DNA from: Gemmatimonadales bacterium
GTDB taxonomy: Bacteria; Gemmatimonadota; Gemmatimonadetes; Gemmatimonadales; GWC2-71-9
Length of the DNA: 64,000 nt
Reading direction: 5' to 3'
NCBI GenBank assembly: GCA_036397755.1
Contig: DASWII010000035.1
Coordinates: 43,049-107,048, forward strand
In this document: piece by piece, positions 1 through 64,000 of the stretch
How the letters are laid out: the number at the start of each line of letters is the position of its first letter
Numbering within the stretch: position 1 is the first letter of the stretch
Notes under the pieces: model-generated
What the model saw: only the letters and a program-made list of their open reading frames with translations
What the model was told of the DNA's origin: nothing
Database searches by the model: none
Made by a program: the position numbers and the translations under genes

Positions 1-1493
1 TACACGACGCCGGGGTCGTGCGGCGACACGTGCATGGGCGAATCCCAGTTGAAGCGGTACTTGTGCCCCAGCATCGCATCGCCGACCGACCCGATGCGGT
101 TGGGATACGGGTGGATGCGCCTCGTGGCCCCGCTCCGCATGTCGGTGATCATGAACACGCCGCCCTGCAGATCGGAGTACACCAAGTGAGGCTTGTCAGG
201 CACCGGAATGGCGTAGAACCCGTCACCTCCGCTGACGCTGAACCAATCGTCGGCGATGATGCCCGCGCTGTGCGTGGTGCGGCTCGGTCCGCACCAACTC
301 CCGTTGTCTTGCAGACCGCCGCAGACGTTGTAGGGCTTCTGCAGGTCGTAGGCGATCTGGTAGAACTGCGAGAGAACGACGTTGTTGATGATGTCGAACG
401 ACTCGCCGGCGTCGCGGGACACTTGAAAGCCGCCATCGCTGCCACTGAGCAGCCGACGCGAGTCCATCGGGTCGATCCAAAGCGACTGATGGTCGCCGTG
501 CACGCCCCGACCGATGCGGTCAAACGTCCGTCCACCGTCCGTGGACTTGAACAGTCCTCCCGACAGCGAGTACACCACCTCCGGGTTCGTCGGGTCGACG
601 CGAATATCGCTGTAGTAGAACGGGCGGAAGTTGATGCTCCGCTCGTCGCTCACCATCCGCCAGGTGGATCCCGCATCGTTCGACCGGAACAGGGTGCCCT
701 GTGTGGGCGTCTCGGTCACCATGTACACGACGTCGGGGTGACTCATCGAGACCGCGACGCCGATCCGCGCCATCGGCTCGTTCGGCATCCCCGCACCGCG
801 CAGCTTGACCCATGTCACCCCACCGTCGGTCGTCTTGTAGAGGGCCGTTTCCCTCCCACCGTCATCGAACCGCCACGGGCGCCGTCGGAAGGTCCACATC
901 CCGGCGTACAGCACGCGCGGGTTGGACAGGTTCATCGAGAGGTCCGAGCAACCGGTGTCCTGGTCGATGAAGAGCACCTTCTCCCACGACGCGCCTGCAT
1001 CGGTCGTGCGAAACACGCCTCGCTCCGCGTTGGGTCCCCAGGCGTGGCCGAGTACGCACACATGGGCCACATCGGGGTCGCCGGGATGCACGGCAATCCG
1101 CTTGACCCGCTCGGTATCGTCCAGTCCAAGATGGGTCCACGACTCGCCGCCGTCCGTCGACCGGTAGACGCCATTGCCGTACGACGTGCTGTTGCGCGGG
1201 TCTCCCTCTCCGGACCCCAACCACAGGACGTTGTGATCCGACGGCGCCAACGCCAAGGCGCCGACCGAATACACCGGCTGGTCGGTGAACTGGTCGGTGA
1301 ACGTCGTCCCGCCGTTGGTGGTGCGGAACACGCCGCCGTCCGCGCCGCCGACCCAGAAGGTCAACGGATCTCCCGGCACGCCTTCGATGGCCGACACGCG
1401 ACCACCCATGTTGACGGGGCCGATCGCACGCCACTCCATCGACGCGATCGCCCCTGCGATGGCATTGGGAACGGGCCCCTGGCCAAGTGACAC
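1..1493 (-). CDS. BNR/Asp-box repeat beta-propeller protein (sortilin/VPS10-like glycosidase family). The 3' end lies beyond the window and the 5' end is apparently frameshifted.
   Basis: Hand translation of the reverse strand, codons at positions 3k..3k+2. The frame is open to the window edge, which is why it is absent from the ORF track. Repeated Asp-box motifs: YRSTDGGESW, FRTTDAGASW, YKTTDGGVTW, FRSNDAGSTW, FKSTDGGRTF. First in-frame start is GTG at 1493. A signal peptide with an SD sits in another frame at 1554 (see findings). Confidence 0.8.
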   Translation of the reverse strand, partial: MSLGQGPVPNAIAGAIASMEWRAIGPVNMGGRVSAIEGVPGDPLTFWVGGADGGVFRTTNGGTTFTDQFTDQPVYSVGALALAPSDHNVLWLGSGEGDPRNSTSYGNGVYRSTDGGESWTHLGLDDTERVKRIAVHPGDPDVAHVCVLGHAWGPNAERGVFRTTDAGASWEKVLFIDQDTGCSDLSMNLSNPRVLYAGMWTFRRRPWRFDDGGRETALYKTTDGGVTWVKLRGAGMPNEPMARIGVAVSMSHPDVVYMVTETPTQGTLFRSNDAGSTWRMVSDERSINFRPFYYSDIRVDPTNPEVVYSLSGGLFKSTDGGRTFDRIGRGVHGDHQSLWIDPMDSRRLLSGSDGGFQVSRDAGESFDIINNVVLSQFYQIAYDLQKPYNVCGGLQDNGSWCGPSRTTHSAGIIADDWFSVSGGDGFYAIPVPDKPHLVYSDLQGGVFMITDMRSGATRRIHPYPNRIGSVGDAMLGHKYRFNWDSPMHVSPHDPGVV

Positions 1494-1701
1494 GCTCGGT
1501 AGGGCGATCGCGATCCCCGCGACCACGACGATCCCTCGTTGCACGACGGACATTGGCGCACTCCTGCTCGTGATGGATGACACGCTGGCGGAGAATATTC
1601 CCGGCCGGTCGAGCCTTGGTAAGGGATCGGCGTCCGAGGGTCGCGCCGCGGACGGCGCGGCTGCGTGACTCAGCGGCAGCGGGCGAGGTATTCTTGAGTG
1701 C

Positions 1702-2343
1702 ATGCGACGCTCCGCCTACACCTTCGTCACCGCAGCGGCCACGGCAGCCACCCTGCTGCTGTCCGCGGCATGCGACACGCCGATCGACCTCGACGGACTC
1801 ACGCCACTGCCCGACGAGGCCGAACTCGACCTGGCGGTCATTGCTCTCGCCGAGCCCGTCGACTATTGGGAGTTTCGGATCGGTTCGCCAACCGCGGTGT
1901 GGCAGGTGCTGGGTGGCGCCGGCACGAAGACCCGGGACCAACTCGACTCGGCGACACTGGCGACATTCGACAGTACGATCCCCCCGACCGGCTCGTCACA
2001 TCGGTGCTTGCCGGGCGATTGCTTCTTCTACGTTGCCGCGATTCGCAACGACTCCATCTGGAGCTACAGCACGCCGGACGAGTTGCTCACCTTTCTCGGC
2101 CCTCTTGGAACGATCGAGGAAGCCGCCTTGCTCGTGACATTTCACGATTTCGACCTCGGAGGCGACCTCGATGAGTCAGGGTACCGCGCCGCCGCGGACG
2201 GGTGGGAGCTCCTCGTGCTCAAACTGGTCGCGTATTGTGATCCGATCCAAACGGACCGGTTCCTGCTGCACGTCTCATCCTCGGGCGTGGTTACGGAGCG
2301 CTCACGCGAAGTCTGGCGTCAGAGTTTCGGCGTGTGCATCTAG
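1702..2343 (+). CDS. hypothetical lipoprotein
   Basis: ORF track, 213 aa. N-terminal signal with lipobox-like LLLSAAC. I recognise no family. Confidence 0.65.
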   Translation: MRRSAYTFVTAAATAATLLLSAACDTPIDLDGLTPLPDEAELDLAVIALAEPVDYWEFRIGSPTAVWQVLGGAGTKTRDQLDSATLATFDSTIPPTGSSHRCLPGDCFFYVAAIRNDSIWSYSTPDELLTFLGPLGTIEEAALLVTFHDFDLGGDLDESGYRAAADGWELLVLKLVAYCDPIQTDRFLLHVSSSGVVTERSREVWRQSFGVCI

Positions 2344-2503
2344 TTGCGGCGTTTCAGGAGTTCGGAGTCCGCATCACCACTGACGTTCTCTAGCGGGACT
2401 CGGCACGCACCCACAACTTCTCCCGACGGGCCTCCGTGACGTCGCCGGGCGACCAGAACCCCTCCGTCACGGACTTGGCCCTTTGACGGGAAGGAGTTGT
2501 GAG

Positions 2504-3382
2504 ATGAACGATCGGCGCAACTTTCTCCGCACGGTCAGCGCGGTGACCGTGGCCGCCGCCGGCTGGCCGGCTCTTCCTGCCTGCACGCCATCCGGCGAGC
2601 TCGATCGGGCGCCGGAGGCGCCTGCGAACCCCACGGATCGATTGGAGCGGATCGGGGTGCAGCTGTACACGGTGCGCGCCGCGATGCGGGACGATGTCGG
2701 GGCTACACTCGCGCGGGTCGCGGATATCGGGTATCAGGAGGTGGAATTCGCGGGGTACTTCGACCACAAGCCGGCGGACATCCGGCGCATGCTCGACGAC
2801 AACGATCTCACCGCGCCCGCCGCCCATGTACCGTTGGAGCAACTCGAAGGCCAGACGACCGAACTCGTCGACCTCGCCAAGACCATCGGCCACGAGTATC
2901 TGATCCTGGCCTGGCTCGCCCAAACCGACTGGAACTCGGTCGCGGCGCTCCAACGCACGGCCGACCGGTTCAATCGTATCGGTGAAGCGCTCAATGCCGC
3001 GGGGTTGAAGTTCGCTTATCACAATCATGACTTCGAGTTCGCCACCGTCGGGAGCCGCACGGTGTACAGCACGCTCCTGGCGGAATGCGACCCCGCGCTC
3101 GTCCAGTTCGAGATGGACCTCTTTTGGATCACCAAGGGCGGTGGAGATCCCATGGCCGCCTTCGCGGCGCATCCCGGGCGATTCCCCTGCGTGCACGTGA
3201 AGGACATGGCGGCCGACGGGGCGATGGTGGATGTGGGCGCCGGGGAGATCGACTTTGCGAAGCTCTTCGCCCAGCGCGAATCCGCAGGCGTCCATCACTT
3301 CTTCGTGGAGCACGACGCGCCGGAGGATCCATTCGCGAGCATCACGGCTAGCCATGCCGCGCTGCGGAGTCTCCGATTCTAG
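2504..3382 (+). CDS. sugar phosphate isomerase/epimerase (xylose-isomerase-like TIM barrel), TAT-exported
   Basis: ATG at 2504 follows GGAAGGAG. N-terminus MNDRRNFLRTV resembles a twin-arginine signal. Body shows IGVQLYTVR...GYQEVEF...HNHDFEF, typical of the AP-endonuclease-2/XI-like TIM family. Confidence 0.85.
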   Translation: MNDRRNFLRTVSAVTVAAAGWPALPACTPSGELDRAPEAPANPTDRLERIGVQLYTVRAAMRDDVGATLARVADIGYQEVEFAGYFDHKPADIRRMLDDNDLTAPAAHVPLEQLEGQTTELVDLAKTIGHEYLILAWLAQTDWNSVAALQRTADRFNRIGEALNAAGLKFAYHNHDFEFATVGSRTVYSTLLAECDPALVQFEMDLFWITKGGGDPMAAFAAHPGRFPCVHVKDMAADGAMVDVGAGEIDFAKLFAQRESAGVHHFFVEHDAPEDPFASITASHAALRSLRF

Positions 3383-3472
3383 ACGGTCGGCGCATCTTCA
3401 CGGGAGGCTCAAGATCTCTTCAGGGGCCCTCGCGTAGGCTCGCTGCAACACCGCTCTGCCCGCGAGGATCGT

Positions 3473-4438
3473 ATGACGCCCACACCCGTGTCCCGCCGCG
3501 AATTCGTGGCCATGGGAGCCGCCGGAGCCACGGCGGCCCTGCTGCATCAGCCGGGATCTCCAATGCCTGAGTCACCGATGCCGGAACGCGCGCTCGGCCG
3601 GACCGGGCATCGCGTGCGCCTGTTCAGTCTCGGCGGTCAAGCGACGCTCGAGCAGAATGGGACGCGTGACGTCTCCGTCGCGATCGTCAATCGCGCGATC
3701 GACCTCGGCGTGAATTACATCGACACGGCCGCCGCCTACGGGCGAGGCATCAGCCAGACCTACATCGGCGAAGTCATGGCGAGTCGCCGCGACGAAGTGT
3801 TCCTCGCCTCCAAAACGCACGACCGGACCCGCGACGGCTCGCGGGCCCTGCTCGAGGACAGCCTCACGAGGCTCCAGACGGACCATCTCGACTTGTGGCA
3901 GCTGCACAACGTCATGACGGTCGAGCAGCTCGACCAGATCTTCGGACCCGGCGGAGCGATCGAGGCAATGCTCCAGGCGCGGGACGAGGACATCGTCCGA
4001 TTCCTCGGCATCACCGGTCACTGGGATCCGCACGTGCTGGTCGAAGGTCTCGCGCGGTTCGAGTTCGATACCATCCTGATGGCGTTGAACGCGGCAGATC
4101 GGCATGTCGACTCCTTCATCGAGACGTTACTCCCCGTGGCGGTGGACAAGGGCATTGGGATCATCGGGATGAAGATCCCCGCGCGCGGTCGCATCTTCCG
4201 CGCGGGCGGCGTCACCACCATGCGCGATGCGATGAACTACGTGCTCACGCTGCCGGTGAGCACCGTCATCGTCGGCTGCGACACGGTGGCACAGATCGAG
4301 GAGAACGTCGCGATTGCCCGCGACTTCAAACCGCTTTCACCGGAGAAGATGGCGGCCCTCGAAGCCGCCACCGGCCCTTACGCCGCCGACGCGGCATTTT
4401 TCCGCAAGAGCGGAGCGGGGTGGCGGCGCGACTCGTAG
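3473..4438 (+). CDS. aldo/keto reductase, TAT signal
   Basis: SRREFVAMGAAGA twin-arginine leader. AKR-like blocks LGRTGHRVRLFSLGG, INYIDTAAAYGRG, DLWQLHNV. Confidence 0.85.
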   Translation: MTPTPVSRREFVAMGAAGATAALLHQPGSPMPESPMPERALGRTGHRVRLFSLGGQATLEQNGTRDVSVAIVNRAIDLGVNYIDTAAAYGRGISQTYIGEVMASRRDEVFLASKTHDRTRDGSRALLEDSLTRLQTDHLDLWQLHNVMTVEQLDQIFGPGGAIEAMLQARDEDIVRFLGITGHWDPHVLVEGLARFEFDTILMALNAADRHVDSFIETLLPVAVDKGIGIIGMKIPARGRIFRAGGVTTMRDAMNYVLTLPVSTVIVGCDTVAQIEENVAIARDFKPLSPEKMAALEAATGPYAADAAFFRKSGAGWRRDS

Positions 4439-4510
4439 CCGGCGCCCGCGCCTATCGACCCCGCCACCGGCCGTCGTATACTTGAGGCACCCTCCTTGGG
4501 AGCCTCGGTG

Positions 4511-5089
4511 ATGCGACTGCTTACGTTGATCTGCACAGCCTCCATCGCCGCCACGGCGGCGGCGGCACAGGACACCCCACCGGCCGTACCGTTGGCCATC
4601 GGCGCTGTGGCACCCGACTTTGCGTTGCCCGGCGCCACGCGCTATGGCGTGCTCGGGGAACCGGTTCGCCTGAGTGACTACGCAGGGAAGACGGTGGTCC
4701 TGGCGTTCTTCTTTAGAGCAAGGACGCGTGGCTGAACGATCCAAATGCATGCGTACCGTGATCAGTACGCACAGCTGTTCCACAACGGCCGCAACGTCGT
4801 ACTCATCGCCATCAGCGCCGATTCGGTGGACGCCCTCGCGTCGTGGGCTCGCGACGACGAGTTCCCGTTCGTCATGGCCAGTGACCTCGGCGCGCTCGTC
4901 GGCCAGCAGTACGGTGCGCTCGCGAGTCGGCCCGGTCTTACCAACCGGAACCTCTTTGTGGTGGGACCGGACGGAAAGATCGCGTGGCGCGCCATTCCCT
5001 TTCGCGAGATCGATCCGACGGCCTACGAGGAACTCGGCGAGGCGCTGGATCGCATCGCGGCGCCCGTGGAGGACGGCGGCGGGCAGTAG
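4511..5089 (+). CDS. secreted peroxiredoxin (AhpC/TSA/Bcp-like) with an in-frame UGA at the peroxidatic position; candidate selenoprotein
   Basis: ORFs 4496..4735 and 4745..5089 share a frame and are separated only by TGA 4733-4735. The joined read VVLAFFFRARTRG-U-TIQMHAYRDQYAQLF matches the Prx T-x-x-C motif. Signal peptide MRLLTLICTASIAATAAAAQ. GGGAG lies 8 nt before ATG 4511. Confidence 0.7.
4750..4771 (+). promoter_or_regulatory. candidate bacterial SECIS-like hairpin
   Basis: UGCGUAC-CGUGAUCA-GUACGCA: 7 bp stem, 8 nt loop with G at loop position 2. The stem starts 14 nt after the UGA. Confidence 0.45.
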
Positions 5090-5189
5090 GCGACCGGGCG
5101 GGCGCAAGGGGGCGCCGTTGCACCCTCGGTGGCAAGGCGCCGCGGCCTATTGACACGACGTAGGCGGGCTCGAGGAGCGGCGGTTTTCC

Positions 5190-6290
5190 ATGGCAGAGCA
5201 GGATTTCGACGGTCTGCGTGAGCGCATTCGCCAACTCGATCTGGAACTGCTGGCGCGGGTGGCGGAGCGTGTGCAGCTGGCGAGGCAGGTGGGCGAGCTC
5301 AAGCGCCGACAGAACCTCTCGACAGTGGACTTCGCTCAGGAAAGGGTGGTGTTGGAGCGCGCCCGCGCCATCGCGCAGGAACGCGGCCTCGATCCGCAGG
5401 TGGCCGAAGATCTTTTCGCCGGGCTCATCCGTGCCTCGGTGACGGCTCAGGACGACGACAGGATACGCCTCGCGGCCGTGGGCGCGGGCAAGAACGCGGT
5501 CATCGTCGGTGGCGCCGGTCGGATGGGCCGATGGCTGGGCCGGTTCCTATCGGCCCAAGGGTACACCACGGGTGCTCTCGACCCGGGCTCGGCGCCCGAG
5601 GAAAGCGATTGGGCTCGCCGTTCGTTGCCGTCGGCGGACCTCATCGTGTGCTCCACGCCGCCGGCCGCCACCGCCGAGCTGTATGCGGAGTGGTCCGCGA
5701 CACCGCCGGTGGGAGTGGTGGTCGATATCGCCAGCATCAAGACGCCCCTCATCGAGCCGATCCGCGCACTTCAGCGCGCCGGCGGCCGCGTCGCCTCGAT
5801 CCACCCGATGTTCGGGCCGTCCGCTGTCTTGTTGCGCGATGCCGACGTGGTGATCTGCGACACCGGCGACTCTGAAGCCACCTCGACGGTGGAGAAGCTT
5901 TTCGAGCCGACCACCGTCAATGTCGTGCACATGCCGCTTTCCGACCACGACCGGATCATGGCCGACCTCCTGAGCGTGGCACACGCCACCGCGATCGCCT
6001 TTGCGCTCGCCCTGCCAAGGACCGACCACCCCGTTCGCAGCACCACCTTCCGGGCTCTGGAGTTGCTCGCCGCCGCGGCCGTGCGCGAGAGCCCGGACGT
6101 CTACTACGAGATTCAGGCCATGAACCCACATTCGGCGGTGGCACTCGAGCGGCTGCGCGCCGCGCTGGATCGGATCGTCGCCGCAGTCACGGCGCGGGAT
6201 TCGCGAGCGTTTCGCGCTCTGCTTGACGAGGGACGGAGTCGCACGCCGGAGGCGACGGGGGAGAGACGCGGTCTCAACGCCGGTGATTAA
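5190..6290 (+). CDS. tyrA: bifunctional chorismate mutase / prephenate dehydrogenase
   Basis: N-terminal CM_2-like helix region (LRERIRQLDLELLARVAERVQLARQVGELKR), followed by a Rossmann motif VIVGGAGRMGRW and a prephenate dehydrogenase body. Confidence 0.85.
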   Translation: MAEQDFDGLRERIRQLDLELLARVAERVQLARQVGELKRRQNLSTVDFAQERVVLERARAIAQERGLDPQVAEDLFAGLIRASVTAQDDDRIRLAAVGAGKNAVIVGGAGRMGRWLGRFLSAQGYTTGALDPGSAPEESDWARRSLPSADLIVCSTPPAATAELYAEWSATPPVGVVVDIASIKTPLIEPIRALQRAGGRVASIHPMFGPSAVLLRDADVVICDTGDSEATSTVEKLFEPTTVNVVHMPLSDHDRIMADLLSVAHATAIAFALALPRTDHPVRSTTFRALELLAAAAVRESPDVYYEIQAMNPHSAVALERLRAALDRIVAAVTARDSRAFRALLDEGRSRTPEATGERRGLNAGD

Positions 6291-6373
6291 CGCGCAAATG
6301 ACTTGAAGCACTTAGGGAAACCGACTCGCCCAGATCGACCTCCTCGGCTGCTTTACGAGGTGCATCCCGACCC

Positions 6374-6880
6374 CTACCGCCTGTTGACCACCACCGCCTC
6401 GAGTGCCCCCGCAAAGTCCTGATCGCTCCCCGCGCCGGTATATACGACAGTGCCGCTGGAATCGAGAATCACGACGTACGACGTCGTCGGAGCCATGAAG
6501 GCGCGGGTCGCCCGGCCCCGCGTATCCCACAAGACCATGAACGGCAGTGCCTCACTTTCCAGATGGCGCCGGATCGTCCGTTGCGACTGGTTCACGGCCA
6601 CGGCGACCGCGATGAACGTCACGCGGTCTCCATACTCCGCGTGCATCGCCTTCATGTACGGAAACAGACGGGTGCAATCGGGACACCAGGTTGCCCAAAA
6701 CTGCAGCAGCACGGGCGTCTTGCCGACGACTTGCCCGAGATCGAACGGCTCGCCGTCGAGGTCCTCGATCACGACTCCCGCGGCCACCGTGCCGCGCGCC
6801 AAACCAATTTGATCCTGGGCGGCGAGCGGTGTCCCGGCGACGATACTCGCGGCGGCAACGCCAAGGGTGAGATGTCTCAT
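6374..6880 (-). CDS. TlpA/ResA-like periplasmic thioredoxin (thiol:disulfide oxidoreductase)
   Basis: C-terminal 168 aa of track ORF 6374..7618, starting at MRHLTLGVAAAS (ATG 6880). Has a signal peptide and a WCPDC active site. Confidence 0.85.
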   Translation of the reverse strand: MRHLTLGVAAASIVAGTPLAAQDQIGLARGTVAAGVVIEDLDGEPFDLGQVVGKTPVLLQFWATWCPDCTRLFPYMKAMHAEYGDRVTFIAVAVAVNQSQRTIRRHLESEALPFMVLWDTRGRATRAFMAPTTSYVVILDSSGTVVYTGAGSDQDFAGALEAVVVNRR

Positions 6881-6888
6881 ACGCACGA

Positions 6889-7611
6889 TTATCCCCAATA
6901 GGACAGTCCGGCCAGCCAGAGGTAATACCCCGCCATACCAAGCATGATCGCACCGGCGCCGCGTGTCACCCATACCATCCAGCGACCCGACCGCGGCAGC
7001 AACACCAGCGTGCCGGAGAAGACTCCCACGACCGCCAGCACCGCCGTCATGCCGAGGGAGAACACGAAGAGGTAGGCGAAACCGAGGACGCCGCTGCCCG
7101 TCGTGGTCACCCACGTCAGCACGGCCGCAAACGCCGGCGCACCGCAGGGAGCAGCCACGATCCCCGAGGTGGCGCCCAAGGTGAATACCGCCGGGTAACT
7201 CCCGCCCGGCAGTGATCCGGCCCAGCTGACGACGCGAGCGGGTAGGGCCACCGCGAACACCCCGAACATACTGAGCGCAAACAGAATAAGCAGCGCGGCA
7301 ATGGCCACCCGAGCAAGCGGGTGCGACGCCACCGAGCCGAAGAGCGACCCCGAGAGCCCGGCCACCAAGCCCACGCTCGCGTACAGCAACGCGAGCCCCG
7401 CGACGTACGTGGCGGTGAGCCCGAGGCGGCGGCGGAATGACGCCCCTGCTCCCTCGGCGCCGGCGATGACGCTCGCCGTGATGGGAATCATGGGATAGAT
7501 GCAAGGCGTCAAGCTCGTGAGCAGCCCAGCGCCGAACAGCGTCACCAGGGCGATTGGTGGGCTGTCGGTCAAGGCTTCGGTCAGTCCCTGCAAAACGAGG
7601 AGCGTCACCAT
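6889..7611 (-). CDS. ccdA: cytochrome c biogenesis / thiol-reductant transporter CcdA (DsbD-family core)
   Basis: 240 aa polytopic membrane protein with the two conserved Cys motifs TPCIYPMIP and APCGAP. It ends 8 nt upstream of the thioredoxin gene. Confidence 0.85.
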   Translation of the reverse strand: MVTLLVLQGLTEALTDSPPIALVTLFGAGLLTSLTPCIYPMIPITASVIAGAEGAGASFRRRLGLTATYVAGLALLYASVGLVAGLSGSLFGSVASHPLARVAIAALLILFALSMFGVFAVALPARVVSWAGSLPGGSYPAVFTLGATSGIVAAPCGAPAFAAVLTWVTTTGSGVLGFAYLFVFSLGMTAVLAVVGVFSGTLVLLPRSGRWMVWVTRGAGAIMLGMAGYYLWLAGLSYWG

Positions 7612-7740
7612 GGCTCAAGAAGGATAGTCCACCGCCCAGGACCCGCCAGCGCTCGGTCGTCCGGCGACCCGGCCCCTTTTCTACTGTTCAGCACACGGCC
7701 TCGCGCGTACCTTCTCCGGCGGACGACAAGGAGAGCCGAT

Positions 7741-9435
7741 ATGCGTTTGCGGCGGCAGGAGACCTACGACGTGTGCATCGTGGGCTCGGGCGCCGGCGGG
7801 GGGATGGCGGCGAAGGCGCTGTGCGACGCCGGCGTCAAGGTCATCATGCTCGAGGCCGGGCCGATGTGGGACAACACGAAGGACGCCGCGATGTTCAAGT
7901 GGGCGTACGACTCGCCGCGACGTGGCGCATCGACCCCCGAACGGCAATTCGGCGAGTTCGGCGCGAACCTCGGAGGGTGGTCACTCAGCGGCGAACCCTA
8001 CACGCGGGCGACCGGCACCGAGTTCGACTGGTTCCGGTCGCGCATGCTGGGCGGCCGCACCAATCACTGGGGGCGAATCTCGCTGCGCTTCGGGCCGGAC
8101 GATTTTCGCCGTAAGACGCTCGACGGCCTCGGCGACGACTGGCCCATCACCTACGACGACATCGCGCCGTACTACGATCGCGTGGACCGCCTCATCGGCG
8201 TCTTCGGCAGTCGGGAGGGCATCCCCAACCAGCCGGACGGGATCTTCCAGCCGCCGCCACAACCGCGCTGCTGGGAACTCCTGATTCAGCAAGCATCCCG
8301 CCGCTTGGATATTCCCTGCATCCCCTCGAGACTCTCGATCATCACGCGGCCGCTACATGGACGGCCGGCATGCCATTATTGTGGCCAATGCAGTCGCGGG
8401 TGTTCCACCAACGCGAACTTTACGTCCCCGAACGTGCTCATTCTCCCCACCCTCAGCTCGGGGAACTTGACCTTGCGGGTCAACGCGATGGTTCGAGAAG
8501 TGACGCACGACCGGCGCGGGCTTGCGACCGGCGTGGTGTACATCGACAAAGACTCCGGACGGGAAGAGCAGGTGCGGGCGCGCATCGTGGTCTTGGCGGC
8601 GAGCGCGTGTGAGTCCGCGCGGATCTTGCTCAATTCCCGCTCGAGCATGTTCCCTGACGGGTTGGCCAACTCCAGTGGCACCGTCGGCAAGTACCTGACG
8701 GATACGACGGGAACGGACGTGTCCGGCTTCATTCCCGCCCTGATGAACGGTATTCCACACAACGAGGACGGCGTGGGTGGGGCGCATCTGTACATGCCGT
8801 GGTGGCTGGACAACGCCACACTGGACTTTCCGCGCGGATACCATATCGAGATCTGGGGTGGGCGCGGGATGCCCGGTTACGGCTTCATGGGCAACATTCA
8901 CAACTACCCCGGCCAGGACGGCGGGTACGGCCGGGCACTCAAGGAGGACTATCGACGCTACTATGGGTCGATCGTGGGATTCTCCGGACGGGGCGAGATG
9001 GTGCCGAATGACGACTCGTACTGCGATATCGATCCCGACACCGTCGACCGGTGGGGAATCCCGGTACTACGGTTTCACTTCAAGTGGACCGATCATGAGC
9101 GCCTTCAGGTCAAACACATGCAGCAGACCTTCCGCACGCTGATCCGGCAGATGGGTGGCGAGCCATTTGGCGACATGCCGTCGGCGGAGCGCGGCTACGG
9201 CATCGCGCCGGGCGGCCGTATCATCCACGAACTCGGCGTGACACGCATGGGCAACGACTCCGCCACGTCCGTCACCAACGCCTGGTCGCAGGCGCACGAC
9301 GTCAAGAATCTCTTCGTGGCCGACGGCGGCCCTTTCGTGTCCCAAGCGGACAAGAACCCGACGTGGACGATCCTCGCCCTGGCGTGGCGCGCGGCCGATT
9401 ACATCGTCGAGCAGCGGCGAGCGGGGGCGCTATGA
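7741..9435 (+). CDS. GMC family FAD oxidoreductase (gluconate 2-dehydrogenase flavoprotein-like large subunit)
   Basis: YDVCIVGSGAGGGMAAKAL FAD-binding motif. Has a GMC C-terminal region. AAGGAGAG lies before the ATG. Confidence 0.9.
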   Translation: MRLRRQETYDVCIVGSGAGGGMAAKALCDAGVKVIMLEAGPMWDNTKDAAMFKWAYDSPRRGASTPERQFGEFGANLGGWSLSGEPYTRATGTEFDWFRSRMLGGRTNHWGRISLRFGPDDFRRKTLDGLGDDWPITYDDIAPYYDRVDRLIGVFGSREGIPNQPDGIFQPPPQPRCWELLIQQASRRLDIPCIPSRLSIITRPLHGRPACHYCGQCSRGCSTNANFTSPNVLILPTLSSGNLTLRVNAMVREVTHDRRGLATGVVYIDKDSGREEQVRARIVVLAASACESARILLNSRSSMFPDGLANSSGTVGKYLTDTTGTDVSGFIPALMNGIPHNEDGVGGAHLYMPWWLDNATLDFPRGYHIEIWGGRGMPGYGFMGNIHNYPGQDGGYGRALKEDYRRYYGSIVGFSGRGEMVPNDDSYCDIDPDTVDRWGIPVLRFHFKWTDHERLQVKHMQQTFRTLIRQMGGEPFGDMPSAERGYGIAPGGRIIHELGVTRMGNDSATSVTNAWSQAHDVKNLFVADGGPFVSQADKNPTWTILALAWRAADYIVEQRRAGAL

Positions 9436-10088
9436 GCGACCGAGCGACGAGCGGACGCGCCAACACCCAGGCGAAGCTCCGGGGGGCGGTCTCCCGACGT
9501 GACGTCGTGCGCGCCCTCGCGGCAGCCGGCGCGGCGTCGGCGTTCACCTGGACGCCCGACGAAGTGGCCCGCGCCGCCGAGCACGCGCTGCGGCCCAATC
9601 TCGACTCGACACGCCAGGGAGCGGTCCCGCGGTTCTTTACTGCGCATGAATGGGACACCGTCCGATTGCTCGTGGACCTCGTCATTCCGCGGGACGAACG
9701 ATCCGGCAGCGCTACCGACGCGGGGGTGCCCGAGTTCATGGACTTCATCATGCTCGACGGTGACAATGAACGGCGCCAGACGGCGATGCGCGGCGGCCTC
9801 GCGTGGCTCGACATCGAGTGCCGCGAGCGGTTCGACGCCGACTTCGTTTCCTGCACCACACAGCAACGCATCGCCGTGCTCGATGACATCGCGTATCCGG
9901 ATCGGACCGCGCCGGCCTACGCGCAAGGGGCGGCGTTCTTCACAAGCTTCCGGAATCTGACGGCGAGTGGATTCTGGTCGAGCAAGATGGGGGTGATGGA
10001 CCTGCAGTACATCGGAAACACGGCGCTTGCCCAGTGGACGGGGTGTCCCGCCGATCAGTTGCGCAAGCTGGGAGTGGACGGCGGGTGA
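9432..10088 (+). CDS. gluconate 2-dehydrogenase subunit 3 family protein (TAT-signal small subunit)
   Basis: ATGA overlap with the GMC stop. SRRDVVRALAAAGAASA twin-arginine leader. This is the typical small partner of GMC dehydrogenases. Confidence 0.8.
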   Translation: MSDRATSGRANTQAKLRGAVSRRDVVRALAAAGAASAFTWTPDEVARAAEHALRPNLDSTRQGAVPRFFTAHEWDTVRLLVDLVIPRDERSGSATDAGVPEFMDFIMLDGDNERRQTAMRGGLAWLDIECRERFDADFVSCTTQQRIAVLDDIAYPDRTAPAYAQGAAFFTSFRNLTASGFWSSKMGVMDLQYIGNTALAQWTGCPADQLRKLGVDGG

Positions 10089-10111
10089 TCAGGGAGCGAT
10101 AGGAACTGCAC

Positions 10112-11353
10112 ATGGCACGGGAGCGACTTGGTATCGGATTCGTCGGGAGCGGCTTTAATGCCCGATTCCATCTGCAGGCGTTCGTGGGGGTGCGCGACGG
10201 GGACGTGCGCGGCATCTGGAGTCCCAACAGACAGCGTGCCGAAGCGACGGCGCGCATCGCGCGGGCTTTGGATGTCGGGGAGGCGAAGGCCTACACCTCC
10301 ATCACCGACATGGTCGCCGACCCGGCGATCGACGCGTTGTGGATCTGCGGCCCCAATCATGCCCGCATCGAGAACATCAAGGAAATCGTCGACGCGGTGC
10401 GGCACGGCAAGGGCGTGCTGAAGGGGATCGCCTGCGAGAAACCGCTCGCTCGCAACGTCGCGGAAGCCAAACAGGTGGCGCGGCTCGTAAAGCGCGCGGG
10501 CATCAAACACGGCTACCTCGAGAACCAGGCGTTCGCGCCCCAGGTGGTACATGGTCACGCCCTGCTGTGGGCGCGCGGCGCGTCGTTGACGGGACGGCCA
10601 TACCTCGCCAGAGCCGCGGAGGAGCACAGCGGGCCGCACATGCCGTGGTTCTGGCAGGGCAACCTGCAGGGTGGCGGAGTGCTCAACGACATGATGTGCC
10701 ACTCGGCGCTGGTGGTGTGGCACCTGCTCACACAGCCCGGATCGCCGTTGGCGTCGGTGAAGCCGGTGCGCGTGACGGGTCACATCGCGAGCCTCAAATG
10801 GACTCGCCCGGAGTACGTGCGGCAGCTGCAGAGATCGATGGGCAAAGAGGTCGACTATGCGCGAGCGCCGGCCGAGGACTTCGCCAGCATGACCATCGAG
10901 TTCAAGACCGATGACGGGCAGACCGTGCTCGGCGAAGCCACGACGTCGTGGAGCTTCGTGGGCGCCGGGCTGCGCCTTTCCGCCGAGCTTCTGGGCCCCG
11001 AATACTCCTTGTCCTGGAACACCCTCGACGCGGGGCTGAAGCTCTTCTTCAGCCGGGCGGTCAAGGGCAAGACGGGCGAGGACCTCGTCGAGAAGCAGAA
11101 CGCGGAAACGGGACTCATGCCCGTCGTCGCCAACGAACCGGTGGCGTACGGATATGAGGCGGAGGACCGCCACTTTGTCCGAGCGTTTTTGGGACTCGAG
11201 GAACCGATGCTGACGTTCGACGACGGTCTGGAGGTCGTGAAGCTGCTCATGGCGGGCTACATGAGCGCCGAGAAACGGCGCACCGTGCCGTTCCCCCCCA
11301 AGGGACTGGACAGTTTCGTCCCGGCGGTGGCACGGGGCACCTGGAAACCCTGA
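10112..11353 (+). CDS. Gfo/Idh/MocA family oxidoreductase
   Basis: N-terminal Rossmann motif LGIGFVGSGFNARFH; Gfo/Idh/MocA-like body; 413 aa. Confidence 0.85.
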   Translation: MARERLGIGFVGSGFNARFHLQAFVGVRDGDVRGIWSPNRQRAEATARIARALDVGEAKAYTSITDMVADPAIDALWICGPNHARIENIKEIVDAVRHGKGVLKGIACEKPLARNVAEAKQVARLVKRAGIKHGYLENQAFAPQVVHGHALLWARGASLTGRPYLARAAEEHSGPHMPWFWQGNLQGGGVLNDMMCHSALVVWHLLTQPGSPLASVKPVRVTGHIASLKWTRPEYVRQLQRSMGKEVDYARAPAEDFASMTIEFKTDDGQTVLGEATTSWSFVGAGLRLSAELLGPEYSLSWNTLDAGLKLFFSRAVKGKTGEDLVEKQNAETGLMPVVANEPVAYGYEAEDRHFVRAFLGLEEPMLTFDDGLEVVKLLMAGYMSAEKRRTVPFPPKGLDSFVPAVARGTWKP

Positions 11354-11488
11354 CGTGGATGAAGGGGTCGCCACGCTGGAGTCGGTTCGCATCCGCGTGT
11401 ACCGCAAGGACCGCGAACCGTGAAACCCGCATCGCAACTTCGCGGGCGGCTCAGGGTACTTCTGTCACAGCTCCTACCCAACACACAT

Positions 11489-13126
11489 ATGTCACTACAA
11501 TCTCACAGTCTCGCGCTTGTGGCCGCGCTAGCGATCGTCGCGCCGACCTCACCCGTGTACGGACAGGCGGCGAACGCGGTCAGCGCCGCGACCCTGCGGG
11601 AACATCTTTTCACCATCAGTCACGATTCCATGGGGGGCCGAAACACGGGAAGCCGTGGCAACGCCATGGCCACCGCGTATGTGGCGGCGCGCTTCAGAGC
11701 AGCCGGTCTCGATCCGGCCGGCGACGATGGGACGTTCTTCCAGAATCTTCCGTTCGTTCAGGTCACGCTGCGGGCGGATGCCTCCATCATGGCCGGAAAG
11801 GAACCCATCCCGTTCGGCGCCGGCGTCGTGCCGGGCAATCGGAGCGATTGGGATGCCACAGGCGTGCAGCCCCTGCACGGTGGTGCGATCGGTGACACCG
11901 CCAGTTGGCCCCGTGGACCGGAGGTGAAGGGGCGATTGGTGCTCTTCGCGAGCGGGGAGGTGAGCGGGAGGGCCGCGCGCGGGCTGCTGGACCAGGCGGC
12001 GGAAAGACTGCAGGCGGACGGCGCGAGCGCGGTGGGGCTGATCGTTGCCGAGCAGGGGCTGCGATTTTACGCCGCGCGGGCGCTGGGCACTTCCTTGGTG
12101 ATGGAGGGCGGTTCGGCGGGAGCGCCCCTTCCGCAAGTCATGGTGAGCGAGCACGCGGCGGCGACCATGCTGCGCGGAGATCTCGAGTCGGCAAGCCCGG
12201 GAACGACCGGTCCGGCGCTGCAGGGCGGCTATAGTTATTCCCGCAGTTCACCCGAGTGGCCGGTCCGCAACGTGGTGGGGATCCTGCGGGGCATAGATCC
12301 GGCGTTGAATCACACGTACATCGCGGTGACCGCGCACAACGATCACGTCGGAACGACCTCGACCCCCGTGGATCACGATTCGCTATTCGCACACAATCGG
12401 GTGATCCGACCGCTCGGCGCCGATTCGCGCAATCGTGACGCGACGGCGGATGAGGCGAAGAGGATTCAAGCGATACGCGACAGTCTCGGCGCGTTGCGTC
12501 CGAGCCGGCGGGACTCCGTGTTCAACGGCGCGGACGACGACGGGTCCGGTACCGTCAGTCTCATCGAGATTGCTCGGGCGCTCGCCGCGGGCGAGCGGCC
12601 GCGGCGTTCGGTACTGTTCGTTTCGCACGCCGGTGAAGAAATGGGGTTGCTGGGATCTCGGTGGTTCACGGAGCACCCGACCGTTCCGCGTGATTCCATC
12701 ATCGGCGACGTCGACCTCGACATGGTGGGCCGCGGTCCGGGGGCGGCGGACCCGGAGTACTTGGAAATCGTCGGCTCGCGGCGGCTGTCCACCCGCTTCG
12801 GCGATCTCCTCGAGGTGGCCAACGCCGGCATGGCAGCGTCCTTCCTGTTCGACTACCAGTTCGACGCACCGGGACACCCACTGCGATACTACTGTCGCGT
12901 CGACGCCTACAGCTATGCGCGGCACGGCATCCCGGTGGCGTCGCTCGGGCGCGGAGGGCATCCCGACTACCATCAGCTCACCGATGAACCGCAGTACATC
13001 GATTACGACGGGCTCGCCCGCGTCGCGACGCTCGTGCGTGACTTCGTGCGCCACGTCGCGAACCTAGATGAACGTCCGCTCGTCGATGGACCCGTGGGTG
13101 ACCCCGAGGCGCGGTGTGTCCAGTAA
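11489..13126 (+). CDS. M28 family metallopeptidase, secreted
   Basis: Start moved to ATG 11489 (MSLQSHSLALVAALAIVA signal). Zn-ligand-like blocks VTAHNDHVG, NGADDDGSGTVSLIEIARAL and SHAGEEMGLLGS. Confidence 0.8.
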   Translation: MSLQSHSLALVAALAIVAPTSPVYGQAANAVSAATLREHLFTISHDSMGGRNTGSRGNAMATAYVAARFRAAGLDPAGDDGTFFQNLPFVQVTLRADASIMAGKEPIPFGAGVVPGNRSDWDATGVQPLHGGAIGDTASWPRGPEVKGRLVLFASGEVSGRAARGLLDQAAERLQADGASAVGLIVAEQGLRFYAARALGTSLVMEGGSAGAPLPQVMVSEHAAATMLRGDLESASPGTTGPALQGGYSYSRSSPEWPVRNVVGILRGIDPALNHTYIAVTAHNDHVGTTSTPVDHDSLFAHNRVIRPLGADSRNRDATADEAKRIQAIRDSLGALRPSRRDSVFNGADDDGSGTVSLIEIARALAAGERPRRSVLFVSHAGEEMGLLGSRWFTEHPTVPRDSIIGDVDLDMVGRGPGAADPEYLEIVGSRRLSTRFGDLLEVANAGMAASFLFDYQFDAPGHPLRYYCRVDAYSYARHGIPVASLGRGGHPDYHQLTDEPQYIDYDGLARVATLVRDFVRHVANLDERPLVDGPVGDPEARCVQ

Positions 13127-13142
13127 CAACGGGCGTTAGGCG

Positions 13143-13622
13143 GTGACCCCGCCCCTCGATCCGCGGACGGATATCGGCCACGTACACCTCAAGGTGGCCG
13201 ATCTCGAGCGGGCGCTCCGCTTCTACCGTGACACGCTGGGGTTCGAGGTCACCCAGCGTATGGGCGACCACGCCGCGTTCTTGAGCGCCGGTGGGTATCA
13301 CCATCACATCGGCCTCAACACATGGGAGAGCCGGAAAGGCGCGCCGCCACCACGGGGGACGACCGGCCTCTATCATGTGGCCATTCGGTACCCGGATCGC
13401 GCGTCCCTCGCCGACGCGCTCCGCCGCGTGCGCGGCGCCGGGATACCGCTCGACGGCGCTGCCGACCATGGGGTGAGCGAGGCGCTGTATCTGCGCGACC
13501 CCGACGGGAACGGCGTGGAACTCTACCGCGATCGCCCGCCCGAAGCGTGGCCTCGGAATCCCGATGGCTCACTGGCCATGATCACCGAGGCGCTCGATGT
13601 TGAGACGCTCCTGCGAGACTAG
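13143..13622 (+). CDS. VOC (glyoxalase / extradiol dioxygenase-like) family protein
   Basis: IGHVHLKVADLERALRFYRDTLGF ... GLYHVAI ... ALYLRDPDGNGVELY, typical of the VOC fold. Confidence 0.8.
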   Translation: MTPPLDPRTDIGHVHLKVADLERALRFYRDTLGFEVTQRMGDHAAFLSAGGYHHHIGLNTWESRKGAPPPRGTTGLYHVAIRYPDRASLADALRRVRGAGIPLDGAADHGVSEALYLRDPDGNGVELYRDRPPEAWPRNPDGSLAMITEALDVETLLRD

Positions 13623-14299
13623 CGATTCTCCCGGGGCCACACTTGCCCGGCGGCACCGAAGTGTAGCGTGACGAGTCGCTGATACGACCCGTCCGCCGCG
13701 CGCACGAACCACAGGCGCAGCGTCGGCACGCCCTCGACCGCAAAGAGCCCGTTGGACAGCGGAAGGAGCGGGCTCCGCGCCACCTCCGCAGCGCGCACCG
13801 TGAGCCAACCCCTCTTAAACTCGATGTCGTAGGGCCCGTATGTACCACCGTAGGCCCGGAGTATGCTGTCCGGCACCACCATCGGCTCGCGTTGCGCGGC
13901 CAACAGCCCATCGATCCAATCGAGTCGCTTGCCGGTGTCGGGATTGTAGATGTCGATCGCCAACGATCGCCGGTAGGCCGCCGCGGCCTCCTCGAGCCGC
14001 CCCACGGCCACCAACACGTGTCCCAACGCATCGGCCGCCGCCGCCGCTTCCGGAAACTCGGTCGCGTTCAGCTCGAGCGCGGCCACCGCGGCCCCCGTGT
14101 CCCCCTGCGTCACGAGGTCCTTGGCCACGTCGATGAGGAGCGACGGCGTGACACTCCGCGGCCGGGCGCCCCGCGCGCTCGCGAAGGCGCGCATGCCGCT
14201 CTCAGGGCCCTGCATGAACGCGCGCCGCAGCACTCCGTCCAGCGTGGTGTCCTGCGGCGCACCGCTCAGGCACAGGAGCAGTGCCACACCGGCGATCAC
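13619..14299 (-). CDS. hypothetical secreted protein with a TPR-like segment
   Basis: 226 aa ORF with a hydrophobic N-terminus and an Ala-rich helical repeat region. The stop overlaps the convergent VOC stop. Confidence 0.5.
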   Translation of the reverse strand: MIAGVALLLCLSGAPQDTTLDGVLRRAFMQGPESGMRAFASARGARPRSVTPSLLIDVAKDLVTQGDTGAAVAALELNATEFPEAAAAADALGHVLVAVGRLEEAAAAYRRSLAIDIYNPDTGKRLDWIDGLLAAQREPMVVPDSILRAYGGTYGPYDIEFKRGWLTVRAAEVARSPLLPLSNGLFAVEGVPTLRLWFVRAADGSYQRLVTLHFGAAGQVWPRENR

Positions 14300-14324
14300 G
14301 TACAGCGGCCCCGCAACACTCCCG

Positions 14325-15659
14325 CTAGAGCGTCCAACCGTCGCGGTACGCCGGCCGGATCAGCTCGGGCGGGATCGGCACGTTGGTGACCTCGCCCGTC
14401 TGAGGATCCAAGTCGAGCGCGCGCCCCGTCCGCACCGCCAGGTTGCCCAGCAACACCATCTGCGTGAGGGGGCCCGCCGCGGTCGCGAAATCCGACCCGG
14501 ACTTGGTTCCGGCCTTGATCGCGCTGATCCACTCGGCGTACACGTTCTCCACGCGCGGGTACGTCTGCGGCAGTGGGTTGGCCGTGACCTCCTCGTGCTT
14601 TGCGGCATCGAGCAACCGCGGGTTCTCGCCGTACACGCCGGCCACGAGTTTGCCGTCGTCGCCGATCCACAGCTGCCCCCCGTCCCAACTTGGCGGCCAG
14701 GCTCGTGGATCGACGACCTCGGGAGGCGCGGGTGGCAGGAGACTCCCATCGCGCCACACGACCGTCACTCCCGGACGCGCGCCCTTCGGTCCGAACGCGT
14801 ACTCGATGCGCGACGATTTCGGGGCGGTCTCGGCGTACCACTCCGTCACATCAGCCTGGATGCGCTCCGGATAGCCCAAATCCAACACCCAGAAGGCGGC
14901 GTCCATCGCATGGCAGGCCATGTCGCCGAGTGCACCGGTACCGAAATCCCACCAACCTCGCCAGCGGAACGGGGCATAGGCCGGGTGATACGGGCGCTCC
15001 GCTGACGGCCCGAGCCAGAGATCCCAGTTCAAGGTAGGCGGTGCGTGATGGGCCTCGGTCGGACGATCGATCGCCTGCGGCCAGATGGGCCGGTTGGTCC
15101 AGTAGTGCACCTCGCGGACGGCGCCGATGAGGCCGGCGTCCACCCACTCGCGGATGAGGCGAACGCCCTCGCCGGCATGGCCTTGATTGCCCATCTGCGT
15201 GGTGACGCCCGCTCGGGCGGCTTCGGCCGCCACGGTACGAGCCTCGTGCAGGGTCCTTGTCAGCGGTTTCTGACAGTACACGTGCTTCTTCATCCGCAGC
15301 CCGGCCATGGTGGCCGCAGCGTGGACGTGGTCGGGCGTGGAGACCGTGATCGCGTCGATGCCGTCGCCTTCCTTGGCGAGCATCTCGCGGAAGTCGACAT
15401 ACCGCTTCGCCTTCGGGAAGGCCGCAAACGCTCGCTGTGCGCTCCGGGCGTCCACGTCGCACAGAGCAAGGACGTTTTCCCTGCCGACGCCCCGTACATC
15501 GTTCCACCCCATTCCCCCGACACCGATGCACGCGAAGTTGAGGGTGTCGCTGGGCGCCTGGTACCCGCGGCCCAATACGTGGCGGGGCACGATGGTGAAC
15601 GCCGCCGCCGCCGACATTCCCTCCATGAACTCGCGTCGCGACAACTCGCTTGCACTCAT
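14325..15659 (-). CDS. Gfo/Idh/MocA family oxidoreductase, TAT signal
   Basis: SRREFMEGMSAAAAF leader; NFACIGVGGMG Rossmann motif; 444 aa. Confidence 0.85.
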   Translation of the reverse strand: MSASELSRREFMEGMSAAAAFTIVPRHVLGRGYQAPSDTLNFACIGVGGMGWNDVRGVGRENVLALCDVDARSAQRAFAAFPKAKRYVDFREMLAKEGDGIDAITVSTPDHVHAAATMAGLRMKKHVYCQKPLTRTLHEARTVAAEAARAGVTTQMGNQGHAGEGVRLIREWVDAGLIGAVREVHYWTNRPIWPQAIDRPTEAHHAPPTLNWDLWLGPSAERPYHPAYAPFRWRGWWDFGTGALGDMACHAMDAAFWVLDLGYPERIQADVTEWYAETAPKSSRIEYAFGPKGARPGVTVVWRDGSLLPPAPPEVVDPRAWPPSWDGGQLWIGDDGKLVAGVYGENPRLLDAAKHEEVTANPLPQTYPRVENVYAEWISAIKAGTKSGSDFATAAGPLTQMVLLGNLAVRTGRALDLDPQTGEVTNVPIPPELIRPAYRDGWTL

Positions 15660-15703
15660 GATCCGACTCCCGCGAAGGGTCTTGAACTCAATTTACTGGT
15701 CCG

Positions 15704-16930
15704 TCACGCGACCACCCGTGCGGCGGCCCTGGGTGACGGACGGAATGCCACGGCAAACAGCCCCAGGACTACGGCGGCCATGACGGCTGGAACGATCCAG
15801 ACGATGCGCCAGTCATGCTCGAGCGCACCGACCGGTTGCGCGAGCTGATATACCTCCACGACCTGCCCCGCCACCCACGAGCCGATAAACCACCCTACAC
15901 CCAGGGTCACGAAGGCGATGAAGCCCTGCGCCGCCGCACGGATCCGTTCGCCCGCCTGCTGGTCCACATAAATCTGGCCAGTTACGAAGAAGAAGTCATA
16001 GCACACGCCATGAAGGAGAATGCCCCCGTAGAGCATCCAGATCCCGCTCTGCACATCCCCGTACGCGAAGAACACGTAGCGAAGCGCCCACGCGGCCATA
16101 CCGATCATCAGGATCCGCTTCACGCCCCAGCGCAGCAAAAACCATGGCAGAGCGATCATGAACACGATCTCGGACATCTGCCCGAACGTCATTTTGGCGG
16201 CGGGGGCCATCATCCCGGACTCGTTGAGGAAGAGGTTCGTGAATCCGTAGTAGAACTGCAGCGGAATCACGAGCAAGAACGATCCGATCAGAAAGATCGT
16301 GAACGAACGGTCCTGCATGAGTGCCAAGGCGTCCAGACCGAGGACGTCCCGCACGCGAACGGGACCACCGGCGGCTCTTGGTGGCGTATGCGGAAGCGAG
16401 AGGCAGTACAACCCCAGCACGATTGACGCCCCGGCGGCGATCCGCATCGGCCACGGCGTGGCCTCGATGCCCATGAGGCCGATGAACAGGCCCGCCACGA
16501 TCCAGCCGATCGTGCCGAGCACCCGAATGCTGGGGAAATCCTTCGCCGGATCGTCCACGTTGTGGAACGAGATCGAATTGGTCAGCGCCAACGTCGGCAT
16601 GTACAGCAGCGCGTATCCGATCAGCACGGGGTAGAATGTGCCGAAATCGCCGGCGGTCGAGACCCAGTACATCATCAGGCCCCCACCGATGTGGAGCGCC
16701 GCGAGCATCTTCTCGGTGGCGAAGAACCGGTCGGCCACCATCCCCACGAAGAACGGAGAGATCATCGCGGCGATAGCCGTGGTGCCGTACGCGAGACCGA
16801 TTTGTCCGCCTTCGAACCGGAGTGTCTGCCCGAGATAGGTGCTCATGGTGACTGCCCAGGCACCCCAGATGAAATACTGCAAGAACATCATCGCCGAGAG
16901 GCGCGTGCGAACTGCTCCGGCGTGGTGCAT
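15704..16930 (-). CDS. MFS nucleoside:H+ symporter (NupG/XapB family)
   Basis: The translation aligns by eye along its length to E. coli NupG. Examples: [63 protein letters not shown]. Confidence 0.8.
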
Positions 16931-17081
16931 GCCTGGATTCTCCGCGGAGGGTTCGCGCCAAAGTACCGGTCGGGCCCGAGGGGCGCCAGCGTGCTTGTCT
17001 CAAGACCTCGAGGCCCCCGCAGCGGCGGCCGACGCACCGGGACACAGAGCAGGGGTCCTCGCGGCCGCGGGCGCCCTTTCG

Positions 17082-18611
17082 CTAGGTGGTTGCCAATCGA
17101 CGCAGCGCCCCGCGATCGATCTTGCCGAGATGTGTCTGCGGCATGGTCTCGAGGAACACGAAGGCGCGCGGATGCTTGTACGCGGCCAAGCGCTCCTGGA
17201 CGAGCGCGCGGAGCTCGGTCTCCACCATTCCCCGGTCGCCATCGGTCACGACGAACGCCCGCGTCAGCGTGAGTCCGGTCGCGTCGGGCATCCCCATGAC
17301 GGCCGCATCGCGCACGGCCGGGTGTTCCAGGAGGCAACTCTCGACTTCCTGCGGCGCCAGCCACTTCCCGGAGACCTTCAACATGTCGTCCGCGCGACCG
17401 CAGTAGGTCACATACCCGTCCGCATCGATCGCAATCATGTCGCCCGACACGTACCATTCGCCGCGAAACGCGCCCGCCGTCTTGTCCATTTGCTGCCAGT
17501 AGCCCAGGGCCCGCGAATCTCCACGCACCCACAACGCCCCGATCTCACCCGCGCCCACCGCATGCCCGAACTCGTCGCACGCCCGCACCTCGAACCCGGG
17601 CACGACCGTACCCAGAGTGCCTGGACGCACAGCGCCCGGCCGGTTCGAGATGAAGATGTGCCACATCTCGGCGGTACCAAGGCCGTCGAGCAGTTCCACA
17701 CCGAACGTCTCGTTCCAGCGGGAGTGCAGCTCGCCAGGGAGCGCCTCGCCAGCCGACGTCGCGAGACGCAGGCTGCTGACATCCTGCTCGCGCGCCGTGG
17801 CATGACTTACCATTTGATGGACCATCGTCGGGACGTTGATCAGGATGGTCGGACGATGGGCGGCGATCTTGGCAAACAGCACGTCGGGTGTACAGCGGTC
17901 GGCAAACAGCACCGCTGTCCCGCCGACGGCAAACGGAAAGAAAAGATTCGATCCGGTCGCGTACCCGAAGAACAGCTTGGGCACGGCAATCGTGACGTCG
18001 TCCTCCGTGTAACCGATCACTCCCTTGGCATAGCACTCGGTGGTATTGGCAAACGCCCGGTGTGTCTGCACGACGGCCTTGGGCCTGCCAGTGGTCCCAC
18101 CGGAGAACAGCCAGATGGCCGCGTCGTCGCGATGGGACGGGAATGACACGAGTTCAGTGGGCGCGCTTGTGCGTTCGGCGTCGAACTCACGGTCCCCGAC
18201 AATCAACAACCGCTTCAGATGCGGGGAGGCGGTCGCGGCGGCCCTGAACGTGTCCAGCGCATCCCGCTGCACGAGTGCCGCGCTGGCGCGTGTGTACGCG
18301 AAGAAGTACTCCACCTCGTGTGCCCGGAGATGTGGGTTGACCATCACCACGACGGCCCCAATCTTCAACACGCCGAACAGGGCCGCCACATACTCCGGTC
18401 CGTCGGGGAGAGCGACGATCACCCGCTGCTCCGGCTCCACCCCTGCGGCGCGCAGCACCGCGCCGAACTGGTTGCTGAGGCATTGCACCTCGCGATAGGT
18501 CAGGGTGCCGTTGTCCGTAATGAGCGCGATGCGTGATCCGCGACCCTCGCGGATGCGAGCGTCCAGAAAATAGTCGGCGATGTTGAATTGCTCGGGTGGA
18601 ATGAACGTCAT
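17082..18611 (-). CDS. benzoate-CoA ligase family aryl-CoA ligase; probable 2-aminobenzoate (anthranilate)-CoA ligase
   Basis: FNIADYFLD..., the AMP-binding motif LFSGGTTGRPKAV, and KLFFGYATGSNLFFPFAVGGT, typical of the benzoate-CoA ligase subfamily. The substrate guess comes from neighbouring genes. Confidence 0.8.
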   Translation of the reverse strand: MTFIPPEQFNIADYFLDARIREGRGSRIALITDNGTLTYREVQCLSNQFGAVLRAAGVEPEQRVIVALPDGPEYVAALFGVLKIGAVVVMVNPHLRAHEVEYFFAYTRASAALVQRDALDTFRAAATASPHLKRLLIVGDREFDAERTSAPTELVSFPSHRDDAAIWLFSGGTTGRPKAVVQTHRAFANTTECYAKGVIGYTEDDVTIAVPKLFFGYATGSNLFFPFAVGGTAVLFADRCTPDVLFAKIAAHRPTILINVPTMVHQMVSHATAREQDVSSLRLATSAGEALPGELHSRWNETFGVELLDGLGTAEMWHIFISNRPGAVRPGTLGTVVPGFEVRACDEFGHAVGAGEIGALWVRGDSRALGYWQQMDKTAGAFRGEWYVSGDMIAIDADGYVTYCGRADDMLKVSGKWLAPQEVESCLLEHPAVRDAAVMGMPDATGLTLTRAFVVTDGDRGMVETELRALVQERLAAYKHPRAFVFLETMPQTHLGKIDRGALRRLATT

Positions 18612-18632
18612 CGGGGGAAATTGTCACCACGT

Positions 18633-19388
18633 ATGCCCGTACACCAGTTGGCCGACCTGACGTGGAACGACGCGAGCACGCTCTCGGCGGACGCCGTTTG
18701 CCTGCTTCCCATTGGGGCCCTGGAGGCGCATGGCCCTCATCTTCCGTTGCAGACTGATGTAATCATCGCGGAGGCCATGGCCCGAAACGCCGCCGGTCGC
18801 ATTGCGGGCGGTGGCCGTACCGTGCTCATCCTCCCTACCTTGGCCTACACCCCCGCTCCGTTCGCCGAGAGTTTCGCCGGAACCTTGTCGATCCACCCCG
18901 ATCACGTGGTCGGGCAGATCGTCGATATCGCTCGGGCGCTTACGGCGGTCGGGTGCAGCCGTCTGATGCTGATCAACGCACATTTCGACCCGACGCATCT
19001 GTCGGCGTTGTCGGAAGCCGAGGACATCTGCCGGCAGGAAGGCCTGCTGCAGGTCATATTCCCCAACGTCACACGCAAACCATGGGCGTCCCGCCTGGGC
19101 GCGGAGTTCGCGAGCGGGGCCTGTCATGCCGGACGCTACGAGGGTTCCATCGTGCTCGCGGCACGTCCCGACCTCGTTCATGAGGAGACCATGCGGTCGC
19201 TCGAACCCAACCACTTGTCCCTGTCGGATGCCGTCCGCGAGGGGAAGCAGACCTTCATGGAAGTGGGGGGGACGCAGGCATATTTTGGGTTTCCCGCGGA
19301 GGCCACCGCGGCCGAGGGTGAGATGTTGATCGCGACGCTTGGCCGCATCGTCGAGGAGTCACTCGACATGGCGCGGCCCTCCCCGTGA
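18633..19388 (+). CDS. creatininase-family metal amidohydrolase
   Basis: Start at ATG 18633 (MPVHQLADLTW). LLPIGALEAHGPHLPLQTDVIIAEA is the family signature region. Confidence 0.75.
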   Translation: MPVHQLADLTWNDASTLSADAVCLLPIGALEAHGPHLPLQTDVIIAEAMARNAAGRIAGGGRTVLILPTLAYTPAPFAESFAGTLSIHPDHVVGQIVDIARALTAVGCSRLMLINAHFDPTHLSALSEAEDICRQEGLLQVIFPNVTRKPWASRLGAEFASGACHAGRYEGSIVLAARPDLVHEETMRSLEPNHLSLSDAVREGKQTFMEVGGTQAYFGFPAEATAAEGEMLIATLGRIVEESLDMARPSP

Positions 19389-20170
19389 GCTCACCCGCCG
19401 GCAGCGCACGGACGGCCCTCGTGACGGGCGGCGGTCGGGGAATCGGAGCGGCCATTGCCAGGCGGCTGACCGCCGAAGGCATCGCCGTGGTGGTGTCCGC
19501 CCGCACGGAAGCCGAGATCGAGGCGGTCGCTGCGGAACTGGTTGCCGGAGGCGCCGAGGCGGTCGCCATCGCGTGCGATGTCACGGACGCCGCCCAGGTG
19601 GTGGAGCTGGCCGAGCGTGCAATCGCACGGTTTGGAGCGGTGGACATTCTCATCAACAACGCGGGGGTTGCGGACTCCGCTCCGGTCCATCGCATCACGT
19701 TGGAGAACTGGAACCGGCTCTTGGCGATCAACGCCACGGGTCCATTCTTGCTGACGCAGGCCATTCTTCCCACCATGCTCGCGTCGGGTTGGGGTCGGGT
19801 CGTCAACATCGCCTCGGTCGCGGGACTCACGGGAGCGAAGTACATCGCCGCATATACCGCGTCGAAGCACGCCCTGATCGGTTTCACGCGGGCGCTGGCG
19901 GCGGAGGTAGCCGGCCGTGGCGTGACCGTCAACGCTGTGTGCCCTGGTTATGTCGACACGCCGATGACCGATCAGTCGGTCGCGCGGATCGTCGAGAAGA
20001 CCGGGAGGGAGTCGGAAGCCGTGCGACAGGCCATGCGTGATCGGTCGCCGCAGGGTCGTCTCATCGCACCGGACGAGGTGGCTCACGTCGTGGCCGGACT
20101 CTGCGACGAGCGCGCCGGGGGGATCAACGGCCAGGCGATCGTCATCGATGGCGGAGCAACGCACGCATGA
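19385..20170 (+). CDS. short-chain dehydrogenase/reductase (SDR)
   Basis: GTGA overlap with the upstream stop. TGGGRGIGAAIA cofactor motif and YTASKHAL catalytic motif. Confidence 0.85.
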   Translation: MSSPAGSARTALVTGGGRGIGAAIARRLTAEGIAVVVSARTEAEIEAVAAELVAGGAEAVAIACDVTDAAQVVELAERAIARFGAVDILINNAGVADSAPVHRITLENWNRLLAINATGPFLLTQAILPTMLASGWGRVVNIASVAGLTGAKYIAAYTASKHALIGFTRALAAEVAGRGVTVNAVCPGYVDTPMTDQSVARIVEKTGRESEAVRQAMRDRSPQGRLIAPDEVAHVVAGLCDERAGGINGQAIVIDGGATHA

Positions 20171-20586
20171 CCTTCGAGATCATCAATCCGGAGGCGTTGG
20201 GAGCGCCGCGGGGGTGGAACAACGGCATGCTGGGGCCCACGGGCGGGCGGATCCTCCTTGTGGCCGGCCAGTCGGCGGCTGGGTCCGACGGTTCCATGCC
20301 GCACGGCATGGCCGCCCAGTGGGAGCGAGCCCTCGAGAAGATCGTGTCGGTCGTCCGCGCCGCCGGTGGCGCGCCGACCGATATTGGCCGGCTCACGATT
20401 TACGTCACGGACGTCGAGGCGTATCGTACCGGATTGCGGGATATCGGCGCGGCCTATCGTCGCGTCATGGGCACACACTTCCCGGCGATGGCCCTGCTAC
20501 ATGTGCGAGGACTGCTCGAGCCGGGAGCACTCGTGGAAATCGAAGCGACCGCCTGGATAACCGCCGACGCGGCGACGGAGTCTTGA
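20167..20586 (+). CDS. RidA/YjgF family reactive-intermediate (enamine/imine) deaminase-like protein
   Basis: 139 aa with ATGA overlap. The C-terminal ...LVEIEATA pattern is typical of RidA. Confidence 0.75.
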   Translation: MTFEIINPEALGAPRGWNNGMLGPTGGRILLVAGQSAAGSDGSMPHGMAAQWERALEKIVSVVRAAGGAPTDIGRLTIYVTDVEAYRTGLRDIGAAYRRVMGTHFPAMALLHVRGLLEPGALVEIEATAWITADAATES

Positions 20587-20588
20587 GC

Positions 20589-21389
20589 ATGGCCATCTCA
20601 CCAACCACGTTCCTCTACGATCTCGACGCCACCACCTCGGTCGCGACGATCACGCTCAACCGACCGGAGCGCCTGAACGCGCTCACCTTCGACGTTTATG
20701 CAGAGCTGCGCGATACGATGAAAGCGCTAGACACCGAACCCGGTGTGCGCGCCATTGTGATGACCGGCGCGGGTCGCGGATTCTGCTCCGGCGGCGACGT
20801 CGAGCACATCATCGGCGAGCTGTTCGCGCGCGATCATGTCGGCCTGCGCGAGTTCACCAGAATGACGTGCGATCTGATTTACAACATGCGCGCCTGCCGG
20901 CGTCCGATCGTCGGCGCCCTCAACGGCACGGTGGCCGGCGCCGGGGCCGTGATCGCGACCGCGTGCGACGTGCGCATCGCCGCCGAGTTCGCCAAGATCG
21001 CGTACCTCTTCACCAAGGTGGGCCTCTCGGGCGCGGACATGGGCGCCGCGTGGATGCTGCCGCGTATCGTCGGGTTCGGGCGAGCCACCGAGTTATTGAT
21101 GTCCGGCGAGTTCATCTCCGCCGAAGAGGCGCATCGCATTGGGTTGTACAATCGAGTCGTTCCGCAGGATCGGGTGCTCGTAGAAGCGCGCGGTGTTGCC
21201 GAGCGTCTTGCGCGCGGTCCGTCGCACGCGCTGGGCGTCACGAAGGCAGCCTTGAATTGCGAAGCCACGTTGGATCTCGCCACCGCGCTCGAGCTCGAGG
21301 CCCATGCGCAAGCTGACTGCATGCTGAGCCCCAACTTCCGTGAAGCCTACGAAGCCTTTCGCTCGAAGCGCGACGCCGTGTTCGTGTAG
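20589..21389 (+). CDS. enoyl-CoA hydratase/isomerase (crotonase) family
   Basis: Start at ATG 20589 inside the longer track ORF. ITLNRPERLNAL, GAGRGFCSGGD, ALNGTVAGAGAVIA. Confidence 0.85.
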   Translation: MAISPTTFLYDLDATTSVATITLNRPERLNALTFDVYAELRDTMKALDTEPGVRAIVMTGAGRGFCSGGDVEHIIGELFARDHVGLREFTRMTCDLIYNMRACRRPIVGALNGTVAGAGAVIATACDVRIAAEFAKIAYLFTKVGLSGADMGAAWMLPRIVGFGRATELLMSGEFISAEEAHRIGLYNRVVPQDRVLVEARGVAERLARGPSHALGVTKAALNCEATLDLATALELEAHAQADCMLSPNFREAYEAFRSKRDAVFV

Positions 21390-21395
21390 CGCCCG

Positions 21396-22550
21396 ATGCT
21401 CGACGTCCATCCCGTGCGCGCGTTCCTCACCAAGCGGCACATCGCCTTTGCCGCCGCGGCCGATCGGTTTGCGACGACCGACATCGCGGCGCTCCCGGGG
21501 GTCGGTGAGGATGAGGCGGCGAGGGTTCAGGCGCGCCAGGTCCTGAAGCTCCTCGGGGGTGCATGGCTACAGCCGATACGCGACCAAGATCTCCGCGCAT
21601 GCTGTCTGATGCGCGAGGCCCTGGCCGCGGCGTCTCCGTTGGCCGACGCCGTCTTCGCGCTCCAAGCGTTGGGAGCCACCCCGCTCGTCTTGGCGGGCAC
21701 CGACGAACAGCGTGCGCGATGGCTTGAACCGGCGCTGGCCGGCACCGCCCTCGCCGCCTTCGCAATGACCGAACCCGGCGCCGGCTCGGACGTCGCCTCG
21801 CTCAACACCCGCGCCGAGGAGAGTGGAGAGGGATTCGTACTGAACGGCGCCAAGAGCTTCATCTCCAACGCGGGCATCGCCGACTTCTATGTAGTGTTCG
21901 CGACGCTGGATCCGTCCCAGCGCCATCGCGGCATCGCGTGCTTTCTCGTTCCGGCCGACACCCCTGGCCTCCGTTTCGTCGGGCCCCAGGTGATGAGTGC
22001 TCCCCACCCGCTGGGGGACATCGCGTTCAACGACTGCCGGCTACCGCGCTCAGCGTTGCTCGCGCCGGCGGGGGAGGGTTTCAAGCTCGGACTTGCGACG
22101 TTGGACCGCCTGCGCGCGACGGTCGCCGCCGCCGCCTGCGGCATGGCCGCCCGCGCGCTCCGGGAAGCTCTCGATCACGCCAAGCGGCGTCACCAGTTCG
22201 GCAAGCCCCTGGGGGAGTTCCAGCTCGTGCAAGACAAAGTCGCGCGGATGGCGATCGATCTCACGGCGGCGCGTCTGCTGACGTACCGCGCGGCCTGGGA
22301 ACGCGACGAAGGCGCCGAGCGCGTCACGCTGGAATCGGCCATGGCCAAGGCCTTCGCCACGGAGGCGGCCCAGCGTGTCATCGATCACGCGGTCCAGATC
22401 TTGGGCGGAACCGGCGTGCTGGCCAGCCATCCGGTCGAGCGACTCTACCGGAGCATTCGGGCGCTCAGAATCTACGAGGGAACGACCGAGATCCAGCACC
22501 TGATAATCGCCGGCAAGCTCCTGGACGCCGTGAACGATCCGCACGCATGA
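21396..22550 (+). CDS. acyl-CoA dehydrogenase
   Basis: [11 protein letters not shown], the GxKxFISNAG region and the YEGTTEIQ C-terminal motif. Confidence 0.9.
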
Positions 22551-24802
22551 GGATCGTCGCGGTCGGCGGCGGACCAGCCGCACTTTATCTGGCCATCCTG
22601 CTCAAGCGCGATGACCCACGACACGACATCGTGGTGTACGAGCGCAATCGCCTGGACGATACGTTCGGGTTCGGGGTGGTATTCTCCGATGCTACTGCAC
22701 ACAACCTCGCCGAGGCGGAGCCCGAAGTTCATGCGGCCATCTCCCGGCAGTTCTTCCGCTGGGATGACATCCACATTCACTTCCGCGATCAGATCCTGAC
22801 GTCCACCGGACATGGATTCAGCGGGCTGGCGCGTACAACGCTCCTGGATGTGCTCGCCGCGCGCGCCCGCGAACTTGGCGTCGACCTCCGGTTTCAGGCG
22901 GAGATCACGGACGTCGACTCGTTGCGAGACTGTGACCTGCTGGTCGCCGCGGACGGCGCGAGCAGTACCGTACGCGAGCGGTACGCCGACCACTTCCAGC
23001 CGACGATCGACTGGCGTCTCAATCGCTTCGTGTGGCTGGGCACGACCAAGCCGTTTCCGGCTTTCACGTTCTACTTCAAGGAAACGCCGCATGGACTCTG
23101 GCGAGTCCACGCCTATCAATACGCCCCGGGTCATTCCACGTTCATCGTGGAGGGAACGGAACGCACGTGGTGCGCGTCGGGAATGGCGGAGGCGTCGGAG
23201 TCCGACGCCTTGGCGTATTGCGAGGATCTCTTCGGTCCGGAGCTAAACGGTCACCGGTTGCTGACCAACAAGTCCGTCTGGCGGCGTTTTCCCACGATCC
23301 GGAACGCGCGCTGGTGGCACGAAAACATGGTGCTCATCGGTGACGCCGCCCACACGGCACACTTCTCGATCGGCTCGGGCACCAAGCTCGCGATGGAGGA
23401 CGGTGTGGCGCTCGCGGCCGCCTTGCGCGCCCACCCCGGAGATGTGCGGGCGGCGCTCATGGCATATGAAGAGGAGCGACGGCCCGCCGTGGCGAGCGCC
23501 CAACGGGCCGCGCAGGTGAGTCTGCAGTGGTTCGAGGACACCGAACGCTACATGGATCTGGAGCCGATTCAGTTCGGCTTCAACCTCCTCACTCGCAGCC
23601 TGCGCGTCACGCACGAAAACCTGCGGGAGCGCGATCCCGCCTACGTGCGTGAGATCGACCGATGGTTCGCCGACAGTGCCGGGCGTCACGCCGGACCCTC
23701 GGCGCCCTCGACGCCGGTGCGGCCGCCCATGTTCACGCCGTTCGCGCTGCGCGACATGGTGCTCGAGAATCGCGTGGTCGTTTCTCCGATGTGCCAGTAC
23801 TCCGCCGAAGACGGCACGCCAAACGAATGGCACCTCGTGCATCTGGGTGCGCGCGCCATTGGCGGCGCCGGGCTCGTGTTCGCCGAAATGACCGATGTGA
23901 GCCCCGAGGCACGCATTTCTCCTTGGTGCACGGGGATGTACAAGCCAGAGCACGTGGAGGCCTGGCGGCGCATCGTGGACTTCGTCCATGAGAACTCCTA
24001 TGCCAAGATCGCCCTCCAGCTGGGGCACGCGGGCCGGAAAGCGGCAACCAAGCGCATGTGGGAGGGTGACGTGCAGCCGTTGGAGCACGGCGGCTGGCCA
24101 ATCGTCTCCGCGTCACCCATCCCCTATTTCGATCACAGTCCGGTCCCTCGGGAGATGACCCGCGAGGATATGCTCGGGGTCGTGCGGGAGTTCGAACGCG
24201 CGACCACTATGGCGAACGACGCGGGGTTTGACATGCTCGAGGTGCACTTCGCTCACGGGTACCTGCTCGCGAGCTTCGTGTCGCCCCTGACCAATCTGCG
24301 TGACGACGATTACGGTGGCACGTTGGACAATCGACTCCGGTTTCCGCTGGAGGTGTTCGACGCCGTACGCGCCAAGTGGCCCCGACACAAACCCATGTCC
24401 GTCCGCATCTCCGCGGTCGACTGGGCGCCGGGCGGGATGGAGGCGGGGGATGCCGTGGAGGTAGCCAGACGGCTTAAGGACCACGACTGTGACATCGTGG
24501 ACGTTTCAGCGGGCCAGACCGTTCCCCATCAGCAACCGGTGTATGGGCGGCTCTTCCAGACGCCTTTTGCCGATCGCATACGACGGGAAATCGGACTCGC
24601 AACCATGGCCGTCGGAAACATCTCGTCGTTCACGGACGTGAACACCATCCTCGCCGCCGGAAGAGCGGACCTGTGCATGCTCGCCCGAGCGCACCTGTGG
24701 GATCCGTATTGGACTCGCCACGCGGCGTACGAACTCGGCGTCGACCTGCCCTGGCCGGAGCAGTACGCAACGCTCAACAGCTACACCCCGCGATTCAAGT
24801 GA
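22547..24802 (+). CDS. fused FAD monooxygenase + Old-Yellow-Enzyme-like NADH:flavin reductase (2-aminobenzoyl-CoA monooxygenase/reductase-like; the salicylyl-CoA 5-hydroxylase family shares this architecture)
   Basis: ATGA overlap with the ACAD stop. N-terminus [18 protein letters not shown] (GxGxxG). C-terminal half shows [12 protein letters not shown]...QLGHAGRKA...HFAHGYLL, the OYE signature. 751 aa. Confidence 0.8.
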
Positions 24803-24873
24803 GCGGGCAACGCTCTGTGGGACCTCACGTCCACCATCTCACGTCCTCTAACGGCTAACGCGAACGCCCACTC

Positions 24874-25644
24874 ATGCCCACCTACTCCGAATACCTGAAG
24901 GTCGACGCGCTCCTGTCCCTACAGGAACCCTTGTCCGATGGGCCAGAGCATGACGAAACGCTGTTCATCGTCATTCACCAGGTGTACGAGCTGTGGTTCA
25001 AGGAAGTCCTACACGAGCTCGACTATCTCAAGCGTCTGCTTCACGCCAACGATCGTCCGCGGGCGGTCCACACGCTCAAACGCGTCCTCACGATTCTGAA
25101 GACACTCGTCGCGCAGATCGACGTGCTGGAGACCATGACACCGCTGGAGTTCCTCTCGTTCCGCGATCGCCTGGAATCCGGCAGTGGATTTCAGTCCTAC
25201 CAGTTCCGTGAGTTGGAGTTTGTACTCGGCGCGAAGCACCGCTGGGCGCTCGATCATTTTCCGGAGGGCTCGACGGCTCGGGCAAACCTACATCGGCGGT
25301 TCCAGGAACCGACGCTGTGGGACGCGCTGCTGGACCACCTCCGCCTGAGCGGCTATGCGGTCCATCGACGTGCCGATGTGACGACACCGATCGAACCCGA
25401 CGCCGCGAACAAGCAGGCACTCATCCAGGCGTACCGCACCGATCCCGGCGCTGGAGAGCTGTGCGAGCGGTTCGTGGATCTGGACGAAGGCGTGCAGGAA
25501 TGGCGTTATCGTCACGTCAAGATGGTGCAGCGCACGATTGGCACCAAACGGGGGACCGGCGGTTCCACCGGCGCCGAGTATCTCGTCACAACGCTGCTCA
25601 AACCCGTGTTCCCGGATCTGTGGGACATCCGCACCGAACTCTGA
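24874..25644 (+). CDS. kynA: tryptophan 2,3-dioxygenase
   Basis: YSEYLKVDALLSLQEP..DE.LFIVIHQVYELWFK, plus the C-terminal GTGGSTGAEYL motif typical of bacterial TDO. Confidence 0.85.
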   Translation: MPTYSEYLKVDALLSLQEPLSDGPEHDETLFIVIHQVYELWFKEVLHELDYLKRLLHANDRPRAVHTLKRVLTILKTLVAQIDVLETMTPLEFLSFRDRLESGSGFQSYQFRELEFVLGAKHRWALDHFPEGSTARANLHRRFQEPTLWDALLDHLRLSGYAVHRRADVTTPIEPDAANKQALIQAYRTDPGAGELCERFVDLDEGVQEWRYRHVKMVQRTIGTKRGTGGSTGAEYLVTTLLKPVFPDLWDIRTEL

Positions 25645-26843
25645 TGCCCCGCCCCTCGCTATCGTCGTTGCGCGCATCCAAGAACGCCCTCGCGCCACAC
25701 TACTCGCGGTTTCGTGTGGCGGAACGGCTCCTGCTGACCGGGCACTCCCACCAAGCGTGGCCCGATGTCGGGTTCGAGGCGCAGCAGGCAGCGTGGACCG
25801 ATGCGGCGGAGTTGGTCGACGACAAGTGGCAGCGCGCGTTCGCCAAGGCCGACCGCGTCCGCGAGGCCCTCGCCGCGCTACTCGGCGACACGACCGGCAC
25901 CATCGCCCTGGGCAGCAATACCCACGACCTTCTGGTACGGCTCCTGTCGGCGTTGCCCTTGCGGCAAAGGGCTCGCATCGTGACGACCGACGGAGAGTTT
26001 CACACCGTGCGGCGGCAGCTGGACCGGCTGGCGGAGGAAGGCATCGAGATCACGCGCATCTCGCACGAGCCCGCCGCTGCCGTGGCTGAGCGGCTGGCCG
26101 CCGCCGTGAACGACCGTACGACGCTGGTCGTCGTTTCCAGTGTCTTCTACCTCAATGCCCACATCGCCCCCGACCTCGACGTGGTGGCTCACGCGTGCAG
26201 TCGCGTGGGGGCCGCGCTGCTGGTCGATGCCTACCACACCCTCAATGCTGTCCCGTTCTCGCTCGCCGACCAGGCACTGGAGCAGGCGTTTGTGGTCGGG
26301 GGTGGCTACAAGTACTGCCAACTGGGTGAGGGCAACTGCTTCCTACGACTTCCTCCCGATTGCACCCTGCGACCCGTGATCACCGGTTGGTTCAGCGAGT
26401 TCGCCGATCTGGCGGAGGGGCAGCGTTCCGACGAGGTGGCATACGGCGCGGGGCCGGCGCGCTTTGCCGGGGCCACGTACGATCCAACGAGTCACTACCG
26501 AGCCGCGGCGGTGCTGGACTTCTTCGGCGAGCACGATCTCACACCGGCGTTTCTGCGTGAGGTGTCGCAACATCAGGTTGGGACGCTGGCCGCGGCGTTC
26601 GATGCGCTCGATCTTGACCCGGCGGTCGTCACGCGGGATCGGTCCGTTCCCCTGGAGCAATTGGGCGGGTTCCTTGCGCTCCGGGCTCCTAGGGCTGCGT
26701 GGCTCTCCGCCGGACTCAGGCAGCGCGGTGTGTGGACGGACTATCGCCGAGACGTGCTACGCTTTGGGCCTGCTCCGTACCTGTCGGACGCCCAACTCAC
26801 GGACGCGATGGATGCCTTGAGGGCCACGGTCAACGACAGCTGA
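25644..26843 (+). CDS. kynU: kynureninase-family class V PLP enzyme
   Basis: ATG 25644 overlaps the kynA stop. By eye it aligns to Pseudomonas KynU around GGGYKYCQLGEG (PLP-Lys region), ITGWFSEF and the C-terminal LRFGPAPYL. Confidence 0.65.
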   Translation: MPRPSLSSLRASKNALAPHYSRFRVAERLLLTGHSHQAWPDVGFEAQQAAWTDAAELVDDKWQRAFAKADRVREALAALLGDTTGTIALGSNTHDLLVRLLSALPLRQRARIVTTDGEFHTVRRQLDRLAEEGIEITRISHEPAAAVAERLAAAVNDRTTLVVVSSVFYLNAHIAPDLDVVAHACSRVGAALLVDAYHTLNAVPFSLADQALEQAFVVGGGYKYCQLGEGNCFLRLPPDCTLRPVITGWFSEFADLAEGQRSDEVAYGAGPARFAGATYDPTSHYRAAAVLDFFGEHDLTPAFLREVSQHQVGTLAAAFDALDLDPAVVTRDRSVPLEQLGGFLALRAPRAAWLSAGLRQRGVWTDYRRDVLRFGPAPYLSDAQLTDAMDALRATVNDS

Positions 26844-26846
26844 ACG

Positions 26847-26868
26847 TGGGCGTCTCACGCCTATCTTT
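26847..26868. terminator. compact hairpin between convergent genes (possible bidirectional terminator)
   Basis: UGGGCGU-CUC-ACGCCUA (7 bp including one G-U pair) followed by UCUUU on the + strand. It overlaps the DUF1080 stop codon. Confidence 0.3.
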
Positions 26869-27601
26869 CACCTAGCGGCCGGATCTTGATGTTGCGGTAG
26901 GCGACCCAGTCACCATGGTCCTGTAAGGCGATGTGCCCCCGTCTTGCGCGCCCATAGGTGGGCCACTCAACGAATTTGCTGTCCCTGACCAACTGCTCCC
27001 ACTCCGGACTCCACAACTCGTACTCGACCACCTTCACGCCGTTGAGCCAGTGCTCGACGTGCGCTCCTTGGACCACGATCCGCACGGCGTTCCACTCCCC
27101 GACCGGTTTCACCGCACCCGCAGGCGCGGCGTACAGTCCATAGTTCGACCCGGCCGCGGTCAGCCGTGACGTTCCATCCGCATGCGCGGCGTCGTCGAGC
27201 ACCTGCATTTCCGGACCGCTCTCAAACGTACGGTTCGCCTCCTCACTCACCCGATACATGATCCCTGAGTTGCCCCCGGGCGCGACCTTCCACTCGAGCA
27301 CGAGCTCGAAATCTGCGAACTCCTCGCCGGTGATGATGTCACCACCCCCACCGACCCGCGTGATTGCCCCGTCCATCACCTGCCAACCGGCCGGAACACC
27401 CTCACGGTGGAAGCCGCGCCACCCCTGCAGGGTGGCGCCATCGAACAGCAACTGCCAACCGACCTCGATCTCCGACGGCGTCAGGCTATTCATGGCCTCT
27501 TGGGCTTCGGCGCTCGGCGTGGCCGGCGCACATGCGGCAAGCTGCATGGCGCCGAGGAGCCCAGCGAGGTGGAGGATGCGGCGGCGTGTGTGGTTGGGCA
27601 T
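26861..27601 (-). CDS. DUF1080 (3-keto-disaccharide hydrolase-like) secreted protein
   Basis: WQLLFDGATLQGWRG..., GNSGIMYR, EMQVLDD, and the C-terminal HIALQDHGDWVAYRNIKIRPL signature. Carries a TAT/lipoprotein-like leader. Confidence 0.85.
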   Translation of the reverse strand: MPNHTRRRILHLAGLLGAMQLAACAPATPSAEAQEAMNSLTPSEIEVGWQLLFDGATLQGWRGFHREGVPAGWQVMDGAITRVGGGGDIITGEEFADFELVLEWKVAPGGNSGIMYRVSEEANRTFESGPEMQVLDDAAHADGTSRLTAAGSNYGLYAAPAGAVKPVGEWNAVRIVVQGAHVEHWLNGVKVVEYELWSPEWEQLVRDSKFVEWPTYGRARRGHIALQDHGDWVAYRNIKIRPLGER

Positions 27602-27660
27602 CTTTCGGCTCGCGGTTCGTCAAGAGTCAACAATACGCCACAACCCCGCGCCCCGGAAGC

Positions 27661-30426
27661 ATGGCAAATGAGCAGCCGGTGACACCGGAACCGACACACG
27701 TCACCCTCGTCCCCCACACGCACTGGGACCGCGAATGGTACCTCACCGTACAGCGATTCGGCGTGCGCCTGCTGGACATCGTGTCGGAAGTGCTCGAGCG
27801 TCTCGACCGGCCGGACGATTTGCCACACTTCCTACTCGACGGCCAGGTGATCGTCCTCGAGGATTATCTCGCTCAACGTCCGGCGGACCGGGAACGCATC
27901 CGGCGGCATGTGTCAGCCGGCCGGCTCGCGATCGGCCCGTGGTACGTCCTGCACGACGAGTTTCTGACGAGCGGTGAGAGTTCCGTCAGAAACCTGCTCG
28001 TCGGCGCTCGGGTATGTGCCGACCTGGGTGGCAGACAGGAGGTGGGGTATGTCCCGGATGCGTTCGGGCACGTTGCACAGTTGCCCCAGATCCTGCGACG
28101 GGCCGGAATCGACACCTTCGTGTTCACTCGCGGGAGTGGCGACGAGCTCTCCGCAACCGGATCGGAGTTTCGCTGGGTCGCACCGGACGGCAGTGAGGTC
28201 CTGGCAATCAAGTTGGTCGGCGGCTACTGCAACGCCGGTGCGTTGGGATTCGACTCCGACCGAGACATGTTCTCGGGGAACACCGCCGACCCTGATCGGG
28301 CCATCGACCGGGTGCGGCGCGCCCTGGATCGCATGGCTCCGCTCGCCCGCTCCGACCGCCGGCTGCTCACCAACGGCTGTGACCATCTGCCGCCTCAACA
28401 GGGCCTGACGGAGGTCATGGCCGCGGTGCGTCAGGCAAACCCCGGCAGCCACTTCGAGATAGGATCACTCACGACCTTTCTGGACGGCCTGCGCCCAGCC
28501 GGGCCCGGACTCAGCGTCTATGCCGGCGAGCTGCGGGGCGCGCGCACGGAGCATCTGCTGCCGGGCGTGCTCTCGACGCGTATGCCGATCAAGCAGGCAA
28601 ACGAGCGTTGCGAGTGCCTAGTCGCCGCGGTGCTCGAGCCGCTGGCGAGTTACCTCCATTTCGTCTGCGGCGCGCCGTACCCTGGGCACGCGATCGACGT
28701 GCTGTGGAAACAACTCCTCGCCAACCATCCCCACGACTCGATCTGCGGCTGCGGCACCGATCTCGTGCACCGGGAGATGATGACACGATTTCACGGCATC
28801 GTCGAGGTCGCCGAGGAATACATTGCGACGGGTCTGGAGCGGCTCTTCCCTCGCACGGGTTCGGACGGCGCCCACCTCGCGGTGTTCAATCCTCTACCCT
28901 TCCCACGCCGCGCGATCGTTGAACAGACCGTGGTGCTGTCGGCCGACATCGAGGTCGCGCGGATCGAGTTGGTGGACCGTGCGGGTATGCCTTTGCCCTT
29001 CACGGTCGTGCGCGCGGACCGGGTGAAACGGTTTTGGGGGCCCGAGTGGTCCAGGATCATCGACGCGGAAGCACAGCGCGAAGCGTTGGAGCTGTATGAG
29101 CGCGAGCATCCCGGTTGGTTCGAGGTGAGCGGCGATAGACATGACCTCTTTGTGACCGTGCAGTTCGATGTCACACTACCGGCGATTGGCGTCGGGGTGG
29201 TCTCGCTGCGACATCGGTCCCCCGACCGCGCGCCGACCCAGCTGCCGCACCGTCTCGCCGCAGACGAGACAACCATCGAGAACGAGTTCATCCGCGTGAC
29301 GATGAGTCCGGATGGTCGCCTCGCCATCGACGACAAGCGCAACGACGCTCGCTACGAGGGGCTCAATCGGCTCGTCGATGACGAGGACGCCGGCGATGAA
29401 TACGACTATGCGCACGCCGAGGAGCCTCTTTCGGTCTCCGCGGTCGGCCTGCACGGTCGTGTCGCGATCGTCGAGGACACGGGTTTCCGCGCGACGCTCG
29501 AGACGGCCTTCGTCTGGAACCTGCCCGAGGCCCTCACCCGCGATCGCACACGCCGTACTGAAGAGCGGATCGGCTGTCGGGTGCGGATTCGGGCGAGCGT
29601 GACGAGAGGCAGTCCTGTGGTGGAGATCGAGACGGCGTTCGACAACGACGCACGCGACCATCGCCTCCGAGCGCTCTTCCCGACGGGGCTGCGCGCAACC
29701 GAGATCGTGAGCGACGGCGCCTTTCATCTCGATCACCGACCCGTCGACGTTGCCGAACGACCTGACTGGGTCCAGCAGCCGGCGGACGCTTATCCACAAC
29801 GCGAGTTCAGTCTCGTGGAGAATGGAACGCGCGGCGTGGCCGTGCTCAATCGCGGCCTGCCAGAAGTAGCGCCGTTTCGCGCGTCCGATGAGACCGTGGG
29901 CATCGCACTCACGCTATTGCGGTGCGTCGGCTGGCTGTCACGCGACGACCTCTCGAGCCGCGATAGGGCGGTCGGCCCGATCCTACCGACGCCCGACGCG
30001 CAGTGCCAAGGCCCGCACCGGTTCCACTACGGTGTCGTTCCGTTGTGCGAGCCCCACCGTGCGGCGGACCTGAAGCGCCTCAGCGCGGCCTATCGCGTCC
30101 GCCCCGTGGCCGTCCAAGTGCAGAGCGCCCATGGGATCGCACCTGACGGAGGGCTCTTTGAAATCCGGCCCACCGGCACGCACCCCGCCGCGGCGGTTTC
30201 GGCGGTGAAGCGTCACGCGGATCGCGACACGCTTGTCGTGCGCCTGTACGATTGGAGCGGGCAGCCCTCGACCCAGCAGCTCGCTTTCGCCCAGGACCTT
30301 GCGGGGGCGTGGCGCACGAATCTGCTTGAAGAGCGAGAGGACGAGCTTCCCGTTCAGTCGAGGCGCGCGATTGCGCTCGACATGACGTCGTTTGAAGTCG
30401 TGACGCTCGAGGTCGCGTTTGCATGA
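27661..30426 (+). CDS. glycoside hydrolase family 38 alpha-mannosidase
   Basis: Start at ATG 27661. VTLVPHTHWDREWY and GYVPDAFGH are classic GH38 N-terminal motifs. 921 aa. Confidence 0.85.
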   Translation: MANEQPVTPEPTHVTLVPHTHWDREWYLTVQRFGVRLLDIVSEVLERLDRPDDLPHFLLDGQVIVLEDYLAQRPADRERIRRHVSAGRLAIGPWYVLHDEFLTSGESSVRNLLVGARVCADLGGRQEVGYVPDAFGHVAQLPQILRRAGIDTFVFTRGSGDELSATGSEFRWVAPDGSEVLAIKLVGGYCNAGALGFDSDRDMFSGNTADPDRAIDRVRRALDRMAPLARSDRRLLTNGCDHLPPQQGLTEVMAAVRQANPGSHFEIGSLTTFLDGLRPAGPGLSVYAGELRGARTEHLLPGVLSTRMPIKQANERCECLVAAVLEPLASYLHFVCGAPYPGHAIDVLWKQLLANHPHDSICGCGTDLVHREMMTRFHGIVEVAEEYIATGLERLFPRTGSDGAHLAVFNPLPFPRRAIVEQTVVLSADIEVARIELVDRAGMPLPFTVVRADRVKRFWGPEWSRIIDAEAQREALELYEREHPGWFEVSGDRHDLFVTVQFDVTLPAIGVGVVSLRHRSPDRAPTQLPHRLAADETTIENEFIRVTMSPDGRLAIDDKRNDARYEGLNRLVDDEDAGDEYDYAHAEEPLSVSAVGLHGRVAIVEDTGFRATLETAFVWNLPEALTRDRTRRTEERIGCRVRIRASVTRGSPVVEIETAFDNDARDHRLRALFPTGLRATEIVSDGAFHLDHRPVDVAERPDWVQQPADAYPQREFSLVENGTRGVAVLNRGLPEVAPFRASDETVGIALTLLRCVGWLSRDDLSSRDRAVGPILPTPDAQCQGPHRFHYGVVPLCEPHRAADLKRLSAAYRVRPVAVQVQSAHGIAPDGGLFEIRPTGTHPAAAVSAVKRHADRDTLVVRLYDWSGQPSTQQLAFAQDLAGAWRTNLLEEREDELPVQSRRAIALDMTSFEVVTLEVAFA

Positions 30427-30519
30427 ACGTGGACGCGGGTCGCGTGACGGACGTTGACCCGAGCCGTACCTTTGGGAACGCGAAGATCAGGAAAGATTCC
30501 CCCGCTTCGAGGGACGATC

Positions 30520-31575
30520 ATGACACGAGCACTCAGGCTGGCGTTGGTTGGAGTCATCACGTTGACGGGTGTAGCGGTGGCGGTGCAGTACCGCTTGGCG
30601 CCAAGGGTCACGCCACGTTCGATCGGCACCGGCGACCTCCTGCAGGCGGTGAGCATCGTCGATAACGAAACGGTCTGGCTGAGTGGTCACAGCGGCACGT
30701 TTGCCCGCACCACGGACGGTGGCAAGACGTGGGCCGTGAACAAGGTGCCCAACGCCGACTCCCTCGAGTTTCGCGACGTGCACGCGCTGAGCAGCGACAT
30801 CGCCTGGCTGATGAGCGCGGGCCCAGGCGATCGCTCGCGGATCTACCACACGCAAGACGGGGGACGCACGTGGGACCTGCAGTTTCAAAGCAACGATCCA
30901 GAGACGTTTTACGACTGCTTTGCGTTTTGGGATGGCATGCACGGGGTGGCGTTCAGCGACGCCGTGGGCGGGCGGTTTGTCATCCTGAGGACGACGGACG
31001 GCCGGACGTGGTCGCGCGTCCCTGCCTCGAATACCCCACCCGCGCTCGCGGCGGAAGGGAGCTTCGCCGCCAGCGGCACGTGCGTCGTGACGGCGGGCGA
31101 CCGGCATGGCTGGATCGGCACCGGGAACGCCACCATTGCACGCGTGCTCCGGACCAACGACCGCGGGGCCACCTGGAAGGTCTCGGACACGCCCGTCGCC
31201 GCGGGTGAGGCAACGGGCATCGCGTCCCTGATGTTCACCGATACGCTGTTAGGGTGGGCATTCGGGGGGAGGATTGGGGATCCGGCCAGCGTCACGAACA
31301 ACGCGGCGCGCACCTGGGACGGCGGCGCAACATGGGAACTCGTCACATCCCCACCGTTTCGCGGTGCGATCTACGGATCGGGTGTGGTCACCGGCGCGCC
31401 GGACGTGGCGCTCGTCGTGACCGGTCCCAACGGCATGGCCTTCACGATCGACGGCGGCATGAGCTGGCGTTCGCTCGACACGCTGAGCTACTGGGCCGTG
31501 GGCTTCGGATCGCCGCATGAAGGATGGGCCGTGGGCCCGGCGGGTCGCCTGGCCCACGTCTCGATGTATCAGTAG
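30520..31575 (+). CDS. BNR-like/Ycf48-like beta-propeller protein, membrane-anchored or secreted
   Basis: Start at ATG 30520 (MTRALRLALVGVITLTGVAVAV). Repeated TTDGGKTW, TQDGGRTW, TTDGRTW, TNDRGATW, WDGGATW and IDGGMSW blades. Confidence 0.7.
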   Translation: MTRALRLALVGVITLTGVAVAVQYRLAPRVTPRSIGTGDLLQAVSIVDNETVWLSGHSGTFARTTDGGKTWAVNKVPNADSLEFRDVHALSSDIAWLMSAGPGDRSRIYHTQDGGRTWDLQFQSNDPETFYDCFAFWDGMHGVAFSDAVGGRFVILRTTDGRTWSRVPASNTPPALAAEGSFAASGTCVVTAGDRHGWIGTGNATIARVLRTNDRGATWKVSDTPVAAGEATGIASLMFTDTLLGWAFGGRIGDPASVTNNAARTWDGGATWELVTSPPFRGAIYGSGVVTGAPDVALVVTGPNGMAFTIDGGMSWRSLDTLSYWAVGFGSPHEGWAVGPAGRLAHVSMYQ

Positions 31576-31589
31576 AGGGCGGCTCGTCG

Positions 31590-32336
31590 ATGCGGATCTC
31601 CGACCATCGCATACTGATTACCGGCGGCGGCACCGGCATAGGTCTCGCCTTTGCGCGCGCGTTGGCTGGCCGCGGCAACCGGATTCTCATCGCCGGCCGA
31701 CGATCCCAGCCACTCGAAGACGCGGCGCGCGACCTCGAAGGCGTCACCACGGCGACGGTAGATCTGGTCCGCGAAGATTCCATCCGAGAACTGCTTTCCG
31801 TCGTGAGAGAGCGGCTCGGTGGACTGTCGTTCCTCGTGAACAACGCCGGGATTCAATACAACGACGACTATGCCACGGCCGATGCGGACGAGATCTGCCA
31901 ACACGTGGATCGGGAGGTGGGCACCAATCTGACCGGGCTAGTGAAGCTCACCACCCTCGCCATGCCACTCCTGTTGCTGGCACCCGAGGCCGCCATCGTC
32001 AACGTTTCCTCGATCCTCGCCATCAGCCCCAAGAGGAGCGCGCCCGTGTACTGCGCCACCAAAGCTGCCGTGCGCTCGTTCACCCAGGCGCTGCGATACC
32101 AGCTCGCGGAGCAGGCCCCGCACATTCGGGTCGTCGAGGTGGCGCCGCCGATCGTCGACACGGCCATGACGACCGGGCGCGGCCGTCGCAAGCTCAGGCC
32201 GGAACAAGTGGCCGCCGAGGCCCTCCGGGGGATCGAGGCCGACAGGGTCGAAATCGCGGTGGGGGCGACGAAGGCCGTACGGTGGATCTACCGGCTGAGC
32301 CCGACCGTGGTCGAGTGGCCGCTGCGCAACCGGTAG
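31590..32336 (+). CDS. short-chain dehydrogenase/reductase (SDR)
   Basis: Start at ATG 31590. ILITGGGTGIGLA and YCATKAAV motifs. Confidence 0.8.
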   Translation: MRISDHRILITGGGTGIGLAFARALAGRGNRILIAGRRSQPLEDAARDLEGVTTATVDLVREDSIRELLSVVRERLGGLSFLVNNAGIQYNDDYATADADEICQHVDREVGTNLTGLVKLTTLAMPLLLLAPEAAIVNVSSILAISPKRSAPVYCATKAAVRSFTQALRYQLAEQAPHIRVVEVAPPIVDTAMTTGRGRRKLRPEQVAAEALRGIEADRVEIAVGATKAVRWIYRLSPTVVEWPLRNR

Positions 32337-32355
32337 CGTCCCGACACGACAGGGA

Positions 32356-32958
32356 GTGCTCGTGAGACAACGGAATCTCGCCGCCTTCGTGGCGCTGTGG
32401 ATCGTCGGCTGCTCCGGACAGGATGCGGCACCGGCTACGGACAGCACCTCTTCGCCACCGGTGGTCGTCTTCGAGACCAGCCTGGGAACGATTGTCGCCG
32501 AACTCGCCCCGGAGCACGCGCCACAAACGGTCAGGCATTTCCTCACGCACGTGCGCTCGCAGTTCTATGACGGAATCATCGTGCACCGGGTCGAGCCGGG
32601 ATTCGTCATTCAGGCGGGGGGATACCAGCCTGACATGCGCGAACGACGCACCAGCGCCTTCCCGGTCGCCAACGAGAACCCGACCGGCCTGCTGAATGCG
32701 CGCGGGACGCTGGCCATGGCCCGCACGGCGGACCCGCACAGCGGGCTCGTGGACTTCTTCATCAACCTCGCGGACAACGCGAGGCTGGACTATCGCGACA
32801 GTACCGCCGAGGGGTGGGGTTATGTGGTGTTCGGTCGCGTGATCGAGGGGATGGATGTCGTCGACGTGATCGCCGGGACCCCGACGCGGCCTCAAGGCCG
32901 CCTTCGCAGTCTTCCCATCGAGCCCATCATCATCAGTCACGCGTATATACGGGAGTAA
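32356..32958 (+). CDS. cyclophilin-type peptidyl-prolyl cis-trans isomerase, lipoprotein signal
   Basis: GTG start. LWIVGCSG lipobox. FHRVEPGFVIQAGG-like core (IIVHRVEPGFVIQAGGY) and GYVVFGRVIEGMDVVD. Confidence 0.9.
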   Translation: MLVRQRNLAAFVALWIVGCSGQDAAPATDSTSSPPVVVFETSLGTIVAELAPEHAPQTVRHFLTHVRSQFYDGIIVHRVEPGFVIQAGGYQPDMRERRTSAFPVANENPTGLLNARGTLAMARTADPHSGLVDFFINLADNARLDYRDSTAEGWGYVVFGRVIEGMDVVDVIAGTPTRPQGRLRSLPIEPIIISHAYIRE

Positions 32959-33039
32959 GGTCACCGGGCGAGCCGACTCCAACGCATCTCGTATCCGACA
33001 AGACGCAGGCATCCTCCCACTCTCCCGCCACTTGACGTT

Positions 33040-33069
33040 TGGTATCTATATGATATCATATCGATACCA
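33040..33069. promoter_or_regulatory. 30 bp AT-rich near-perfect palindrome overlapping the putative SPFH-operon promoter
   Basis: TGGTATCTATATGAT|ATCATATCGATACCA, 14 of 15 positions paired. TTGACG (33032-33037) sits 16 nt upstream of TATCAT (33054-33059). The element lies 19 nt upstream of the SPFH start. Confidence 0.5.
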
Positions 33070-33087
33070 GCTATTCGAGAGGGTCCT

Positions 33088-33954
33088 ATGGTTCGCGAAC
33101 ACGCGCGCCGCACGGCGTCCGGCTACGTCGCATTCGTGGTGCTGTTCTTGGTCTCGGTGGGTGTGGGGCTGTGGCTGTACGCCGCGCTGCAGGCTGAGGC
33201 AACGGCCTCGATCGTCATCGCGGCGATCGCCGCGACGCTCGTAGGCATTCTCTGGGGCGGGTTCTTCATGGTGCACCCCAACGAAGCCCGGGTACTCCAG
33301 CTGTTCGGAGCCTACGCGGGAACGGAGCGGGTGACGGGACTCCGATGGGCCAATCCGTTCTTCACCAAAGCCAAAGTCTCCGTCCGCGTGCGGAATTTCG
33401 AGACCGCCAAGCTCAAGGTGAACGACCTCAATAGCAATCCGATCGAGATCGCCGCGGTCGTCGTTTGGCGCGTCGTGGACACGGCCGAAGCCTTGTTCGA
33501 GGTGGACGACTACGTCGAATACGTACACGTGCAGAGTGAGTCGGCGCTGCGGACGACCGTGACCAACTATCCCTACGACGCGTTCGAAGAGGGACAAATG
33601 TCCCTCTCGCACAACATGTTCGAGATCGCCGATCAGTTGAAGGGCGACGTACAAGACCGCCTCGCCAAGGCGGGGGTGGAGGTCGTCGAGGCACGAATCA
33701 GCCACCTCGCGTACGCACCGGAGATTGCGAGTGCAATGCTCCAGCGACAGCAGGCGAGCGCGATCATCGCCGCGCGCCAGAAGATCGTGGAGGGGGCGGT
33801 GGGTATGGTCGAGATGGCGCTGACGATGTTGGCCCAACAAGACGTCGTGCAGCTCGACGACGAGCGCAAAGCGAACATGGTCAGCAATCTGCTGGTGGTG
33901 CTGTGCGCGGACCGTAGTCCACAGCCGATCGTGAACGCGGGCTCGCTGTACTAG
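33088..33954 (+). CDS. SPFH/band-7 (stomatin/prohibitin-like) membrane protein
   Basis: Two N-terminal TM helices followed by an SPFH body (VLQLFGAY...[23 protein letters not shown]...). Confidence 0.85.
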
Positions 33955-33957
33955 GGC

Positions 33958-34155
33958 TTGCGCGACGTGACTCCACGGAAGTCGTTTCCGTTACGCATAG
34001 ACCCCAAAGTCTATGCCGCGATCGAGCGGTGGGCAGCCGACGAATTGCGCAGCGTGAACGGACAGATCGAGTTTCTCTTGAGGCAGGTGCTCTTGCGTGC
34101 CGGCCGGCTCGGCGACAACGACGTCGAGTCATTGGGGAAAAGGGGGGAATCGTGA
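33958..34155 (+). CDS. Arc/MetJ-type ribbon-helix-helix DNA-binding protein
   Basis: [37 protein letters not shown] fits the RHH pattern (beta strand followed by two helices). Start is TTG 33958 or GTG 33967. The stop overlaps the next gene's GTG. Confidence 0.6.
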
Positions 34156-35747
34156 AAGTGCTGGGATTGGCCATTATCGGGCTGTGCTGCTGGAACGCAT
34201 CGGCCGTGGCGCAGGTCGGCCAGGACGCCGCCATGATGCGGATGTACCAGGCTGAGAGTGAAGTCGGGCGGGAGTCGTTCACGCGCGACGCACGGCACTT
34301 CGAGAGTACCGTGGAGATCCCCGTGCTCCAGGCGCGTTTGATCCACCGTACGGAATTCGGCCCGGACGGGCGCTGGACCGCCTTCGAGAGTCGAGTGTAT
34401 CTGCTCGCGAACGACAGTCTGGTGGCCGAGTACTGGGCCACCGCGGCGGGGGATTCGGTGCGCTGGCGCCAGCTTCGCGGCGGGCAGGACACCTCCGGCG
34501 TGGCAGCGGGCCGGCCATCCGCCGTCGTGCCCAGCCAGACCACCGCGGTGTTCGCGGACATCGCCTATCGTGTCGCCGGACGAGATACGATCTGGGAGCT
34601 GTGGTCGCCGGAGAGCGGTGCGGTGGTGCAGGCCACGATCCGGCATGGCACGAATACGGTCGAGTTCACGCTGGGGCCGTTGCCTCTCACCGTAAAGCTC
34701 CGGCCGGACGGGCGCGTGGGGGAGATCGAGGTTCTCCCGCAACGCCTGCGGGTCGAACGGGTCGAGCCCAACTTGCCGCTCGATCCGCTCCCCGGATTGG
34801 AACGCCCGAAACCGGACTACGCGCCGCCTCCGGGCGCTCCGTACACGGCCACCGAAGTGCGCATCCCGGTCACTTCCGAGAGCGGCGACGCGTTTGAGCT
34901 GGCCGGTACGCTCACCGTGCCCACCACTGGGCGACCGCCGTTTCCTGCAGCCGTGACCATCACGGGTTCGGGCGGGCAAGACCGCGACGAGAACTTGTGG
35001 CCGCTGGTGCCGGACTACAGACCGTACGCGGAGATCGCCGACCGGCTGGCGCACGCGCGGATCGCGGTGCTGCGCGTGGACGACCGCGGTGTCGGCGCGT
35101 CCGGGGGCGGGAACAGCGCGCCGACGACGCGTGATTTCGCCGGTGACGTCAGAGCGCAGTTGGCGTGGCTTCGCGCGCGCCCGGAGATCAACGGGAAGCT
35201 GCTGGCGCTGATCGGGCACAGCGAGGGAGGCGTGATCGGTCCGATCGTGGCGGCGGAAGATCGGGAGCTTGCCGCCTTGGTCATCATGGCTGGATCATCA
35301 CAAACCGGCGAAGAGATCATCCACTACCAGGTGACGAGACCGATCGAGACCGCCCCCGGGCTCACCGACGCGCAGCGCGCGGAGCTGCGCGACTCGATCT
35401 TGGCCGAGGCGATGACGACCCTTGCAGCCGCCAACCCATGGATGCGGTACTTCTGGACCTACGATCCCCTCGTTGCCGCCCGCCAAGTGACTCAGCCGGT
35501 GCTGGTGCTGCACGGTGAGTACGACCGGCAGGTCACCGTGGAACAGGCGACGGAACTCGCGGATGCGATCCGCGAGGGTGGCAACCGGGATGTCACTGTC
35601 CGCATCTTCCCGAAGCTCAACCACCTGTTCCTCATGAGCCTCGAGGACGGGTCTCCCCACGAGTACATGGCCATCGAGGATGCGTCGCTACCGAGCGAAG
35701 TACTGGACACGATCGTCACGTGGCTGTCGACCAAACTGCGTCCGTGA
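34152..35747 (+). CDS. secreted alpha/beta hydrolase with an N-terminal non-catalytic domain
   Basis: GTGA overlap with the RHH stop. Signal [21 protein letters not shown]; GHSEGG nucleophile elbow; LHGEYDRQV and NHLF near the C-terminus. Confidence 0.75.
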
Positions 35748-35804
35748 TGCCCGACGTGACACGGACGGCGCCGGAAACGACCCGCGCCGCCCGTGTCACG
35801 TGTC

Positions 35805-36350
35805 CTACTTGCCGATGGCTTCCAACTCTCCGAGCGCTGATTCCAGCACCTCGCGCAATCGGGTACGCTTCGTCTCGTCGTCCCGATAGCGCCAGGCAAC
35901 GCGATAGGCCTGTGGCACCAGTTTCCCTACCAGTCGCGTGACCTCGGGCATCGGATCGGCAAGGAACGCATCGATTGTGTCCTCGACGCGCTCGAAGATG
36001 TCCTCCACGGTCGACCGGTGCTGGTCCAGGAACGCCTGGCCCTCCGTGGTGATCTCGTAGACCTTCTTCCCTTCGACGTCCTTCGACGCCACCAGCCCTT
36101 CGTCCTCGAGCCACTGCAGGGTTGGATACACCGACCCAGGCGAAGGCTTGTAACACCCGTGCGTGTGCTCCTCGAGCGCCTTCATCACCTCATAGCCGTG
36201 CATCGGTTTCTCTTTGAGCAGCTTGAGGATCACGTACTTGAGGTCCCCCGACTCGAACCATACCCGACGCCGTGTTCCTCTCCTGGCCCCGCGCCCGCTC
36301 CACCACCATGCGCCCGGCCCGAATCCGAAGTTCCATTCTTCCTTTTGCAT
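35805..36350 (-). CDS. PadR family transcriptional regulator (long form with C-terminal domain)
   Basis: Start at ATG 36350 after GGGGAGGTGG. Winged-helix block LKYVILKLLKEKPMHGYEVMKALEE...GSVYPTLQWLEDEGLV. Confidence 0.85.
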   Translation of the reverse strand: MQKEEWNFGFGPGAWWWSGRGARRGTRRRVWFESGDLKYVILKLLKEKPMHGYEVMKALEEHTHGCYKPSPGSVYPTLQWLEDEGLVASKDVEGKKVYEITTEGQAFLDQHRSTVEDIFERVEDTIDAFLADPMPEVTRLVGKLVPQAYRVAWRYRDDETKRTRLREVLESALGELEAIGK

Positions 36351-36365
36351 GACGCCACCTCCCCA

Positions 36366-36409
36366 GATATATCGTGCGATATTACGTACGTAATATCGCA
36401 CGATATATC
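36366..36409. promoter_or_regulatory. perfect 44 bp AT-rich palindrome (putative operator) at the padR promoter/5' UTR
   Basis: GATATATCGTGCGATATTACGT|ACGTAATATCGCACGATATATC, verified base by base. It abuts the padR SD. TTGCAC (36419-36414, minus strand) lies just upstream. Confidence 0.6.
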
Positions 36410-36445
36410 GAGAGTGCAACCCCCTCTCACCTGGGGCCCTACAAC

Positions 36446-36489
36446 GACAAATGCGGGAGGCCGGCTTCCTCCGGCCCCCCGCATTTGTC
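36446..36489 (-). terminator. long GC-rich hairpin after the PDZ gene (probable terminator of the sigma / anti-sigma / PDZ operon)
   Basis: GACAAATGCGGG-A-GGCCGG-CTTCCT-CCGGCC-C-CCCGCATTTGTC: 18 bp of stem with one mismatch. It starts 18 nt after the stop at 36507. There is no strong U-tract. Confidence 0.45.
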
Positions 36490-36506
36490 GCGGTGCCTCT
36501 CCGGAG

Positions 36507-37601
36507 CTACCGATCCCCGTCCGGCATCGCGACCGCAATCGTTTGTCGGCGTTTGTCCCGCATTATCTCCAGCGTGATCTTGTCGCCGCGTTCGTACGAC
36601 TGGAGAATCCGCATGGCGTGCGCCGGATTCCGCGGTTCGCGGCCGTCAATGCTGATGATGACGTCGCCACCCTTGAGCGGAATGTCCTCGTTCGTCGACG
36701 CCTTCACCACGAGCACACCCTTGTCGGTCCCGAAGTAGCTCGCCAGGTCCGGATTCACGATCACGAGTTGCAGATCGAGGAACGCCCCTCCGCGAAGGCG
36801 AGAGACGATGGCTGTAGCCATGTCGCCCTCTCCACCGAACCCGCGAAGAGACTCCACCACTCCGGGCTCCACTAGCTCCCACCTACGTCCTGAATCCGCC
36901 CGGCTCAGGAGTCGCCCCTCTAAACGCTCGCCGATCCCCTCGAGGCCCCGCGCGAACTCGCCAAACGCATATGCCGAGGTGCTCACATCGTCGAGCTTGC
37001 GCGGAGCGACGAGCGCCACGCGCCGGCCGCCTTCCCGGCGGTACTCGAGGCGAAGTGTGTCACCTTCTTCCGCGTTACGTACGAGGTCGACGAAGCGGCT
37101 GCCACCGTCGCGCCCGAGAACCGACGTACCGTTGACCGCCACAATGACGTCGCCCGCCTTGAGCCCCGCCTCCGCGGCCGGACCACCCGGCGTTACCGCC
37201 GCCAAAACGGCCCCGTCGCGGGCCTCCTCGCCCTCACGCGTCTCCACGATCACGCCGATCCGCGGACGATCCGAGTCGAACATCACGACCCCGGGCAGAT
37301 CTTCCGGCTCGAGGATCTCGAAGCGTCCAGGGCCGCTGCGATAGCGGAACACGGATACTCGGTCCACACCTCGAAACGCGCGCTCGGCTTCCCGCAGTCG
37401 CTCCATCGCCCGCTCGAGGTTCCTGCGCGCCTCCGGCACGTCGCTTTCGCGCAGTTGGCGTAACGCGTGGTCCAGCTCGTCGCGGGCCTCTTCCAACCGA
37501 TCGAGCGCCGCCGCGCGCTCGGCGTCGCGCTCCTGGGCGGCCACCGGAGCGGCGAGCCCGAGCGCGCAGAGTGTCAGTAACATCAATCGCCGTATCTTCA
37601 T
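36507..37601 (-). CDS. secreted tandem-PDZ domain protein (no protease domain seen)
   Basis: Start at MKIRRLMLLTLCALGLAAPVAAQ (37601). Two PDZ-like blocks: GGPAAEAGLKAGDVIVAVNG and LKGGDVIISIDG. Confidence 0.7.
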   Translation of the reverse strand: MKIRRLMLLTLCALGLAAPVAAQERDAERAAALDRLEEARDELDHALRQLRESDVPEARRNLERAMERLREAERAFRGVDRVSVFRYRSGPGRFEILEPEDLPGVVMFDSDRPRIGVIVETREGEEARDGAVLAAVTPGGPAAEAGLKAGDVIVAVNGTSVLGRDGGSRFVDLVRNAEEGDTLRLEYRREGGRRVALVAPRKLDDVSTSAYAFGEFARGLEGIGERLEGRLLSRADSGRRWELVEPGVVESLRGFGGEGDMATAIVSRLRGGAFLDLQLVIVNPDLASYFGTDKGVLVVKASTNEDIPLKGGDVIISIDGREPRNPAHAMRILQSYERGDKITLEIMRDKRRQTIAVAMPDGDR

Positions 37602-37651
37602 GGTCACTCCCCGAATGTCTTCCAACATCCGTTGATTGCAGTCCAAGAGCG

Positions 37652-38251
37652 TCAGTAGCCTACGTAGGCCACGTTGCGTACATGTGTGTTGACGAGCGTC
37701 CCCATCAGCGCGACACGCTCACGCCACAGCGCGCCCACCTGATCCGGCGCGTACCGTGCGGCCGTGGCCCGGGCAATCCCCTCATCCACGAAGGCAATCC
37801 GGTCTTCGAGATCCGCGATCGTTGCCGCCGTCATTCCCGTCATCACCCGAGGCTCTCGATCCACCGCGTGCAACAGACTCTCGAGCCGTCGTGACTCCGC
37901 CATCCACTGGGCCAATGCCTGCTGCAGATCGGCTTCGGCTCGAACCGCATCCGTAGTGAATGACTGCACCCCCACGAACACCGCCAACATCGCCGCTGCC
38001 GCCATGCCCATGATGCCGGCAGCCCGCCACGCGCCGCGCCGTCGGCCGGCAACGTGCTGCTGCCGAACTACTTCCCAGCGATCGCGTGGCGACTGCAGCG
38101 CCGGCAGTGCGCGAAGCGCGGCAACGCGCTGATGGATAAGCTCGAACTCGAACGCGCACGCTTCACACGTGTCCACGTGCTGGCGTGCCGCCACCTTCCC
38201 TTCTCTGTCGCGCAGCTCCAGGAGCTCCGCCATCGTGAGATGCCTGTACAT
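37652..38251 (-). CDS. anti-sigma factor (zf-HC2 type), single-pass membrane protein
   Basis: HVDTCEACAFEF zinc-finger motif and a central TM segment (AAGIMGMAAAAMLAVFVGV). The start shares one base with the sigma-factor stop. Confidence 0.7.
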   Translation of the reverse strand: MYRHLTMAELLELRDREGKVAARQHVDTCEACAFEFELIHQRVAALRALPALQSPRDRWEVVRQQHVAGRRRGAWRAAGIMGMAAAAMLAVFVGVQSFTTDAVRAEADLQQALAQWMAESRRLESLLHAVDREPRVMTGMTAATIADLEDRIAFVDEGIARATAARYAPDQVGALWRERVALMGTLVNTHVRNVAYVGY

Positions 38252-38787
38252 CAGGCCTCCTCGCCAAGCATGCGTCGCAACCGCACGTGTGCCCGTGAGA
38301 GTTGCGATTTGGAAAAGCTCACCGTCTTCCCCATGAGCCCGGCTATCTCCTCGTGTGTGTATCCCTCGACGTCATGCAGCCAGACCACCGCACGTGCCGT
38401 CGCGGACAACTGACTCAAGACCGTTTCCAGATCCATCGACAGTCCGGTATCAACTCCTGCCGTCCCCCACCCATCGTCACGCCACTCGTCCGTTTCGCGG
38501 TACTTCTCGTGGCGCACGCGAATCAAGGCCTTGCTCGCCGCGATCCGCTTCACCCACGCCGTCAGGCTCCCTGGAACCGACCCCCGAAACCGGCGTATGC
38601 TCTTGCAGATTTCGAGGAAGGTCTCCTGCAACGCTTCTTCGGCATCCTCCGGTGTCGGACAGATGCGTCGGGCGAGCGTGTACACCATCGACTGATAGGC
38701 GCGGTACACCGCCTCGAGCGCATCGAGATCGCCCGTCTTCGCCCGGCGGATCGCGAGCTCGTCTACCGCAACGGCAAGTTCTGGCAT
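38251..38787 (-). CDS. ECF-type RNA polymerase sigma-70 factor
   Basis: Region 2 (AEEALQETFLEICKSIRRF) and region 4 (YTHEEIAGLMGKTVSFSKSQLSRA). Confidence 0.85.
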   Translation of the reverse strand: MPELAVAVDELAIRRAKTGDLDALEAVYRAYQSMVYTLARRICPTPEDAEEALQETFLEICKSIRRFRGSVPGSLTAWVKRIAASKALIRVRHEKYRETDEWRDDGWGTAGVDTGLSMDLETVLSQLSATARAVVWLHDVEGYTHEEIAGLMGKTVSFSKSQLSRAHVRLRRMLGEEA

Positions 38788-39120
38788 GCCCGATAGGATA
38801 GATGCAGTGGGAACAGAAAGGGTCGCATGAGGAGACCTCGAGGTCGAGCACCGACGTGGGGGCGTGCTTGCAAGTCGTGTGCTAACAATTGGTTACAACA
38901 GCGTACTGTCGCGAGGCGACTCGTCGGGCGTCGCCCAGGGAAGCACGAGCCTGTCGACCGTGTTCAGCAGTTCAGCAAGCCGTTCGATGTGATCGTGGGC
39001 CAAACCGAGCACAGCGCGCGAATGGGTTCGTCGACTCGCCGCGAGTAGTGTATCGCGGAGGGCCAGTCGGTTGGGGTTCTCACGTCATAGTCCTGCAGAC
39101 CGCTCAGGTTCCGACGTGAT

Positions 39121-41574
39121 TCAACCGACCACGAGACTGACCAGGCGGTCCTGCACGTACACGACCTTGCGCACGGGCTTGCCGCCCACGAATCGCCGCA
39201 CGCGTTCGTCCGCCGAGGCCAGTCGCACGGCATCGTCTTCCGCGAGGCCTGCCGGGGCAACCACTCGCCCCCGGACCTTGCCATTGACTTGCACGACCAA
39301 CTCCACCGTGTCTTCCCTCGAGAGCTCCGGGTCGGACGTCGGCCAGGACTGCCCGAACACCGAGGCTCCACCGCCCAGACACTCCCAGCACTCTTCGGCA
39401 AAGTGCGGAGCAAACGGCGACAGCATGATCACCAGCGGCCGGAGCAGGTCCGTGGCGACGACGCGATCCCCGGCCTCGTCCTCCCCCCGTCCCCGCAAGA
39501 CGTTGACGTACTCCATGAGCTTCGAGATCGCCGTGTTGTAGCGCAGCGCTTCGCAATCCTCGGCGACGCCGGCGATGGTCTGGTGGAGCTTCCGCACGGC
39601 GGCGTCGGGCACCTCTCCGCCGCCGCCGGCGGTCACCGCACGCACGATCAGATCCCAGACGCGATCCAGGAATCGTCGCAGCCCAGCGATCCCCTCGTCG
39701 CGGAAGTCACCGCCCTCTTGATACGGACCCAGGAACATCAGGTACATCCGAAACGTGTCCGCTCCCCACTTCGTGATGTACTCGTCCGGAATGACCACGT
39801 TGCCCCGAGACTTGGACATCTTCGCGCCATCCTTCACGATCATGCCGTGCGCTCGGAAGCGGACGAACGGTTCCTCGAACGACAGATGGCCAAGGTCGTG
39901 CAGCGCCATGGTGATGAACCGCGCATACATGAGATGCAACACCGCGTGCTCGTTTCCTCCGATGTACGAGTTCACGGGGAGCCACCGCGCCGTGAGATCC
40001 TGGTCGAAGGGACGATCGTCGAACGCGGTGGATGGATAGCGCAGGAAGTACCAGGCAGAGTCCAAAAACGTATCCGAAACATCCGTCTCACGGCGCGCGA
40101 GCTTGCCGCACGTTGGACACGCCACGCGGTACCACTCCTCGTTGCGGGCGAGCGGTGAGACGCCGCTCTCGTCGGGGCGAAAGTCCTCCAGCGGGGGCAG
40201 AATCACGGGCAAGTCACGGTCCGGGACGGGCACGGTACCGCACCGTTCGCAGTAGATGATCGGAATCGGTGGTCCCCAGTACCGCTGGCGCGAGATGCAC
40301 CAGTCATGCAGGCGATACTGCACCGTCGCGGAACCCGCACCTCGCGCCGCAAGCCAACTCGTGATCGCCCGCGCGGCCGCCCGGCACTCCATCGCGTCAA
40401 AGGCACCACTGTTGGTGAGCACGCCGTCCCACCCCGTGAACGGCCGCTCGGCATCCGGGGCGTTGGGCACCACGACCTCCCTGATCTCCAGGCCGTACCG
40501 CGTGGCAAACTCGTGATCGCGCGCATCGTGCGCCGGCACGGCCATGATGGCGCCCGTCCCGTACTCCATGAGCACGTAGTCGGCAATCCAGATCGGAATC
40601 GATTCATTGGTCGCCGGGTTCCGCGCATAGGAGCCTGTGAACACACCGCTCTTTTCGCGCTCGCCGACGCGGCGCGCGACGATATCTTTGGTCGCCGCCT
40701 CTCTGCGATAGTCGCGTACCGCACTGCGCTGCTCGGACGTCGTGAACCGATCCACGAGCGGGTGCTCGGGCGCAAGCACCATGTAGGTCGCGCCGAATAC
40801 CGTGTCCGGCCGCGTGGTAAAGACGCGAATCTCATGTTCCCCTGGTGTCGTGAACACCAACTCCGCACCATCCGAGCGCCCGATCCAGTTCCGCTGCATC
40901 GTGCGGGTCGATTCCGACCAGTCGATCGCGGCGAGGTTGTCCAGGAGCCGCTGTGCGAACCGCGTGATGCGGAAGAACCATTGCTCGAGGAAGCGCTGGT
41001 GGACCTGCGTATCGGGATGGCGTTCGCAGAATCCGTCGATCACCTGCTCGTTCGCGAGCACCGTCTTGCATTCCGGGCACCAGTTCACCGGCGCTTTCTG
41101 CTTCACCGCCAGGCCGGCTTCGTACAGCCGGAGGAAGATCCACTGCGTCCAATGGTAGTACCGTGGATCGGTGGTGCGGACCTCATGGGTCCAATCGAGC
41201 ATCAGCCCGATGCGCCGAAGCTGCTCGCGGAACCGCTGAATGTTGGCCGGAATCAGGTCCGCCGGGTGCGTGTTGACCTTCAGCGCATAATTCTCCGAGT
41301 GGATACCGAAGGCATCGAACCCTATCGGCTCGAAGACATCCCACCCCTGGAGCCGCCGGAATCTGCCGTGCACGTCGGCGCCGATGAACGCGAACACATT
41401 TCCGACGTGCAGCCCTTCGGCCGAAGGGTAGGGGAACATCATGAGGTTGTAGTACGGCCGCACGGAGCCGGCGAGGTCCACGAGGTTCGTGCCGTACTGC
41501 TCCCACAGCGCCTGCCACTTGGCTTCGGTCGCCGTGGGATCGTAGCGATCTGGCATCGGAGGGTGCTCGGTCAT
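39121..41574 (-). CDS. leuS: leucine--tRNA ligase
   Basis: 817 aa. PYPSAEGLHVGN (HIGH region), KMSKSRGN (KMSKS) and a CP1 editing-domain region. Confidence 0.95.
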   Translation of the reverse strand: MTEHPPMPDRYDPTATEAKWQALWEQYGTNLVDLAGSVRPYYNLMMFPYPSAEGLHVGNVFAFIGADVHGRFRRLQGWDVFEPIGFDAFGIHSENYALKVNTHPADLIPANIQRFREQLRRIGLMLDWTHEVRTTDPRYYHWTQWIFLRLYEAGLAVKQKAPVNWCPECKTVLANEQVIDGFCERHPDTQVHQRFLEQWFFRITRFAQRLLDNLAAIDWSESTRTMQRNWIGRSDGAELVFTTPGEHEIRVFTTRPDTVFGATYMVLAPEHPLVDRFTTSEQRSAVRDYRREAATKDIVARRVGEREKSGVFTGSYARNPATNESIPIWIADYVLMEYGTGAIMAVPAHDARDHEFATRYGLEIREVVVPNAPDAERPFTGWDGVLTNSGAFDAMECRAAARAITSWLAARGAGSATVQYRLHDWCISRQRYWGPPIPIIYCERCGTVPVPDRDLPVILPPLEDFRPDESGVSPLARNEEWYRVACPTCGKLARRETDVSDTFLDSAWYFLRYPSTAFDDRPFDQDLTARWLPVNSYIGGNEHAVLHLMYARFITMALHDLGHLSFEEPFVRFRAHGMIVKDGAKMSKSRGNVVIPDEYITKWGADTFRMYLMFLGPYQEGGDFRDEGIAGLRRFLDRVWDLIVRAVTAGGGGEVPDAAVRKLHQTIAGVAEDCEALRYNTAISKLMEYVNVLRGRGEDEAGDRVVATDLLRPLVIMLSPFAPHFAEECWECLGGGASVFGQSWPTSDPELSREDTVELVVQVNGKVRGRVVAPAGLAEDDAVRLASADERVRRFVGGKPVRKVVYVQDRLVSLVVG

Positions 41575-41622
41575 CGTGCCCCTAATCTAGCCACACACGC
41601 TGAACACTCTCGTCCTCTGGGC

Positions 41623-43245
41623 TCACGCGGTGCGCGCGTTGCCCGGAAGGCGTTGTCCCGACAGATCCGCGATTCTGACCTCCAGGACGTCCGAGAGCTG
41701 CGCGAGTTCCGTCAGCACTGCCGGCGCCGGCACATTGTCCACCACGATCGCGGCCAGGACATCCACAGCTTCGTGGTTGCGGCGGGACTGATGATAGGAC
41801 GCGATGTTGATATCAGCCCCGCCCAGAATCGTGCCCACGCGACCGATCACACCCGGGACGTCACGGTTCCGAATGACCAACACGTGTCCCTCCACCGGTA
41901 TGTCGACGATGAAGTCGTCCACGCGAATCACTCTTCCGAGCCGATCGCCGATGAATGCCCCGACGACCGTCGTGCGCCGGTCCGTGGTCTCGACCGTCAC
42001 CCCCACAGTGGTTTCGAATCCGGCAACGGGATTGCCCACGCGGCGTGAGACGGCCATGCCGCGCTCCGCCGCCAGCGCCGCCACGTTCACCAGACTGACT
42101 GGACCGACCCCGATGGCCGTCAGCACTCCTTCCACCGCTGCCAGCATGACCGGCTTCGGGGCCTCGTCGTCCGCCCCGCCATACGCCACTTCCACCGCCT
42201 GCGTGCGACCGTGCGCGATGCTGGCAGCGAGGCAACCCACCCGCCGTGCCAGTTCGAGGACTCCCGCCAGACGCCCCAAAACCTTCCCACTCACGCCGGG
42301 CAGGTTGACGGCTCCGGCAATCGATCCGGACAAGAGCGCATCCCGAACCGCCTGGCAGATCTCGCGCGCAACGCGGTCCTGCGCCTCCGTGGTCGAGCCC
42401 GCCAGATGGGGGGTGAGAATCACGCCCTCCAGGGTGCGGAGCCGGGAATCCGCCGGGAGCGGTTCGGGATCGAACACATCGAGTGCCGCGCCGGCCAGGG
42501 CGCCCGAGGCAACCGCGTCAGCCAGGGCGTCGTCGTCGATCAACCCGCCCCGCGCCGTGTTGACGACCACCGCGGTGGGACGCAGTAGCCTCAGACGTCG
42601 TGCGTCGAGCAGGTGCTTCGTTTCCTCGTTGAGCGGGAGATGAAGCGACACGACGTCCGCCCGCGGCAGCAAGTCGTCGATGGACAGGAGTTCCGCACCG
42701 AGTGAGCGCGCGCGGGGCTCCGGCAAGTACGGGTCGTGCGCCAGGATTTCCATGCCGAACGCCCGGGCGATCTGCGCGACGTGTTGGCCGATCCGGCCCA
42801 GTCCGACGATCCCGATCGTCTTCCCCCGCAATTCGCGGCCCGGAAACGCTTTGCGATCCCATTTTCCCTCGCGCATGCTGTTGACCGCCCATGGGATCTT
42901 GCGTTGGAGCGAGAGCAAAAGGGCGAAGGCATGCTCCGCCGCGCTGACCGTGTTGGCCCCGGGAGCGTTGAGCACGACGATCCCCCGGCGTGTCGCCGCA
43001 TGCACATCAACGTTGTCGACACCGGTCCCGGCGCGCGCGATCACATGCAGATCATGCGCGGCCGCCATCATGGCGTCCGTGACCGTCGTCTCCGATCGCA
43101 CGATGAGCGCGTGCGCCCGTGCGAGGGCCGCCGGCAGTTCCGCGGGAGCCCCCGCGGTGGAGACCAAGTCGAAAGACGGTTCGGCCCGGAGGATGTGATA
43201 CCCGCTCTCGGCGATGCGGTCCGCCACCACAACCACGTACTTCAC
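41623..43245 (-). CDS. serA: D-3-phosphoglycerate dehydrogenase (long form with ACT domain)
   Basis: GTG 43245 overlaps the upstream stop (GTGA). GIVGLGRIGQHVA NAD motif and a C-terminal ACT-like region. Confidence 0.9.
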   Translation of the reverse strand: MKYVVVVADRIAESGYHILRAEPSFDLVSTAGAPAELPAALARAHALIVRSETTVTDAMMAAAHDLHVIARAGTGVDNVDVHAATRRGIVVLNAPGANTVSAAEHAFALLLSLQRKIPWAVNSMREGKWDRKAFPGRELRGKTIGIVGLGRIGQHVAQIARAFGMEILAHDPYLPEPRARSLGAELLSIDDLLPRADVVSLHLPLNEETKHLLDARRLRLLRPTAVVVNTARGGLIDDDALADAVASGALAGAALDVFDPEPLPADSRLRTLEGVILTPHLAGSTTEAQDRVAREICQAVRDALLSGSIAGAVNLPGVSGKVLGRLAGVLELARRVGCLAASIAHGRTQAVEVAYGGADDEAPKPVMLAAVEGVLTAIGVGPVSLVNVAALAAERGMAVSRRVGNPVAGFETTVGVTVETTDRRTTVVGAFIGDRLGRVIRVDDFIVDIPVEGHVLVIRNRDVPGVIGRVGTILGGADINIASYHQSRRNHEAVDVLAAIVVDNVPAPAVLTELAQLSDVLEVRIADLSGQRLPGNARTA

Positions 43246-44330
43246 GCCATCACCTCCTCGACAACGCCGAGCAACGCTTGCAGTCGTTCCGGGGAATGAT
43301 CGCCCATGTGACCAATCCGGAACGTCGTCGTTTTGAGCTTGCCGTATCCCGTGCCGACGATCCACCCCTTATCACGGATCGCGTAGGCACAATCGCGCGC
43401 GTTGCGTCCTGCGGGAACGGTGAGACATGACACCGTCCAGGATCGGCGGCCTTCCGCTGGCAGCAACCCTACCCCCAACTCCGCCCCGCGGTTCTGCGTC
43501 CAAGCTTCCACCATCTCGCGCATGCGCTGGTGTCGCTCCCACCGTGCCGTGACTCCGCCCGTCTCTTCAATGCGCTGCATCTGCGCGTCCAGTGCGTACA
43601 GCAATGAAAGCGCCGGTGTGTTCGTCGGCTGGTAGTCGGCCGCGGCCTGATCGAACGCCAGCACGTCGAGATACGCCCCCCGCTCGGGGACGGTCTTGGC
43701 GCGTTCGATCATCCGTTCCGACGCCACGCCCACCGAGAGACCCGGAGGCAGGGCCAGGGCCTTCTGACTCCCCGTGAAGACGAAATCCAGTTTCAAGGCG
43801 TCCGTTTCGACCGGCGAGCCGCCAAGCGAGGTGACGGCGTCCACGAGCAAGAGCACGTCGTCACGCTCGTGCACCACCTGCGCTAGCTGCTCCAGGGGCG
43901 CCAACGCGCCCGTCGACGTCTCGGAGTGTACCAGCGTCACCGCGTCCACCTCCGTCCGTCGCAGGGCGTCGCGTAGCATGTCCGGCTCCACCGTGCGCCC
44001 GTAGGGGACCTCGAGGCGCATGACTTCCCGGCCTGTCGCGGCCACGATGGCGGCAAACCGCTCGCCGAACGCCCCGCCGACCAGTGAAAGCGCACGCTGA
44101 CGCACACCCGAACGGACCGCCATCTCCATGAACCCCGTTGCCGCACAGGTGCCGACGAGCACTCGCCGTTTGGTGCGGCAGAGACGTTGCAGGGGGCCTT
44201 CGAGCCGCCGCATGAGGTCGACCATTTCCCGACCGCGGTGCGCGATCATCGGCCGCGTCATCGCGGCCAGTACATCGGGATGGACTTCCGTGGGGCCCGG
44301 GAGGAAGAACTGTCCGAACTCCGGCGTCAT
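43242..44330 (-). CDS. class V aminotransferase (phosphoserine / serine-glyoxylate aminotransferase-like)
   Basis: FLPGPTEVHPDVLAAM N-terminus and the FTGSQKAL PLP-Lys motif. Sits directly upstream of serA. Confidence 0.8.
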   Translation of the reverse strand: MTPEFGQFFLPGPTEVHPDVLAAMTRPMIAHRGREMVDLMRRLEGPLQRLCRTKRRVLVGTCAATGFMEMAVRSGVRQRALSLVGGAFGERFAAIVAATGREVMRLEVPYGRTVEPDMLRDALRRTEVDAVTLVHSETSTGALAPLEQLAQVVHERDDVLLLVDAVTSLGGSPVETDALKLDFVFTGSQKALALPPGLSVGVASERMIERAKTVPERGAYLDVLAFDQAAADYQPTNTPALSLLYALDAQMQRIEETGGVTARWERHQRMREMVEAWTQNRGAELGVGLLPAEGRRSWTVSCLTVPAGRNARDCAYAIRDKGWIVGTGYGKLKTTTFRIGHMGDHSPERLQALLGVVEEVMA

Positions 44331-44342
44331 GGCATCAGTTCC

Positions 44343-45416
44343 TCACTCGACGAGGCGCAGGCGCGGGTTCGGCCGGTACTGGCGACCCACCTTGGCGCAA
44401 GGTTCGCCGTCCACCATGACGATGTCGGCCGTGAAATCGAACTTCCCTTCGTTGGCGAACAGTGAGGACCCGACACCGTACGCGTCGCACGGAACCTTCA
44501 GCTCCTCGAACTCACGGATCTTTTCGGCGGTGAATCCACCCGACACCACGATCTTCACCTCGTGGAATCCTTCGGCGTCGAGTGCCCGTCGGACATTGGC
44601 GACCAACTGCGGATTCACTCCGCGGGGATCGAACGCCCCCATCAGCGGAACGACGGACTTGTCGACGAGCGTGCGTGACGTGTCGAGACGGACCGCATAC
44701 AGGCGGTCTCCGAGTGCACGCGCAACCGCGAGCGACGTGCCGACACTGTCGTTCTCGAAGTCGACCAAGCTGATCAGCTTGACGTGCACAGGCATGTGTT
44801 CCGCGAATTTTTCACTGGCCAGCACCGTGTCCCCACCGTACGCCGCAATCAGTCCATGGGGCACCGTGCCAACCCCTTCCGATCCCCACCACGACGCCTG
44901 CGCGTCCGTGGACACCCCGATCGCCCCAGCAATGTGCGCCGCGTAACCATCGCCGGTTTGCACGAGCCAGTGATCGTGTCGCGCCGGGAAGAACATCACT
45001 TCTTTCGGCTTCGCCGCATCCACCACGCGCCGCGTGTTGGTCGCGACGCGCGTGCGCCGCGCCAGCACGCCAAGGTACAGCGTCTCCAAATGTGCGAACG
45101 CGTCATACGGCCCCTCGACCGTCAACACCGATTCCCACGGCTTGACGCGGTCACCGTCGAACAGCGCCTTGACGACGAGATCACCCCACGAGAACGCACA
45201 GAGCTTGAGGATCGCGATCGCCTCGTCCATGCCGCCAAGCACGCCCTCCGACTTGGTGAACACTTGCATCGTGACATGCGGGTGGTGATCGTCCGCCACC
45301 AAGATGTCGCGCGCTCGCTGAAAGTACTTGTCGCTGTAATACCCGGCGCGCATCTTGTCGACCGGGAGATGGAAGATCGCGGAGTCGAGCCGCTCACGCC
45401 TTGCGGCCACGAGCAC
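44343..45416 (-). CDS. nicotinate/quinolinate phosphoribosyltransferase family protein
   Basis: YYSDKYFQRARDIL..., RLDTS and VSGGF blocks typical of type II PRTases. Start uncertain: GTG 45416 chosen; track ORF extends to 45572, overlapping the GT2 gene. Confidence 0.65.
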   Translation of the reverse strand: MLVAARRERLDSAIFHLPVDKMRAGYYSDKYFQRARDILVADDHHPHVTMQVFTKSEGVLGGMDEAIAILKLCAFSWGDLVVKALFDGDRVKPWESVLTVEGPYDAFAHLETLYLGVLARRTRVATNTRRVVDAAKPKEVMFFPARHDHWLVQTGDGYAAHIAGAIGVSTDAQASWWGSEGVGTVPHGLIAAYGGDTVLASEKFAEHMPVHVKLISLVDFENDSVGTSLAVARALGDRLYAVRLDTSRTLVDKSVVPLMGAFDPRGVNPQLVANVRRALDAEGFHEVKIVVSGGFTAEKIREFEELKVPCDAYGVGSSLFANEGKFDFTADIVMVDGEPCAKVGRQYRPNPRLRLVE

Positions 45417-46122
45417 TCCCGTTCCTGGTGACGGTGTACCGCAGGGCGCGGCGCCCCATCCAGCGCACGCCGAACGCATCATGTACTCCCCGGACCGCGC
45501 GCCGCCACATGCCGTACTTGCTGCGGCCTGCGAGGCGGGGCCGATGGCGTACCGGATGTTCCCGCACGACACCGCCGTGATATTGAATGAGCGCCGGCAA
45601 AAAGCGGTGCATGCCGTCGAACCGAGGTAACCGCCGCACGGCGTCGGCCCGCATGGCTTTGAGCGAGCATCCGGTGTCGCGAATGCCGTCGGCCGTAATC
45701 CAGCTCCGGACGGTGTTCGCCACCCTGCTTTGTACCCGCTTCCAGCGCGAATCGCGCCGCTCGGTGCGAAAGCCCACCACCGCGGTCAGCCGCGCGTCCG
45801 CTTCCAGCGCGGTCAACATCGCCGGAATGTCCGCCGGGTCGTTTTGGCCGTCCGCATCCATCGTGACGATCACTCCTCCCCCGGCCGCGTCAAAGCCAGC
45901 CGCAATGGCGGCACTTTGGCCGGTGTGGGTTTGCAGCACCACGGTGCGCAGGTTCGGGAACGCGCGGGTCAGATCGCGCAGCCGCTCGAGGGATCCATCG
46001 GTCGAGCCGTCGTCCACCGCAATGACCTCGTGCCGCACCGATCGCAGGGCTTCCGTAAGCTCGGCGATGACCGGCTCGAGGTTGTCGCGCTCGTTGAACA
46101 CGGGCAGTACGAGAGAAACCAC
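45394..46122 (-). CDS. family 2 glycosyltransferase (polyprenyl-phosphate sugar synthase-like)
   Basis: SLVLPVFNE, AVDDGSTDGS and VTMDADGQNDP (DxD). GTG 46122 is preceded by GGGAGGTGGAGGAG. The longest ORF starts at TTG 46185. Confidence 0.8.
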   Translation of the reverse strand: MVSLVLPVFNERDNLEPVIAELTEALRSVRHEVIAVDDGSTDGSLERLRDLTRAFPNLRTVVLQTHTGQSAAIAAGFDAAGGGVIVTMDADGQNDPADIPAMLTALEADARLTAVVGFRTERRDSRWKRVQSRVANTVRSWITADGIRDTGCSLKAMRADAVRRLPRFDGMHRFLPALIQYHGGVVREHPVRHRPRLAGRSKYGMWRRAVRGVHDAFGVRWMGRRALRYTVTRNGSARGRKA

Positions 46123-46253
46123 CCGCTCCTCCACCTCCCGTGAGGTCGAGCCGAGGAACGTATCCCCGGCCGGTATGGGAATCAAGTTGACAAGCTCGCG
46201 CGGATTTCGGTTAATTCGCGTGCCAGTAACCTACTCACAGCAAGGCGAAGATC

Positions 46254-47294
46254 ATGACAGAGAATCTGAGTCGGCGATCGTTCGTGGGCGCCGTGTCTGC
46301 GGTCGCGGGAGGTATTGGACTTGGAGTCGAACCCGCGCTGGCTGCTCCGGCCGTCCGGCGCTCGAAGCAGGGGCGCGCCGCCGCCGTCGCCTCCAGTAAT
46401 GGACTCCGGGCTGTCCAGCGGGCCGGGGAACTCCTCGCCGAAGGGATCGATACGCTGGATGCCGCCATCGAGGGAGTGAAGATCCAGGAGCTGGATCCGA
46501 ACGACCAATCGGTAGGGTACGGTGGGCTGCCCAACGAGGAGGGGGTGGTGCAGCTGGACGCCTCGTGCATGCACGGACCGTCCAAGCGCGCCGGGGCCGT
46601 CGCGGCACTCGAGGGGATCAAGACTCCGAGCGTCGTCGCCAAGTACGTCTTGCTGTACACCGATCACGTGATGCTGGTCGGAGAAGGCGCGAAACGTTTC
46701 GCGCTGTCCTACGGATTCAAGGAAGAAGACCTGCTGACGGAAGCCTCGCGCGAACGGTGGCTTCGATGGCGCGCCAACCGTGGCGCCGCGGACGACTGGC
46801 TCGACGTGCCCGACGATGCCCCCGACATGGGGCGCGTCACGGGCACGATCAACTGCAACGTGGTGAACGCCGACGGTGACTTGTCGTCGGTCACCACGAC
46901 CAGCGGCCTGTCCTGGAAGATCCCCGGCCGGGTCGGTGATTCTCCGATCATCGGCGCCGGCCAGTACACGGACAACGACGTGGGAGCGGCGGGCTCCACC
47001 GGGCGAGGCGAATCGGCGATTCAGACCTGTGGGTCGTTTCTGGTTGTCGAGTTCATGCGACGAGGCATGGCTCCAACGGATGCGTGCCTCGAGACGCTGC
47101 GGAGAGTGCTCACGATGTCGGAGCCACGTCTCATCGGCGACGATGGGCGTCCGACGTTCGGCTTGAGCTTTTATGCCGTCAATAAGCGCGGCGAGTTCGG
47201 TGCGGCGACGTTTACTCCGTCACGCTATGCCGCGTGGAATGGCGAAACCGCCGCCCGCTACGACACGGCGTACCTCTTTGAGCAGTCGCGGTGA
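46254..47294 (+). CDS. N4-(beta-N-acetylglucosaminyl)-L-asparaginase / Ntn-hydrolase asparaginase-2 family, TAT signal
   Basis: SRRSFVGAVSAVAGG leader. TTSGLSWKIPGRVGDSPIIGAG and GSTGRGE blocks. Confidence 0.85.
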   Translation: MTENLSRRSFVGAVSAVAGGIGLGVEPALAAPAVRRSKQGRAAAVASSNGLRAVQRAGELLAEGIDTLDAAIEGVKIQELDPNDQSVGYGGLPNEEGVVQLDASCMHGPSKRAGAVAALEGIKTPSVVAKYVLLYTDHVMLVGEGAKRFALSYGFKEEDLLTEASRERWLRWRANRGAADDWLDVPDDAPDMGRVTGTINCNVVNADGDLSSVTTTSGLSWKIPGRVGDSPIIGAGQYTDNDVGAAGSTGRGESAIQTCGSFLVVEFMRRGMAPTDACLETLRRVLTMSEPRLIGDDGRPTFGLSFYAVNKRGEFGAATFTPSRYAAWNGETAARYDTAYLFEQSR

Positions 47295-48463
47295 GGAACT
47301 GGCTCGCATCGCTGCTGCTTGTCGGCGCGATCACCGGGGAGGTGCGTGCTCAGATTCCGGACCTTCCCAAGATCGGCAGGAACTGGACGGACGTTTCCTA
47401 CCCCAAGCTGTTCTGGACGTCCAAGGACGGGTTTACCGCGGGTCTGTATTACGCGCAGATCCGCCCCATGGGGTTCCTCAATTTCTTCGAACCCCAGCCT
47501 TATGGCGGATCGCTCGAGATCGACGGCCAAGTCTCGACATCGGGGAGCAAGCTCCTCGTGCTCGAGGCGCGGCTCCCCCGGCTCGTGGAGGGGTGGAGGT
47601 TTGCCGCCACGGCGAAAGTGAGCCGGGAGGCGCGCGCGTACTACTTCGGCCTCGGCAATCAAACCGCCTATGACGGCACCCTCGAGAACGACCAGCAGCC
47701 ACTCTACTATCGATGGAACCACAAGTCGGCCTTCCTCCGCGCCGAGGCGCAGCGCCAGATCGTCGGCGGGCTGCGGGCGCTGGTCGGCGTTCATCTCGAG
47801 CGCTCGCGCACCGACACCGTGGCCGGACTCAGCCTCCTCGCCCAGAACTTCGCCGCGGACCCCAGCCTCGAGGTAGAGCGCGCCGTCGCCCAGCTCGGTG
47901 TACGAATCGGGCTCGTGTTCGACACCCGAAACGACGAGGTGGCGCCCGCGCGAGGGGTCCTGCTCGAAGGCATCCACTCTCGGTTTGGTGGGGAAAGCCG
48001 CTTTCACCGAACGACGCTTTCCGGTGCGGCGTACGTTACCCCGTTCGGTCGCGTCACCTTTGCCGGCAGAGTGGTGGCCCAGATCGCGGGCGGAGATCCG
48101 CCCCTGCAGGCGCTCGACGTCGTCGAAGTGAGTGAGAACGTCTATGCAGGAGTCGGGGGTGAGCGGTCGCATCGCGCGTTCCTCGAGCGCCGTTTTCTCG
48201 GGGCAGACAAGCTGCTGTTCAACGCGGATATCCGTTGGGAAGCGATCACGACTCCCACGCTGTATCGCGTCACCCTGCTCACGTTCCTCGACGCGGGGCG
48301 GGTGTTCGACCAGGATGGTCTTCGACTCACCGCCGAGGGACTCCACGTGGGCGCTGGCGGCGGCATCATGCTGCACTTCTTCCGTGCGGCGGTGATGGGA
48401 GCAACGGTGGGGTTCGGTGAGGACGGTGGAACCCTCACGATCCACACCCAATGGTCCTATTGA
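47291..48463 (+). CDS. outer-membrane beta-barrel protein (Omp85/surface-antigen-like)
   Basis: GTGA overlap, signal peptide, alternating beta-strand pattern and a terminal aromatic ...TQWSY. Confidence 0.6.
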   Translation: MRNWLASLLLVGAITGEVRAQIPDLPKIGRNWTDVSYPKLFWTSKDGFTAGLYYAQIRPMGFLNFFEPQPYGGSLEIDGQVSTSGSKLLVLEARLPRLVEGWRFAATAKVSREARAYYFGLGNQTAYDGTLENDQQPLYYRWNHKSAFLRAEAQRQIVGGLRALVGVHLERSRTDTVAGLSLLAQNFAADPSLEVERAVAQLGVRIGLVFDTRNDEVAPARGVLLEGIHSRFGGESRFHRTTLSGAAYVTPFGRVTFAGRVVAQIAGGDPPLQALDVVEVSENVYAGVGGERSHRAFLERRFLGADKLLFNADIRWEAITTPTLYRVTLLTFLDAGRVFDQDGLRLTAEGLHVGAGGGIMLHFFRAAVMGATVGFGEDGGTLTIHTQWSY

Positions 48464-48467
48464 GGAC

Positions 48468-49607
48468 CTACTCCTCGACGACTTCGATGCCGCGGCGGGC
48501 GAGTGCATCCACGTACGGCTGGAACGGCACGGCCTGGAACGCGGGCTGGACGCCCGGCGCGATCTCCCCCGCGACCTGCATCTGACCCGTGATCGACAAC
48601 GAGTACCCGGTCGTCCGCTCCATGGCGGTGATCGCGACTTTCCGGTCGTAGCGGTCTAAAACGCGGAACGCCGCGCGCACCGGTTGTCCGTCGTGCTCCC
48701 CCTCACCCACGACCCGGAGCGCCACCAGATCCTCCGCGTCAGGGTGGCGCAGGTGCGGCTCGACCACGGCGACGAACACGTCCCGGGGCCGCACGGACAC
48801 TTTCCCGACGACGACGGGATCGAGGTCCACCAACCCCAGATCGCGGATTGCCTTCATGATGTGTGCATGCCCCGGATAGCGCAGCGTCTTGTACTCCATG
48901 TTCTGCACGATCCCTTTAAACGCCCACGGCATCGTGGAGAGACCTCCTCCGGTGTGGAACGCCTCGAGCGTGCCGAGCGGCGCGGGAAAGCACACGTCCT
49001 CAAGCTCGGTGAGCGGCTCGACCTGCATGCGCTCACCCTCGCGGATGATCCAGGAGGGCGTCGTGTAATAATCCAACGCCCCCTCGAGCGAGTACACGAC
49101 TTGGTAGTTCAGGGGAGGCTTCGGGTGCTGCGGCAACCCACCTACAAAGAGCTTCACTGAATGCGCGCGACCTCCCACTCGGCGAACACATTCGGCCGCA
49201 AGAATATTTGCCAGGCCGGGAGCCAGTCCACAGTCCGGAACCACCGAGATGCGGCGGTCATTAGCCGATCCGTGCAGGGCCTCCTGGTCATGCACGATCT
49301 GCGTGTTGCCACCGAGGTCGCAGTAGTGGACGCCAGCTTCGATCGCCGCCTGCGTGACCGGGAGATTGAAGTAGTACGGCAGGGCACACATCACGGCGTC
49401 ACAGCTGCGCAGCGTGCTGACCACCGCCTCCTGCTCACGAGCGTCGAGCTCGAGCGCCGTCAGGCGATGGCCCAGATACGGGCGCAGGAAGGCCGGAAGG
49501 TCGCCGATCTGCTTGTCGGCAAGTGTGACCTGGGCGTCGGACGTCTGCAGCAGATCATATGCACACGCGGATCCCTGAAGGCCCGCGCCTAACACCAGCA
49601 TCTTCAT
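48468..49607 (-). CDS. saccharopine dehydrogenase family protein
   Basis: MKMLVLGAGLQGSACAYDL Rossmann motif and a saccharopine dehydrogenase-like C-terminal region. Confidence 0.8.
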   Translation of the reverse strand: MKMLVLGAGLQGSACAYDLLQTSDAQVTLADKQIGDLPAFLRPYLGHRLTALELDAREQEAVVSTLRSCDAVMCALPYYFNLPVTQAAIEAGVHYCDLGGNTQIVHDQEALHGSANDRRISVVPDCGLAPGLANILAAECVRRVGGRAHSVKLFVGGLPQHPKPPLNYQVVYSLEGALDYYTTPSWIIREGERMQVEPLTELEDVCFPAPLGTLEAFHTGGGLSTMPWAFKGIVQNMEYKTLRYPGHAHIMKAIRDLGLVDLDPVVVGKVSVRPRDVFVAVVEPHLRHPDAEDLVALRVVGEGEHDGQPVRAAFRVLDRYDRKVAITAMERTTGYSLSITGQMQVAGEIAPGVQPAFQAVPFQPYVDALARRGIEVVEE

Positions 49608-49736
49608 TCGACCCCACCTCCATCCACAGTGAGTCCGGCCCCCCGGGGCCCAAGTTCGGGCGCTAAAGATAACCGGAGCACGACCTCGTCAGGACGCAGT
49701 GACTTCCGCTCCACGGTGCGGCTGAGTAAGATGTGA

Positions 49737-50351
49737 GTGATGACTCACCCACAGACCATGGCTACCGTCAAGACCGGTCCAAGAAACGCCCAGGCAACGC
49801 GCGATCGCCTGGTACGATCCGCGGTCAGCCTGATGACCGAACGGGGATACCACGCGACGACCACCCCGCAGATTGCCCGTGCGGCTAACGTCGCCGAAGG
49901 CACGATGTACCGGCATTTCAGCAGCAAGCAGGCCATGCTCAACGAGATCTACCGGGCCGGGGCACGCATCTTCCTGGACCGCGCCAGGACTTCCCCGCCC
50001 GGCGACTGCCGCGCCCGGTTGCGGGACCTCGCCGAGCACTGGCGCACGATGGCGCTACGCGACGGTCCGCTCGTGAGGTGTGTCATGCTCACTGACTGGA
50101 AGGACCTGCTCGACGCACGCAGCCTTGAAATGCGTGGGAACCTCCGATTCGCGATCGAGGCTATCGTGGCCGCCGGAAAGGCCGATGGCATGGTGCGGGC
50201 GGGCCCGGCCGCGGTCCTGGCCGACTGCTGGCTGGCGATCGTTCGGAGGGTGTTGGAGGAAACGGCCGCCGGACGCTGGCCACCGGATCACCCATCCGCC
50301 GCCCTGGCGCTCGACGCCGCGTGGGACGCGATTGCGGCTCCCACCCGCTAG
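49737..50351 (+). CDS. TetR family transcriptional regulator
   Basis: TRDRLVRSAVSLMTERGYHATTTPQIARAANVAEGTMYRHF HTH. GTG 49737 / ATG 49740 sits within a GTGAGT-GATG-ACTCAC palindrome. Confidence 0.85.
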   Translation: MMTHPQTMATVKTGPRNAQATRDRLVRSAVSLMTERGYHATTTPQIARAANVAEGTMYRHFSSKQAMLNEIYRAGARIFLDRARTSPPGDCRARLRDLAEHWRTMALRDGPLVRCVMLTDWKDLLDARSLEMRGNLRFAIEAIVAAGKADGMVRAGPAAVLADCWLAIVRRVLEETAAGRWPPDHPSAALALDAAWDAIAAPTR

Positions 50352-50443
50352 ACATCTGACCTGCGCCCGGTAATTTCGAGAGTTTTCATAACCCGAAGGC
50401 TCTCGCCCAGATTCGCCTTTCGCATGGAAAGGAAGACGGTTTC

Positions 50444-51820
50444 ATGAACTCGAATGCACCGCGCGACACGTGGGGCTCGAAAGCCGCGTTCATCCTGGCT
50501 GCGGCCGGGAGCGCGGTGGGGCTCGGGAATATCTGGGGCTTCCCGACCATGGCCGCGGCCAATGGTGGCGGCGCGTTCTTGCTGGTCTACCTGCTGTGCG
50601 TGGCGCTCATCGGCGCTCCGGTCATGCTGGCGGAGCTCACCATCGGACGGAATACTCAGAAGAACCCGGTGGGCGCGTTCCGAGCCCTGGCGCCGCGTTC
50701 GGCATGGATCGTCGTCGGTGGGCTCGGCGTTGTCGCTGGCGTGGTGATTCTGAGTTTCTACTCGGTCATCGCTGGTTGGACCCTGGCGTACATCTGGAAG
50801 AGCGCGACCGGCGCATTCCCGCCTGGCGCCGACACGGCCACGATCTTCGCCGGCGTGGCCGCCAGTCCGGTGCCCGCCATCGGATACCATCTGCTCTTCA
50901 TGGCAATCACGGTCTCCGTCGTGATCGGTGGCGTGCGCGACGGTATCGAGCGCTGGACAAAGGTGCTGATGCCGGGTCTCGCGATCGTGTTGTTGCTACT
51001 GGTTGCGCGTGCGGTCACCCTCTCGGGTGCGGGAGCCGGCCTGGAGTTCTACCTTAAACCTGACTTTGGCAGCATCACGGGCGGCACCGTCCTCGCCGCG
51101 GCCGGCCAGGCCTTCTTCAGCCTGAGTCTCGGCATGGGCGCCATGATTACGTACGGCTCCTACATCTCGAAGAAGGACGACCTCGTCTCATCCGCACTGT
51201 GGGTGGTCGGGCTCGATACGTTCGTCGCCGTCCTGGCGGGTCTCCTGATCTTCCCAACGCTATTTCACGCCGGGCTGGACGCTGGAGCTGGTGGACCGGG
51301 CATGGTGTTCGTCGTACTCACGTCGTTACTCAGCACGATCCCGCCGGCACCCATCGGCGGCATCATCTTTGGCACGCTTTTCTTCGTGCTTCTCTTCATT
51401 GCCGCGCTCACGTCGAGCATCTCGCTTCTCGAGGTCGGTACGGCGTACTTCGTCGACGAGAAGAACATTTCGCGCAAGAAGGCCGTGATTCTTCTCGGAG
51501 CGTTGGCGTTCGTGCTCGGTATCCCGAGCGCGCTGGCGAACGGCGCGGTACCCTTCCTGACTTCGTTGCCGGGCATCGGCATGGATTTCCTGAGTTTCTT
51601 GTTCACCGTCTTCGGCCAGTACGCGCTCGTCGTCGGTGCATTGCTGATCAGCGTGTTCACGGCGTGGATCTGGGGTACGAAGCGAGCAGGCGACGAAGTG
51701 CGGGCCAATGACGGTCAGTTCCCATTCGAGGGAACCTGGAATCTCCTGATCCGCTACGTGTGCCCGATTGCCATCACCGCGATCCTGGCAAACCTCGTGT
51801 GGGGTCTTGTCGTTTCGTGA
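50444..51820 (+). CDS. sodium-dependent transporter (neurotransmitter:sodium symporter / SNF family)
   Basis: WGSKAAFILAAAGSAVGLGNIWGFP is the NSS signature. About 12 TM helices. Confidence 0.9.
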   Translation: MNSNAPRDTWGSKAAFILAAAGSAVGLGNIWGFPTMAAANGGGAFLLVYLLCVALIGAPVMLAELTIGRNTQKNPVGAFRALAPRSAWIVVGGLGVVAGVVILSFYSVIAGWTLAYIWKSATGAFPPGADTATIFAGVAASPVPAIGYHLLFMAITVSVVIGGVRDGIERWTKVLMPGLAIVLLLLVARAVTLSGAGAGLEFYLKPDFGSITGGTVLAAAGQAFFSLSLGMGAMITYGSYISKKDDLVSSALWVVGLDTFVAVLAGLLIFPTLFHAGLDAGAGGPGMVFVVLTSLLSTIPPAPIGGIIFGTLFFVLLFIAALTSSISLLEVGTAYFVDEKNISRKKAVILLGALAFVLGIPSALANGAVPFLTSLPGIGMDFLSFLFTVFGQYALVVGALLISVFTAWIWGTKRAGDEVRANDGQFPFEGTWNLLIRYVCPIAITAILANLVWGLVVS

Positions 51821-51929
51821 GCCGAGGTAACGGCGACCGGCCGGTCACCGGGCGAGGCAAGGCACCGATCGTCGGCCGCGCGGGCGGGAGGCCGCCCACG
51901 AGACTCGAGCGGCGGTCATGCCGCGGCGG

Positions 51930-53030
51930 TCACGCCGCGCTGGTTGGTGCATACACGTCGAACACGGCGGACTCCGGCTGCGGCGTCCGCGCATCGCGAC
52001 TGCCCAGGGCGACCTCGATTGCATCGTCGACTTCCTCGATCACCTGTCGCTCGGCCTGGTCCAATTGCTCCTGCGGAACGCCGAACCGCTTGAGTTGCTC
52101 CTCATAGAGACCGATAGGATCACGCGCACCCCAATACGCATAGGTCTCCGCGGGAATCATGCGCCGCGCGTCCTGCTCGTCGTGCGTGGCGTGACCGCCC
52201 ATCCGAAACGTCGCCGCCGAGAGGATTACCGGGCCTTCGCCGGCGCGACATCGATCGACGGCGAGCTTCGTCGCCGCAAACGCGTCAAGCACGTTGTTGC
52301 CGTCGAAGGCCCAGCCGGCGCATCCGTACGCTTCATGGAGCTCATCGAAGTGCCCCGTCGGGTGATGTTCGTTCACGGGCGTGCCCAGCGCGATCTGGTT
52401 GTTCTGGATGATAAAGATGGCCGGCAAGCGAAGCACGGCCGCAAAGTTAAGCGCCTCATGGGTTGCCCCCGCGTTCACCGAACCGTCACCAATCCACGTC
52501 AGTGCGACTCGCCGCTCCGAGCGCAGGACGAACGCCAAGGCGATCCCGCAGATGACGGGGGGCATACTCCCGATATGCGATACGGGCTGGAGTACCCGGC
52601 GCGAGAAATCTCCAACGTGGCCGTCCCGACCCCGCGAGGGCGAGTCGGCGGTTCCGAGATACCCCCGCAGCATGTCGGCAACAGGCATCCCCATCTCGCA
52701 GGAGGCGGCGGCGTTACGGATCATCGGGGCGACGACGTCCTCCGCGCGATTCAGGGCGTGCACGGGTCCGATCGTCGTCGCCTCCTCTCCCGTACCGAGC
52801 CAGGCCTTCGAGATCACTCCCTGCCACACCCAACGCTTGAGCGCGACGTCGTGCAGGCGCGCCCGCACCAACCCTCGGTACAATCCAAGCAGCGCATCGC
52901 GGGATAGCGCCAGAACGGTCTCGGCGCGGTGCTCATCGCGGCGCCATGTGGCCTCGAACTCCTCGATCAAGCTTGGATCCCCGTGCCACGAGACGTACTC
53001 CGGCGGATCGAAGGCGGGATACCGCTGCAC
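51930..53030 (-). CDS. thiamine-diphosphate-dependent 2-oxoacid dehydrogenase E1 alpha subunit
   Basis: TPP motif IGDGSVNAGATHEALNFAAVLRLPAIFIIQNN. 366 aa. No adjacent E1-beta, E2 or E3. Confidence 0.8.
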   Translation of the reverse strand: MQRYPAFDPPEYVSWHGDPSLIEEFEATWRRDEHRAETVLALSRDALLGLYRGLVRARLHDVALKRWVWQGVISKAWLGTGEEATTIGPVHALNRAEDVVAPMIRNAAASCEMGMPVADMLRGYLGTADSPSRGRDGHVGDFSRRVLQPVSHIGSMPPVICGIALAFVLRSERRVALTWIGDGSVNAGATHEALNFAAVLRLPAIFIIQNNQIALGTPVNEHHPTGHFDELHEAYGCAGWAFDGNNVLDAFAATKLAVDRCRAGEGPVILSAATFRMGGHATHDEQDARRMIPAETYAYWGARDPIGLYEEQLKRFGVPQEQLDQAERQVIEEVDDAIEVALGSRDARTPQPESAVFDVYAPTSAA

Positions 53031-53041
53031 GCCAAAGGCGC

Positions 53042-54127
53042 CTAGCGAAGAAACGCGCGCAACCGGTCGCGCTCCGCAACGGCAACTGCCTCCACGAGCG
53101 CGCGTCCGAACTCGAGCGTCGTGGGAAAACGCCGGTCCGGCTCGGAGTCCATGGACTTCGTCAGAGCCGCCTCGAGCGCTTCCGGGAACGCTGGCCGCAA
53201 CTGCCGCAGCGGCGTGGGCCGCCCGCGGAGACGCGCAATCATCATCTCCTGCGGGGTGCGTCCCTGGAACGGGAGTTTGCCGGTGAACAACTCGAACGCC
53301 ACGATCCCGAGTGCATACACGTCACTACGCGCGTCGAGGTCCTTCCCGCGGATTTGTTCGGGACTCATGAACTCGGGTGTCCCGAGTATGATGCCCGTCG
53401 CCGTCAGCTTGGCAGCTCCACTCCCGGAACGACTCTCTTTCGCGAGCCCGAAGTCCATGACCACAGCCTGGTCGGAGCCGTCATCATGCTTGACGAGCAT
53501 GATGTTCTCAGGCTTGAGATCCCGGTGCACGATATTGAATTGGTGGGCGTGATGGAGGCCAGCGCAGCACTGCACCATGATCTCCACGCCGGGATGCACC
53601 TCCATCGGTCCGACTTGGGCCTCGCGATCGGACAGCAGCTCTCCCTTGAGGAAGGGCATCACGAGATAGATGAGGCCGTCCTCGGTCTCCCCCAGGCGCA
53701 GGATGCGACACGCGTTCGGGTGGTCGAGACGCATGGCCAGACCGGCCTCGCGGCGCAAGCGCTCGACGGAGCTCTGATCCTTGCTGAGCTTCGGGGTCAG
53801 CACCTTGATGGCGACGAACTCGCCGGAATGCACATCCCGAGCTTCGTACACGTACGCCATTCCTCCTTCACCCAGCTTGCTCAGCACCTGGTACCGCCGA
53901 TCCAACATCTGATCCACCAGCGAGCCAGCGCGGTCCAGTCCTGCTCCCTGCTTCTTCGGCACCGCGGCACGCACCTGCGTCCCTACCAACTTCTTGGCCT
54001 CCGGATCCCTCGGTTTCACCGCGGGCGGCGCCCCACCGCTCACGTCGACGAGCGGAGTGCCATCCTTCGGGCAGAACCGTGCCTCACCGGCATAGACAGT
54101 CTTGCAGCGCGGACAGCGTCGGCTCAT
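53042..54127 (-). CDS. Ser/Thr protein kinase with N-terminal zinc ribbon
   Basis: CPRCKTVYAGEARFCPKDG zinc ribbon. Hanks motifs GEGGMAYVY, VAIK, HRDLKPEN, DFG and GTPEFMSPE. Confidence 0.9.
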   Translation of the reverse strand: MSRRCPRCKTVYAGEARFCPKDGTPLVDVSGGAPPAVKPRDPEAKKLVGTQVRAAVPKKQGAGLDRAGSLVDQMLDRRYQVLSKLGEGGMAYVYEARDVHSGEFVAIKVLTPKLSKDQSSVERLRREAGLAMRLDHPNACRILRLGETEDGLIYLVMPFLKGELLSDREAQVGPMEVHPGVEIMVQCCAGLHHAHQFNIVHRDLKPENIMLVKHDDGSDQAVVMDFGLAKESRSGSGAAKLTATGIILGTPEFMSPEQIRGKDLDARSDVYALGIVAFELFTGKLPFQGRTPQEMMIARLRGRPTPLRQLRPAFPEALEAALTKSMDSEPDRRFPTTLEFGRALVEAVAVAERDRLRAFLR

Positions 54128-55578
54128 ATCCGTACCAAGTTGCGGCCGTCCCGCTTCGCGCGGTAGAGGGCCTCGTCAGCCTGCTTGATCAATGTATCGG
54201 GGTGCCGGAGATCCGTGGCCAACGTGCTGGCCACGCCAACCGATACCGTCGCGTGGAGCGGCGTTTGCCCATCGGAAAAGTCGTGCCGCTCCACGGAGAC
54301 CCGAATCCGCTCGGCAAACTGCGCCGCTCCGTCTCGATCTGTTTCCGGCAAGAGGACGACGAACTCCTCTCCACCATACCGTGCCACCGCGTCCACTTCT
54401 CGCACCTCGTCTCGCAAGAGCTTGCCCACCTGCTGAAGCACACGGTCGCCGACGAGGTGCCCCAGTGTATCGTTGATGGTTTTGAACCGATCGACGTCGA
54501 TCATCAAGATGGACAACGCCAGTCCATACCGGCGCAGGCGTTTCAACTCGGATTCGAGCCGCTCCGTGAGCGCCCGTCGATTGAGACATCCGGTCAGCAC
54601 GTCGGTCGTCGCGAGCCAGCGATACCGGAGCTTGTCGGACTCCGCGGACTGCAGTTGATAGGCCTTTTCGACGGCATTGATCGCCGTCTCGACTGCACGT
54701 GACGCGAACTGCACGTCGCGCTCGGTGAGCGGGGCCTCACTCTGCAGCGTGCGCACGAAGAACACGCCGGTCTGTTGCTCCTGCAGGCCAAACGGCACGG
54801 TGATGGCCGACCGCGTGGCAACTGTTACGCCCTCTCGTGCCCACTCCTGGCGAACATCGTTGTACAGCGGGTCCGTCGCCACGTCTCTGACCAGCACGGG
54901 GTGGTTGGTCTCGAGCGCGCGACCGATTTCGGGATAGCGATCCAACCGCACGTCCAGGTTGCGCAGCATGGGGTTCTCGGAGGCGGTGACCACCGTTCCA
55001 ACGCTGTCTCCCGACTTGGCGAGGACCACCGAGCACCGCCCAACCCGTAGCACATTCGCTACGCGCCGCGTCAGAATGTGATAGATCTCCTCGGGCGCGA
55101 GCGCATCCGTGACCTCATGGAGGATGTCGAGCATCTCGGCATGGGTTGCCGCTTCCTTGGCCTGCTGCTCGGCCTCCCGCCGCACGGCACGCAGGGCCGC
55201 GCCCACCCGAAGATGCGCCTCCACGCGCGCAAGCAGCTCCTTGACGCGGAACGGTTTACTAATGAAGTCGTTGGCGCCGAGACCCAGCGAGCGAACCGTG
55301 GCTTCCTCCGGCAACATTGACGAGATCATCAGCACCGGGAGGTCTGCGTAGCGACGGTCGGCTTTTACCTGCGCCAGCAGCTGGAGCCCGTCGACTTTTG
55401 GCATCATGATGTCCAACATCAGGAGGTCGGGTCGCTCCAGTTCCAGAATCGCCAGGAGATTCTCCCCGCTCTCCAAGGGCTCCACCTGATACCCTTTGGA
55501 CGTGAGTATGGTCGTCAGCGTCTTGAGCAACGCTCGGTCGTCGTCGGCGACCAAGATCTTCTGAGGACTGTCGCTCAT
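54124..55578 (-). CDS. response regulator receiver - GAF - GGDEF diguanylate cyclase
   Basis: The REC domain (ILVADDD...DIMMP...K) precedes a GAF-like middle region. GGDEF domain has an intact GGEEF and an RxxD I-site (REVD, 5 residues upstream). ATGA overlap with the kinase gene. Confidence 0.9.
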   Translation of the reverse strand: MSDSPQKILVADDDRALLKTLTTILTSKGYQVEPLESGENLLAILELERPDLLMLDIMMPKVDGLQLLAQVKADRRYADLPVLMISSMLPEEATVRSLGLGANDFISKPFRVKELLARVEAHLRVGAALRAVRREAEQQAKEAATHAEMLDILHEVTDALAPEEIYHILTRRVANVLRVGRCSVVLAKSGDSVGTVVTASENPMLRNLDVRLDRYPEIGRALETNHPVLVRDVATDPLYNDVRQEWAREGVTVATRSAITVPFGLQEQQTGVFFVRTLQSEAPLTERDVQFASRAVETAINAVEKAYQLQSAESDKLRYRWLATTDVLTGCLNRRALTERLESELKRLRRYGLALSILMIDVDRFKTINDTLGHLVGDRVLQQVGKLLRDEVREVDAVARYGGEEFVVLLPETDRDGAAQFAERIRVSVERHDFSDGQTPLHATVSVGVASTLATDLRHPDTLIKQADEALYRAKRDGRNLVRI

Positions 55579-55582
55579 GAAG

Positions 55583-56494
55583 TCACGTAGTGCGGTCCAA
55601 TGCTGTCACCCATTCCGGATCGACGTTCCCGCCGCTCACGATCAGCACGACCGGCCCGTCCGGCGCGAGTCGCCCCGCCCGGGCCGCGGCCGTCGTCGCT
55701 GCACCCGATGGCTCCGCCAACACCCGCATCGTGCGATACAGCCAGGCGGTCGCGGACGCAATCTCCTCATCGCTCACCGCGCAGGCCAGCACGCGTCCAG
55801 CGACGAGGGCGAAATTCAACTCGCCGACCGCCAGAGGCAGCAAGCCGTCCGCGATGCTGTGCGAGCGGTCGAGGCGCACGGGATGGCCTGCCTCCAGCGC
55901 GGCGCCGAGGGCACGGGCACCATCGGGCTCCACCGCACAAATCTTCACTTTGGGACGCAGGGCCGCCACAGCCGTGACGACTCCGGCGACCAGCCCTCCA
56001 CCACCAACCGGCACGGCGATCATCGCCACGTCCGGCACGTCCTCGACGATCTCGAGGCCGACGGTGCCTTGGCCCGCAATGATATCGCAGTGGTCATACG
56101 GAGGCGCCACGGTCAGCCCCTCCGCCGCCGCGAGCTCTAACGCCCGGCGGCGGCGATCATCCGATGTGCTACCAGCAAACACCACCTCGCCACCCCACCG
56201 CCGTACCCCCTCGACCTTGATCGCCGGCGCTGACTCCGGCATGACGACGACGGCGCGAACCTCGGCCCGCTGGGCGGCGTAGGCCAACGCCTGCCCGTGG
56301 TTCCCGCTGGAGTAGGTGACCACGCCGCGCGCGCGGACTTGCGGGGCGAGCCGACGAATGAAGGTCCAGGCGCCCCGGAGCTTGAAAGCCCCGGTGGGTT
56401 GGCGGTTCTCCAACTTGAGATACGTCGGCACGCCCAGTGCGTTGGACAATGGAGAGCACGGGAGGGCGGGCGTGCGCACGACCACTTCGTACAA
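55583..56494 (-). CDS. PLP-dependent serine/threonine dehydratase family (fold type II)
   Basis: YLKLENRQPTGAFKLRGA (PLP Lys) and VPVGGGGL. The listed start is TTG 56494. Homology-like sequence continues upstream (see findings). Confidence 0.8.
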   Translation of the reverse strand: MYEVVVRTPALPCSPLSNALGVPTYLKLENRQPTGAFKLRGAWTFIRRLAPQVRARGVVTYSSGNHGQALAYAAQRAEVRAVVVMPESAPAIKVEGVRRWGGEVVFAGSTSDDRRRRALELAAAEGLTVAPPYDHCDIIAGQGTVGLEIVEDVPDVAMIAVPVGGGGLVAGVVTAVAALRPKVKICAVEPDGARALGAALEAGHPVRLDRSHSIADGLLPLAVGELNFALVAGRVLACAVSDEEIASATAWLYRTMRVLAEPSGAATTAAARAGRLAPDGPVVLIVSGGNVDPEWVTALDRTT

Positions 56495-56550
56495 CCCGGC
56501 TGCCGCCTCTTCGACGTCCGCCAGCGTGACTGGTAATCCGAGTGACCCCG

Positions 56551-59049
56551 CTACAGCGTCATCTCCCGTTGGTCACGCCCCTCCGCCACAACCTCGGCGT
56601 CGGTTCCTTCCACCGTGTCATCACTGATGACGCGCGCAACGTCAACGAGCGTATCGCCGGAGTCGAGATTCATGACCCTCACACCCTGAGTGTTGCGTCC
56701 GATCACGCGTATGCCGGACGCGGGGACCCGGATGATGACACCGTGGCGGGTAACCATCATCAATTCGTCGTCCTGGAGAACTTCCTTGAGCGCGACCACC
56801 GCACCCGTCTTCTCGCTCTGCCGGACCGTGATAATGCCCTTCCCGCCCCGCCGCTGCACGCGATAGTCCGCAATGGAGGAGCGCTTCCCCAAACCTTTCT
56901 CCGTGACGACGAGCAACGTCGCGTCTCGGCGGATGACCACCATGCCGATCACCCGATCGGCCGTGGCAAGCTGGATACCACGTACCCCGGACGTCGCGCG
57001 TCCCATTTCGCGCGCGTCCTTTTCGCTGAACCGGATGCTCATGCCGTTACGAGTGGCCAGTACGATGTCGTTGGTACCGTCCGTCACCTGCACGTCGATC
57101 AACTCGTCACCGTCATCCACGTTGATGGCATTGATACCCGAGGAGCGTGGGTTCCCGTACGCCGAGAGAACCGTCTTCTTTACCATGCCCTTGGCGGTCG
57201 CGAACATCAGATACTGGGTGTCGCCGAACTCCCGCACGGAGACGAACGCAGCTATGCGCTGCTCCCCGCTGATCTGAATCAGATTAACGATCGGCCTACC
57301 CCGAGCCGCGCGACCACCCTGCGGGATGTCATACACTTTCAACCAATAGACCTGACCACGGTCGGTGAAGAACAGCACGTACTCGTGGGTCGATGCGATG
57401 AAGAGATGCTCGACCCAGTCGTCGTCGCGTGTTCCCATGCCGTTGAGCCCGCGCCCACCTCGTCGTTGGCGCCGGTAGGTGGTCACCGGTATGCGCTTGA
57501 TGTATCCCGCATGCGAGATCGTGACCACCATATCCTCTTCGGCGATCAGATCCTCGACGGAGAAGTCGCCCTCATCGGCGACGATTTCGCTCCGCCGCCG
57601 ATCCCCAAAACGCCCGGCAAGCTCCGCTAGCTCGTCCGTGAGCACCCGCATCCGCTTCGGGCGAGAGCCCAGGAGCGCCTTCAACGACGTGATGAGTGTA
57701 CGGACCTCGCCAAGCTCTTCTTCCAGTTTGCCGATCTCCAGAGACGTGAGCCGGGCGAGGCGCATGTTGAGGATCGCTTCGCTCTGCTTTTCGGACAGAT
57801 CGAACCGCGCACGAAGCGCGGCATCTGCGTCCGGAACGTCTTTCGCCTTCCGGATGATCCGCACAACCTCGTCGATGTTGTCGACGGCGATCTTGAGACC
57901 CTCGAGAATGTGCTCGCGGGCCAACGACTGATCCAGCTCGTATTGCGTCCGGCGGGTGATGACGTCGTGACGATGCTCGATGAAATGCTCGAGCAGCTCC
58001 TTGAGCGACATCACACGCGGCTGACCGTTCGCCAGCGCCAGCATGATGGCACCGAACGTGGTCTGCATCTGGGTCCGTTTGTACAGCTGATTGAGGACGA
58101 CCGTGGGATTCGCGTCTCGCTTCAGTTCGATCACGATCCGCATCCCGTCGCGATCCGACTCGTCGCGCATGTCGGAGATGTCCGTGATCTTCTTTTCGTG
58201 CACGAGACCAGCGATCTGCTCGATCAGGCGCGACTTATTGACTTGGAATGGAATCTCCGTGACCACGATCTGTTCCCTGCCCGACGATTCCCTTTCCTCG
58301 ACCTGCGCCCGCGCCCGCATCACGATCCGCCCCCGGCCGGTTTCGTAGCACTCCTTGAGGCCCTCGGTGCCGTAGATGAACCCGCCGGTCGGAAAGTCAG
58401 GACCGGTGATATGCTGGCGGAGATCATCCACGCTGCAATCCGGATGCTCCACCAGGTGTTTTACCGCCGCGGCGACTTCGCCGAGATTGTGTGGGGGAAT
58501 GTTCGTTGCCATGCCGACCGCGATGCCCGACGATCCGTTGACCAGGAGATTGGGGAGCTTGCCGGGCAGAACCGTGGGCTCTTCCAGCCGATCGTCGAAG
58601 TTCGGAGTGAACTCCACGGTGCCCTTGTCGATGTCCTCCAACATCGTGACCGCGAGCGCCGTGAGCCGCGCCTCGGTGTATCGATAGGCCGCCGCGCTGT
58701 CGCCATCGACCGACCCGAAGTTCCCCTGTCCGTCCACCAGCGGGTACCGCAACGAGAATGTCTGGACCATGCGCACCAGAGAGTCGTAGACCGCGGTGTC
58801 CCCATGTGGGTGGTACTTGCCCAGCACGTCGCCCACCACGGTCGCACTCTTCTTGTACGGTCGACCCGGCTGAAGCCCGAGCTCGTTCATCGCATAGAGA
58901 ATGCGACGGTGGACCGGCTTGAGACCGTCTCGCACGTCGGGCAGTGCGCGCTGCACGATCACGCTCATTGAATAGTCGATGAACGACTCGCGCATTTCGT
59001 CTTCGATGAGCCTGGGGAGGATTCGCTCCCGCTGATTCGGTGCCGACAT
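56551..59049 (-). CDS. gyrA: DNA gyrase subunit A
   Basis: Start at ATG 59049 ([49 protein letters not shown]). Active-site [10 protein letters not shown] and C-terminal beta-pinwheel repeats. Confidence 0.95.
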
Positions 59050-59061
59050 GGTGCTCCCTGG

Positions 59062-59091
59062 AAAACGAAAAATGGGGTCGGATTCGACCCC
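59062..59091 (-). terminator. intrinsic-terminator-like hairpin + U-tract inside the gyrA leader
   Basis: Minus-strand GGGGUCG-AAUC-CGACCCC followed by AUUUUUCGUUUU. It ends 12 nt before the gyrA ATG. Confidence 0.4.
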
Positions 59092-59106
59092 GTCGGAGGT
59101 CCCTGT

Positions 59107-59135
59107 AATATACCCCGATCGAAGACGCCAATCAA
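59107..59135 (-). promoter_or_regulatory. putative sigma-70 promoter of gyrA
   Basis: Minus-strand TTGATT - 17 nt - TATATT, about 58 nt upstream of the ATG. Confidence 0.35.
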
Positions 59136-59318
59136 CTCGGCGGAACATTCCTAACCGGTTGATTGGCAATCACTTAGAGTTGACCGCAGTCACCATGACC
59201 GCGGGTGGGTCCGCAGGAGGTCGTCGGTCGTTTTGCAACCATCCCGAATCCCGGAGCATCTAAGCCAGTGAGATGGTAACCGGGCTCCCGCAGGGGCCGC
59301 GCAAAGAGGTGACGTTCA

Positions 59319-59549
59319 ATGACCGCTCGACCGCTCGCAGTGCACGGGATCGACACCACGGGGCAGCGCGCCGTTCACCCACCTGTGTTTGACCGAGTCG
59401 TGCGGTCCGCTGCCGGCGCACGACTCATCCGTACGCGCCGGGGGCTCGCGCTGTTCGATGATGTCGGGCGGTTCGTTGGGATCGTGCGCCGCCCAGATCC
59501 AGGCGCGCGCTTCGGTCCCGCTGGCTCCACGGTGTTGCTACATCGCTGA
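59319..59549 (+). CDS. hypothetical small protein (76 aa)
   Basis: AAAGAGGTGA SD 6 nt before the ATG and high third-position GC. I recognise no family. The 3' end overlaps the convergent dehydrogenase stop. Confidence 0.35.
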   Translation: MTARPLAVHGIDTTGQRAVHPPVFDRVVRSAAGARLIRTRRGLALFDDVGRFVGIVRRPDPGARFGPAGSTVLLHR

Positions 59550-60614
59550 GGACTGAGCCTCCGCGTGGATGGCGATCGCGATCTTCCCCATCTGGTCGCC
59601 GCTCGCGAGTCGCGCGACGGCTTCCACGCTGCGCTCCAGGGAAAACACCGAGTCGATCGCAGGGCGCAGGCGGTCCTCCGCGAGTAGCCGGACCGCCTCG
59701 TCGAAGTCTTCCCGTCCCCCCATCGTCGACCCCAGGATGTCCCACTGGTACCAGAACAGTCGCCGGACATCGATCGTCACTGTCGGTCCGGTCGTCGCGC
59801 CACACGTCACGAGACGCCCACCGCGACTGAGTGCCCGCAGCGACCGGTCCCACGTTGCCTCCCCGACGTTCTCCACCACCACATCGACCCCGCGACGGCC
59901 CGTGATCTCGCGCACCCTCGCCACCACGTCCTCGGTCGCGTGATTGATCGTGTGGTCGGCCCCCCACGACTCCGCCACACGGAGCTTGGCATCGCTCGAC
60001 GACGTGACGACGACGGTGGCGCCCATGAGCTTGGCAATCTTCAGCGCCATGCCTGAGACCCCGCCGCCAACGCCCCAGACGAGGACGGTCTCGCCCGCCC
60101 GCACCTTTGCGCGGTGGGCCAGCATCCGCCAGGCGGTGAGACCAACCAGTCCGTAGGAACCCGCCTCGACCCACGAGAGGGGTGGGTGCCCCTCCGGGAT
60201 GAACGGAATCGGTACGGCGTTCGCAGCGGGCACGACAATCTGCTCCGCCGCGGTCCCGTTGACATGCTCTCCCAACAACCTGTATGAGCGGCAGAGCGGG
60301 TCCTTCCCTGCGGCGCAGTACTCGCAGCGCGCACAGGACAGACCCGGGTTGAGCAACACCCGATCACCAACCGTGAGAGACTCGACGCCACTTCCGACCT
60401 CTTCCACCACGCCGGCACCATCCCCGCCCAGGGTGTGCGGAAACCGGAGCGAGACTCCAGGAAGTCCTTTGAGCGTCCAGAGATCCAGGTGATTCAGCGC
60501 CGCCGAATAGACCCGCACCCGCACATGGTCGGGTTGCTGCACGACCGGCTGCTCCACCTCGGAGACTTCGAGCTGAGAGAGGTCACCATGACCGGTGAGG
60601 ACGAGAGCCCGCAT
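59538..60614 (-). CDS. zinc-type medium-chain dehydrogenase/reductase (alcohol dehydrogenase / quinone oxidoreductase family)
   Basis: MRALVL..., GGDGAGVVEEVG, CxxCxxC (CARCEYC) structural-zinc region and VWGVGGGVSG cofactor motif. Confidence 0.85.
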   Translation of the reverse strand: MRALVLTGHGDLSQLEVSEVEQPVVQQPDHVRVRVYSAALNHLDLWTLKGLPGVSLRFPHTLGGDGAGVVEEVGSGVESLTVGDRVLLNPGLSCARCEYCAAGKDPLCRSYRLLGEHVNGTAAEQIVVPAANAVPIPFIPEGHPPLSWVEAGSYGLVGLTAWRMLAHRAKVRAGETVLVWGVGGGVSGMALKIAKLMGATVVVTSSSDAKLRVAESWGADHTINHATEDVVARVREITGRRGVDVVVENVGEATWDRSLRALSRGGRLVTCGATTGPTVTIDVRRLFWYQWDILGSTMGGREDFDEAVRLLAEDRLRPAIDSVFSLERSVEAVARLASGDQMGKIAIAIHAEAQSSAM

Positions 60615-60822
60615 CGACCTACTGTCGTGTCCCAGGAGTTCCTTGCAGAAGACGAGTCCCGGCGGACCCCTCCGGTCGCTGGCGTATCGGCGGACTCAAC
60701 GCCCCATCCAGCCGGGATTCGAAGTCTGTTGGCCAGCTGCGACGCCGAGACCGCTGGTCCGCATGCTCCCCTGGGAGCATCCGGGCCTCGGGATCCAGAC
60801 GACGAACTCCGGGGACACGACG

Positions 60823-63030
60823 CTAGCGCCGGAACGCGGGATAGGCCAGCTGGTCGAACTCGTCCGCTGGGCTGATTTCCACCGCCACGCCGTCGATGCC
60901 CTCGGGCGGCAGCACGAATAGCCGCCGTACGTGGTCGCCGCTGGGACCCGCGAGCGACAGGATCACCGCGAGCAAGTCCCCGCCTGGTCGCACGTCGAAC
61001 GCCAGCACCGGGCGCGGCGGTGAAAGGATGCGCTCCTCGCCCTGCCTCAAGCCGAGGCTCACGATCTCGACTTGCTCCGTCAGGTGCCGCCGCTCACCCC
61101 TGAGGAACGCAACGGTCTGTTCGTCGATCCACTTCGGCATGAACTCTTCCAACCGCGACGCGGTGATGTTCCGCTGGTTGGAACCGTCGATGCCCATCAA
61201 ATAGACCTCCGCGTTGCCGTCGCGAAACGACGTCATGGCGATCATCCGCCCGTCGGGCGAGACCGCTGGATGGCGGTTGTCACGATCCCCAGCCGTCAGG
61301 GCCGTCGCATTGGCCCCGGTGACATCCACGATCCAAATCTGTGCGCTGCCGCTCAGATCCGACTCGTAGACGAGCCGCTGTCCGTCCGGGGTCCACGCCG
61401 GCAGGTGTTCGGACTCCGGACTGTCCGTCACGCGCTGAAGATTGGAGCCGTCCGCATCCGCGACGAAGAGATCGAATTGACCGCCACGATCGGAAGCGAA
61501 CGCGAACCGCGTACCGTCGGGCGAGTACGCCGCCTCCAACTCGGCTGAAGTCTCCGCCGTTAACCGACCAGCGATGCCGGGCGCGCTCAGGCTCGCGGCA
61601 AAGACATCCGCGGATCCCGTACGCATGGACGTGAACATCAAGTCGCCCACGACGAAGACGGGGACGGTATCGCCACGACCCCAAGCGGAGCCCGCGATCA
61701 ATTGTGTCCCGCCAAACTCCACTCCTTGAATGGTGCCGTCACCGCTGACCCCCAGCACGGCGGCGTTCGCCGTGGACCATTGCAGCCCCTCGGCGGGCGC
61801 CACGCGTTCTCCGACGTCGTTGGTGAACCAGGCGCGCACCTGCCGACTGGATCCGAACGAAAGGGCGATCCGGCGATCCTCGATCATGACCCGGGCGGGA
61901 ACGACATTGAGCGTCCACGATCGGACTGTCTCCGAGCGATAGCGCGCCTCGAGCGTGGTGACACCCACCTTCAGCCCCCGCGCAACCGAATCTGTCGCCT
62001 GATAGGACGCCACCGTGGGGTCTCCCACGATCCACGTGATCGGCGCATCCGGAATCGGGGTGTCGTCCGCCGCCACCGGTACCACGCGGAACCCCGCGGT
62101 CCCACCCACCGGCAGCAAGATCGTGTCGCCACCGATCGCCGCCACCGTGAACCCATCCACCTCCTGGTGTACGCGCACTTCGACCGACGCCTCCTGGCCG
62201 AACCCGAAGCCGGTGACGTTGGTCCGCCCCGCACTAATGGCGGTGACGACTCCACCCGCCGAGACCGTCACGACGTCTCGATTGGCGGAACTCCACGACA
62301 CCCACTTGGGGTCAAGCAACCGATTCCCCTGCCTCGGGACACGCAGTTCCAGGGTGTCCGACTCCGCCGGCGCCAGGGACACCACGGGCACGCCGAAGCT
62401 CCACGGAACCACCCCCACCTGGACCTGCACCCGCTGTCGCAGGCCGCTCTCGGACGTCGCCTCAACCAGGCCCGTCCCTTCCTGAATCCCCACTAACATG
62501 CCCGACTGATCGATGCTCGCGACGTCAGGGCGGAACGAGTGCCACGACAAAGGAACCGGAGCGGCAGGCGTGCCGTCGTCCTTGAGGAACCGCGGCAGGA
62601 GCTGTACGTCCTCGCTCGGGAGCAGCAGCGCGGTCGGGGGCTCAATCTCGATTCGCGTTGGCGTCCCCTCACCAATCGGGCCCGCGTACGTGAACCCCTG
62701 CACCTCCACGCTGATCGTCGCCGTGCGCGAGCCGACGGCAACCTCCACCTGGGCCGACCCGGGGGTGAGACCCACCAGCTTTGCGATGCCGTCAGGTTCA
62801 GCTTCGATCGCGACCACCGCGGGCTGTCGCGAGGTCCAGCGAAACTCCACACCCAGCAGGACGTTGTTCGACCGATCGAGCGCGGTGGCCAGCACCTCGA
62901 AGCGCTGGCCCACGCTTAAGGTCACCTGGTTCGGGTCCACCTGAAGCTGCGCAACCTGCGCCTCGGCATTCGTCGCCATCAACGCCGCACAAAGCCCAGC
63001 CAGCCGGACCGCCTGGAGTACCACCCGCAT
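60823..63030 (-). CDS. secreted protein with multiple Big_2 Ig-like domains and a C-terminal TolB-like (PD40) beta-propeller
   Basis: Start at ATG 63030 (MRVVLQAVRLAGLCAALMATNAEAQ). Repeated Ig-like segments. C-terminal PD40-type repeats (AYSPDGTRFAFASDRGG, AWTPDGQRLVYESD, AVSPDGRMIAMTS). Confidence 0.8.
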   Translation of the reverse strand: MRVVLQAVRLAGLCAALMATNAEAQVAQLQVDPNQVTLSVGQRFEVLATALDRSNNVLLGVEFRWTSRQPAVVAIEAEPDGIAKLVGLTPGSAQVEVAVGSRTATISVEVQGFTYAGPIGEGTPTRIEIEPPTALLLPSEDVQLLPRFLKDDGTPAAPVPLSWHSFRPDVASIDQSGMLVGIQEGTGLVEATSESGLRQRVQVQVGVVPWSFGVPVVSLAPAESDTLELRVPRQGNRLLDPKWVSWSSANRDVVTVSAGGVVTAISAGRTNVTGFGFGQEASVEVRVHQEVDGFTVAAIGGDTILLPVGGTAGFRVVPVAADDTPIPDAPITWIVGDPTVASYQATDSVARGLKVGVTTLEARYRSETVRSWTLNVVPARVMIEDRRIALSFGSSRQVRAWFTNDVGERVAPAEGLQWSTANAAVLGVSGDGTIQGVEFGGTQLIAGSAWGRGDTVPVFVVGDLMFTSMRTGSADVFAASLSAPGIAGRLTAETSAELEAAYSPDGTRFAFASDRGGQFDLFVADADGSNLQRVTDSPESEHLPAWTPDGQRLVYESDLSGSAQIWIVDVTGANATALTAGDRDNRHPAVSPDGRMIAMTSFRDGNAEVYLMGIDGSNQRNITASRLEEFMPKWIDEQTVAFLRGERRHLTEQVEIVSLGLRQGEERILSPPRPVLAFDVRPGGDLLAVILSLAGPSGDHVRRLFVLPPEGIDGVAVEISPADEFDQLAYPAFRR

Positions 63031-63231
63031 CGTCACAAACCGACTCCCTGAGATCGCGTAACTCGCAGTCAGTACAAAAGATATGCGCGAACGTAAGGTT
63101 CGTTCAGCGGCCGTGTCAAGCAAGCCGCCGCTCCCGCCCACCTGTCGCGCGCTCGCGTACCCCTTGCGCCGGCCCGCACCATTCGGAAATCTAAGGGACA
63201 CTGGCGAACCCATAGCGGCAGGGAGGTGTTG

Positions 63232-63561
63232 ATGATCGGCTCCGATCCGTTCGGCGGGCCGGGCGGCCCGGGAATGTGGGACCCGATGCCTGGGGTACCG
63301 CCGCGATCGCCGGCTGAGGAAGTCGACGAGACCAAGTTGATTTGGTCGCGACCACCTCAGGAGGAGTCGCCCGGGGCGGGGGATCGGAGTACGCCAGGCG
63401 CCACGACCCGTCGCGTCAAGAAGGCCGCGTCGAGGCGGGGGAAAGCTGCCCGACCGCGGAGCAGGGCTAAGAAGGCGCCGAAGAAGACGGCGAAGGCCGC
63501 GAAGGGAGGGAAGAAGACCACGAAGAAGGCCACCAAGACGCTGCGCAAGAAGCGTCGTTGA
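63232..63561 (+). CDS. histone-H1-like lysine/alanine-rich basic protein
   Basis: GGGAGG 5 nt before ATG 63232. C-terminal tail KKAASRRGKAARPRSRAKKAPKKTAKAAKGGKKTTKKATKTLRKKRR. Confidence 0.6.
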   Translation: MIGSDPFGGPGGPGMWDPMPGVPPRSPAEEVDETKLIWSRPPQEESPGAGDRSTPGATTRRVKKAASRRGKAARPRSRAKKAPKKTAKAAKGGKKTTKKATKTLRKKRR

Positions 63562-63580
63562 ACGTCGGTCGTGCCGGCCC

Positions 63581-64000
63581 CTAGCCCCGGTCGGTACCGG
63601 CACTCCAGATTTCCAGGCACTCATCACACGACGGGACCGCATGACCCGCCCACACTCGCCAACTGCCCCACCACGGCTCGAAGCCCCGAATCCGGTACGA
63701 ACGGGCAATCTCGAGACGAGTGATACTCAGCGGGCGCTCGCGCGGGCTGTGGAGTGGTTTGCCGGGCGCGAATCCCGCCAGGCCATTCTCGCCCGCCAGC
63801 TCACGGGCCTTCACCGCGCCGAGGACCACGCAGCCGCCGGATTCGCGATTCGCGAGACCCGGCGTCAGACCCGCATGGATGGCAGCGTGGAGGGGTCTCT
63901 CGTGCGCACTGCGTGGGCAACCGGCGAATTGCTCGACCTCGGCTGTCGACCGGATGACGCCCCTGTGGTTCGCACCCTTGGGTTCGTGCTGTCTCGTCAG
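63581..64000 (-). CDS. hypothetical protein, 5' end beyond window
   Basis: Hand translation shows this frame is open from the right window edge to TAG 63581, with high GC3. The track shows only its last 82 aa. No family recognised. Confidence 0.35.
   Translation of the reverse strand: MTRQHEPKGANHRGVIRSTAEVEQFAGCPRSAHERPLHAAIHAGLTPGLANRESGGCVVLGAVKARELAGENGLAGFAPGKPLHSPRERPLSITRLEIARSYRIRGFEPWWGSWRVWAGHAVPSCDECLEIWSAGTDRG

Follow-up and report, generated by a model that had tools for sequence, protein, structure and literature searches.

At 4511..5089, the window (the whole 64-kb stretch of DNA that was analysed) carries one AhpC/TSA peroxiredoxin gene of 192 codons (M1...U75...Q192), and its in-frame TGA almost certainly encodes selenocysteine (Sec) in the active site of a secreted enzyme that detoxifies peroxide. 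The gene is a genuine, unannotated member of the Sec-peroxiredoxins, which are already known. We consider it highly likely that the locus encodes one exported peroxiredoxin with a peroxidatic Sec decoded through a SECIS hairpin, probably recycled by a TlpA-like thioredoxin and CcdA, and probably derived from a Cys-containing form. The features of the locus are collected in Table 1.

Table 1. Features of the peroxiredoxin locus and its neighbours, in window positions.
Feature	Position	Strand	Basis
Shine-Dalgarno-like GGGAG, 7 nt 5' of the start codon	4499..4503	+	Read from the sequence; function inferred
Selenoprotein gene, complete	4511..5089	+	PF00578 across the TGA; PDB and Foldseek matches all peroxiredoxins
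Predicted Sec-type signal peptide MRLLTLICTASIAATAAAA|QD, 19 aa	4511..4567	+	Inspection only
Active-site motif F-R-A-R-T-R-G-U, counterpart of P-x-x-x-T-x-x-C	4712..4735	+	Alignment to 2ywn and 2cx3
UGA selenocysteine codon, residue 75, peroxidatic position	4733..4735	+	TGA in 36 distinct relatives; TGC in Cys forms
Bacterial SECIS hairpin, 7-bp stem, 8-nt loop	4750..4771	+	Four bSECIS criteria; conservation in Sec forms
Conserved catalytic Arg R146, +71 from Sec, motif N-R-N-L-F-V-V	4946..4948	+	Alignment to 2ywn and 2cx3
TAG stop of the peroxiredoxin gene	5087-5089	+	Sequence
TlpA-like thioredoxin, exported, 168 aa, W-C-P-D-C; candidate direct reductant for the peroxiredoxin	6374..6880	-	Pfam; gene neighbourhood
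CcdA (DsbD_TM family), 240 aa, membrane electron transporter; candidate electron source for the TlpA-like protein	6889..7611	-	PF02683; gene neighbourhood

The open reading frames 4496..4735 and 4745..5089 lie in the same frame. The TGA that ends the first is followed by ACG, ATC and CAA and then by ATG 4745. The initial annotation had described this layout, two same-frame reading frames parted by a TGA and three sense codons, and all of its coordinates are correct. The joined translation reads ...VVLAFFFRARTRG-TGA-TIQMHAYRDQY.... The start codon is ATG 4511, which the JGI caller also uses for the N-terminal fragment, and not TTG 4496. In the NCBI and JGI annotation the gene is split into fragments of 74 and 114 aa; as anticipated, it is missed by standard gene callers. 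Among the ordinary stops of the window, TGA is the most frequent (19 of 40), indicating that the code is not reassigned.

When the two halves are read as one protein, the Pfam family PF00578 (AhpC-TSA) matches residues 30-159 in one stretch across the TGA (E=1.4e-28; 99.7 bits against a gathering threshold of 26 bits), covering profile positions 1-123 of 124. In alignments with the BCP structures 2ywn and 2cx3, T72-R-G-U75 aligns with the T-x-x-C of both, the peroxidatic Cys stands opposite the TGA, and the peroxiredoxin Arg stands opposite R146. The alignments and the orthologs thus bear out the initial reading of the TGA as lying exactly on the peroxidatic Cys of the T-x-x-C motif. The same comparison confirms the downstream Arg, that of the NRN motif, as the conserved one; the catalytic Arg is retained in at least 97% of 151 family members. 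The Pro of the P-x-x-x-T-x-x-C motif is absent, and the window protein has Phe68 in its place. This residue, at position -7 from the catalytic residue, is Phe in 33 of 35 Sec forms and Pro in 112 of 113 Cys forms. A second Cys at a conserved position of the mature domain is found in none of the 151 members; 150 lack any, and the remaining one, a Cys form, carries an additional Cys at position -1. The mature protein has no resolving Cys, and is therefore classed as a 1-Sec peroxiredoxin.

The AlphaFold model of a Sec-form ortholog, P0003, has a pLDDT of 90.5. The modelled protein is this ortholog with W at the Sec position, and not the window protein itself. In the model, the Sec position (residue 68) lies in the first turn of helix 66-77. 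The best PDB matches that Foldseek returns for the model are BCP, Bcp4, Bcp1, and AhpE, with target TM-scores of 0.80-0.84, all of them peroxiredoxins. Taken at face value, the NCBI and JGI annotation would describe two genes, one for a 74-aa secreted N-terminal fragment and one for a 114-aa redoxin-like protein that starts at ATG 4745, three codons past the TGA. Such an arrangement is very improbable, since the Met of the conserved T-I-Q-M motif is also present in all Cys forms, arguing against a dedicated start, and since the C-terminal piece would have neither the catalytic residue nor a signal peptide. In addition, neither half is a complete peroxiredoxin fold, in line with the initial annotation, and the Pfam match, the PDB alignments and the structure model all span the junction.

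In 36 distinct relatives, 15 of them Gemmatimonadota species genomes, the TGA falls in the same alignment column. Complete or near-complete assemblies with the TGA form are CP070716.1, CAWETG01, CAWDZR01 and CAWCUS01, and JALYSW01 (L014) is an example of a relative with the Cys form only. It is present in 15 of the 16 closest Gemmatimonadota species genomes and in every close metagenome relative recovered, so it is no isolated nonsense mutation. The ortholog alignment that had been proposed as a check favours the initial reading, with Cys at the TGA column in 112 distinct Cys-form domains. Relative L083 has TTA at the site, on an 864-bp contig with 1.6x coverage, and family member P0021, a protein without DNA on record, has Leu there. 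Both halves are open in all TGA forms, with no further stops or frameshifts. The dN/dS is 0.21 for the upstream half and 0.34 for the downstream half at a dS of about 1, indicating that both halves are under purifying selection. In a midpoint-rooted NJ tree, the Sec forms share one side with about ten Cys forms scattered among them, a topology too weak to count conversions. As judged from these sequence comparisons, the gene and its hairpin are conserved across many soil Gemmatimonadota.

Two other explanations of the TGA can be weighed against these data. The first is loss of function, a TGC-to-TGA nonsense mutation having turned a peroxiredoxin gene into a pseudogene. TGA is one substitution away from TGC, annotation pipelines call two fragments, and the TTA of L083 would inactivate the protein too. 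However, the TGA is shared by at least 15 species, and the 36 distinct sequences that carry it show decay in neither half; a dS of about 1 excludes one recent clone; synonymous sites downstream are frozen in the TGA forms only (see below); and the L083 sequence comes from the short, 1.6x contig. The sharing of the TGA by 36 sequences at this dS effectively refutes the pseudogene, which we regard as highly improbable. The second is an error of sequencing or assembly that hides a true TGC or TGT. A single base is at issue, and the genome was assembled from a metagenome, but contigs from independent JGI and ENA samples (L079-L082) carry the same TGA and the same hairpin sequence, and the TGA is found in dozens of divergent relatives. 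The independent assemblies refute an error, the chance of which is close to nil.

Downstream of the UGA, the RNA can form a hairpin with arms 4750-4756 (UGCGUAC) and 4765-4771 (GUACGCA) and loop 4757-4764 (CGUGAUCA). The stem begins 14 nt and the loop 21 nt after the UGA, and the predicted energy is -8.6 to -9.2 kcal/mol. The bSECIS consensus model is that of Zhang and Gladyshev 2005, in the part of PMC13188914 that summarises it. Its criteria are a loop of 3-9 nt on a stem of 4-16 bp, a G in the first two loop positions, a location 16-37 nt from the UGA, and a minimum free energy at or below -7.5 kcal/mol. The hairpin, the loop of which begins C-G-U, lies within all four published criteria (PMC13188914). 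It resembles the consensus in its first loop positions, where U (or G) comes after a G, in its spacing, and in its energy. Like the SECIS elements of the E. coli fdhF/fdnG type, it is a stem-loop directly 3' of the UGA within the coding region; unlike them, it has no evident bulged U, no primary-sequence similarity to them and no Rfam match, and its stem, perfectly palindromic, is made up of Ala-Tyr and Tyr-Ala codons. Rfam finds nothing in the window at gathering thresholds, and gives two chance-level antisense matches near the UGA. The 68-nt fold around the hairpin has a z of -0.81 as a single sequence, and 9.4% of the in-frame codons in window genes precede a hairpin that passes the same criteria. 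Therefore, the hairpin of a single sequence is not significant. The geometry in the initial annotation (arms, loop, and the 14- and 21-nt distances) stands, but the weight that it gave to the single-sequence hairpin was too great.

The decisive signal is comparative, in that synonymous sites within the hairpin are frozen only in the TGA forms. In particular, codons +6 to +11, the six from which the hairpin is built, are invariant in all 35 Sec forms of the aligned set, as is the core GCGUACCGUGAUCAGUACGC. The Arg codon is CGT in 35 of 35 Sec forms and in 0 of 6 Cys forms, with a genome usage of 11%; the Asp codon is GAT in 35 of 35 and 2 of 6, respectively, with a genome usage of 30%. The flanking Thr, Arg, and Gly codons vary freely, with four codons used for each. 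RNAalifold applied to the relatives predicts the 4750-4771 hairpin alone. Its closing pair covaries in a compensatory manner (CG in 22, UA in 3, GC in 2), and the remaining six of seven pairs are constant and so supply no evidence of covariation. The single loop variant among the TGA forms, CGG, produces G-G, which the consensus G(G/U) permits. Examination of the hairpin across relatives, another check proposed at the outset, thus upholds it through the closing pair and the synonymous sites. Amino acids and preferred codons partly dictate the stem. For example, the same stem folds in the Cys form L165, with -14.3 kcal/mol.

No Sec machinery is seen near the gene. ARAGORN finds no tRNA in the 64-kb window or in 20 loci, Pfam finds only housekeeping genes and no SelA, SelB, or SelD domains among 20 large ORFs of the window, and tblastn with E. 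coli SelD, SelA, and SelB probes finds no match in the window or in 169 loci. These negatives for selA, selB, selD, and tRNA-Sec say little, since they cover a small part of each genome. A GC3-based screen of the window for in-frame TGAs returns antisense artefacts only, and does not flag the peroxiredoxin gene itself.

The UGA might instead be read through with a residue other than Sec, either Cys, brought in by a SelB-like factor on a tRNA-Cys that resembles tRNASec, or a near-cognate Trp or Cys, with stimulation by the hairpin. SelB-dependent insertion of Cys is known from some bacteria, no Sec machinery is seen in the window or in the 169 loci, and the comparative data show selection on the UGA and the hairpin without saying which residue goes in. 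Nevertheless, we consider this unlikely. The loop has the G(G/U) signature of a SelB-binding bSECIS at the canonical spacing. For Cys insertion, a UGA with a hairpin would have no evident benefit, as TGC is one substitution away and is used by the relatives. A peroxiredoxin with Trp or some other residue in the peroxidatic place would be inactive, whereas purifying selection acts on the active site as a whole. Insertion of Sec remains the preferred reading.

The protein is probably exported. The initial annotation had proposed a signal peptide, and this is supported, on inspection, by a hydrophobic N-terminus ending in A-x-A|Q in all Sec- and Cys-form relatives. The neighbouring genes point to a possible reductant. 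In most Sec loci, and in the Cys locus L169, a TlpA-like ortholog identified by tblastn is convergent with and adjacent to the peroxiredoxin gene; among loci with enough flank, most have TlpA-like and CcdA genes as neighbours. The CcdA gene adjoins the TlpA-like gene in Sec loci, and also adjoins the Cys form L166. In the window itself, a tyrA-like gene lies between the peroxiredoxin and TlpA-like genes. The TlpA-like and CcdA neighbours suggest, by analogy, a periplasmic reductive pathway like that of Caulobacter PprX. Both the export and the link to TlpA and CcdA are inferred, from inspection of the N-terminus and from gene neighbourhood.

The prototype of the Sec-peroxiredoxins is reportedly PrxU of Eubacterium acidaminophilum, said to have been described by Sohling and colleagues in 2001. 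The window protein is not a PrxU equivalog, as it scores 59.5 bits with NF040737, for which the cut-off is 270. Bacterial Sec-containing peroxiredoxins (the 'Prx' selenoprotein family, PF00578, T-x-x-U) have been surveyed, and repeated Cys-to-Sec conversions are reported for the family (PMC1794560, PMC5029168, PMC13188914). Like its members, the protein has the AhpC/TSA fold, a UGA-coded Sec in place of the peroxidatic Cys of T-x-x-C/U, a bSECIS hairpin just downstream inside the ORF, and close Cys-containing homologs, which fit the reported conversions. Unlike the family as described, it has a predicted signal peptide and no resolving Cys, Phe replaces the Pro of P-x-x-x-T-x-x-U, its annotation is split, and its host belongs to the Gemmatimonadota, for which no report of Sec use is present in the literature searched. 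That literature also holds nothing specific on an exported Sec-peroxiredoxin.

Among Cys enzymes, a close parallel comes from Caulobacter crescentus, in which the periplasmic peroxiredoxin PprX works with TlpA and ScsB (Cho et al. 2012, PMC3322552). PprX is BCP/PrxQ-like with an N-terminal signal sequence, and the window protein, of the BCP/PrxQ or AhpE type, has a predicted one. A TlpA-type thioredoxin and a DsbD-superfamily membrane transporter form the reducing chain of PprX, and genes for a TlpA-like protein and CcdA are conserved neighbours here. PprX, however, has Cys in a P-x-x-x-T-x-x-C motif and a resolving Cys, whereas the window protein has Sec, Phe, and no resolving Cys; the PprX paper describes the Pro as absolutely conserved (PMC3322552). 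The transporter would be a minimal CcdA here and is ScsB there. The best sequence and fold matches are BCP/PrxQ and AhpE proteins (2ywn/4g2e, 2cx3, 3hjp, 3drn, and M. tuberculosis AhpE 1xxu), with E down to 1.4e-12, target TM-scores in the range given above, and 23-32% identity. These are cytoplasmic Cys enzymes, unlike the window protein. With AhpE it shares the 1-Cys type without a resolving Cys, and it is not a Bcp equivalog (NF006960, 57.6 bits against a cut-off of 140). The subfamily, BCP/PrxQ or AhpE, is ambiguous.

In the mechanism that we propose, the hairpin would present the G-U of its loop 21 nt after the UGA. The loop would recruit SelB.GTP.Sec-tRNASec, as conservation suggests, and Sec would be inserted without termination. 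The pre-protein would then be exported via its N-terminal signal peptide. Once periplasmic, the selenolate would be activated by Thr72 and Arg146 and would reduce peroxides, becoming a selenenic acid. It would probably be recycled by the neighbouring TlpA-like thioredoxin, with electrons passing from cytoplasmic thioredoxin to CcdA and on to the TlpA-like protein; this route is proposed because the gene neighbourhood is conserved and because ScsB, TlpA and PprX set a precedent in Caulobacter.

A Cys form was probably the ancestor of the Sec form. Its peptide A-Y-R-D-Q-Y-A would already have encoded the stem at the right distance from the TGC, and within the hairpin only the synonymous U's of the loop are specific to Sec forms. 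On balance we lean, with modest confidence, towards a broader proposal. Gemmatimonadota would maintain Sec decoding for a periplasmic 1-Sec peroxiredoxin, its active site reshaped to F-x-x-x-T-x-x-U in place of P-x-x-x-T-x-x-C, that is recycled by CcdA and the TlpA-like protein, as the first selenium-dependent pathway of peroxide reduction in the bacterial cell envelope, with a SECIS recruited from the A-Y-R-D-Q-Y-A stem of Cys ancestors.

The locus represents no new kind of system, as Sec-peroxiredoxins, bSECIS hairpins, and envelope peroxiredoxin pathways are already established. It does correct a systematic annotation error, by which dozens of Gemmatimonadota genomes and metagenomes record two fragments or an active-site Trp. 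It also implies Sec use, unreported in the literature searched, in a widespread soil phylum and for an enzyme that faces the oxidising envelope. The Gemmatimonadota are largely aerobic, and the case is at odds with the usual picture in which selenoproteins are seldom kept by aerobes. Finally, the Sec and Cys forms make a natural ortholog pair that differs in the catalytic residue, an otherwise invariant Pro, and a few synonymous sites. With these differences, the pair could reveal what a peroxiredoxin gains from Sec and how coding sequence gives rise to a SECIS.

Open reading frames 4496..4735 and 4745..5089 lie in a common frame, with TGA 4733-4735 and three sense codons between them. Translation across the TGA gives a joined peroxiredoxin (Prx) product, ...GKTVVLAFFFRARTRG-[TGA]-TIQMHAYRDQYAQLF... 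Re-reading of the sequence finds the split frames, the TGA, and the inverted repeat as the initial annotation described them. The source is a Gemmatimonadales metagenome-assembled genome, and its C-terminal fragment shares 100% identity with the NCBI entry 'redoxin domain-containing protein [Gemmatimonadales bacterium]'. In accordance with the expectation that standard gene callers miss the gene, the NCBI and JGI annotations cut the window copy into two genes of 74 and 114 aa. JGI calls render the TGA of two related loci, L084 (749-751; protein P0003) and L170 (P0116), as Trp, giving a full-length 'peroxiredoxin' with W at the catalytic position; inspection of the DNA shows that the two database homologs with Trp at the selenocysteine (Sec) column are TGA translated through by the caller.

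Features of the Prx gene and its surroundings, in window coordinates
Feature	Position	Strand	Remarks
Prx gene	4511..5089	+	192 codons; TGA is codon 75; ends in TAG
Start codon ATG	4511	+	Start chosen by the JGI gene caller for the N-terminal fragment
GGGAG	4499-4503	+	Upstream of ATG 4511
Hairpin	arms 4750-4756 / 4765-4771	+	Loop CGUGAUCA; stem 14 nt and loop 21 nt after the UGA
Chorismate mutase/prephenate dehydrogenase fusion gene	5190-6290	+	Between the Prx and TlpA-like genes
TlpA-like exported thioredoxin	6374-6880	-	W-C-P-D-C; convergent to the Prx gene
CcdA membrane electron transporter	6889-7611	-	Convergent to the Prx gene
leuS	39124-41586	-	
serA-like phosphoglycerate dehydrogenase	41626-43368	-	
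gyrA	56554-59169	-	

The TGA was proposed to fall on the catalytic Cys, and orthologs bear this out: Cys occupies the column, in F-F-P-R-A-R-T-x-G-C-T-I-Q-M, in 104 of 120 protein homologs. Of the 16 closest loci, which come from genomes of different Gemmatimonadota species, 15 have TGA at the exact column and one has TGC; every close relative recovered from metagenomes has TGA, and distinct TGA sequences total 36. Leu is found at the Sec column in two database homologs, P0005 (locus L083) and P0021. In L083 (332-334) the codon is TTA, which differs from TGA by a single substitution; the contig is 864 bp long, has 1.6x coverage, and retains an otherwise intact hairpin. Except for the 5'-truncated contig L099, the Sec forms (orthologs with TGA at the peroxidatic codon) have an open frame for at least 67 codons before the TGA and for 109-135 codons after it. 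On the upstream side, pairwise dN/dS is 0.21, and on the downstream side 0.34 (median dS ~1); the decay expected of an isolated nonsense mutation is not seen in these sequences. Together, the shared TGA, the open frames, and the constraint on both halves rule out a pseudogene, two separate genes, and an error of assembly. Of 40 long ORFs in the window, 19 end in TGA, more than in either other stop codon, indicating that TGA is not reassigned genome-wide.

The Pfam AhpC/TSA domain (PF00578) covers residues 30-159 unbroken across the TGA (99.7 bits; gathering score 26). Among solved structures, archaeal BCP-type peroxiredoxins (2ywn/4g2e, 2cx3) and M. tuberculosis AhpE, a 1-Cys enzyme, are nearest in sequence; when these are aligned, the TGA matches the peroxidatic Cys of F-Y-P-A-A-F-T-Q-V-C-T, and R146 (4946-4948, in N-R-N-L-F-V-V) matches the conserved Arg. 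A confident AlphaFold prediction for the ortholog P0003, a Sec form (pLDDT 90.5, pTM 0.84), puts the Sec position in the first turn of helix 66-77, and the top Foldseek matches in the PDB are all peroxiredoxins (BCP, Bcp4, Bcp1, AhpE; target TM-scores 0.80-0.84). No named NCBIfam family includes Prx as an equivalog (PrxU NF040737, 59.5 bits vs 270; Bcp NF006960, 57.6 vs 140).

The downstream hairpin, put forward initially as SECIS-like, is weak evidence when the window copy is taken alone, because its 68-nt fold does not stand out from shuffled sequences (z = -0.81) and a hairpin that passes the SECIS rules given below follows 9.4% of in-frame codons in genes of the window. Its geometry, however, fits. 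The bacterial SECIS (bSECIS) model has a loop of 3-9 nt, a stem of 4-16 bp, a distance of 16-37 nt from the UGA, an MFE <= -7.5 kcal/mol, and a G at loop position 1 or 2, most often with G or U after it (PMC13188914). The window hairpin agrees on every point (loop 8 nt, stem 7 bp, 21 nt from the UGA), with a loop opening C-G-U and an MFE of -8.6 to -9.2 kcal/mol.

The comparative pattern is decisive evidence for a selected hairpin. RNAalifold predicts it as the sole structure in the Sec forms, where its energy is -8.0 to -11.8 kcal/mol and only the closing stem pair varies (22 C-G; 3 U-A, one of them in the window; 2 G-C; 6 unpaired). All 35 distinct Sec forms of the aligned set share the hairpin codons GCG TAC CGT GAT CAG TAC without change; the bordering Thr, Arg, and Gly positions use four codons each in the same sequences. 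Arg CGT makes up 11% of genome Arg codons and occurs here in 0 of 6 Cys-form genes (those with Cys at the peroxidatic codon); for Asp GAT, the values are 30% and 2 of 6. CGC at the loop Arg is absent from Sec forms and is the most frequent choice in Cys forms. L170, a Sec form outside this set of 35, is the only one with a differing loop, CGGGAUCA, in which Arg CGG for CGT gives G-G, again fitting the bSECIS G[G/U]. The Cys form L165 (301-906; protein P0001) folds the same stem (-14.3 kcal/mol) owing to the self-complementarity of its A-Y...Q-Y-A codons, but its loop, CGCGAUCA, lacks G-U. The stem arises in part from the peptide A-Y-R-D-Q-Y-A and preferred codons, which suggests that it is older than the Cys-to-Sec switch and eased it. 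The Sec-specific signal therefore lies in the loop (CGU, GAU) and in the Gln codon at +3 (4742-4744), outside the predicted hairpin, which is CAA in 34 of 35 Sec forms vs CAG in 6 of 6 Cys forms (genome CAA, 21%).

Codon -7 from Sec (4712-4714) also separates the two forms, encoding Phe in 33 of 35 Sec forms vs Pro in 112 of 113 Cys forms. L170 has Tyr, and the two most divergent Sec forms, L015 and L105, keep Pro. Known Sec-containing peroxiredoxins keep this Pro (P-x-x-x-T-x-x-U), and it is described as absolutely conserved in P-x-x-x-T-x-x-C (PMC3322552).

A single functional gene under selection, whose catalytic codon is a UGA followed by a hairpin that is itself selected, is thus strongly supported. 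SelB.GTP.Sec-tRNASec would bind the hairpin loop and direct Sec insertion at the UGA. The 19-residue N-terminus (MRLLTLICTASIAATAAAA|QD) is a predicted signal peptide for export, and a hydrophobic N-terminus ending A-x-A|Q is common to all relatives. In the mature domain, no conserved position holds a second Cys in any of 151 family members; therefore, Prx is expected to be a 1-Sec (1-Cys-type) enzyme whose selenenic acid would be resolved by an external thiol, with the product of the nearby TlpA-like gene/CcdA as the likely reducing partner. Among Sec-form loci whose flanks are long enough, most have TlpA-like and CcdA orthologs adjoining Prx, and such orthologs also lie beside the Cys forms L166 and L169. 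The three-gene neighbourhood is kept in most related loci regardless of form. The intervening chorismate mutase/prephenate dehydrogenase gene is found at this place in the window lineage only (tblastn matches only L079-L082) and appears to have been inserted into a cluster that is otherwise conserved. To judge from gene neighbourhood, the arrangement may parallel the Caulobacter ScsB-TlpA-PprX envelope peroxide-reduction pathway (PMC3322552).

The 64-kb window contains no tRNA, Rfam match, or SelA/SelB/SelD domain, no tRNA or SelA/SelB/SelD was found in the fetched relative loci, and the literature searched holds nothing connecting Gemmatimonadota with selenocysteine. For these reasons, we leave a small residual chance that the UGA is decoded as something other than Sec, which we consider very unlikely. 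The TGA conservation, purifying selection, and Sec-specific hairpin codons support the original Sec-peroxiredoxin interpretation: it is highly probable that a functional peroxiredoxin here carries a genuinely recoded UGA, and the inserted residue is very probably Sec. The presence of leuS, serA-like, and gyrA genes indicates that the window is ordinary chromosomal DNA; its many long antisense ORFs are artefacts of 65.5% GC. L079:1-10000, which lies upstream of the window start and overlaps it, carries among other genes msrA (PMSR) and those for a CopD-family protein, a response regulator, and a large protein with BNR/sortilin repeats; none is selenium-related.

Sec-containing peroxiredoxins form a well-established family among bacterial selenoproteins, with a reported biochemical prototype (Sohling et al. 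2001). Surveys put the family at 12 members with 5 independent Cys-to-Sec events in 2006 (PMC1794560) and at 91 proteins in 78 organisms in 2016 (PMC5029168). The features that set the present variant apart (predicted export, a predicted 1-Sec mechanism, Phe for Pro, TlpA and CcdA linkage, and an unreported phylum) do not make a new kind of system. The Prx gene adds a new member, at present mis-annotated, to the Sec-containing peroxiredoxins.

Follow-up and report, generated by a model that had tools for sequence, protein, structure and literature searches.

Genes for tryptophan 2,3-dioxygenase and a divergent kynureninase docked onto a putative anthraniloyl-CoA catabolic operon in Gemmatimonadota

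Does the locus at 17082-26843 of a 64,000-nucleotide stretch of DNA from a Gemmatimonadales soil bacterium (the window) join the kynurenine genes kynA and kynU to the CoA-dependent hybrid pathway for anthranilate, as the initial annotation had claimed? Anthraniloyl-CoA monooxygenase/reductase defines a route of tryptophan degradation that is recognised though not yet resolved (PMC9007349, 2022), in agreement with the annotation's remark that the biochemistry after the dearomatised CoA ester is not fully resolved, and genome reconstructions of Cupriavidus have already proposed a functional link from kyn to abm (PMC8879955, PMC2842291). The locus is a new operon layout for a pathway that was itself already known. 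We consider that it is probably a catabolic operon pair for L-tryptophan and anthranilate that proceeds via CoA thioesters. The families of its genes, their catalytic motifs, the operon layout and its recurrence in other genomes are observed directly; from these we infer the substrates, the order of the lower steps and what the creatininase-family protein does.

The locus contains nine genes, and their coordinates, families and junctions bear out the arrangement that had been described, in which a ligase gene diverges from eight near-touching genes on the plus strand:

17082..18611, minus strand: aryl-CoA ligase of the benzoate-CoA ligase family (509 aa; TIGR02262, 479 bits, cutoff 375)
18633..19388, plus strand: creatininase-family metal amidohydrolase (251 aa; PF02633, 166 bits)
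19385..20170, plus strand: short-chain dehydrogenase/reductase (SDR), lower pathway (261 aa; PF00106, 223 bits)
20167..20586, plus strand: RidA/YjgF-family protein (139 aa; PF01042, 52 bits)
20589..21389, plus strand: crotonase-superfamily enzyme, lower pathway (266 aa; NF006107, 358 bits, cutoff 330; PF00378, 185 bits)
21396..22550, plus strand: acyl-CoA dehydrogenase, lower pathway (384 aa; N, M and C domains)
22547..24802, plus strand: fused FAD aromatic monooxygenase (N-terminal) and OYE/FMN ene-reductase (C-terminal) (751 aa; PF01494 and PF00724, FAD_binding_3 and Oxidored_FMN)
24874..25644, plus strand: tryptophan 2,3-dioxygenase (TDO) (256 aa; PF03301, 215 bits)
25644..26843, plus strand: divergent kynureninase-family PLP hydrolase (399 aa; KYNU_C only, 28.8 bits)

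The start codons of the ligase and creatininase-family genes are separated by 21 nt; the latter gene starts at ATG 18633, an upstream TTG at 18588 being an unlikely start. The plus-strand genes are translationally coupled, with a GTGA overlap between the creatininase-family and SDR genes, ATGA overlaps at the SDR/RidA-like and acyl-CoA dehydrogenase/fused-gene junctions, spacings of 2 nt (RidA-like to crotonase) and 6 nt (crotonase to acyl-CoA dehydrogenase), and a TGATG in which the kynureninase start overlaps the TDO stop. The sole real intergenic gap in the operon is the 71 nt between the fused gene and the TDO gene. A terminator-like hairpin lies past the kynureninase gene, at 26845-26859, and the window's flanks encode unrelated functions (a nucleoside symporter, GFO/IDH/MocA oxidoreductases, a 3-keto-disaccharide hydrolase and a GH38 enzyme). 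From profile hits, neighbouring genes and a motif scan, no formamidase, thiolase, transporter or regulator could be recognised within the nine-gene locus. The proposed joining of kynA and kynU to the hybrid pathway is supported by architecture, homology and conservation, but the accompanying claim of a complete route is not, because a recognised formamidase and a thiolase are both missing and the creatininase-family gene has no assigned function.

The fused enzyme had been described as having the architecture of 2-aminobenzoyl-CoA monooxygenase/reductase from Azoarcus evansii. It does have the FAD-monooxygenase/OYE architecture, its motifs are intact (GxGxxG at 7-12, DG at 136, GDAAH at 265, PMCQY at 414 and HFAHGYL at 567), and in the PDB its N-terminal half matches VioD and its C-terminal half YqjM-class OYEs. 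A Ralstonia homologue shares 55% identity with it, and a homologue encoded by pAL1, which adjoins an experimentally validated anthranilate-CoA ligase (PMC3534580), shares 51%; in anthranilate-grown Arthrobacter, CoA esters were present of acids with the formulae C7H7NO3 and C7H8O4 (PMC3534580). We propose that the window's enzyme is a 2-aminobenzoyl-CoA monooxygenase/reductase, within a group whose anthraniloyl-CoA and salicylyl-CoA members are not separated by the sequence tests used here. The ligase is likewise proposed to be an AbmG-like anthranilate-CoA ligase, from similarities that do not separate benzoate-specific from anthranilate-specific enzymes. Its best PDB matches are a benzoate-CoA ligase (2v7b, 392 bits) and the anthranilate-CoA ligase AuaEII (4wv3, 370 bits), and its identity is 33% with the validated Arthrobacter anthranilate-CoA ligase and 46% with a ligase encoded divergently from a TDO-kynureninase pair on a Streptomyces plasmid.

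These similarities leave room for a different substrate. Salicylate or a different ortho-substituted benzoate might be what the ligase and the fused enzyme convert, as in the case of SdgC, with TDO and kynureninase forming a separate unit that serves, for example, NAD or alanine supply. The ligase is equally close to benzoate-CoA ligases and an anthranilate-CoA ligase, the 71-nt gap sets the fused gene apart from TDO, and abm and kyn modules occur apart in many genomes. The fused enzyme also exceeds the cutoff of NF006101 (1124.5 bits, cutoff 1078), a model that NCBI names "salicylyl-CoA 5-hydroxylase", but PGAP gives that name to the pAL1 enzyme too, whose anthranilate cluster includes a validated anthranilate-CoA ligase (PMC3534580), and the name is therefore not substrate-specific. 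Moreover, the locus contains no gentisate dioxygenase or cupin gene, and its lower module, which includes a RidA-like protein, is of the beta-oxidation type, like those of abm-type clusters. Kyn genes have also docked beside these genes on several independent occasions, whether at the 3' end, in divergent orientation, behind the ligase (locus L095, where a second, more divergent TDO, 44% identical, is found) or in a Streptomyces trio. Two nitrogen-handling types of protein, the RidA-like protein and the amidohydrolase, would suit an amino-substituted better than a hydroxy-substituted substrate. We therefore regard a salicylate-type substrate as improbable and retain anthraniloyl-CoA as the proposed substrate of the fused enzyme.

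The supply of anthranilate would depend on the last two genes. TDO falls below the TIGR03036 cutoff (263 bits, cutoff 390.7) and matches bacterial TDOs in the PDB with E values of about 1e-48. It keeps H35, R97, GFQS and H214, of which we take H35 to be the distal His, R97 the carboxylate-binding Arg and H214 the proximal His; the equivalent of Tyr113 is Phe. The kynureninase matches none of the NCBIfam kynureninase models. It nevertheless aligns over its full length with Pseudomonas fluorescens kynureninase (1qz9; E = 2e-12 alone and 9e-19 as a subfamily profile), which outranks cysteine desulfurases as a match. Its residues K223 (in GGGYKY), D195 and R373 align with conserved 1qz9 positions and are presumably the PLP lysine, the PLP aspartate and the carboxylate-binding arginine, respectively. 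PGAP-named kynureninases encoded directly downstream of TDO are 60% identical to it in Streptomyces and Nonomuraea and 44% identical in Vibrio; the TDO-kynureninase pair is independently adjacent in these three genera, and the Streptomyces pair adjoins a divergent gene of the benzoate-CoA ligase family. By sequence, the window's protein belongs to a divergent kynureninase subfamily.

Conservation of the operon in related genomes, a point raised by the initial annotation, proved extensive. The same nine genes occur in the same order in 23 of the 54 informative kynureninase-centred species genomes and in partial or rearranged form in 9 more, so that the adjacency of kynA and kynU behind the fused gene, on which that annotation had staked its proposal, is conserved in 23 colinear genome loci with unrelated flanks. 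Carriers of this order are mostly Gemmatimonadota, plus Acidobacteriota and Limnocylindria, with Longimicrobiales also represented, and three loci (L001, L002 and L004) have an identical order and different flanks. The arrangement is far beyond chance. Of 23 metagenome loci centred on the creatininase-family gene that carry the fused gene, 20 have TDO or kynureninase as well, following the fused gene. Because 20 of the 54 informative loci have TDO-kynureninase with no abm gene nearby, and six loci of a related Planctomycetota/Myxococcota lineage have abm genes and the creatininase-family gene with no kyn genes, the coupling is frequent and not obligatory; kyn docking is branch-specific.

A homologous ligase/TDO/kynureninase trio lies in an enediyne cluster on Streptomyces goshikiensis plasmids, which raises the idea that the window's locus makes anthraniloyl-CoA from tryptophan for secondary-metabolite biosynthesis and not for catabolism. 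We consider this highly improbable: PKS, NRPS, tailoring and export genes are absent in and beside the locus, six of its nine genes encode dearomatising or beta-oxidation-type enzymes, and the nine genes stay together while their flanks vary between genomes.

The SDR, whose closest NCBIfam models are of the 3-hydroxybutyrate dehydrogenase and 3-oxoacyl reductase types, is encoded directly downstream of the creatininase-family gene in 56 of 61 loci. In the RidA-like protein, Met (in FPAM) occupies the position of the archetypal Arg105 (E. coli RidA), as it also does in the 36% identical RidA-family counterpart from the Ralstonia abm-like cluster. We propose that the window's protein is an enamine/imine deaminase for the ring nitrogen. 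The crotonase may act in hydration, in hydrolytic ring opening or in both. It shares 50% identity with an enoyl-CoA hydratase from the Ralstonia cluster, and the window's acyl-CoA dehydrogenase likewise shares 50% with its counterpart there. Among named models, this dehydrogenase comes closest, always below cutoff, to those for acryloyl-CoA reductase, non-decarboxylating glutaryl-CoA dehydrogenase and cyclohexane-1-carbonyl-CoA dehydrogenase. The Ralstonia cluster shares with the locus the RidA-like, crotonase, acyl-CoA dehydrogenase and fused genes and a ligase; pAL1 shares the fused gene and RidA (39% identical). Against the Azoarcus abm pathway, the locus would be a Gemmatimonadota-type variant in which a mobile TDO-kynureninase pair has docked at the 3' end.

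The least expected element of the locus is the creatininase-family gene. Its product (homologues, 243-257 aa) lies under all equivalog cutoffs (MftE, 112 against 172; creatininase, 86 against 235; IolN, 38 against 245). It keeps the metal ligands E31, H33, D42 and H117 as well as H165, the equivalent of the catalytic His, and has Asp in place of creatininase E122. The gene accompanies the ligase and lower-pathway genes in several phyla. The protein could well be a lower-pathway hydrolase acting on an amide, lactam, enaminone or ring; it is possibly, with somewhat less confidence, an aryl-formamide deformylase that supplies the ligase, and some other role takes the smaller remainder.

If it were a non-orthologous deformylase, standing in for cyclase-type KynB and alpha/beta-hydrolase formamidases, the locus would encode the complete tryptophan-to-anthranilate branch; the substrate would be N-formylkynurenine, or N-formylanthranilate once kynureninase has acted. 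The family, whose canonical reaction is the hydrolysis of amide C-N bonds, includes the archaeal aryl-formamide deformylase ArfB, and the metal site is intact in the window's protein. The locus presumably carries exactly three genes more than the A. evansii abm cluster, and conversion of tryptophan to anthranilate needs exactly three enzymes. A cyclase-type KynB motif is absent from the window and from every fetched locus. The protein was seen solely in a cluster lineage that is often kyn-linked: no orthologue was found in the plasmid collection (no match above 32% identity; 240 records have a full-length homologue of the fused enzyme), and the one such cluster inspected, from Ralstonia, lacks both this gene and kyn genes. 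The ligase gene lies divergently upstream of it in 30 of 32 loci, the two form an isolated pair in L174 and L175, and L095 combines TDO, ligase and creatininase-family genes without the lower module. However, the gene lies beside stand-alone TDO-kynureninase in none of 37 kyn-only loci (which show no conserved neighbour whatsoever), its translational coupling is with the SDR gene and not with TDO, and it keeps company with SDR, RidA, crotonase and in part acyl-CoA dehydrogenase genes in L177 and L178, which lack kyn genes, ligase and fused enzyme. L113, L131, L165 and L179 carry it as well, with no kyn genes nearby. A locus completed in this way thus appears rather unlikely, and we favour a catabolic locus in which the source of the deformylase is left to two candidates.

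In the pathway that we envisage, TDO would convert L-tryptophan to N-formylkynurenine, the formyl group would be removed either by the creatininase-family protein or by a formamidase encoded elsewhere, and the divergent kynureninase would release anthranilate and alanine. The benzoate-CoA-ligase-family enzyme would then form 2-aminobenzoyl-CoA, and the FAD domain of the fused flavoenzyme would hydroxylate the ring, the route continuing via a dearomatised CoA ester. The creatininase-family hydrolase, SDR, Arg-less RidA-like protein, crotonase and acyl-CoA dehydrogenase would together remove the ring nitrogen, open the alicyclic ring hydrolytically and begin beta-oxidation to aliphatic products. 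As to its evolution, a TDO-kynureninase module of two genes, stand-alone in many bacteria, would have joined the operon downstream of the fused gene, at the 71-nt gap, and the creatininase-family gene may help to solve the later steps of the anthraniloyl-CoA pathway.

Nine genes between positions 17082 and 26843 of the window were named in the initial annotation, and ORF listing, translation and profile searches found all nine at the following positions.

Genes of the locus, with coordinates, strand and profile match
17082-18611, minus strand: ligase of the benzoate-CoA-ligase family (TIGR02262, 479 bits, cutoff 375)
18633-19388, plus strand: creatininase-family protein (PF02633)
19385-20170, plus strand: SDR (PF00106)
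20167-20586, plus strand: RidA/YjgF-family protein (PF01042)
20589-21389, plus strand: crotonase (NF006107, 358 bits, cutoff 330)
21396-22550, plus strand: acyl-CoA dehydrogenase, ACAD (ACAD domains)
22547-24802, plus strand: fused FAD-monooxygenase/OYE protein, 751 aa (NF006101, 1124.5 bits, cutoff 1078)
24874-25644, plus strand: tryptophan 2,3-dioxygenase, TDO (PF03301, 215 bits)
25644-26843, plus strand: kynureninase-like protein, 399 aa (KYNU_C, 28.8 bits)

The plus-strand junctions are, in gene order, GTGA, ATGA, 2 nt, 6 nt, ATGA, 71 nt and TGATG, and with such overlaps and short gaps the eight genes look like one translationally coupled operon, in which the 71 nt before the TDO gene are the sole real gap. 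The start codons of the divergent ligase and creatininase-family genes are 21 nt apart (18611-18633; 21–64 nt in relatives), so that both promoters must overlap coding sequence or the mRNAs must be leaderless. A promoter scan returned no sigma-70-like promoters, and a terminator scan returned no terminators above shuffled expectation. The G+C content is about 65% throughout the window, and nothing in its composition sets the locus apart. The neighboring genes on either side are unrelated ones, encoding a nucleoside-symporter-family MFS protein, GFO/IDH/MocA oxidoreductases, a 3-keto-disaccharide hydrolase and a GH38 mannosidase. We excluded the nucleoside:H+ symporter-family MFS gene (15704-16930, minus strand), which is found 151 nt beyond the 3' end of the ligase gene, is absent near the cluster in two nine-gene relatives (L001 and L002) and is probably outside the locus; L004, the closest relative, does have a homologue in the vicinity of its cluster.

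The gene set had been read as a tryptophan-to-anthraniloyl-CoA operon giving a complete route to aliphatic CoA esters. In the scheme that we propose, TDO would convert tryptophan to N-formylkynurenine (step 1), an enzyme of uncertain identity would deformylate this product (step 2), the kynureninase would release anthranilate and alanine (step 3), and the ligase would make 2-aminobenzoyl-CoA (step 4). The logic from here on would be that of the 2-aminobenzoyl-CoA (abm) pathway of the Azoarcus evansii type, in which activation is followed by dearomatization through monooxygenation and reduction (step 5) and then by processing of the CoA ester. The RidA-like protein, the creatininase-like hydrolase or both would release the nitrogen (step 6), the crotonase would catalyze hydration and hydrolytic ring opening (step 7), and the SDR and ACAD would carry out redox steps towards aliphatic CoA esters (step 8). 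Steps 1, 3, 4 and 5 are predicted from family membership, intact active sites and genetic context; we infer step 2 and steps 6–8 (nitrogen release, ring opening and redox). The core of the earlier reading is supported, but the route cannot be called complete, because the locus encodes no recognized formamidase or thiolase; there is also no transporter or regulator gene within 17082-26843.

The TDO aligned with bacterial TDO structures in the PDB at E ~1e-48, and H35, R97 and H214 (which we take to be the distal histidine, the carboxylate-binding arginine and the proximal histidine) are conserved together with the GFQS motif; its score against the equivalog model TIGR03036 was below the cutoff (263 versus 390.7). 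The kynureninase-like protein matched no NCBIfam kynureninase model at E <= 0.001. It nevertheless aligned end to end with the Pseudomonas fluorescens kynureninase 1qz9 (E 2e-12 with the single sequence, 9e-19 with a subfamily profile), well ahead of cysteine desulfurases, and three residues that presumably correspond to the PLP lysine, the PLP aspartate and the substrate-binding arginine are invariant across its subfamily. The protein is 60% identical to PGAP-named kynureninases of Streptomyces and Nonomuraea whose genes immediately follow that for TDO, and 44% identical to a Vibrio kynureninase that also follows TDO; every one of these actinomycete and Vibrio homologues has a TDO partner. 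Judged from these alignments, the window protein probably belongs to a divergent kynureninase subfamily, with thousands of homologues, most of them in Gemmatimonadales metagenome-assembled genomes. Four fetched loci have a kynureninase-like gene (at about 10001-11200, or 6257-7456 in L017) without TDO within 10 kb. The gene adjoins a ligase and an abm operon in L070; in L010, L017 and L024 its neighbors are unrelated.

Streptomyces goshikiensis plasmids (NZ_CP108579.1 in the case of L007:7530-11230) carry a benzoate-CoA-ligase-family gene diverging from a TDO-kynureninase pair, and the ligase, TDO and kynureninase are 46%, 46% and 60% identical to the window proteins. This trio, surrounded by an enediyne-type biosynthetic cluster that also encodes a chromoprotein, a tyrosine aminomutase and a chorismatase, is probably a module supplying anthraniloyl-CoA from tryptophan, and an instance independent of the window locus. 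The kynA-kynB-kynU genes provide another comparison; in Streptomyces coelicolor, SCO3644-3646 were reportedly assigned to the kynurenine (anthranilate) pathway by Zummo et al. in 2012. There, as in the window, a TDO with the heme and substrate residues is followed directly by a PLP-dependent hydrolase of the kynureninase family. The window locus differs in its divergent kynureninase subfamily, in the predicted fate of the product (delivery to a CoA ligase rather than to anthranilate dioxygenase or NAD synthesis) and in having no cyclase-type KynB or alpha/beta-hydrolase formamidase. Domains of these two formamidase types were absent from the nine proteins and from the flanks, and the motif GTHxDxPxH, which we take as diagnostic of cyclase-type KynB, was found neither in the window nor in any of the fetched loci. 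Nor did a bulk Pfam scan of 56 neighbors of stand-alone TDO-kynureninase pairs reveal a recurrent family that could be a conserved formamidase.

The ligase score exceeds the TIGR02262 cutoff, a match to the benzoate/2-aminobenzoate-CoA ligase family and not to a substrate. The fused enzyme joins an FAD aromatic monooxygenase (PF01494 at residues 96-319) and an OYE/FMN reductase (PF00724 at 395-730) in a single polypeptide; the FAD dinucleotide, DG and GDAAH motifs and the YqjM-class OYE motifs PMCQY and HFAHGYL are intact, and the PDB matches of its two halves are to VioD-type hydroxylases and thermophilic-type OYEs. The model NF006101 that it satisfies is named salicylyl-CoA 5-hydroxylase, presumably after SdgC of Streptomyces sp. 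WA46, with which the window enzyme shares the fused architecture. PGAP gives the name "bifunctional salicylyl-CoA 5-hydroxylase/oxidoreductase" to the fused enzyme of the Arthrobacter plasmid pAL1 as well, although that enzyme lies within an anthranilate cluster, so that the name is no guide to the substrate. The window context differs from that of SdgC in its nitrogen-handling, beta-oxidation and tryptophan-cleaving genes, and the SdgABCD companions gentisate 1,2-dioxygenase and salicylyl-AMP ligase were not found; no cupin or such dioxygenase is encoded in or beside the locus. A homologue of the fused enzyme on a Gemmatirosa plasmid has a non-abm context.

In three related loci the fused enzyme is replaced: L179 (14281-16433) has a PaaA/PaaC-like protein of 232 aa and an OYE-like protein of 484 aa that matches part of the window OYE domain at only about 33% identity, and L108 (5872-8753) and L165 (14713-17393) have separate ORFs for an OYE-like protein and then an FAD monooxygenase. 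Their ligase and lower module (creatininase-family protein, SDR, RidA-like protein, crotonase and ACAD) are orthologous to those of the window (55–70% identity), which hints that alternative dearomatizing systems feed the same lower pathway. An extra OYE-like gene (product about 30–33% identical to the window OYE domain) lies between the ACAD and fused genes in some clusters of Gemmatimonadota type, namely L041 (1258-1872), L121 and L140. The ACAD and fused genes are split into several frames in one MAG (L049:4008-8909), either as pseudogenes or through assembly indel errors.

The lower module includes the enzymes of beta-oxidation type (crotonase, ACAD and dehydrogenase) and the adjoining YjgF/RidA-like protein that also characterize abm clusters. 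When aligned with an E. coli reference sequence, the RidA-like protein encoded at 20167-20586 has methionine in place of the archetypal Arg105 (E. coli numbering). The RidA protein of an abm-like Ralstonia cluster (L005:16868-17257), 36% identical to it, also has methionine at this position, and by this alignment the two form an Arg-less subfamily specific to these clusters. In L178 (10800-12167) an aldehyde dehydrogenase gene is inserted between the creatininase-family and SDR genes, a possible sign that the lower pathway passes through an aldehyde.

Among the closest known counterparts are the abm clusters of Azoarcus (Aromatoleum) evansii and the abm-like clusters of Ralstonia and Cupriavidus; Schuhle et al. 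(2001, J Bacteriol 183:5268; cited in PMC3534580) reportedly described the former for the aerobic CoA-thioester pathway of 2-aminobenzoate (anthranilate). We take the A. evansii layout to be that of the Ralstonia solanacearum megaplasmid cluster (fused enzyme, MarR, enoyl-CoA hydratase, ACAD, ligase, thioesterase and RidA), to which the window fused enzyme, crotonase and ACAD are 55%, 50% and 50% identical. Ligase, fused monooxygenase/reductase, crotonase, ACAD and YjgF/RidA-like protein are common to both types. The window operon differs in being headed by a creatininase-family gene, in its gene order, in the TDO-kynureninase pair joined at its 3' end, in its lack of MarR, binding protein and thioesterase genes, and in its type of host (Gemmatimonadota and Acidobacteriota rather than Proteobacteria). 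The MarR regulator and ABC binding protein, which we believe to be part of the A. evansii cluster, are encoded neither within 17082-26843 nor in the flanks; MarR genes are, however, present within two variant loci, L108 and L179.

Arthrobacter sp. Rue61a is the only relative in which an anthranilate-CoA ligase has been confirmed experimentally and CoA-ester intermediates have been detected, with genes on pAL1 and the chromosome (PMC3534580). Like the window locus, pAL1 encodes a ligase (here the validated one), with a fused monooxygenase/reductase (51% identity) next to it, and a RidA-family protein (39%). The Arthrobacter ligase is only 33% identical to that of the window and belongs to a different subfamily, and the pAL1 cluster contains no creatininase, SDR, crotonase, ACAD or kyn (TDO-kynureninase) genes; its neighbors encode a thioesterase, a cupin and a fumarylacetoacetase (FAH)-family protein, which suggests a different lower route.

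The initial annotation also treated the kynurenine branch as fused to the abm genes. Three long-contig carriers (L001, L002 and L004) have all nine genes in the order of the window, with entirely different flanks. We then scanned 80 loci centered on kynureninase, one genome per species, by tblastn with the nine window proteins; the scan covered 10-kb flanks, and 54 loci had enough upstream sequence to be scored. The colinear nine-gene locus was present in 23 of the 54 (Gemmatimonadota, one Acidobacteriota bin, Limnocylindria and Longimicrobiales), and 9 were partial or rearranged, some with the creatininase-to-fused operon inverted against TDO-kynureninase. The remainder had TDO-kynureninase alone (20/54) or kynureninase alone (2/54). 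A further 80 loci came from a metagenome scan centered on the creatininase-family gene; where the fused gene was present, TDO or kynureninase accompanied it in 20 loci and neither did in 3. The adjacency of kynA/kynU to the abm genes is thus conserved, but as frequent docking: TDO-kynureninase is a mobile two-gene module that is often docked to abm genes and is not obligately fused to them. The insertions that separate TDO from the fused gene in L041 and L064 (an outer-membrane barrel and a transporter) are unrelated genes.

The creatininase-family gene is the one element of the locus without precedent. Its product shares the fold family and binuclear metal ligands of Creatininase/MftE/IolN (PF02633) and keeps the equivalent of the catalytic histidine, yet it missed every characterized equivalog cutoff of the family (MftE, 112 versus 172; creatininase, 85.7 versus 235; IolN, 37.9 versus 245), so that its membership extends to the Pfam family and the metal ligands. 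Our literature search returned no link between creatininase-family proteins and kynurenine, anthranilate or this pathway. The protein forms its own orthologous group, tied to the aryl-CoA ligase and lower-pathway genes. Distant plasmid-borne members (about 30% identity; Streptomyces, Sinorhizobium and Ruegeria) had uninformative contexts.

We consider two roles for this protein. The one we favor, at somewhat less than an even chance, is that it is an unrecognized enzyme of anthranilate/2-aminobenzoyl-CoA catabolism, a lower-pathway hydrolase acting after dearomatization. It may hydrolyze an enaminone nitrogen, an amide or a five-membered lactam arising from ring opening, or, by analogy with the action of IolN on a cyclic diketone, it may open an alicyclic ring or cleave a C–C bond. 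The other role, which we regard as rather doubtful, is that of a third, non-orthologous formamidase for kynurenine or aryl formamides, a deformylase feeding the ligase. In favor of this second role, conversion of tryptophan to anthranilate needs three enzymes, and the locus has exactly three genes more than the Azoarcus-type set, the creatininase-family gene among them. Amide hydrolysis is also the chemistry of PF02633, a family that includes an aryl-formamide deformylase. The plasmid collection contains no creatininase orthologue (none above 32% identity) among records that include 240 with a full-length homologue of the fused enzyme, and locus L095 has TDO, ligase and creatininase genes without the lower module. 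In that locus (121-5925), a more divergent TDO gene (44% identity) directly follows the ligase gene on the same strand, and the creatininase-family gene is followed by one for a Rieske ring-hydroxylating oxygenase alpha subunit in place of SDR; this arrangement arose either through independent docking of a TDO gene or as the remnant of a rearrangement.

The strength of linkage cannot separate the two roles, as in the creatininase-centered metagenome scan 30 of 32 loci have the divergent ligase upstream of the creatininase-family gene and 56 of 61 have SDR downstream of it. Against a formamidase, however, the creatininase-family gene was never found beside stand-alone TDO-kynureninase pairs, and a second homologue search, seeded with a divergent member, reached six loci in Planctomycetota and Myxococcota (L174-L179) that carry it without kyn genes. 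In two of them (L174:8299-10774 and L175:8304-10735) the divergent ligase/creatininase pair stands by itself, and further abm or kyn genes are absent from the surrounding 10 kb. In L176 the ligase and creatininase genes are followed by three other genes and a MerR regulator and then by SDR-RidA-crotonase; L177 has creatininase-SDR-RidA-crotonase; L178 has creatininase-aldehyde dehydrogenase-SDR-RidA-crotonase-ACAD; and L179 has the full lower module followed by the PaaA/PaaC-like protein and the different OYE-like protein, with no fused enzyme. (L175 is a Planctomycetes genome, and the L174 contig encodes a creatininase-like protein identical to one that a source assigns to Haliangium ochraceum.) As these six loci pair the gene with the ligase or lower-pathway genes, we conclude that across phyla it is part of the ligase/lower-pathway unit, regardless of which enzyme dearomatizes the ring and of whether kyn genes are nearby.

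What is new here is the combination of fusion at the level of the operon, a divergent kynureninase and a creatininase-family gene. The concept itself is not new, nor is the finding conceptually surprising, because both half-pathways are known and reconstructions of Cupriavidus genomes already connect kyn genes, abmG and abm genes functionally (PMC8879955, PMC2842291). A gap in knowledge of this pathway led to an omission in a pathway-annotation tool of 2022 (PMC9007349). The main value of the locus and its many relatives, whose homologues run to thousands across soil metagenomes, is that they define a compact and widely conserved candidate gene set for the lower-pathway steps, including one enzyme family, the creatininase-like proteins, not linked to the pathway in the literature searched. 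If the creatininase-like protein does act after dearomatization, the five-gene module shared between phyla (creatininase-like protein, SDR, Arg-less RidA-like protein, crotonase and ACAD) would be the lower half that has long been missing from the pathway. The distribution of the locus suggests that abundant, poorly cultured soil phyla (Gemmatimonadota and Acidobacteriota) degrade tryptophan by a CoA-dependent route that avoids ring-cleaving dioxygenases.

Follow-up and report, generated by a model that had tools for sequence, protein, structure and literature searches.

A creatininase-family gene paired with an aryl-CoA ligase gene in a tryptophan-to-anthraniloyl-CoA cluster: a candidate aryl-formamidase

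Tryptophan breakdown via kynurenine requires a formamidase. In the abundant soil phyla considered here (Gemmatimonadota, Acidobacteriota, Myxococcota and Eisenbacteria) no known formamidase gene lies beside kynA/kynU, and the question raised by this locus is which enzyme would remove the formyl group left by tryptophan 2,3-dioxygenase (TDO). We analyzed a window of 64,000 nucleotides from a Gemmatimonadales bacterium, to which all coordinates refer. The initial annotation had put forward a creatininase-family gene as a candidate N-formylkynurenine formamidase; our analysis suggests refining this proposal to that of a ligase-coupled aryl-deformylase. If it is true, a third unrelated enzyme family would serve the formamidase step, and it might show that deformylation is possible after kynureninase (KynU). 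The enzyme family of the gene is known and its subfamily abundant; clusters of the window type, which are very common, represent a distinct form of the aerobic 2-aminobenzoyl-CoA pathway, itself known but poorly understood and incompletely solved.

The cluster and its first gene

The creatininase-family gene is the first of an eight-gene, tightly packed operon on the plus strand, and a ligase gene diverges from it on the other side of a short spacer:

17082-18611, minus strand: aryl-CoA ligase, probably for anthranilate, of the benzoate-CoA ligase family; transcribed away from the operon
18612-18632, unstranded: 21-bp spacer between the divergent start codons, read from the sequence
18633-19388, plus strand: creatininase-family metallo-amidohydrolase gene (PF02633, E 1e-48; creatininase fold in the AlphaFold2 model)
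19385-20170, plus strand: SDR oxidoreductase (adh_short, E 3e-66), with a GTG start and a GTGA overlap with the creatininase stop
20167-20586, plus strand: RidA/L-PSP family protein, probable enamine/imine deaminase (PF01042, E 6.6e-14), ATGA overlap with the SDR stop
20589-21389, plus strand: enoyl-CoA hydratase/crotonase (ECH) of the PRK08258 type (NF006107, 357 bits, cut-off 330), 2-bp gap upstream
21396-22550, plus strand: acyl-CoA dehydrogenase (ACAD; Acyl-CoA_dh domains), 6-bp gap upstream
22547-24802, plus strand: FAD monooxygenase/OYE reductase fusion of the 2-aminobenzoyl-CoA monooxygenase/reductase (ACMR; salicylyl-CoA 5-hydroxylase) type
24874-25644, plus strand: TDO (PF03301, E 1.9e-63), 71-bp gap after ACMR
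25644-26843, plus strand: divergent KynU (KYNU_C, 28.8 bits, cut-off 27), TGATG overlap with the TDO stop
26845-26859, plus strand: terminator-like hairpin directly after KynU, from a consensus scan only

The position of the gene at the head of the operon and its GTGA overlap with the next gene (SDR start at 19385) are as the initial annotation had described them. The ligase scores 479 bits against TIGR02262 (cut-off 375), and in the PDB it is closest to 2V7B, a benzoate-CoA ligase, and 4WV3, an anthranilate-CoA ligase. The fusion protein reaches 1123 bits against NF006101 (cut-off 1078), and its gene overlaps the ACAD stop by ATGA, while the best PDB match of KynU, over its full length, is kynureninase 1QZ9 (E 2e-12). 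A promoter scan found no sigma-70-like promoter at 18300-19000, the divergent spacer included; as for the hairpin, two terminator-like sites were found against 1.4 expected in shuffles. Judged by its gene content, the cluster is of the Azoarcus evansii type, with a predicted route from tryptophan through anthranilate and 2-aminobenzoyl-CoA to beta-oxidation-like steps, in which RidA would probably deaminate the enamine that ACMR forms.

The window has the ACMR fusion, SDR, ECH, ACAD, RidA and an aryl-CoA ligase in common with the abm pathway cluster of A. evansii and its relatives, which makes it an abm-type cluster. It departs from the proteobacterial clusters in having a ligase of the benzoate-CoA-ligase type, only 33% identical to the AbmG type, in adding the creatininase-family gene and TDO/KynU, and in lacking MarR and any homolog of the hotdog thioesterase. 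The aerobic 2-aminobenzoyl-CoA (abm) pathway is described in PMC4539516; what follows ACMR has yet to be settled in the literature (PMC3534580), and GapMind omits the pathway (PMC9007349).

The gene of interest is an open reading frame of 251 codons, from an ATG at 18633 to an in-frame TGA at 19386-19388, both read from the sequence. The sole Pfam match of its 251-aa product is Creatininase (PF02633: E 1.1e-48, 166 bits, cut-off 31.3), which aligns residues 7-237 of the protein with positions 1-231 of the 238-position model. Metagenomes contain one protein 99% identical to it and thousands of homologs. The AlphaFold2 model, built from 46 sequences, has a pLDDT of 93.8 and a pTM of 0.92, and its only significant PDB neighbors are creatininase-family chains, which make up all of the top 26 Foldseek matches (1J2T, 3A6x, 3LUB and 3NO4; TM 0.68-0.77). 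Thus the family assignment made at the outset stands on both the profile (E 1.1e-48) and the fold (TM 0.70-0.77). Seven residues, E31, H33, D42, H117, D119, H165 and E170, are invariant among 46 orthologs. All seven fall in segments that align with the metal and catalytic motifs of creatininase; the first six match the motifs where E34, H36, D45, H120, E122 and H178 are, in the numbering we assume, the binuclear metal ligands and the catalytic His; the position of E122 is occupied by Asp. The gene is real, and its product is very probably a metallo-hydrolase, predicted to be active, with intact metal and catalytic residues.

The best-scoring curated model is TIGR03964 (MftE), at 112 bits under a cut-off of 172, and TIGR04448 (creatininase proper) gives 85.7 bits under a cut-off of 235; the match to NF041098 (IolN, 3-dehydro-scyllo-inosose hydrolase), at 37.9 bits under a cut-off of 245, is weak yet significant. 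Because it scores well under the NCBIfam cut-offs for MftE, creatininase and IolN, we assign the predicted product to an unnamed creatininase subfamily.

The missing formamidase and the company the gene keeps

The initial annotation had recognized no KynB or alpha/beta formamidase in the cluster, and wider searches bore this out. Among the roughly 50 window ORFs scanned, none matched Pfam Cyclase (KynB), and tblastn of the whole window with one kynB and two alpha/beta KFA-type queries gave nothing better than E 0.4. Neither KynB (Limnohabitans query) nor alpha/beta KFA (Azospirillum and Aminobacter queries) was found by tblastn in 160 loci, 80 of them centered on the creatininase-family gene and 80 on TDO, nor were KynB/KFA-type homologs found in the sister-clade loci described below (tblastn). 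Pfam searches of the ORFs in cluster gaps and beside TDO/KynU in related loci returned only unrelated genes. The kyn module of these lineages never carries a formamidase of its own. The creatininase-family protein itself shows no homology to KynB or Pfam Cyclase, and its fold is different from the alpha/beta fold which, with HGGxW and GxSxG motifs, defines the AFMID/Bna7 type. It is not, as had been stated, the only unassigned hydrolase, a description that overlooked the RidA/L-PSP gene at 20167-20586. Outside the cluster, 7 kb downstream, lies a 572-aa S9/S15-like alpha/beta hydrolase (34029-35747) that is not similar to KFA-type hydrolases by tblastn.

A one-genome-per-species scan yielded 80 loci, nearly all from MAGs, with 47-58% identity to the creatininase-family protein; their hosts are Gemmatimonadota, Acidobacteriota, Eisenbacteria, Polyangiales/Myxococcota and Planctomycetota. 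Neighbors were counted by tblastn with the window proteins, and GC3-based ORF calls, which are noisy in very GC-rich loci, were not used for the counts. The ligase gene adjoins the creatininase gene in 67 of the 70 loci with enough upstream sequence; the two are divergent in 71 loci, their alignments separated by 73 bp in the median. In the 36 fully flanked loci (at least 9.5 kb on each side), the ligase is present in 33, RidA in 30, SDR and ECH in 29 each, and ACAD and ACMR in 26 each, while KynU occurs within 10 kb in 17 and TDO in 16. TDO/KynU thus lie within 10 kb in about 45% of window-clade loci, and in creatininase-centered loci they never occur without ACMR, which is present in nine loci where kyn genes are absent within 10 kb. 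The creatininase gene never directly adjoins TDO or KynU, and its 4-bp overlap with SDR is available in 39 of 61 related loci. Five Polyangiales loci have kept only the ligase and the creatininase gene, and ligase-creatininase pairs with no kyn or ACMR genes nearby are found at six loci (L052, L063, L069, L070, L074 and L172), in two of which (L069 and L074) the creatininase gene has an alpha/beta hydrolase on one side and an aldehyde dehydrogenase on the other. Apart from kyn genes, no gene recurs upstream, and loci without TDO have no conserved alternative feeder gene.

The reciprocal view was taken from 80 metagenome loci centered on close homologs (62-72% identity) of the window TDO. Where at least 1.5 kb of upstream sequence was at hand (41 loci), ACMR lay directly upstream in 17, and TDO stood alone in 24, mostly as a TDO-KynU pair. 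The flanks of these 24 stand-alone loci, which come from related organisms and amount to about 199 kb, contained no creatininase gene. In these lineages the creatininase gene belongs to the ligase module, not to the kyn module. Co-occurrence with kynA/kynU, which the initial annotation had named as a check, is seen in 16-17 of 36 loci, against 67 of 70 for the ligase and 26-30 of 36 for the CoA-thioester genes, and the gene is present in 0 of 24 stand-alone TDO loci. The same annotation had named a conserved linkage to the CoA-thioester steps rather than to kynA/kynU as an observation that would speak against its proposal, and such a linkage is partly there (26-30 versus 16-17 of 36 loci).

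A full-library search gave 123 representative clusters at E <= 1e-30. The sister clade comes from Polyangia/Myxococcales; identity to the window proteins is 41-46% for its creatininase and 46-50% for its ligase, and the genes run in the order TDO-KynU-RidA-ECH-ACAD-OYE(only)-ligase-creatininase, a lower pathway without SDR and without the monooxygenase half of ACMR. In four of the five sister-clade loci there is a 4-bp overlap between the creatininase start and the ligase stop; in the fifth, where only the ligase-creatininase pair is present, the overlap is 1 bp. As the ligase is a neighbor in this different order too, the coupling to the ligase is older than either gene order, and it persists with a differing lower pathway. 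Kyn genes occur in four of the five loci, the full TDO-KynU pair being clear in two, and TDO and KynU of this clade are only 27-30% identical to those of the window, which suggests, at the level of sequence, that kyn genes may have joined the two cluster types independently, each time without a formamidase. A Chloroflexota clade at about 40% identity, where the gene adjoins AcnX and a cyclic-di-AMP receptor gene and no ligase, is the edge of the ligase-linked group.

The ACMR clusters of Ralstonia, Paracoccus and Aminobacter have the arrangement ACMR-SDR-(MarR)-ECH-ACAD-thioesterase-RidA plus a ligase, with no creatininase, and RidA is present in the three proteobacterial ACMR clusters and the one haloarchaeal cluster examined. 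In the Ralstonia cluster SDR, ECH, ACAD and ACMR are 51-55% identical to those of the window (SDR 55%, ACAD 53%), whereas the ligase is only 33% identical. Since the proteobacterial clusters are complete without it, the lower pathway needs no creatininase, and the benzoate-CoA-ligase-type ligase with its creatininase is a module distinct from the proteobacterial ligase with its thioesterase. On the Aminobacter plasmid pAM01 the ACMR cluster likewise has no creatininase; here kynA overlaps the ligase gene by 4 bp and kynU lies at a distance of about 5 kb. The divergent neighbor of the ligase is an alpha/beta hydrolase gene with HGGYW and GHSAGG motifs. These motifs we take to be typical of eukaryote-type kynurenine formamidases, and the hydrolase is 65% identical to that of an Azospirillum kynU-kynA-hydrolase operon. 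Thus kyn genes that lack a creatininase are accompanied by a gene of formamidase type, and it takes the place beside the ligase that the creatininase has elsewhere, a complementary pattern that comprises three recruitment events only. A plasmid collection held no close homolog of the creatininase-family protein, the best match being an MftE at 32% identity, and the Arthrobacter-type catabolic plasmids in it are therefore without this subfamily.

Candidate roles of the enzyme

Subtracting the lower-pathway genes shared with Proteobacteria leaves TDO, KynU, the ligase and the creatininase as the upper pathway, from which only deformylation is missing. The reading that we prefer, at a probability of roughly 0.45, is that the creatininase-family enzyme is an aryl-formamidase of this upper pathway, its substrate being N-formylkynurenine or N-formylanthranilate with the odds about evenly split. 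As a candidate metal-dependent amidohydrolase it would work together with the benzoate-CoA-ligase-type anthranilate-CoA ligase on the route from tryptophan through anthranilate to anthraniloyl-CoA: TDO would leave a formyl group on the aromatic amine, and the creatininase-family enzyme would take it off. By classical enzymology kynureninase accepts N-formylkynurenine, and the one encoded here could act first, turning this compound into N-formylanthranilate, from which the deformylase would free anthranilate directly for the ligase; both the substrate and the order of these steps are what we infer. The near-invariable pairing with the ligase suggests N-formylanthranilate as the substrate, and a deformylase for this compound would fit the linkage at least as well as one for N-formylkynurenine. 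N-formylanthranilate is a recognized tryptophan metabolite and a proposed bacterial intermediate.

Several observations bear on this reading. In its favor, the creatininase stays with the ligase even where the lower pathway differs (OYE only, no SDR); against it, TDO/KynU are near the gene in only 16-17 of 36 loci and never next to it, none of the 24 stand-alone TDO loci has it, and the translational coupling in the window is to SDR, a lower-pathway gene. No feature of the protein sequence links it specifically to formamide substrates. Deformylation had been called plausible for the fold, and this is reinforced by BrbF (SMc02977) of Sinorhizobium meliloti, which at first carried a creatininase annotation and falls among the proteins of that family, and which has been shown experimentally to hydrolyze a formyl group from an aromatic-ring amine, converting AFRPP to DARoPP and formate (PMC9478397). 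The bond is of the type found in N-formylkynurenine and N-formylanthranilate, but BrbF and archaeal ArfB, here compared by description, act on a pyrimidine nucleotide in riboflavin synthesis and have no ligase or kyn genes. As for the N-formylkynurenine formamidase first proposed, the hole in the pathway and the contrast with creatininase-less Proteobacteria speak for it, while the linkage to the ligase above that to kynA/kynU speaks against it. The fullest version of our reading is rather unlikely: a creatininase-fold third class of arylformamidase, non-orthologous to the others and acting after kynureninase on N-formylanthranilate, in a route from TDO through kynureninase and deformylase to the CoA ligase that would feed CoA-dependent non-oxygenolytic ring degradation and occur widely among the uncultured Gemmatimonadota, Acidobacteriota and Myxococcota of soil.

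It is conceivable, if unlikely, that the enzyme serves the lower pathway instead and acts on one of its CoA-thioester intermediates, for example by hydrolytic opening of a cyclic diketone, as the creatininase-family IolN does on a diketo-inositol. The gene is the first of a CoA-thioester operon, with the 4-bp SDR overlap in 39 of 61 loci, RidA, ECH, ACAD and ACMR (26-30 of 36 loci) are commoner companions than TDO/KynU, and the protein matches the NCBIfam model of IolN weakly, though significantly. Moreover, the literature leaves the post-ACMR steps open, and a cyclohexanedione-carboxyl-CoA was detected in Arthrobacter (PMC3534580). However, the proteobacterial clusters run lower-pathway enzymes 51-55% identical to those of the window without any creatininase gene, and in fragmented clusters the creatininase stays with the ligase, not with ACMR, ECH or ACAD. 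It is also kept in the sister clade, which has neither SDR nor the monooxygenase domain, and RidA already supplies a deaminase and ECH a ring hydrolase. The ligase-creatininase pairs that lack kyn and ACMR genes nearby (the six loci named above) would be accommodated by a general aryl-amide amidase unrelated to tryptophan, which we hold to be distinctly unlikely. Such an enzyme would cleave N-acyl or carboxamide conjugates (N-acetyl- or N-acyl-anthranilates, anthranilamide), and the ligase, its partner in a 'release and activate' pair, would take up the anthranilate or other aromatic acid set free. The alpha/beta hydrolase and aldehyde dehydrogenase flanking the gene in L069 and L074 are in line with it, as are the many sources of anthranilate, such as N-acetylanthranilate in quinaldine degradation (PMC3534580). 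Against this, TDO-less loci show no conserved feeder gene other than kyn, and kyn genes are the only ones to recur upstream; about 45% of window-clade loci have them, as do four of the five loci of the sister clade.

Least probable among the roles considered is that of a stand-in for the proteobacterial hotdog thioesterase, rescuing CoA from dead-end thioesters such as 5-hydroxyanthraniloyl-CoA. The proteobacterial clusters have the thioesterase and no creatininase, 78 of the 80 creatininase loci have no thioesterase homolog, and the two ligase types differ in parallel (33% identity). Yet the two genes are found together at L041 and L079, both from Planctomycetota, and are adjacent in L079, which weakens a straight replacement and makes it unlikely. 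The creatininase fold is not known to support thioesterase chemistry, and the A. evansii cluster presumably has neither gene.

Relation to characterized enzymes

If the preferred reading, that of an upper-pathway aryl-formamidase, is right, the enzyme would share its reaction (EC 3.5.1.9) with KynB and with the alpha/beta KFA of the AFMID/Bna7 type. Genes for these also occur in kynA/kynU clusters, as in Limnohabitans (kynB-kynU-kynA) and Azospirillum (kynU-kynA-hydrolase). Unlike the window protein, however, they have unrelated folds with no sequence similarity to it, and theirs lie beside kynA/kynU, whereas the window gene lies beside a CoA ligase. In our literature search no paper tied this creatininase subfamily to anthranilate, kynurenine or aryl-CoA ligases.

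MftE, the mycofactocin peptidyl-dipeptidase, belongs to the same family but has a peptide as its substrate, and Pfam scans of about 50 ORFs found no mft genes in the window. The creatininase of Pseudomonas putida (PDB 1J2T and 1Q3K) has the same fold as the window protein (TM 0.70-0.75) at 23-25% identity, but what we take to be its ligand Glu122 is Asp in the window protein, and the window context is not one of creatinine metabolism. Creatininase-family genes of the S. meliloti megaplasmids, whose identity with BrbF is not shown, encode proteins only about 28% identical to that of the window.

RidA, kynureninase and the flanks of the window operon

Three genes in or beside the operon headed by the creatininase gene, whose product is the candidate formamidase, are considered here:

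15704-16930, minus strand: nucleoside:H+ symporter-family MFS transporter, on the same strand as the aryl-CoA ligase gene and 151 bp downstream of it
20167-20586, plus strand: RidA/L-PSP family gene, between the SDR and crotonase genes, overlapping the SDR stop codon as ATGA
25644-26843, plus strand: divergent kynureninase, barely over the Pfam KYNU_C threshold (28.8 versus 27 bits)

The initial annotation had omitted the RidA/L-PSP gene from its tally of hydrolytic enzymes. This gene is kept in nearly all related clusters, and it also occurs in the three proteobacterial clusters and the one haloarchaeal cluster examined that encode ACMR, the FAD monooxygenase/OYE reductase fusion of 2-aminobenzoyl-CoA monooxygenase/reductase type; its product is a natural candidate for the deaminase of the ACMR enamine product. 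As for the kynureninase, the NCBIfam kynureninase models give no match to it, and its top PDB match is the kynureninase 1QZ9 (E 2e-12).

The ligase and creatininase genes are divergent, with only 21 bp (18612-18632) between their start codons. No sigma-70-like promoter was detected in this short spacer. Either both promoters must be within the adjoining coding regions, or the mRNAs must be leaderless. Conservation of the MFS transporter gene was found in none of the 80 related loci of the creatininase-centred set, and the transporter is therefore probably outside the pathway.

Sister-clade operon and variant arrangements

In the sister clade (Polyangia/Myxococcales), the gene order is TDO, KynU, RidA, ECH (crotonase), ACAD (acyl-CoA dehydrogenase), OYE, ligase, creatininase (L178, 2394-10753; L179, 1-10762; L174, 62-8759). 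This operon encodes an OYE-only protein, 437 to 499 aa long, and is devoid of both an FAD-monooxygenase domain and an SDR gene.

About 10 of the 80 creatininase loci carry an extra OYE-only gene (Oxidored_FMN, approximately 480 aa), placed between ACAD and ACMR or after both:

14134-15579 of locus L012: extra OYE-only gene, with equivalents in L017, L019, L020, L026, L031, L036 and L044

In another locus, L082, the OYE and FAD-monooxygenase halves are two separate genes. On a 6.45-Mb Gemmatimonadota-like contig (L081, 16259-18398), a 3-hydroxyacyl-CoA dehydrogenase gene and then a PurU-like formyltetrahydrofolate deformylase gene (ACT and Formyl_trans_N) come after the operon; upstream of the ligase, this contig encodes a longer TDO, of 377 aa, and KynU was not found within 10 kb. 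Two Polyangiaceae loci (L069 and L074, 5980-12598) have ECH, a glyoxalase/VOC protein and the ligase on one strand, and an alpha/beta hydrolase, the creatininase (4-bp overlap) and an aldehyde dehydrogenase on the opposite one; neither ACMR nor kynA or kynU was found within 10 kb of this ligase-creatininase pair.

Hydrolases beside Aminobacter ACMR clusters

On plasmid pAM01 of Aminobacter sp. MSH1 (L169, 9174-18762), ligase and kynA genes that overlap by 4 bp adjoin a proteobacterial-type ACMR cluster, and an alpha/beta hydrolase gene lies next to this pair in divergent orientation. The hydrolase has the motifs HGGYW and GHSAGG, and is 65% identical to that of an Azospirillum kynU-kynA-hydrolase operon (L171, 5774-6607). 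Here, it looks as if the kynurenine genes were joined to the anthraniloyl-CoA pathway independently.

A further accessory hydrolase adjoins the ACMR cluster of an Aminobacter niigataensis plasmid (L167), where a cysteine-hydrolase (isochorismatase-like) family gene (8280-8828) immediately precedes the ACMR gene; kynU is 7 kb distant.
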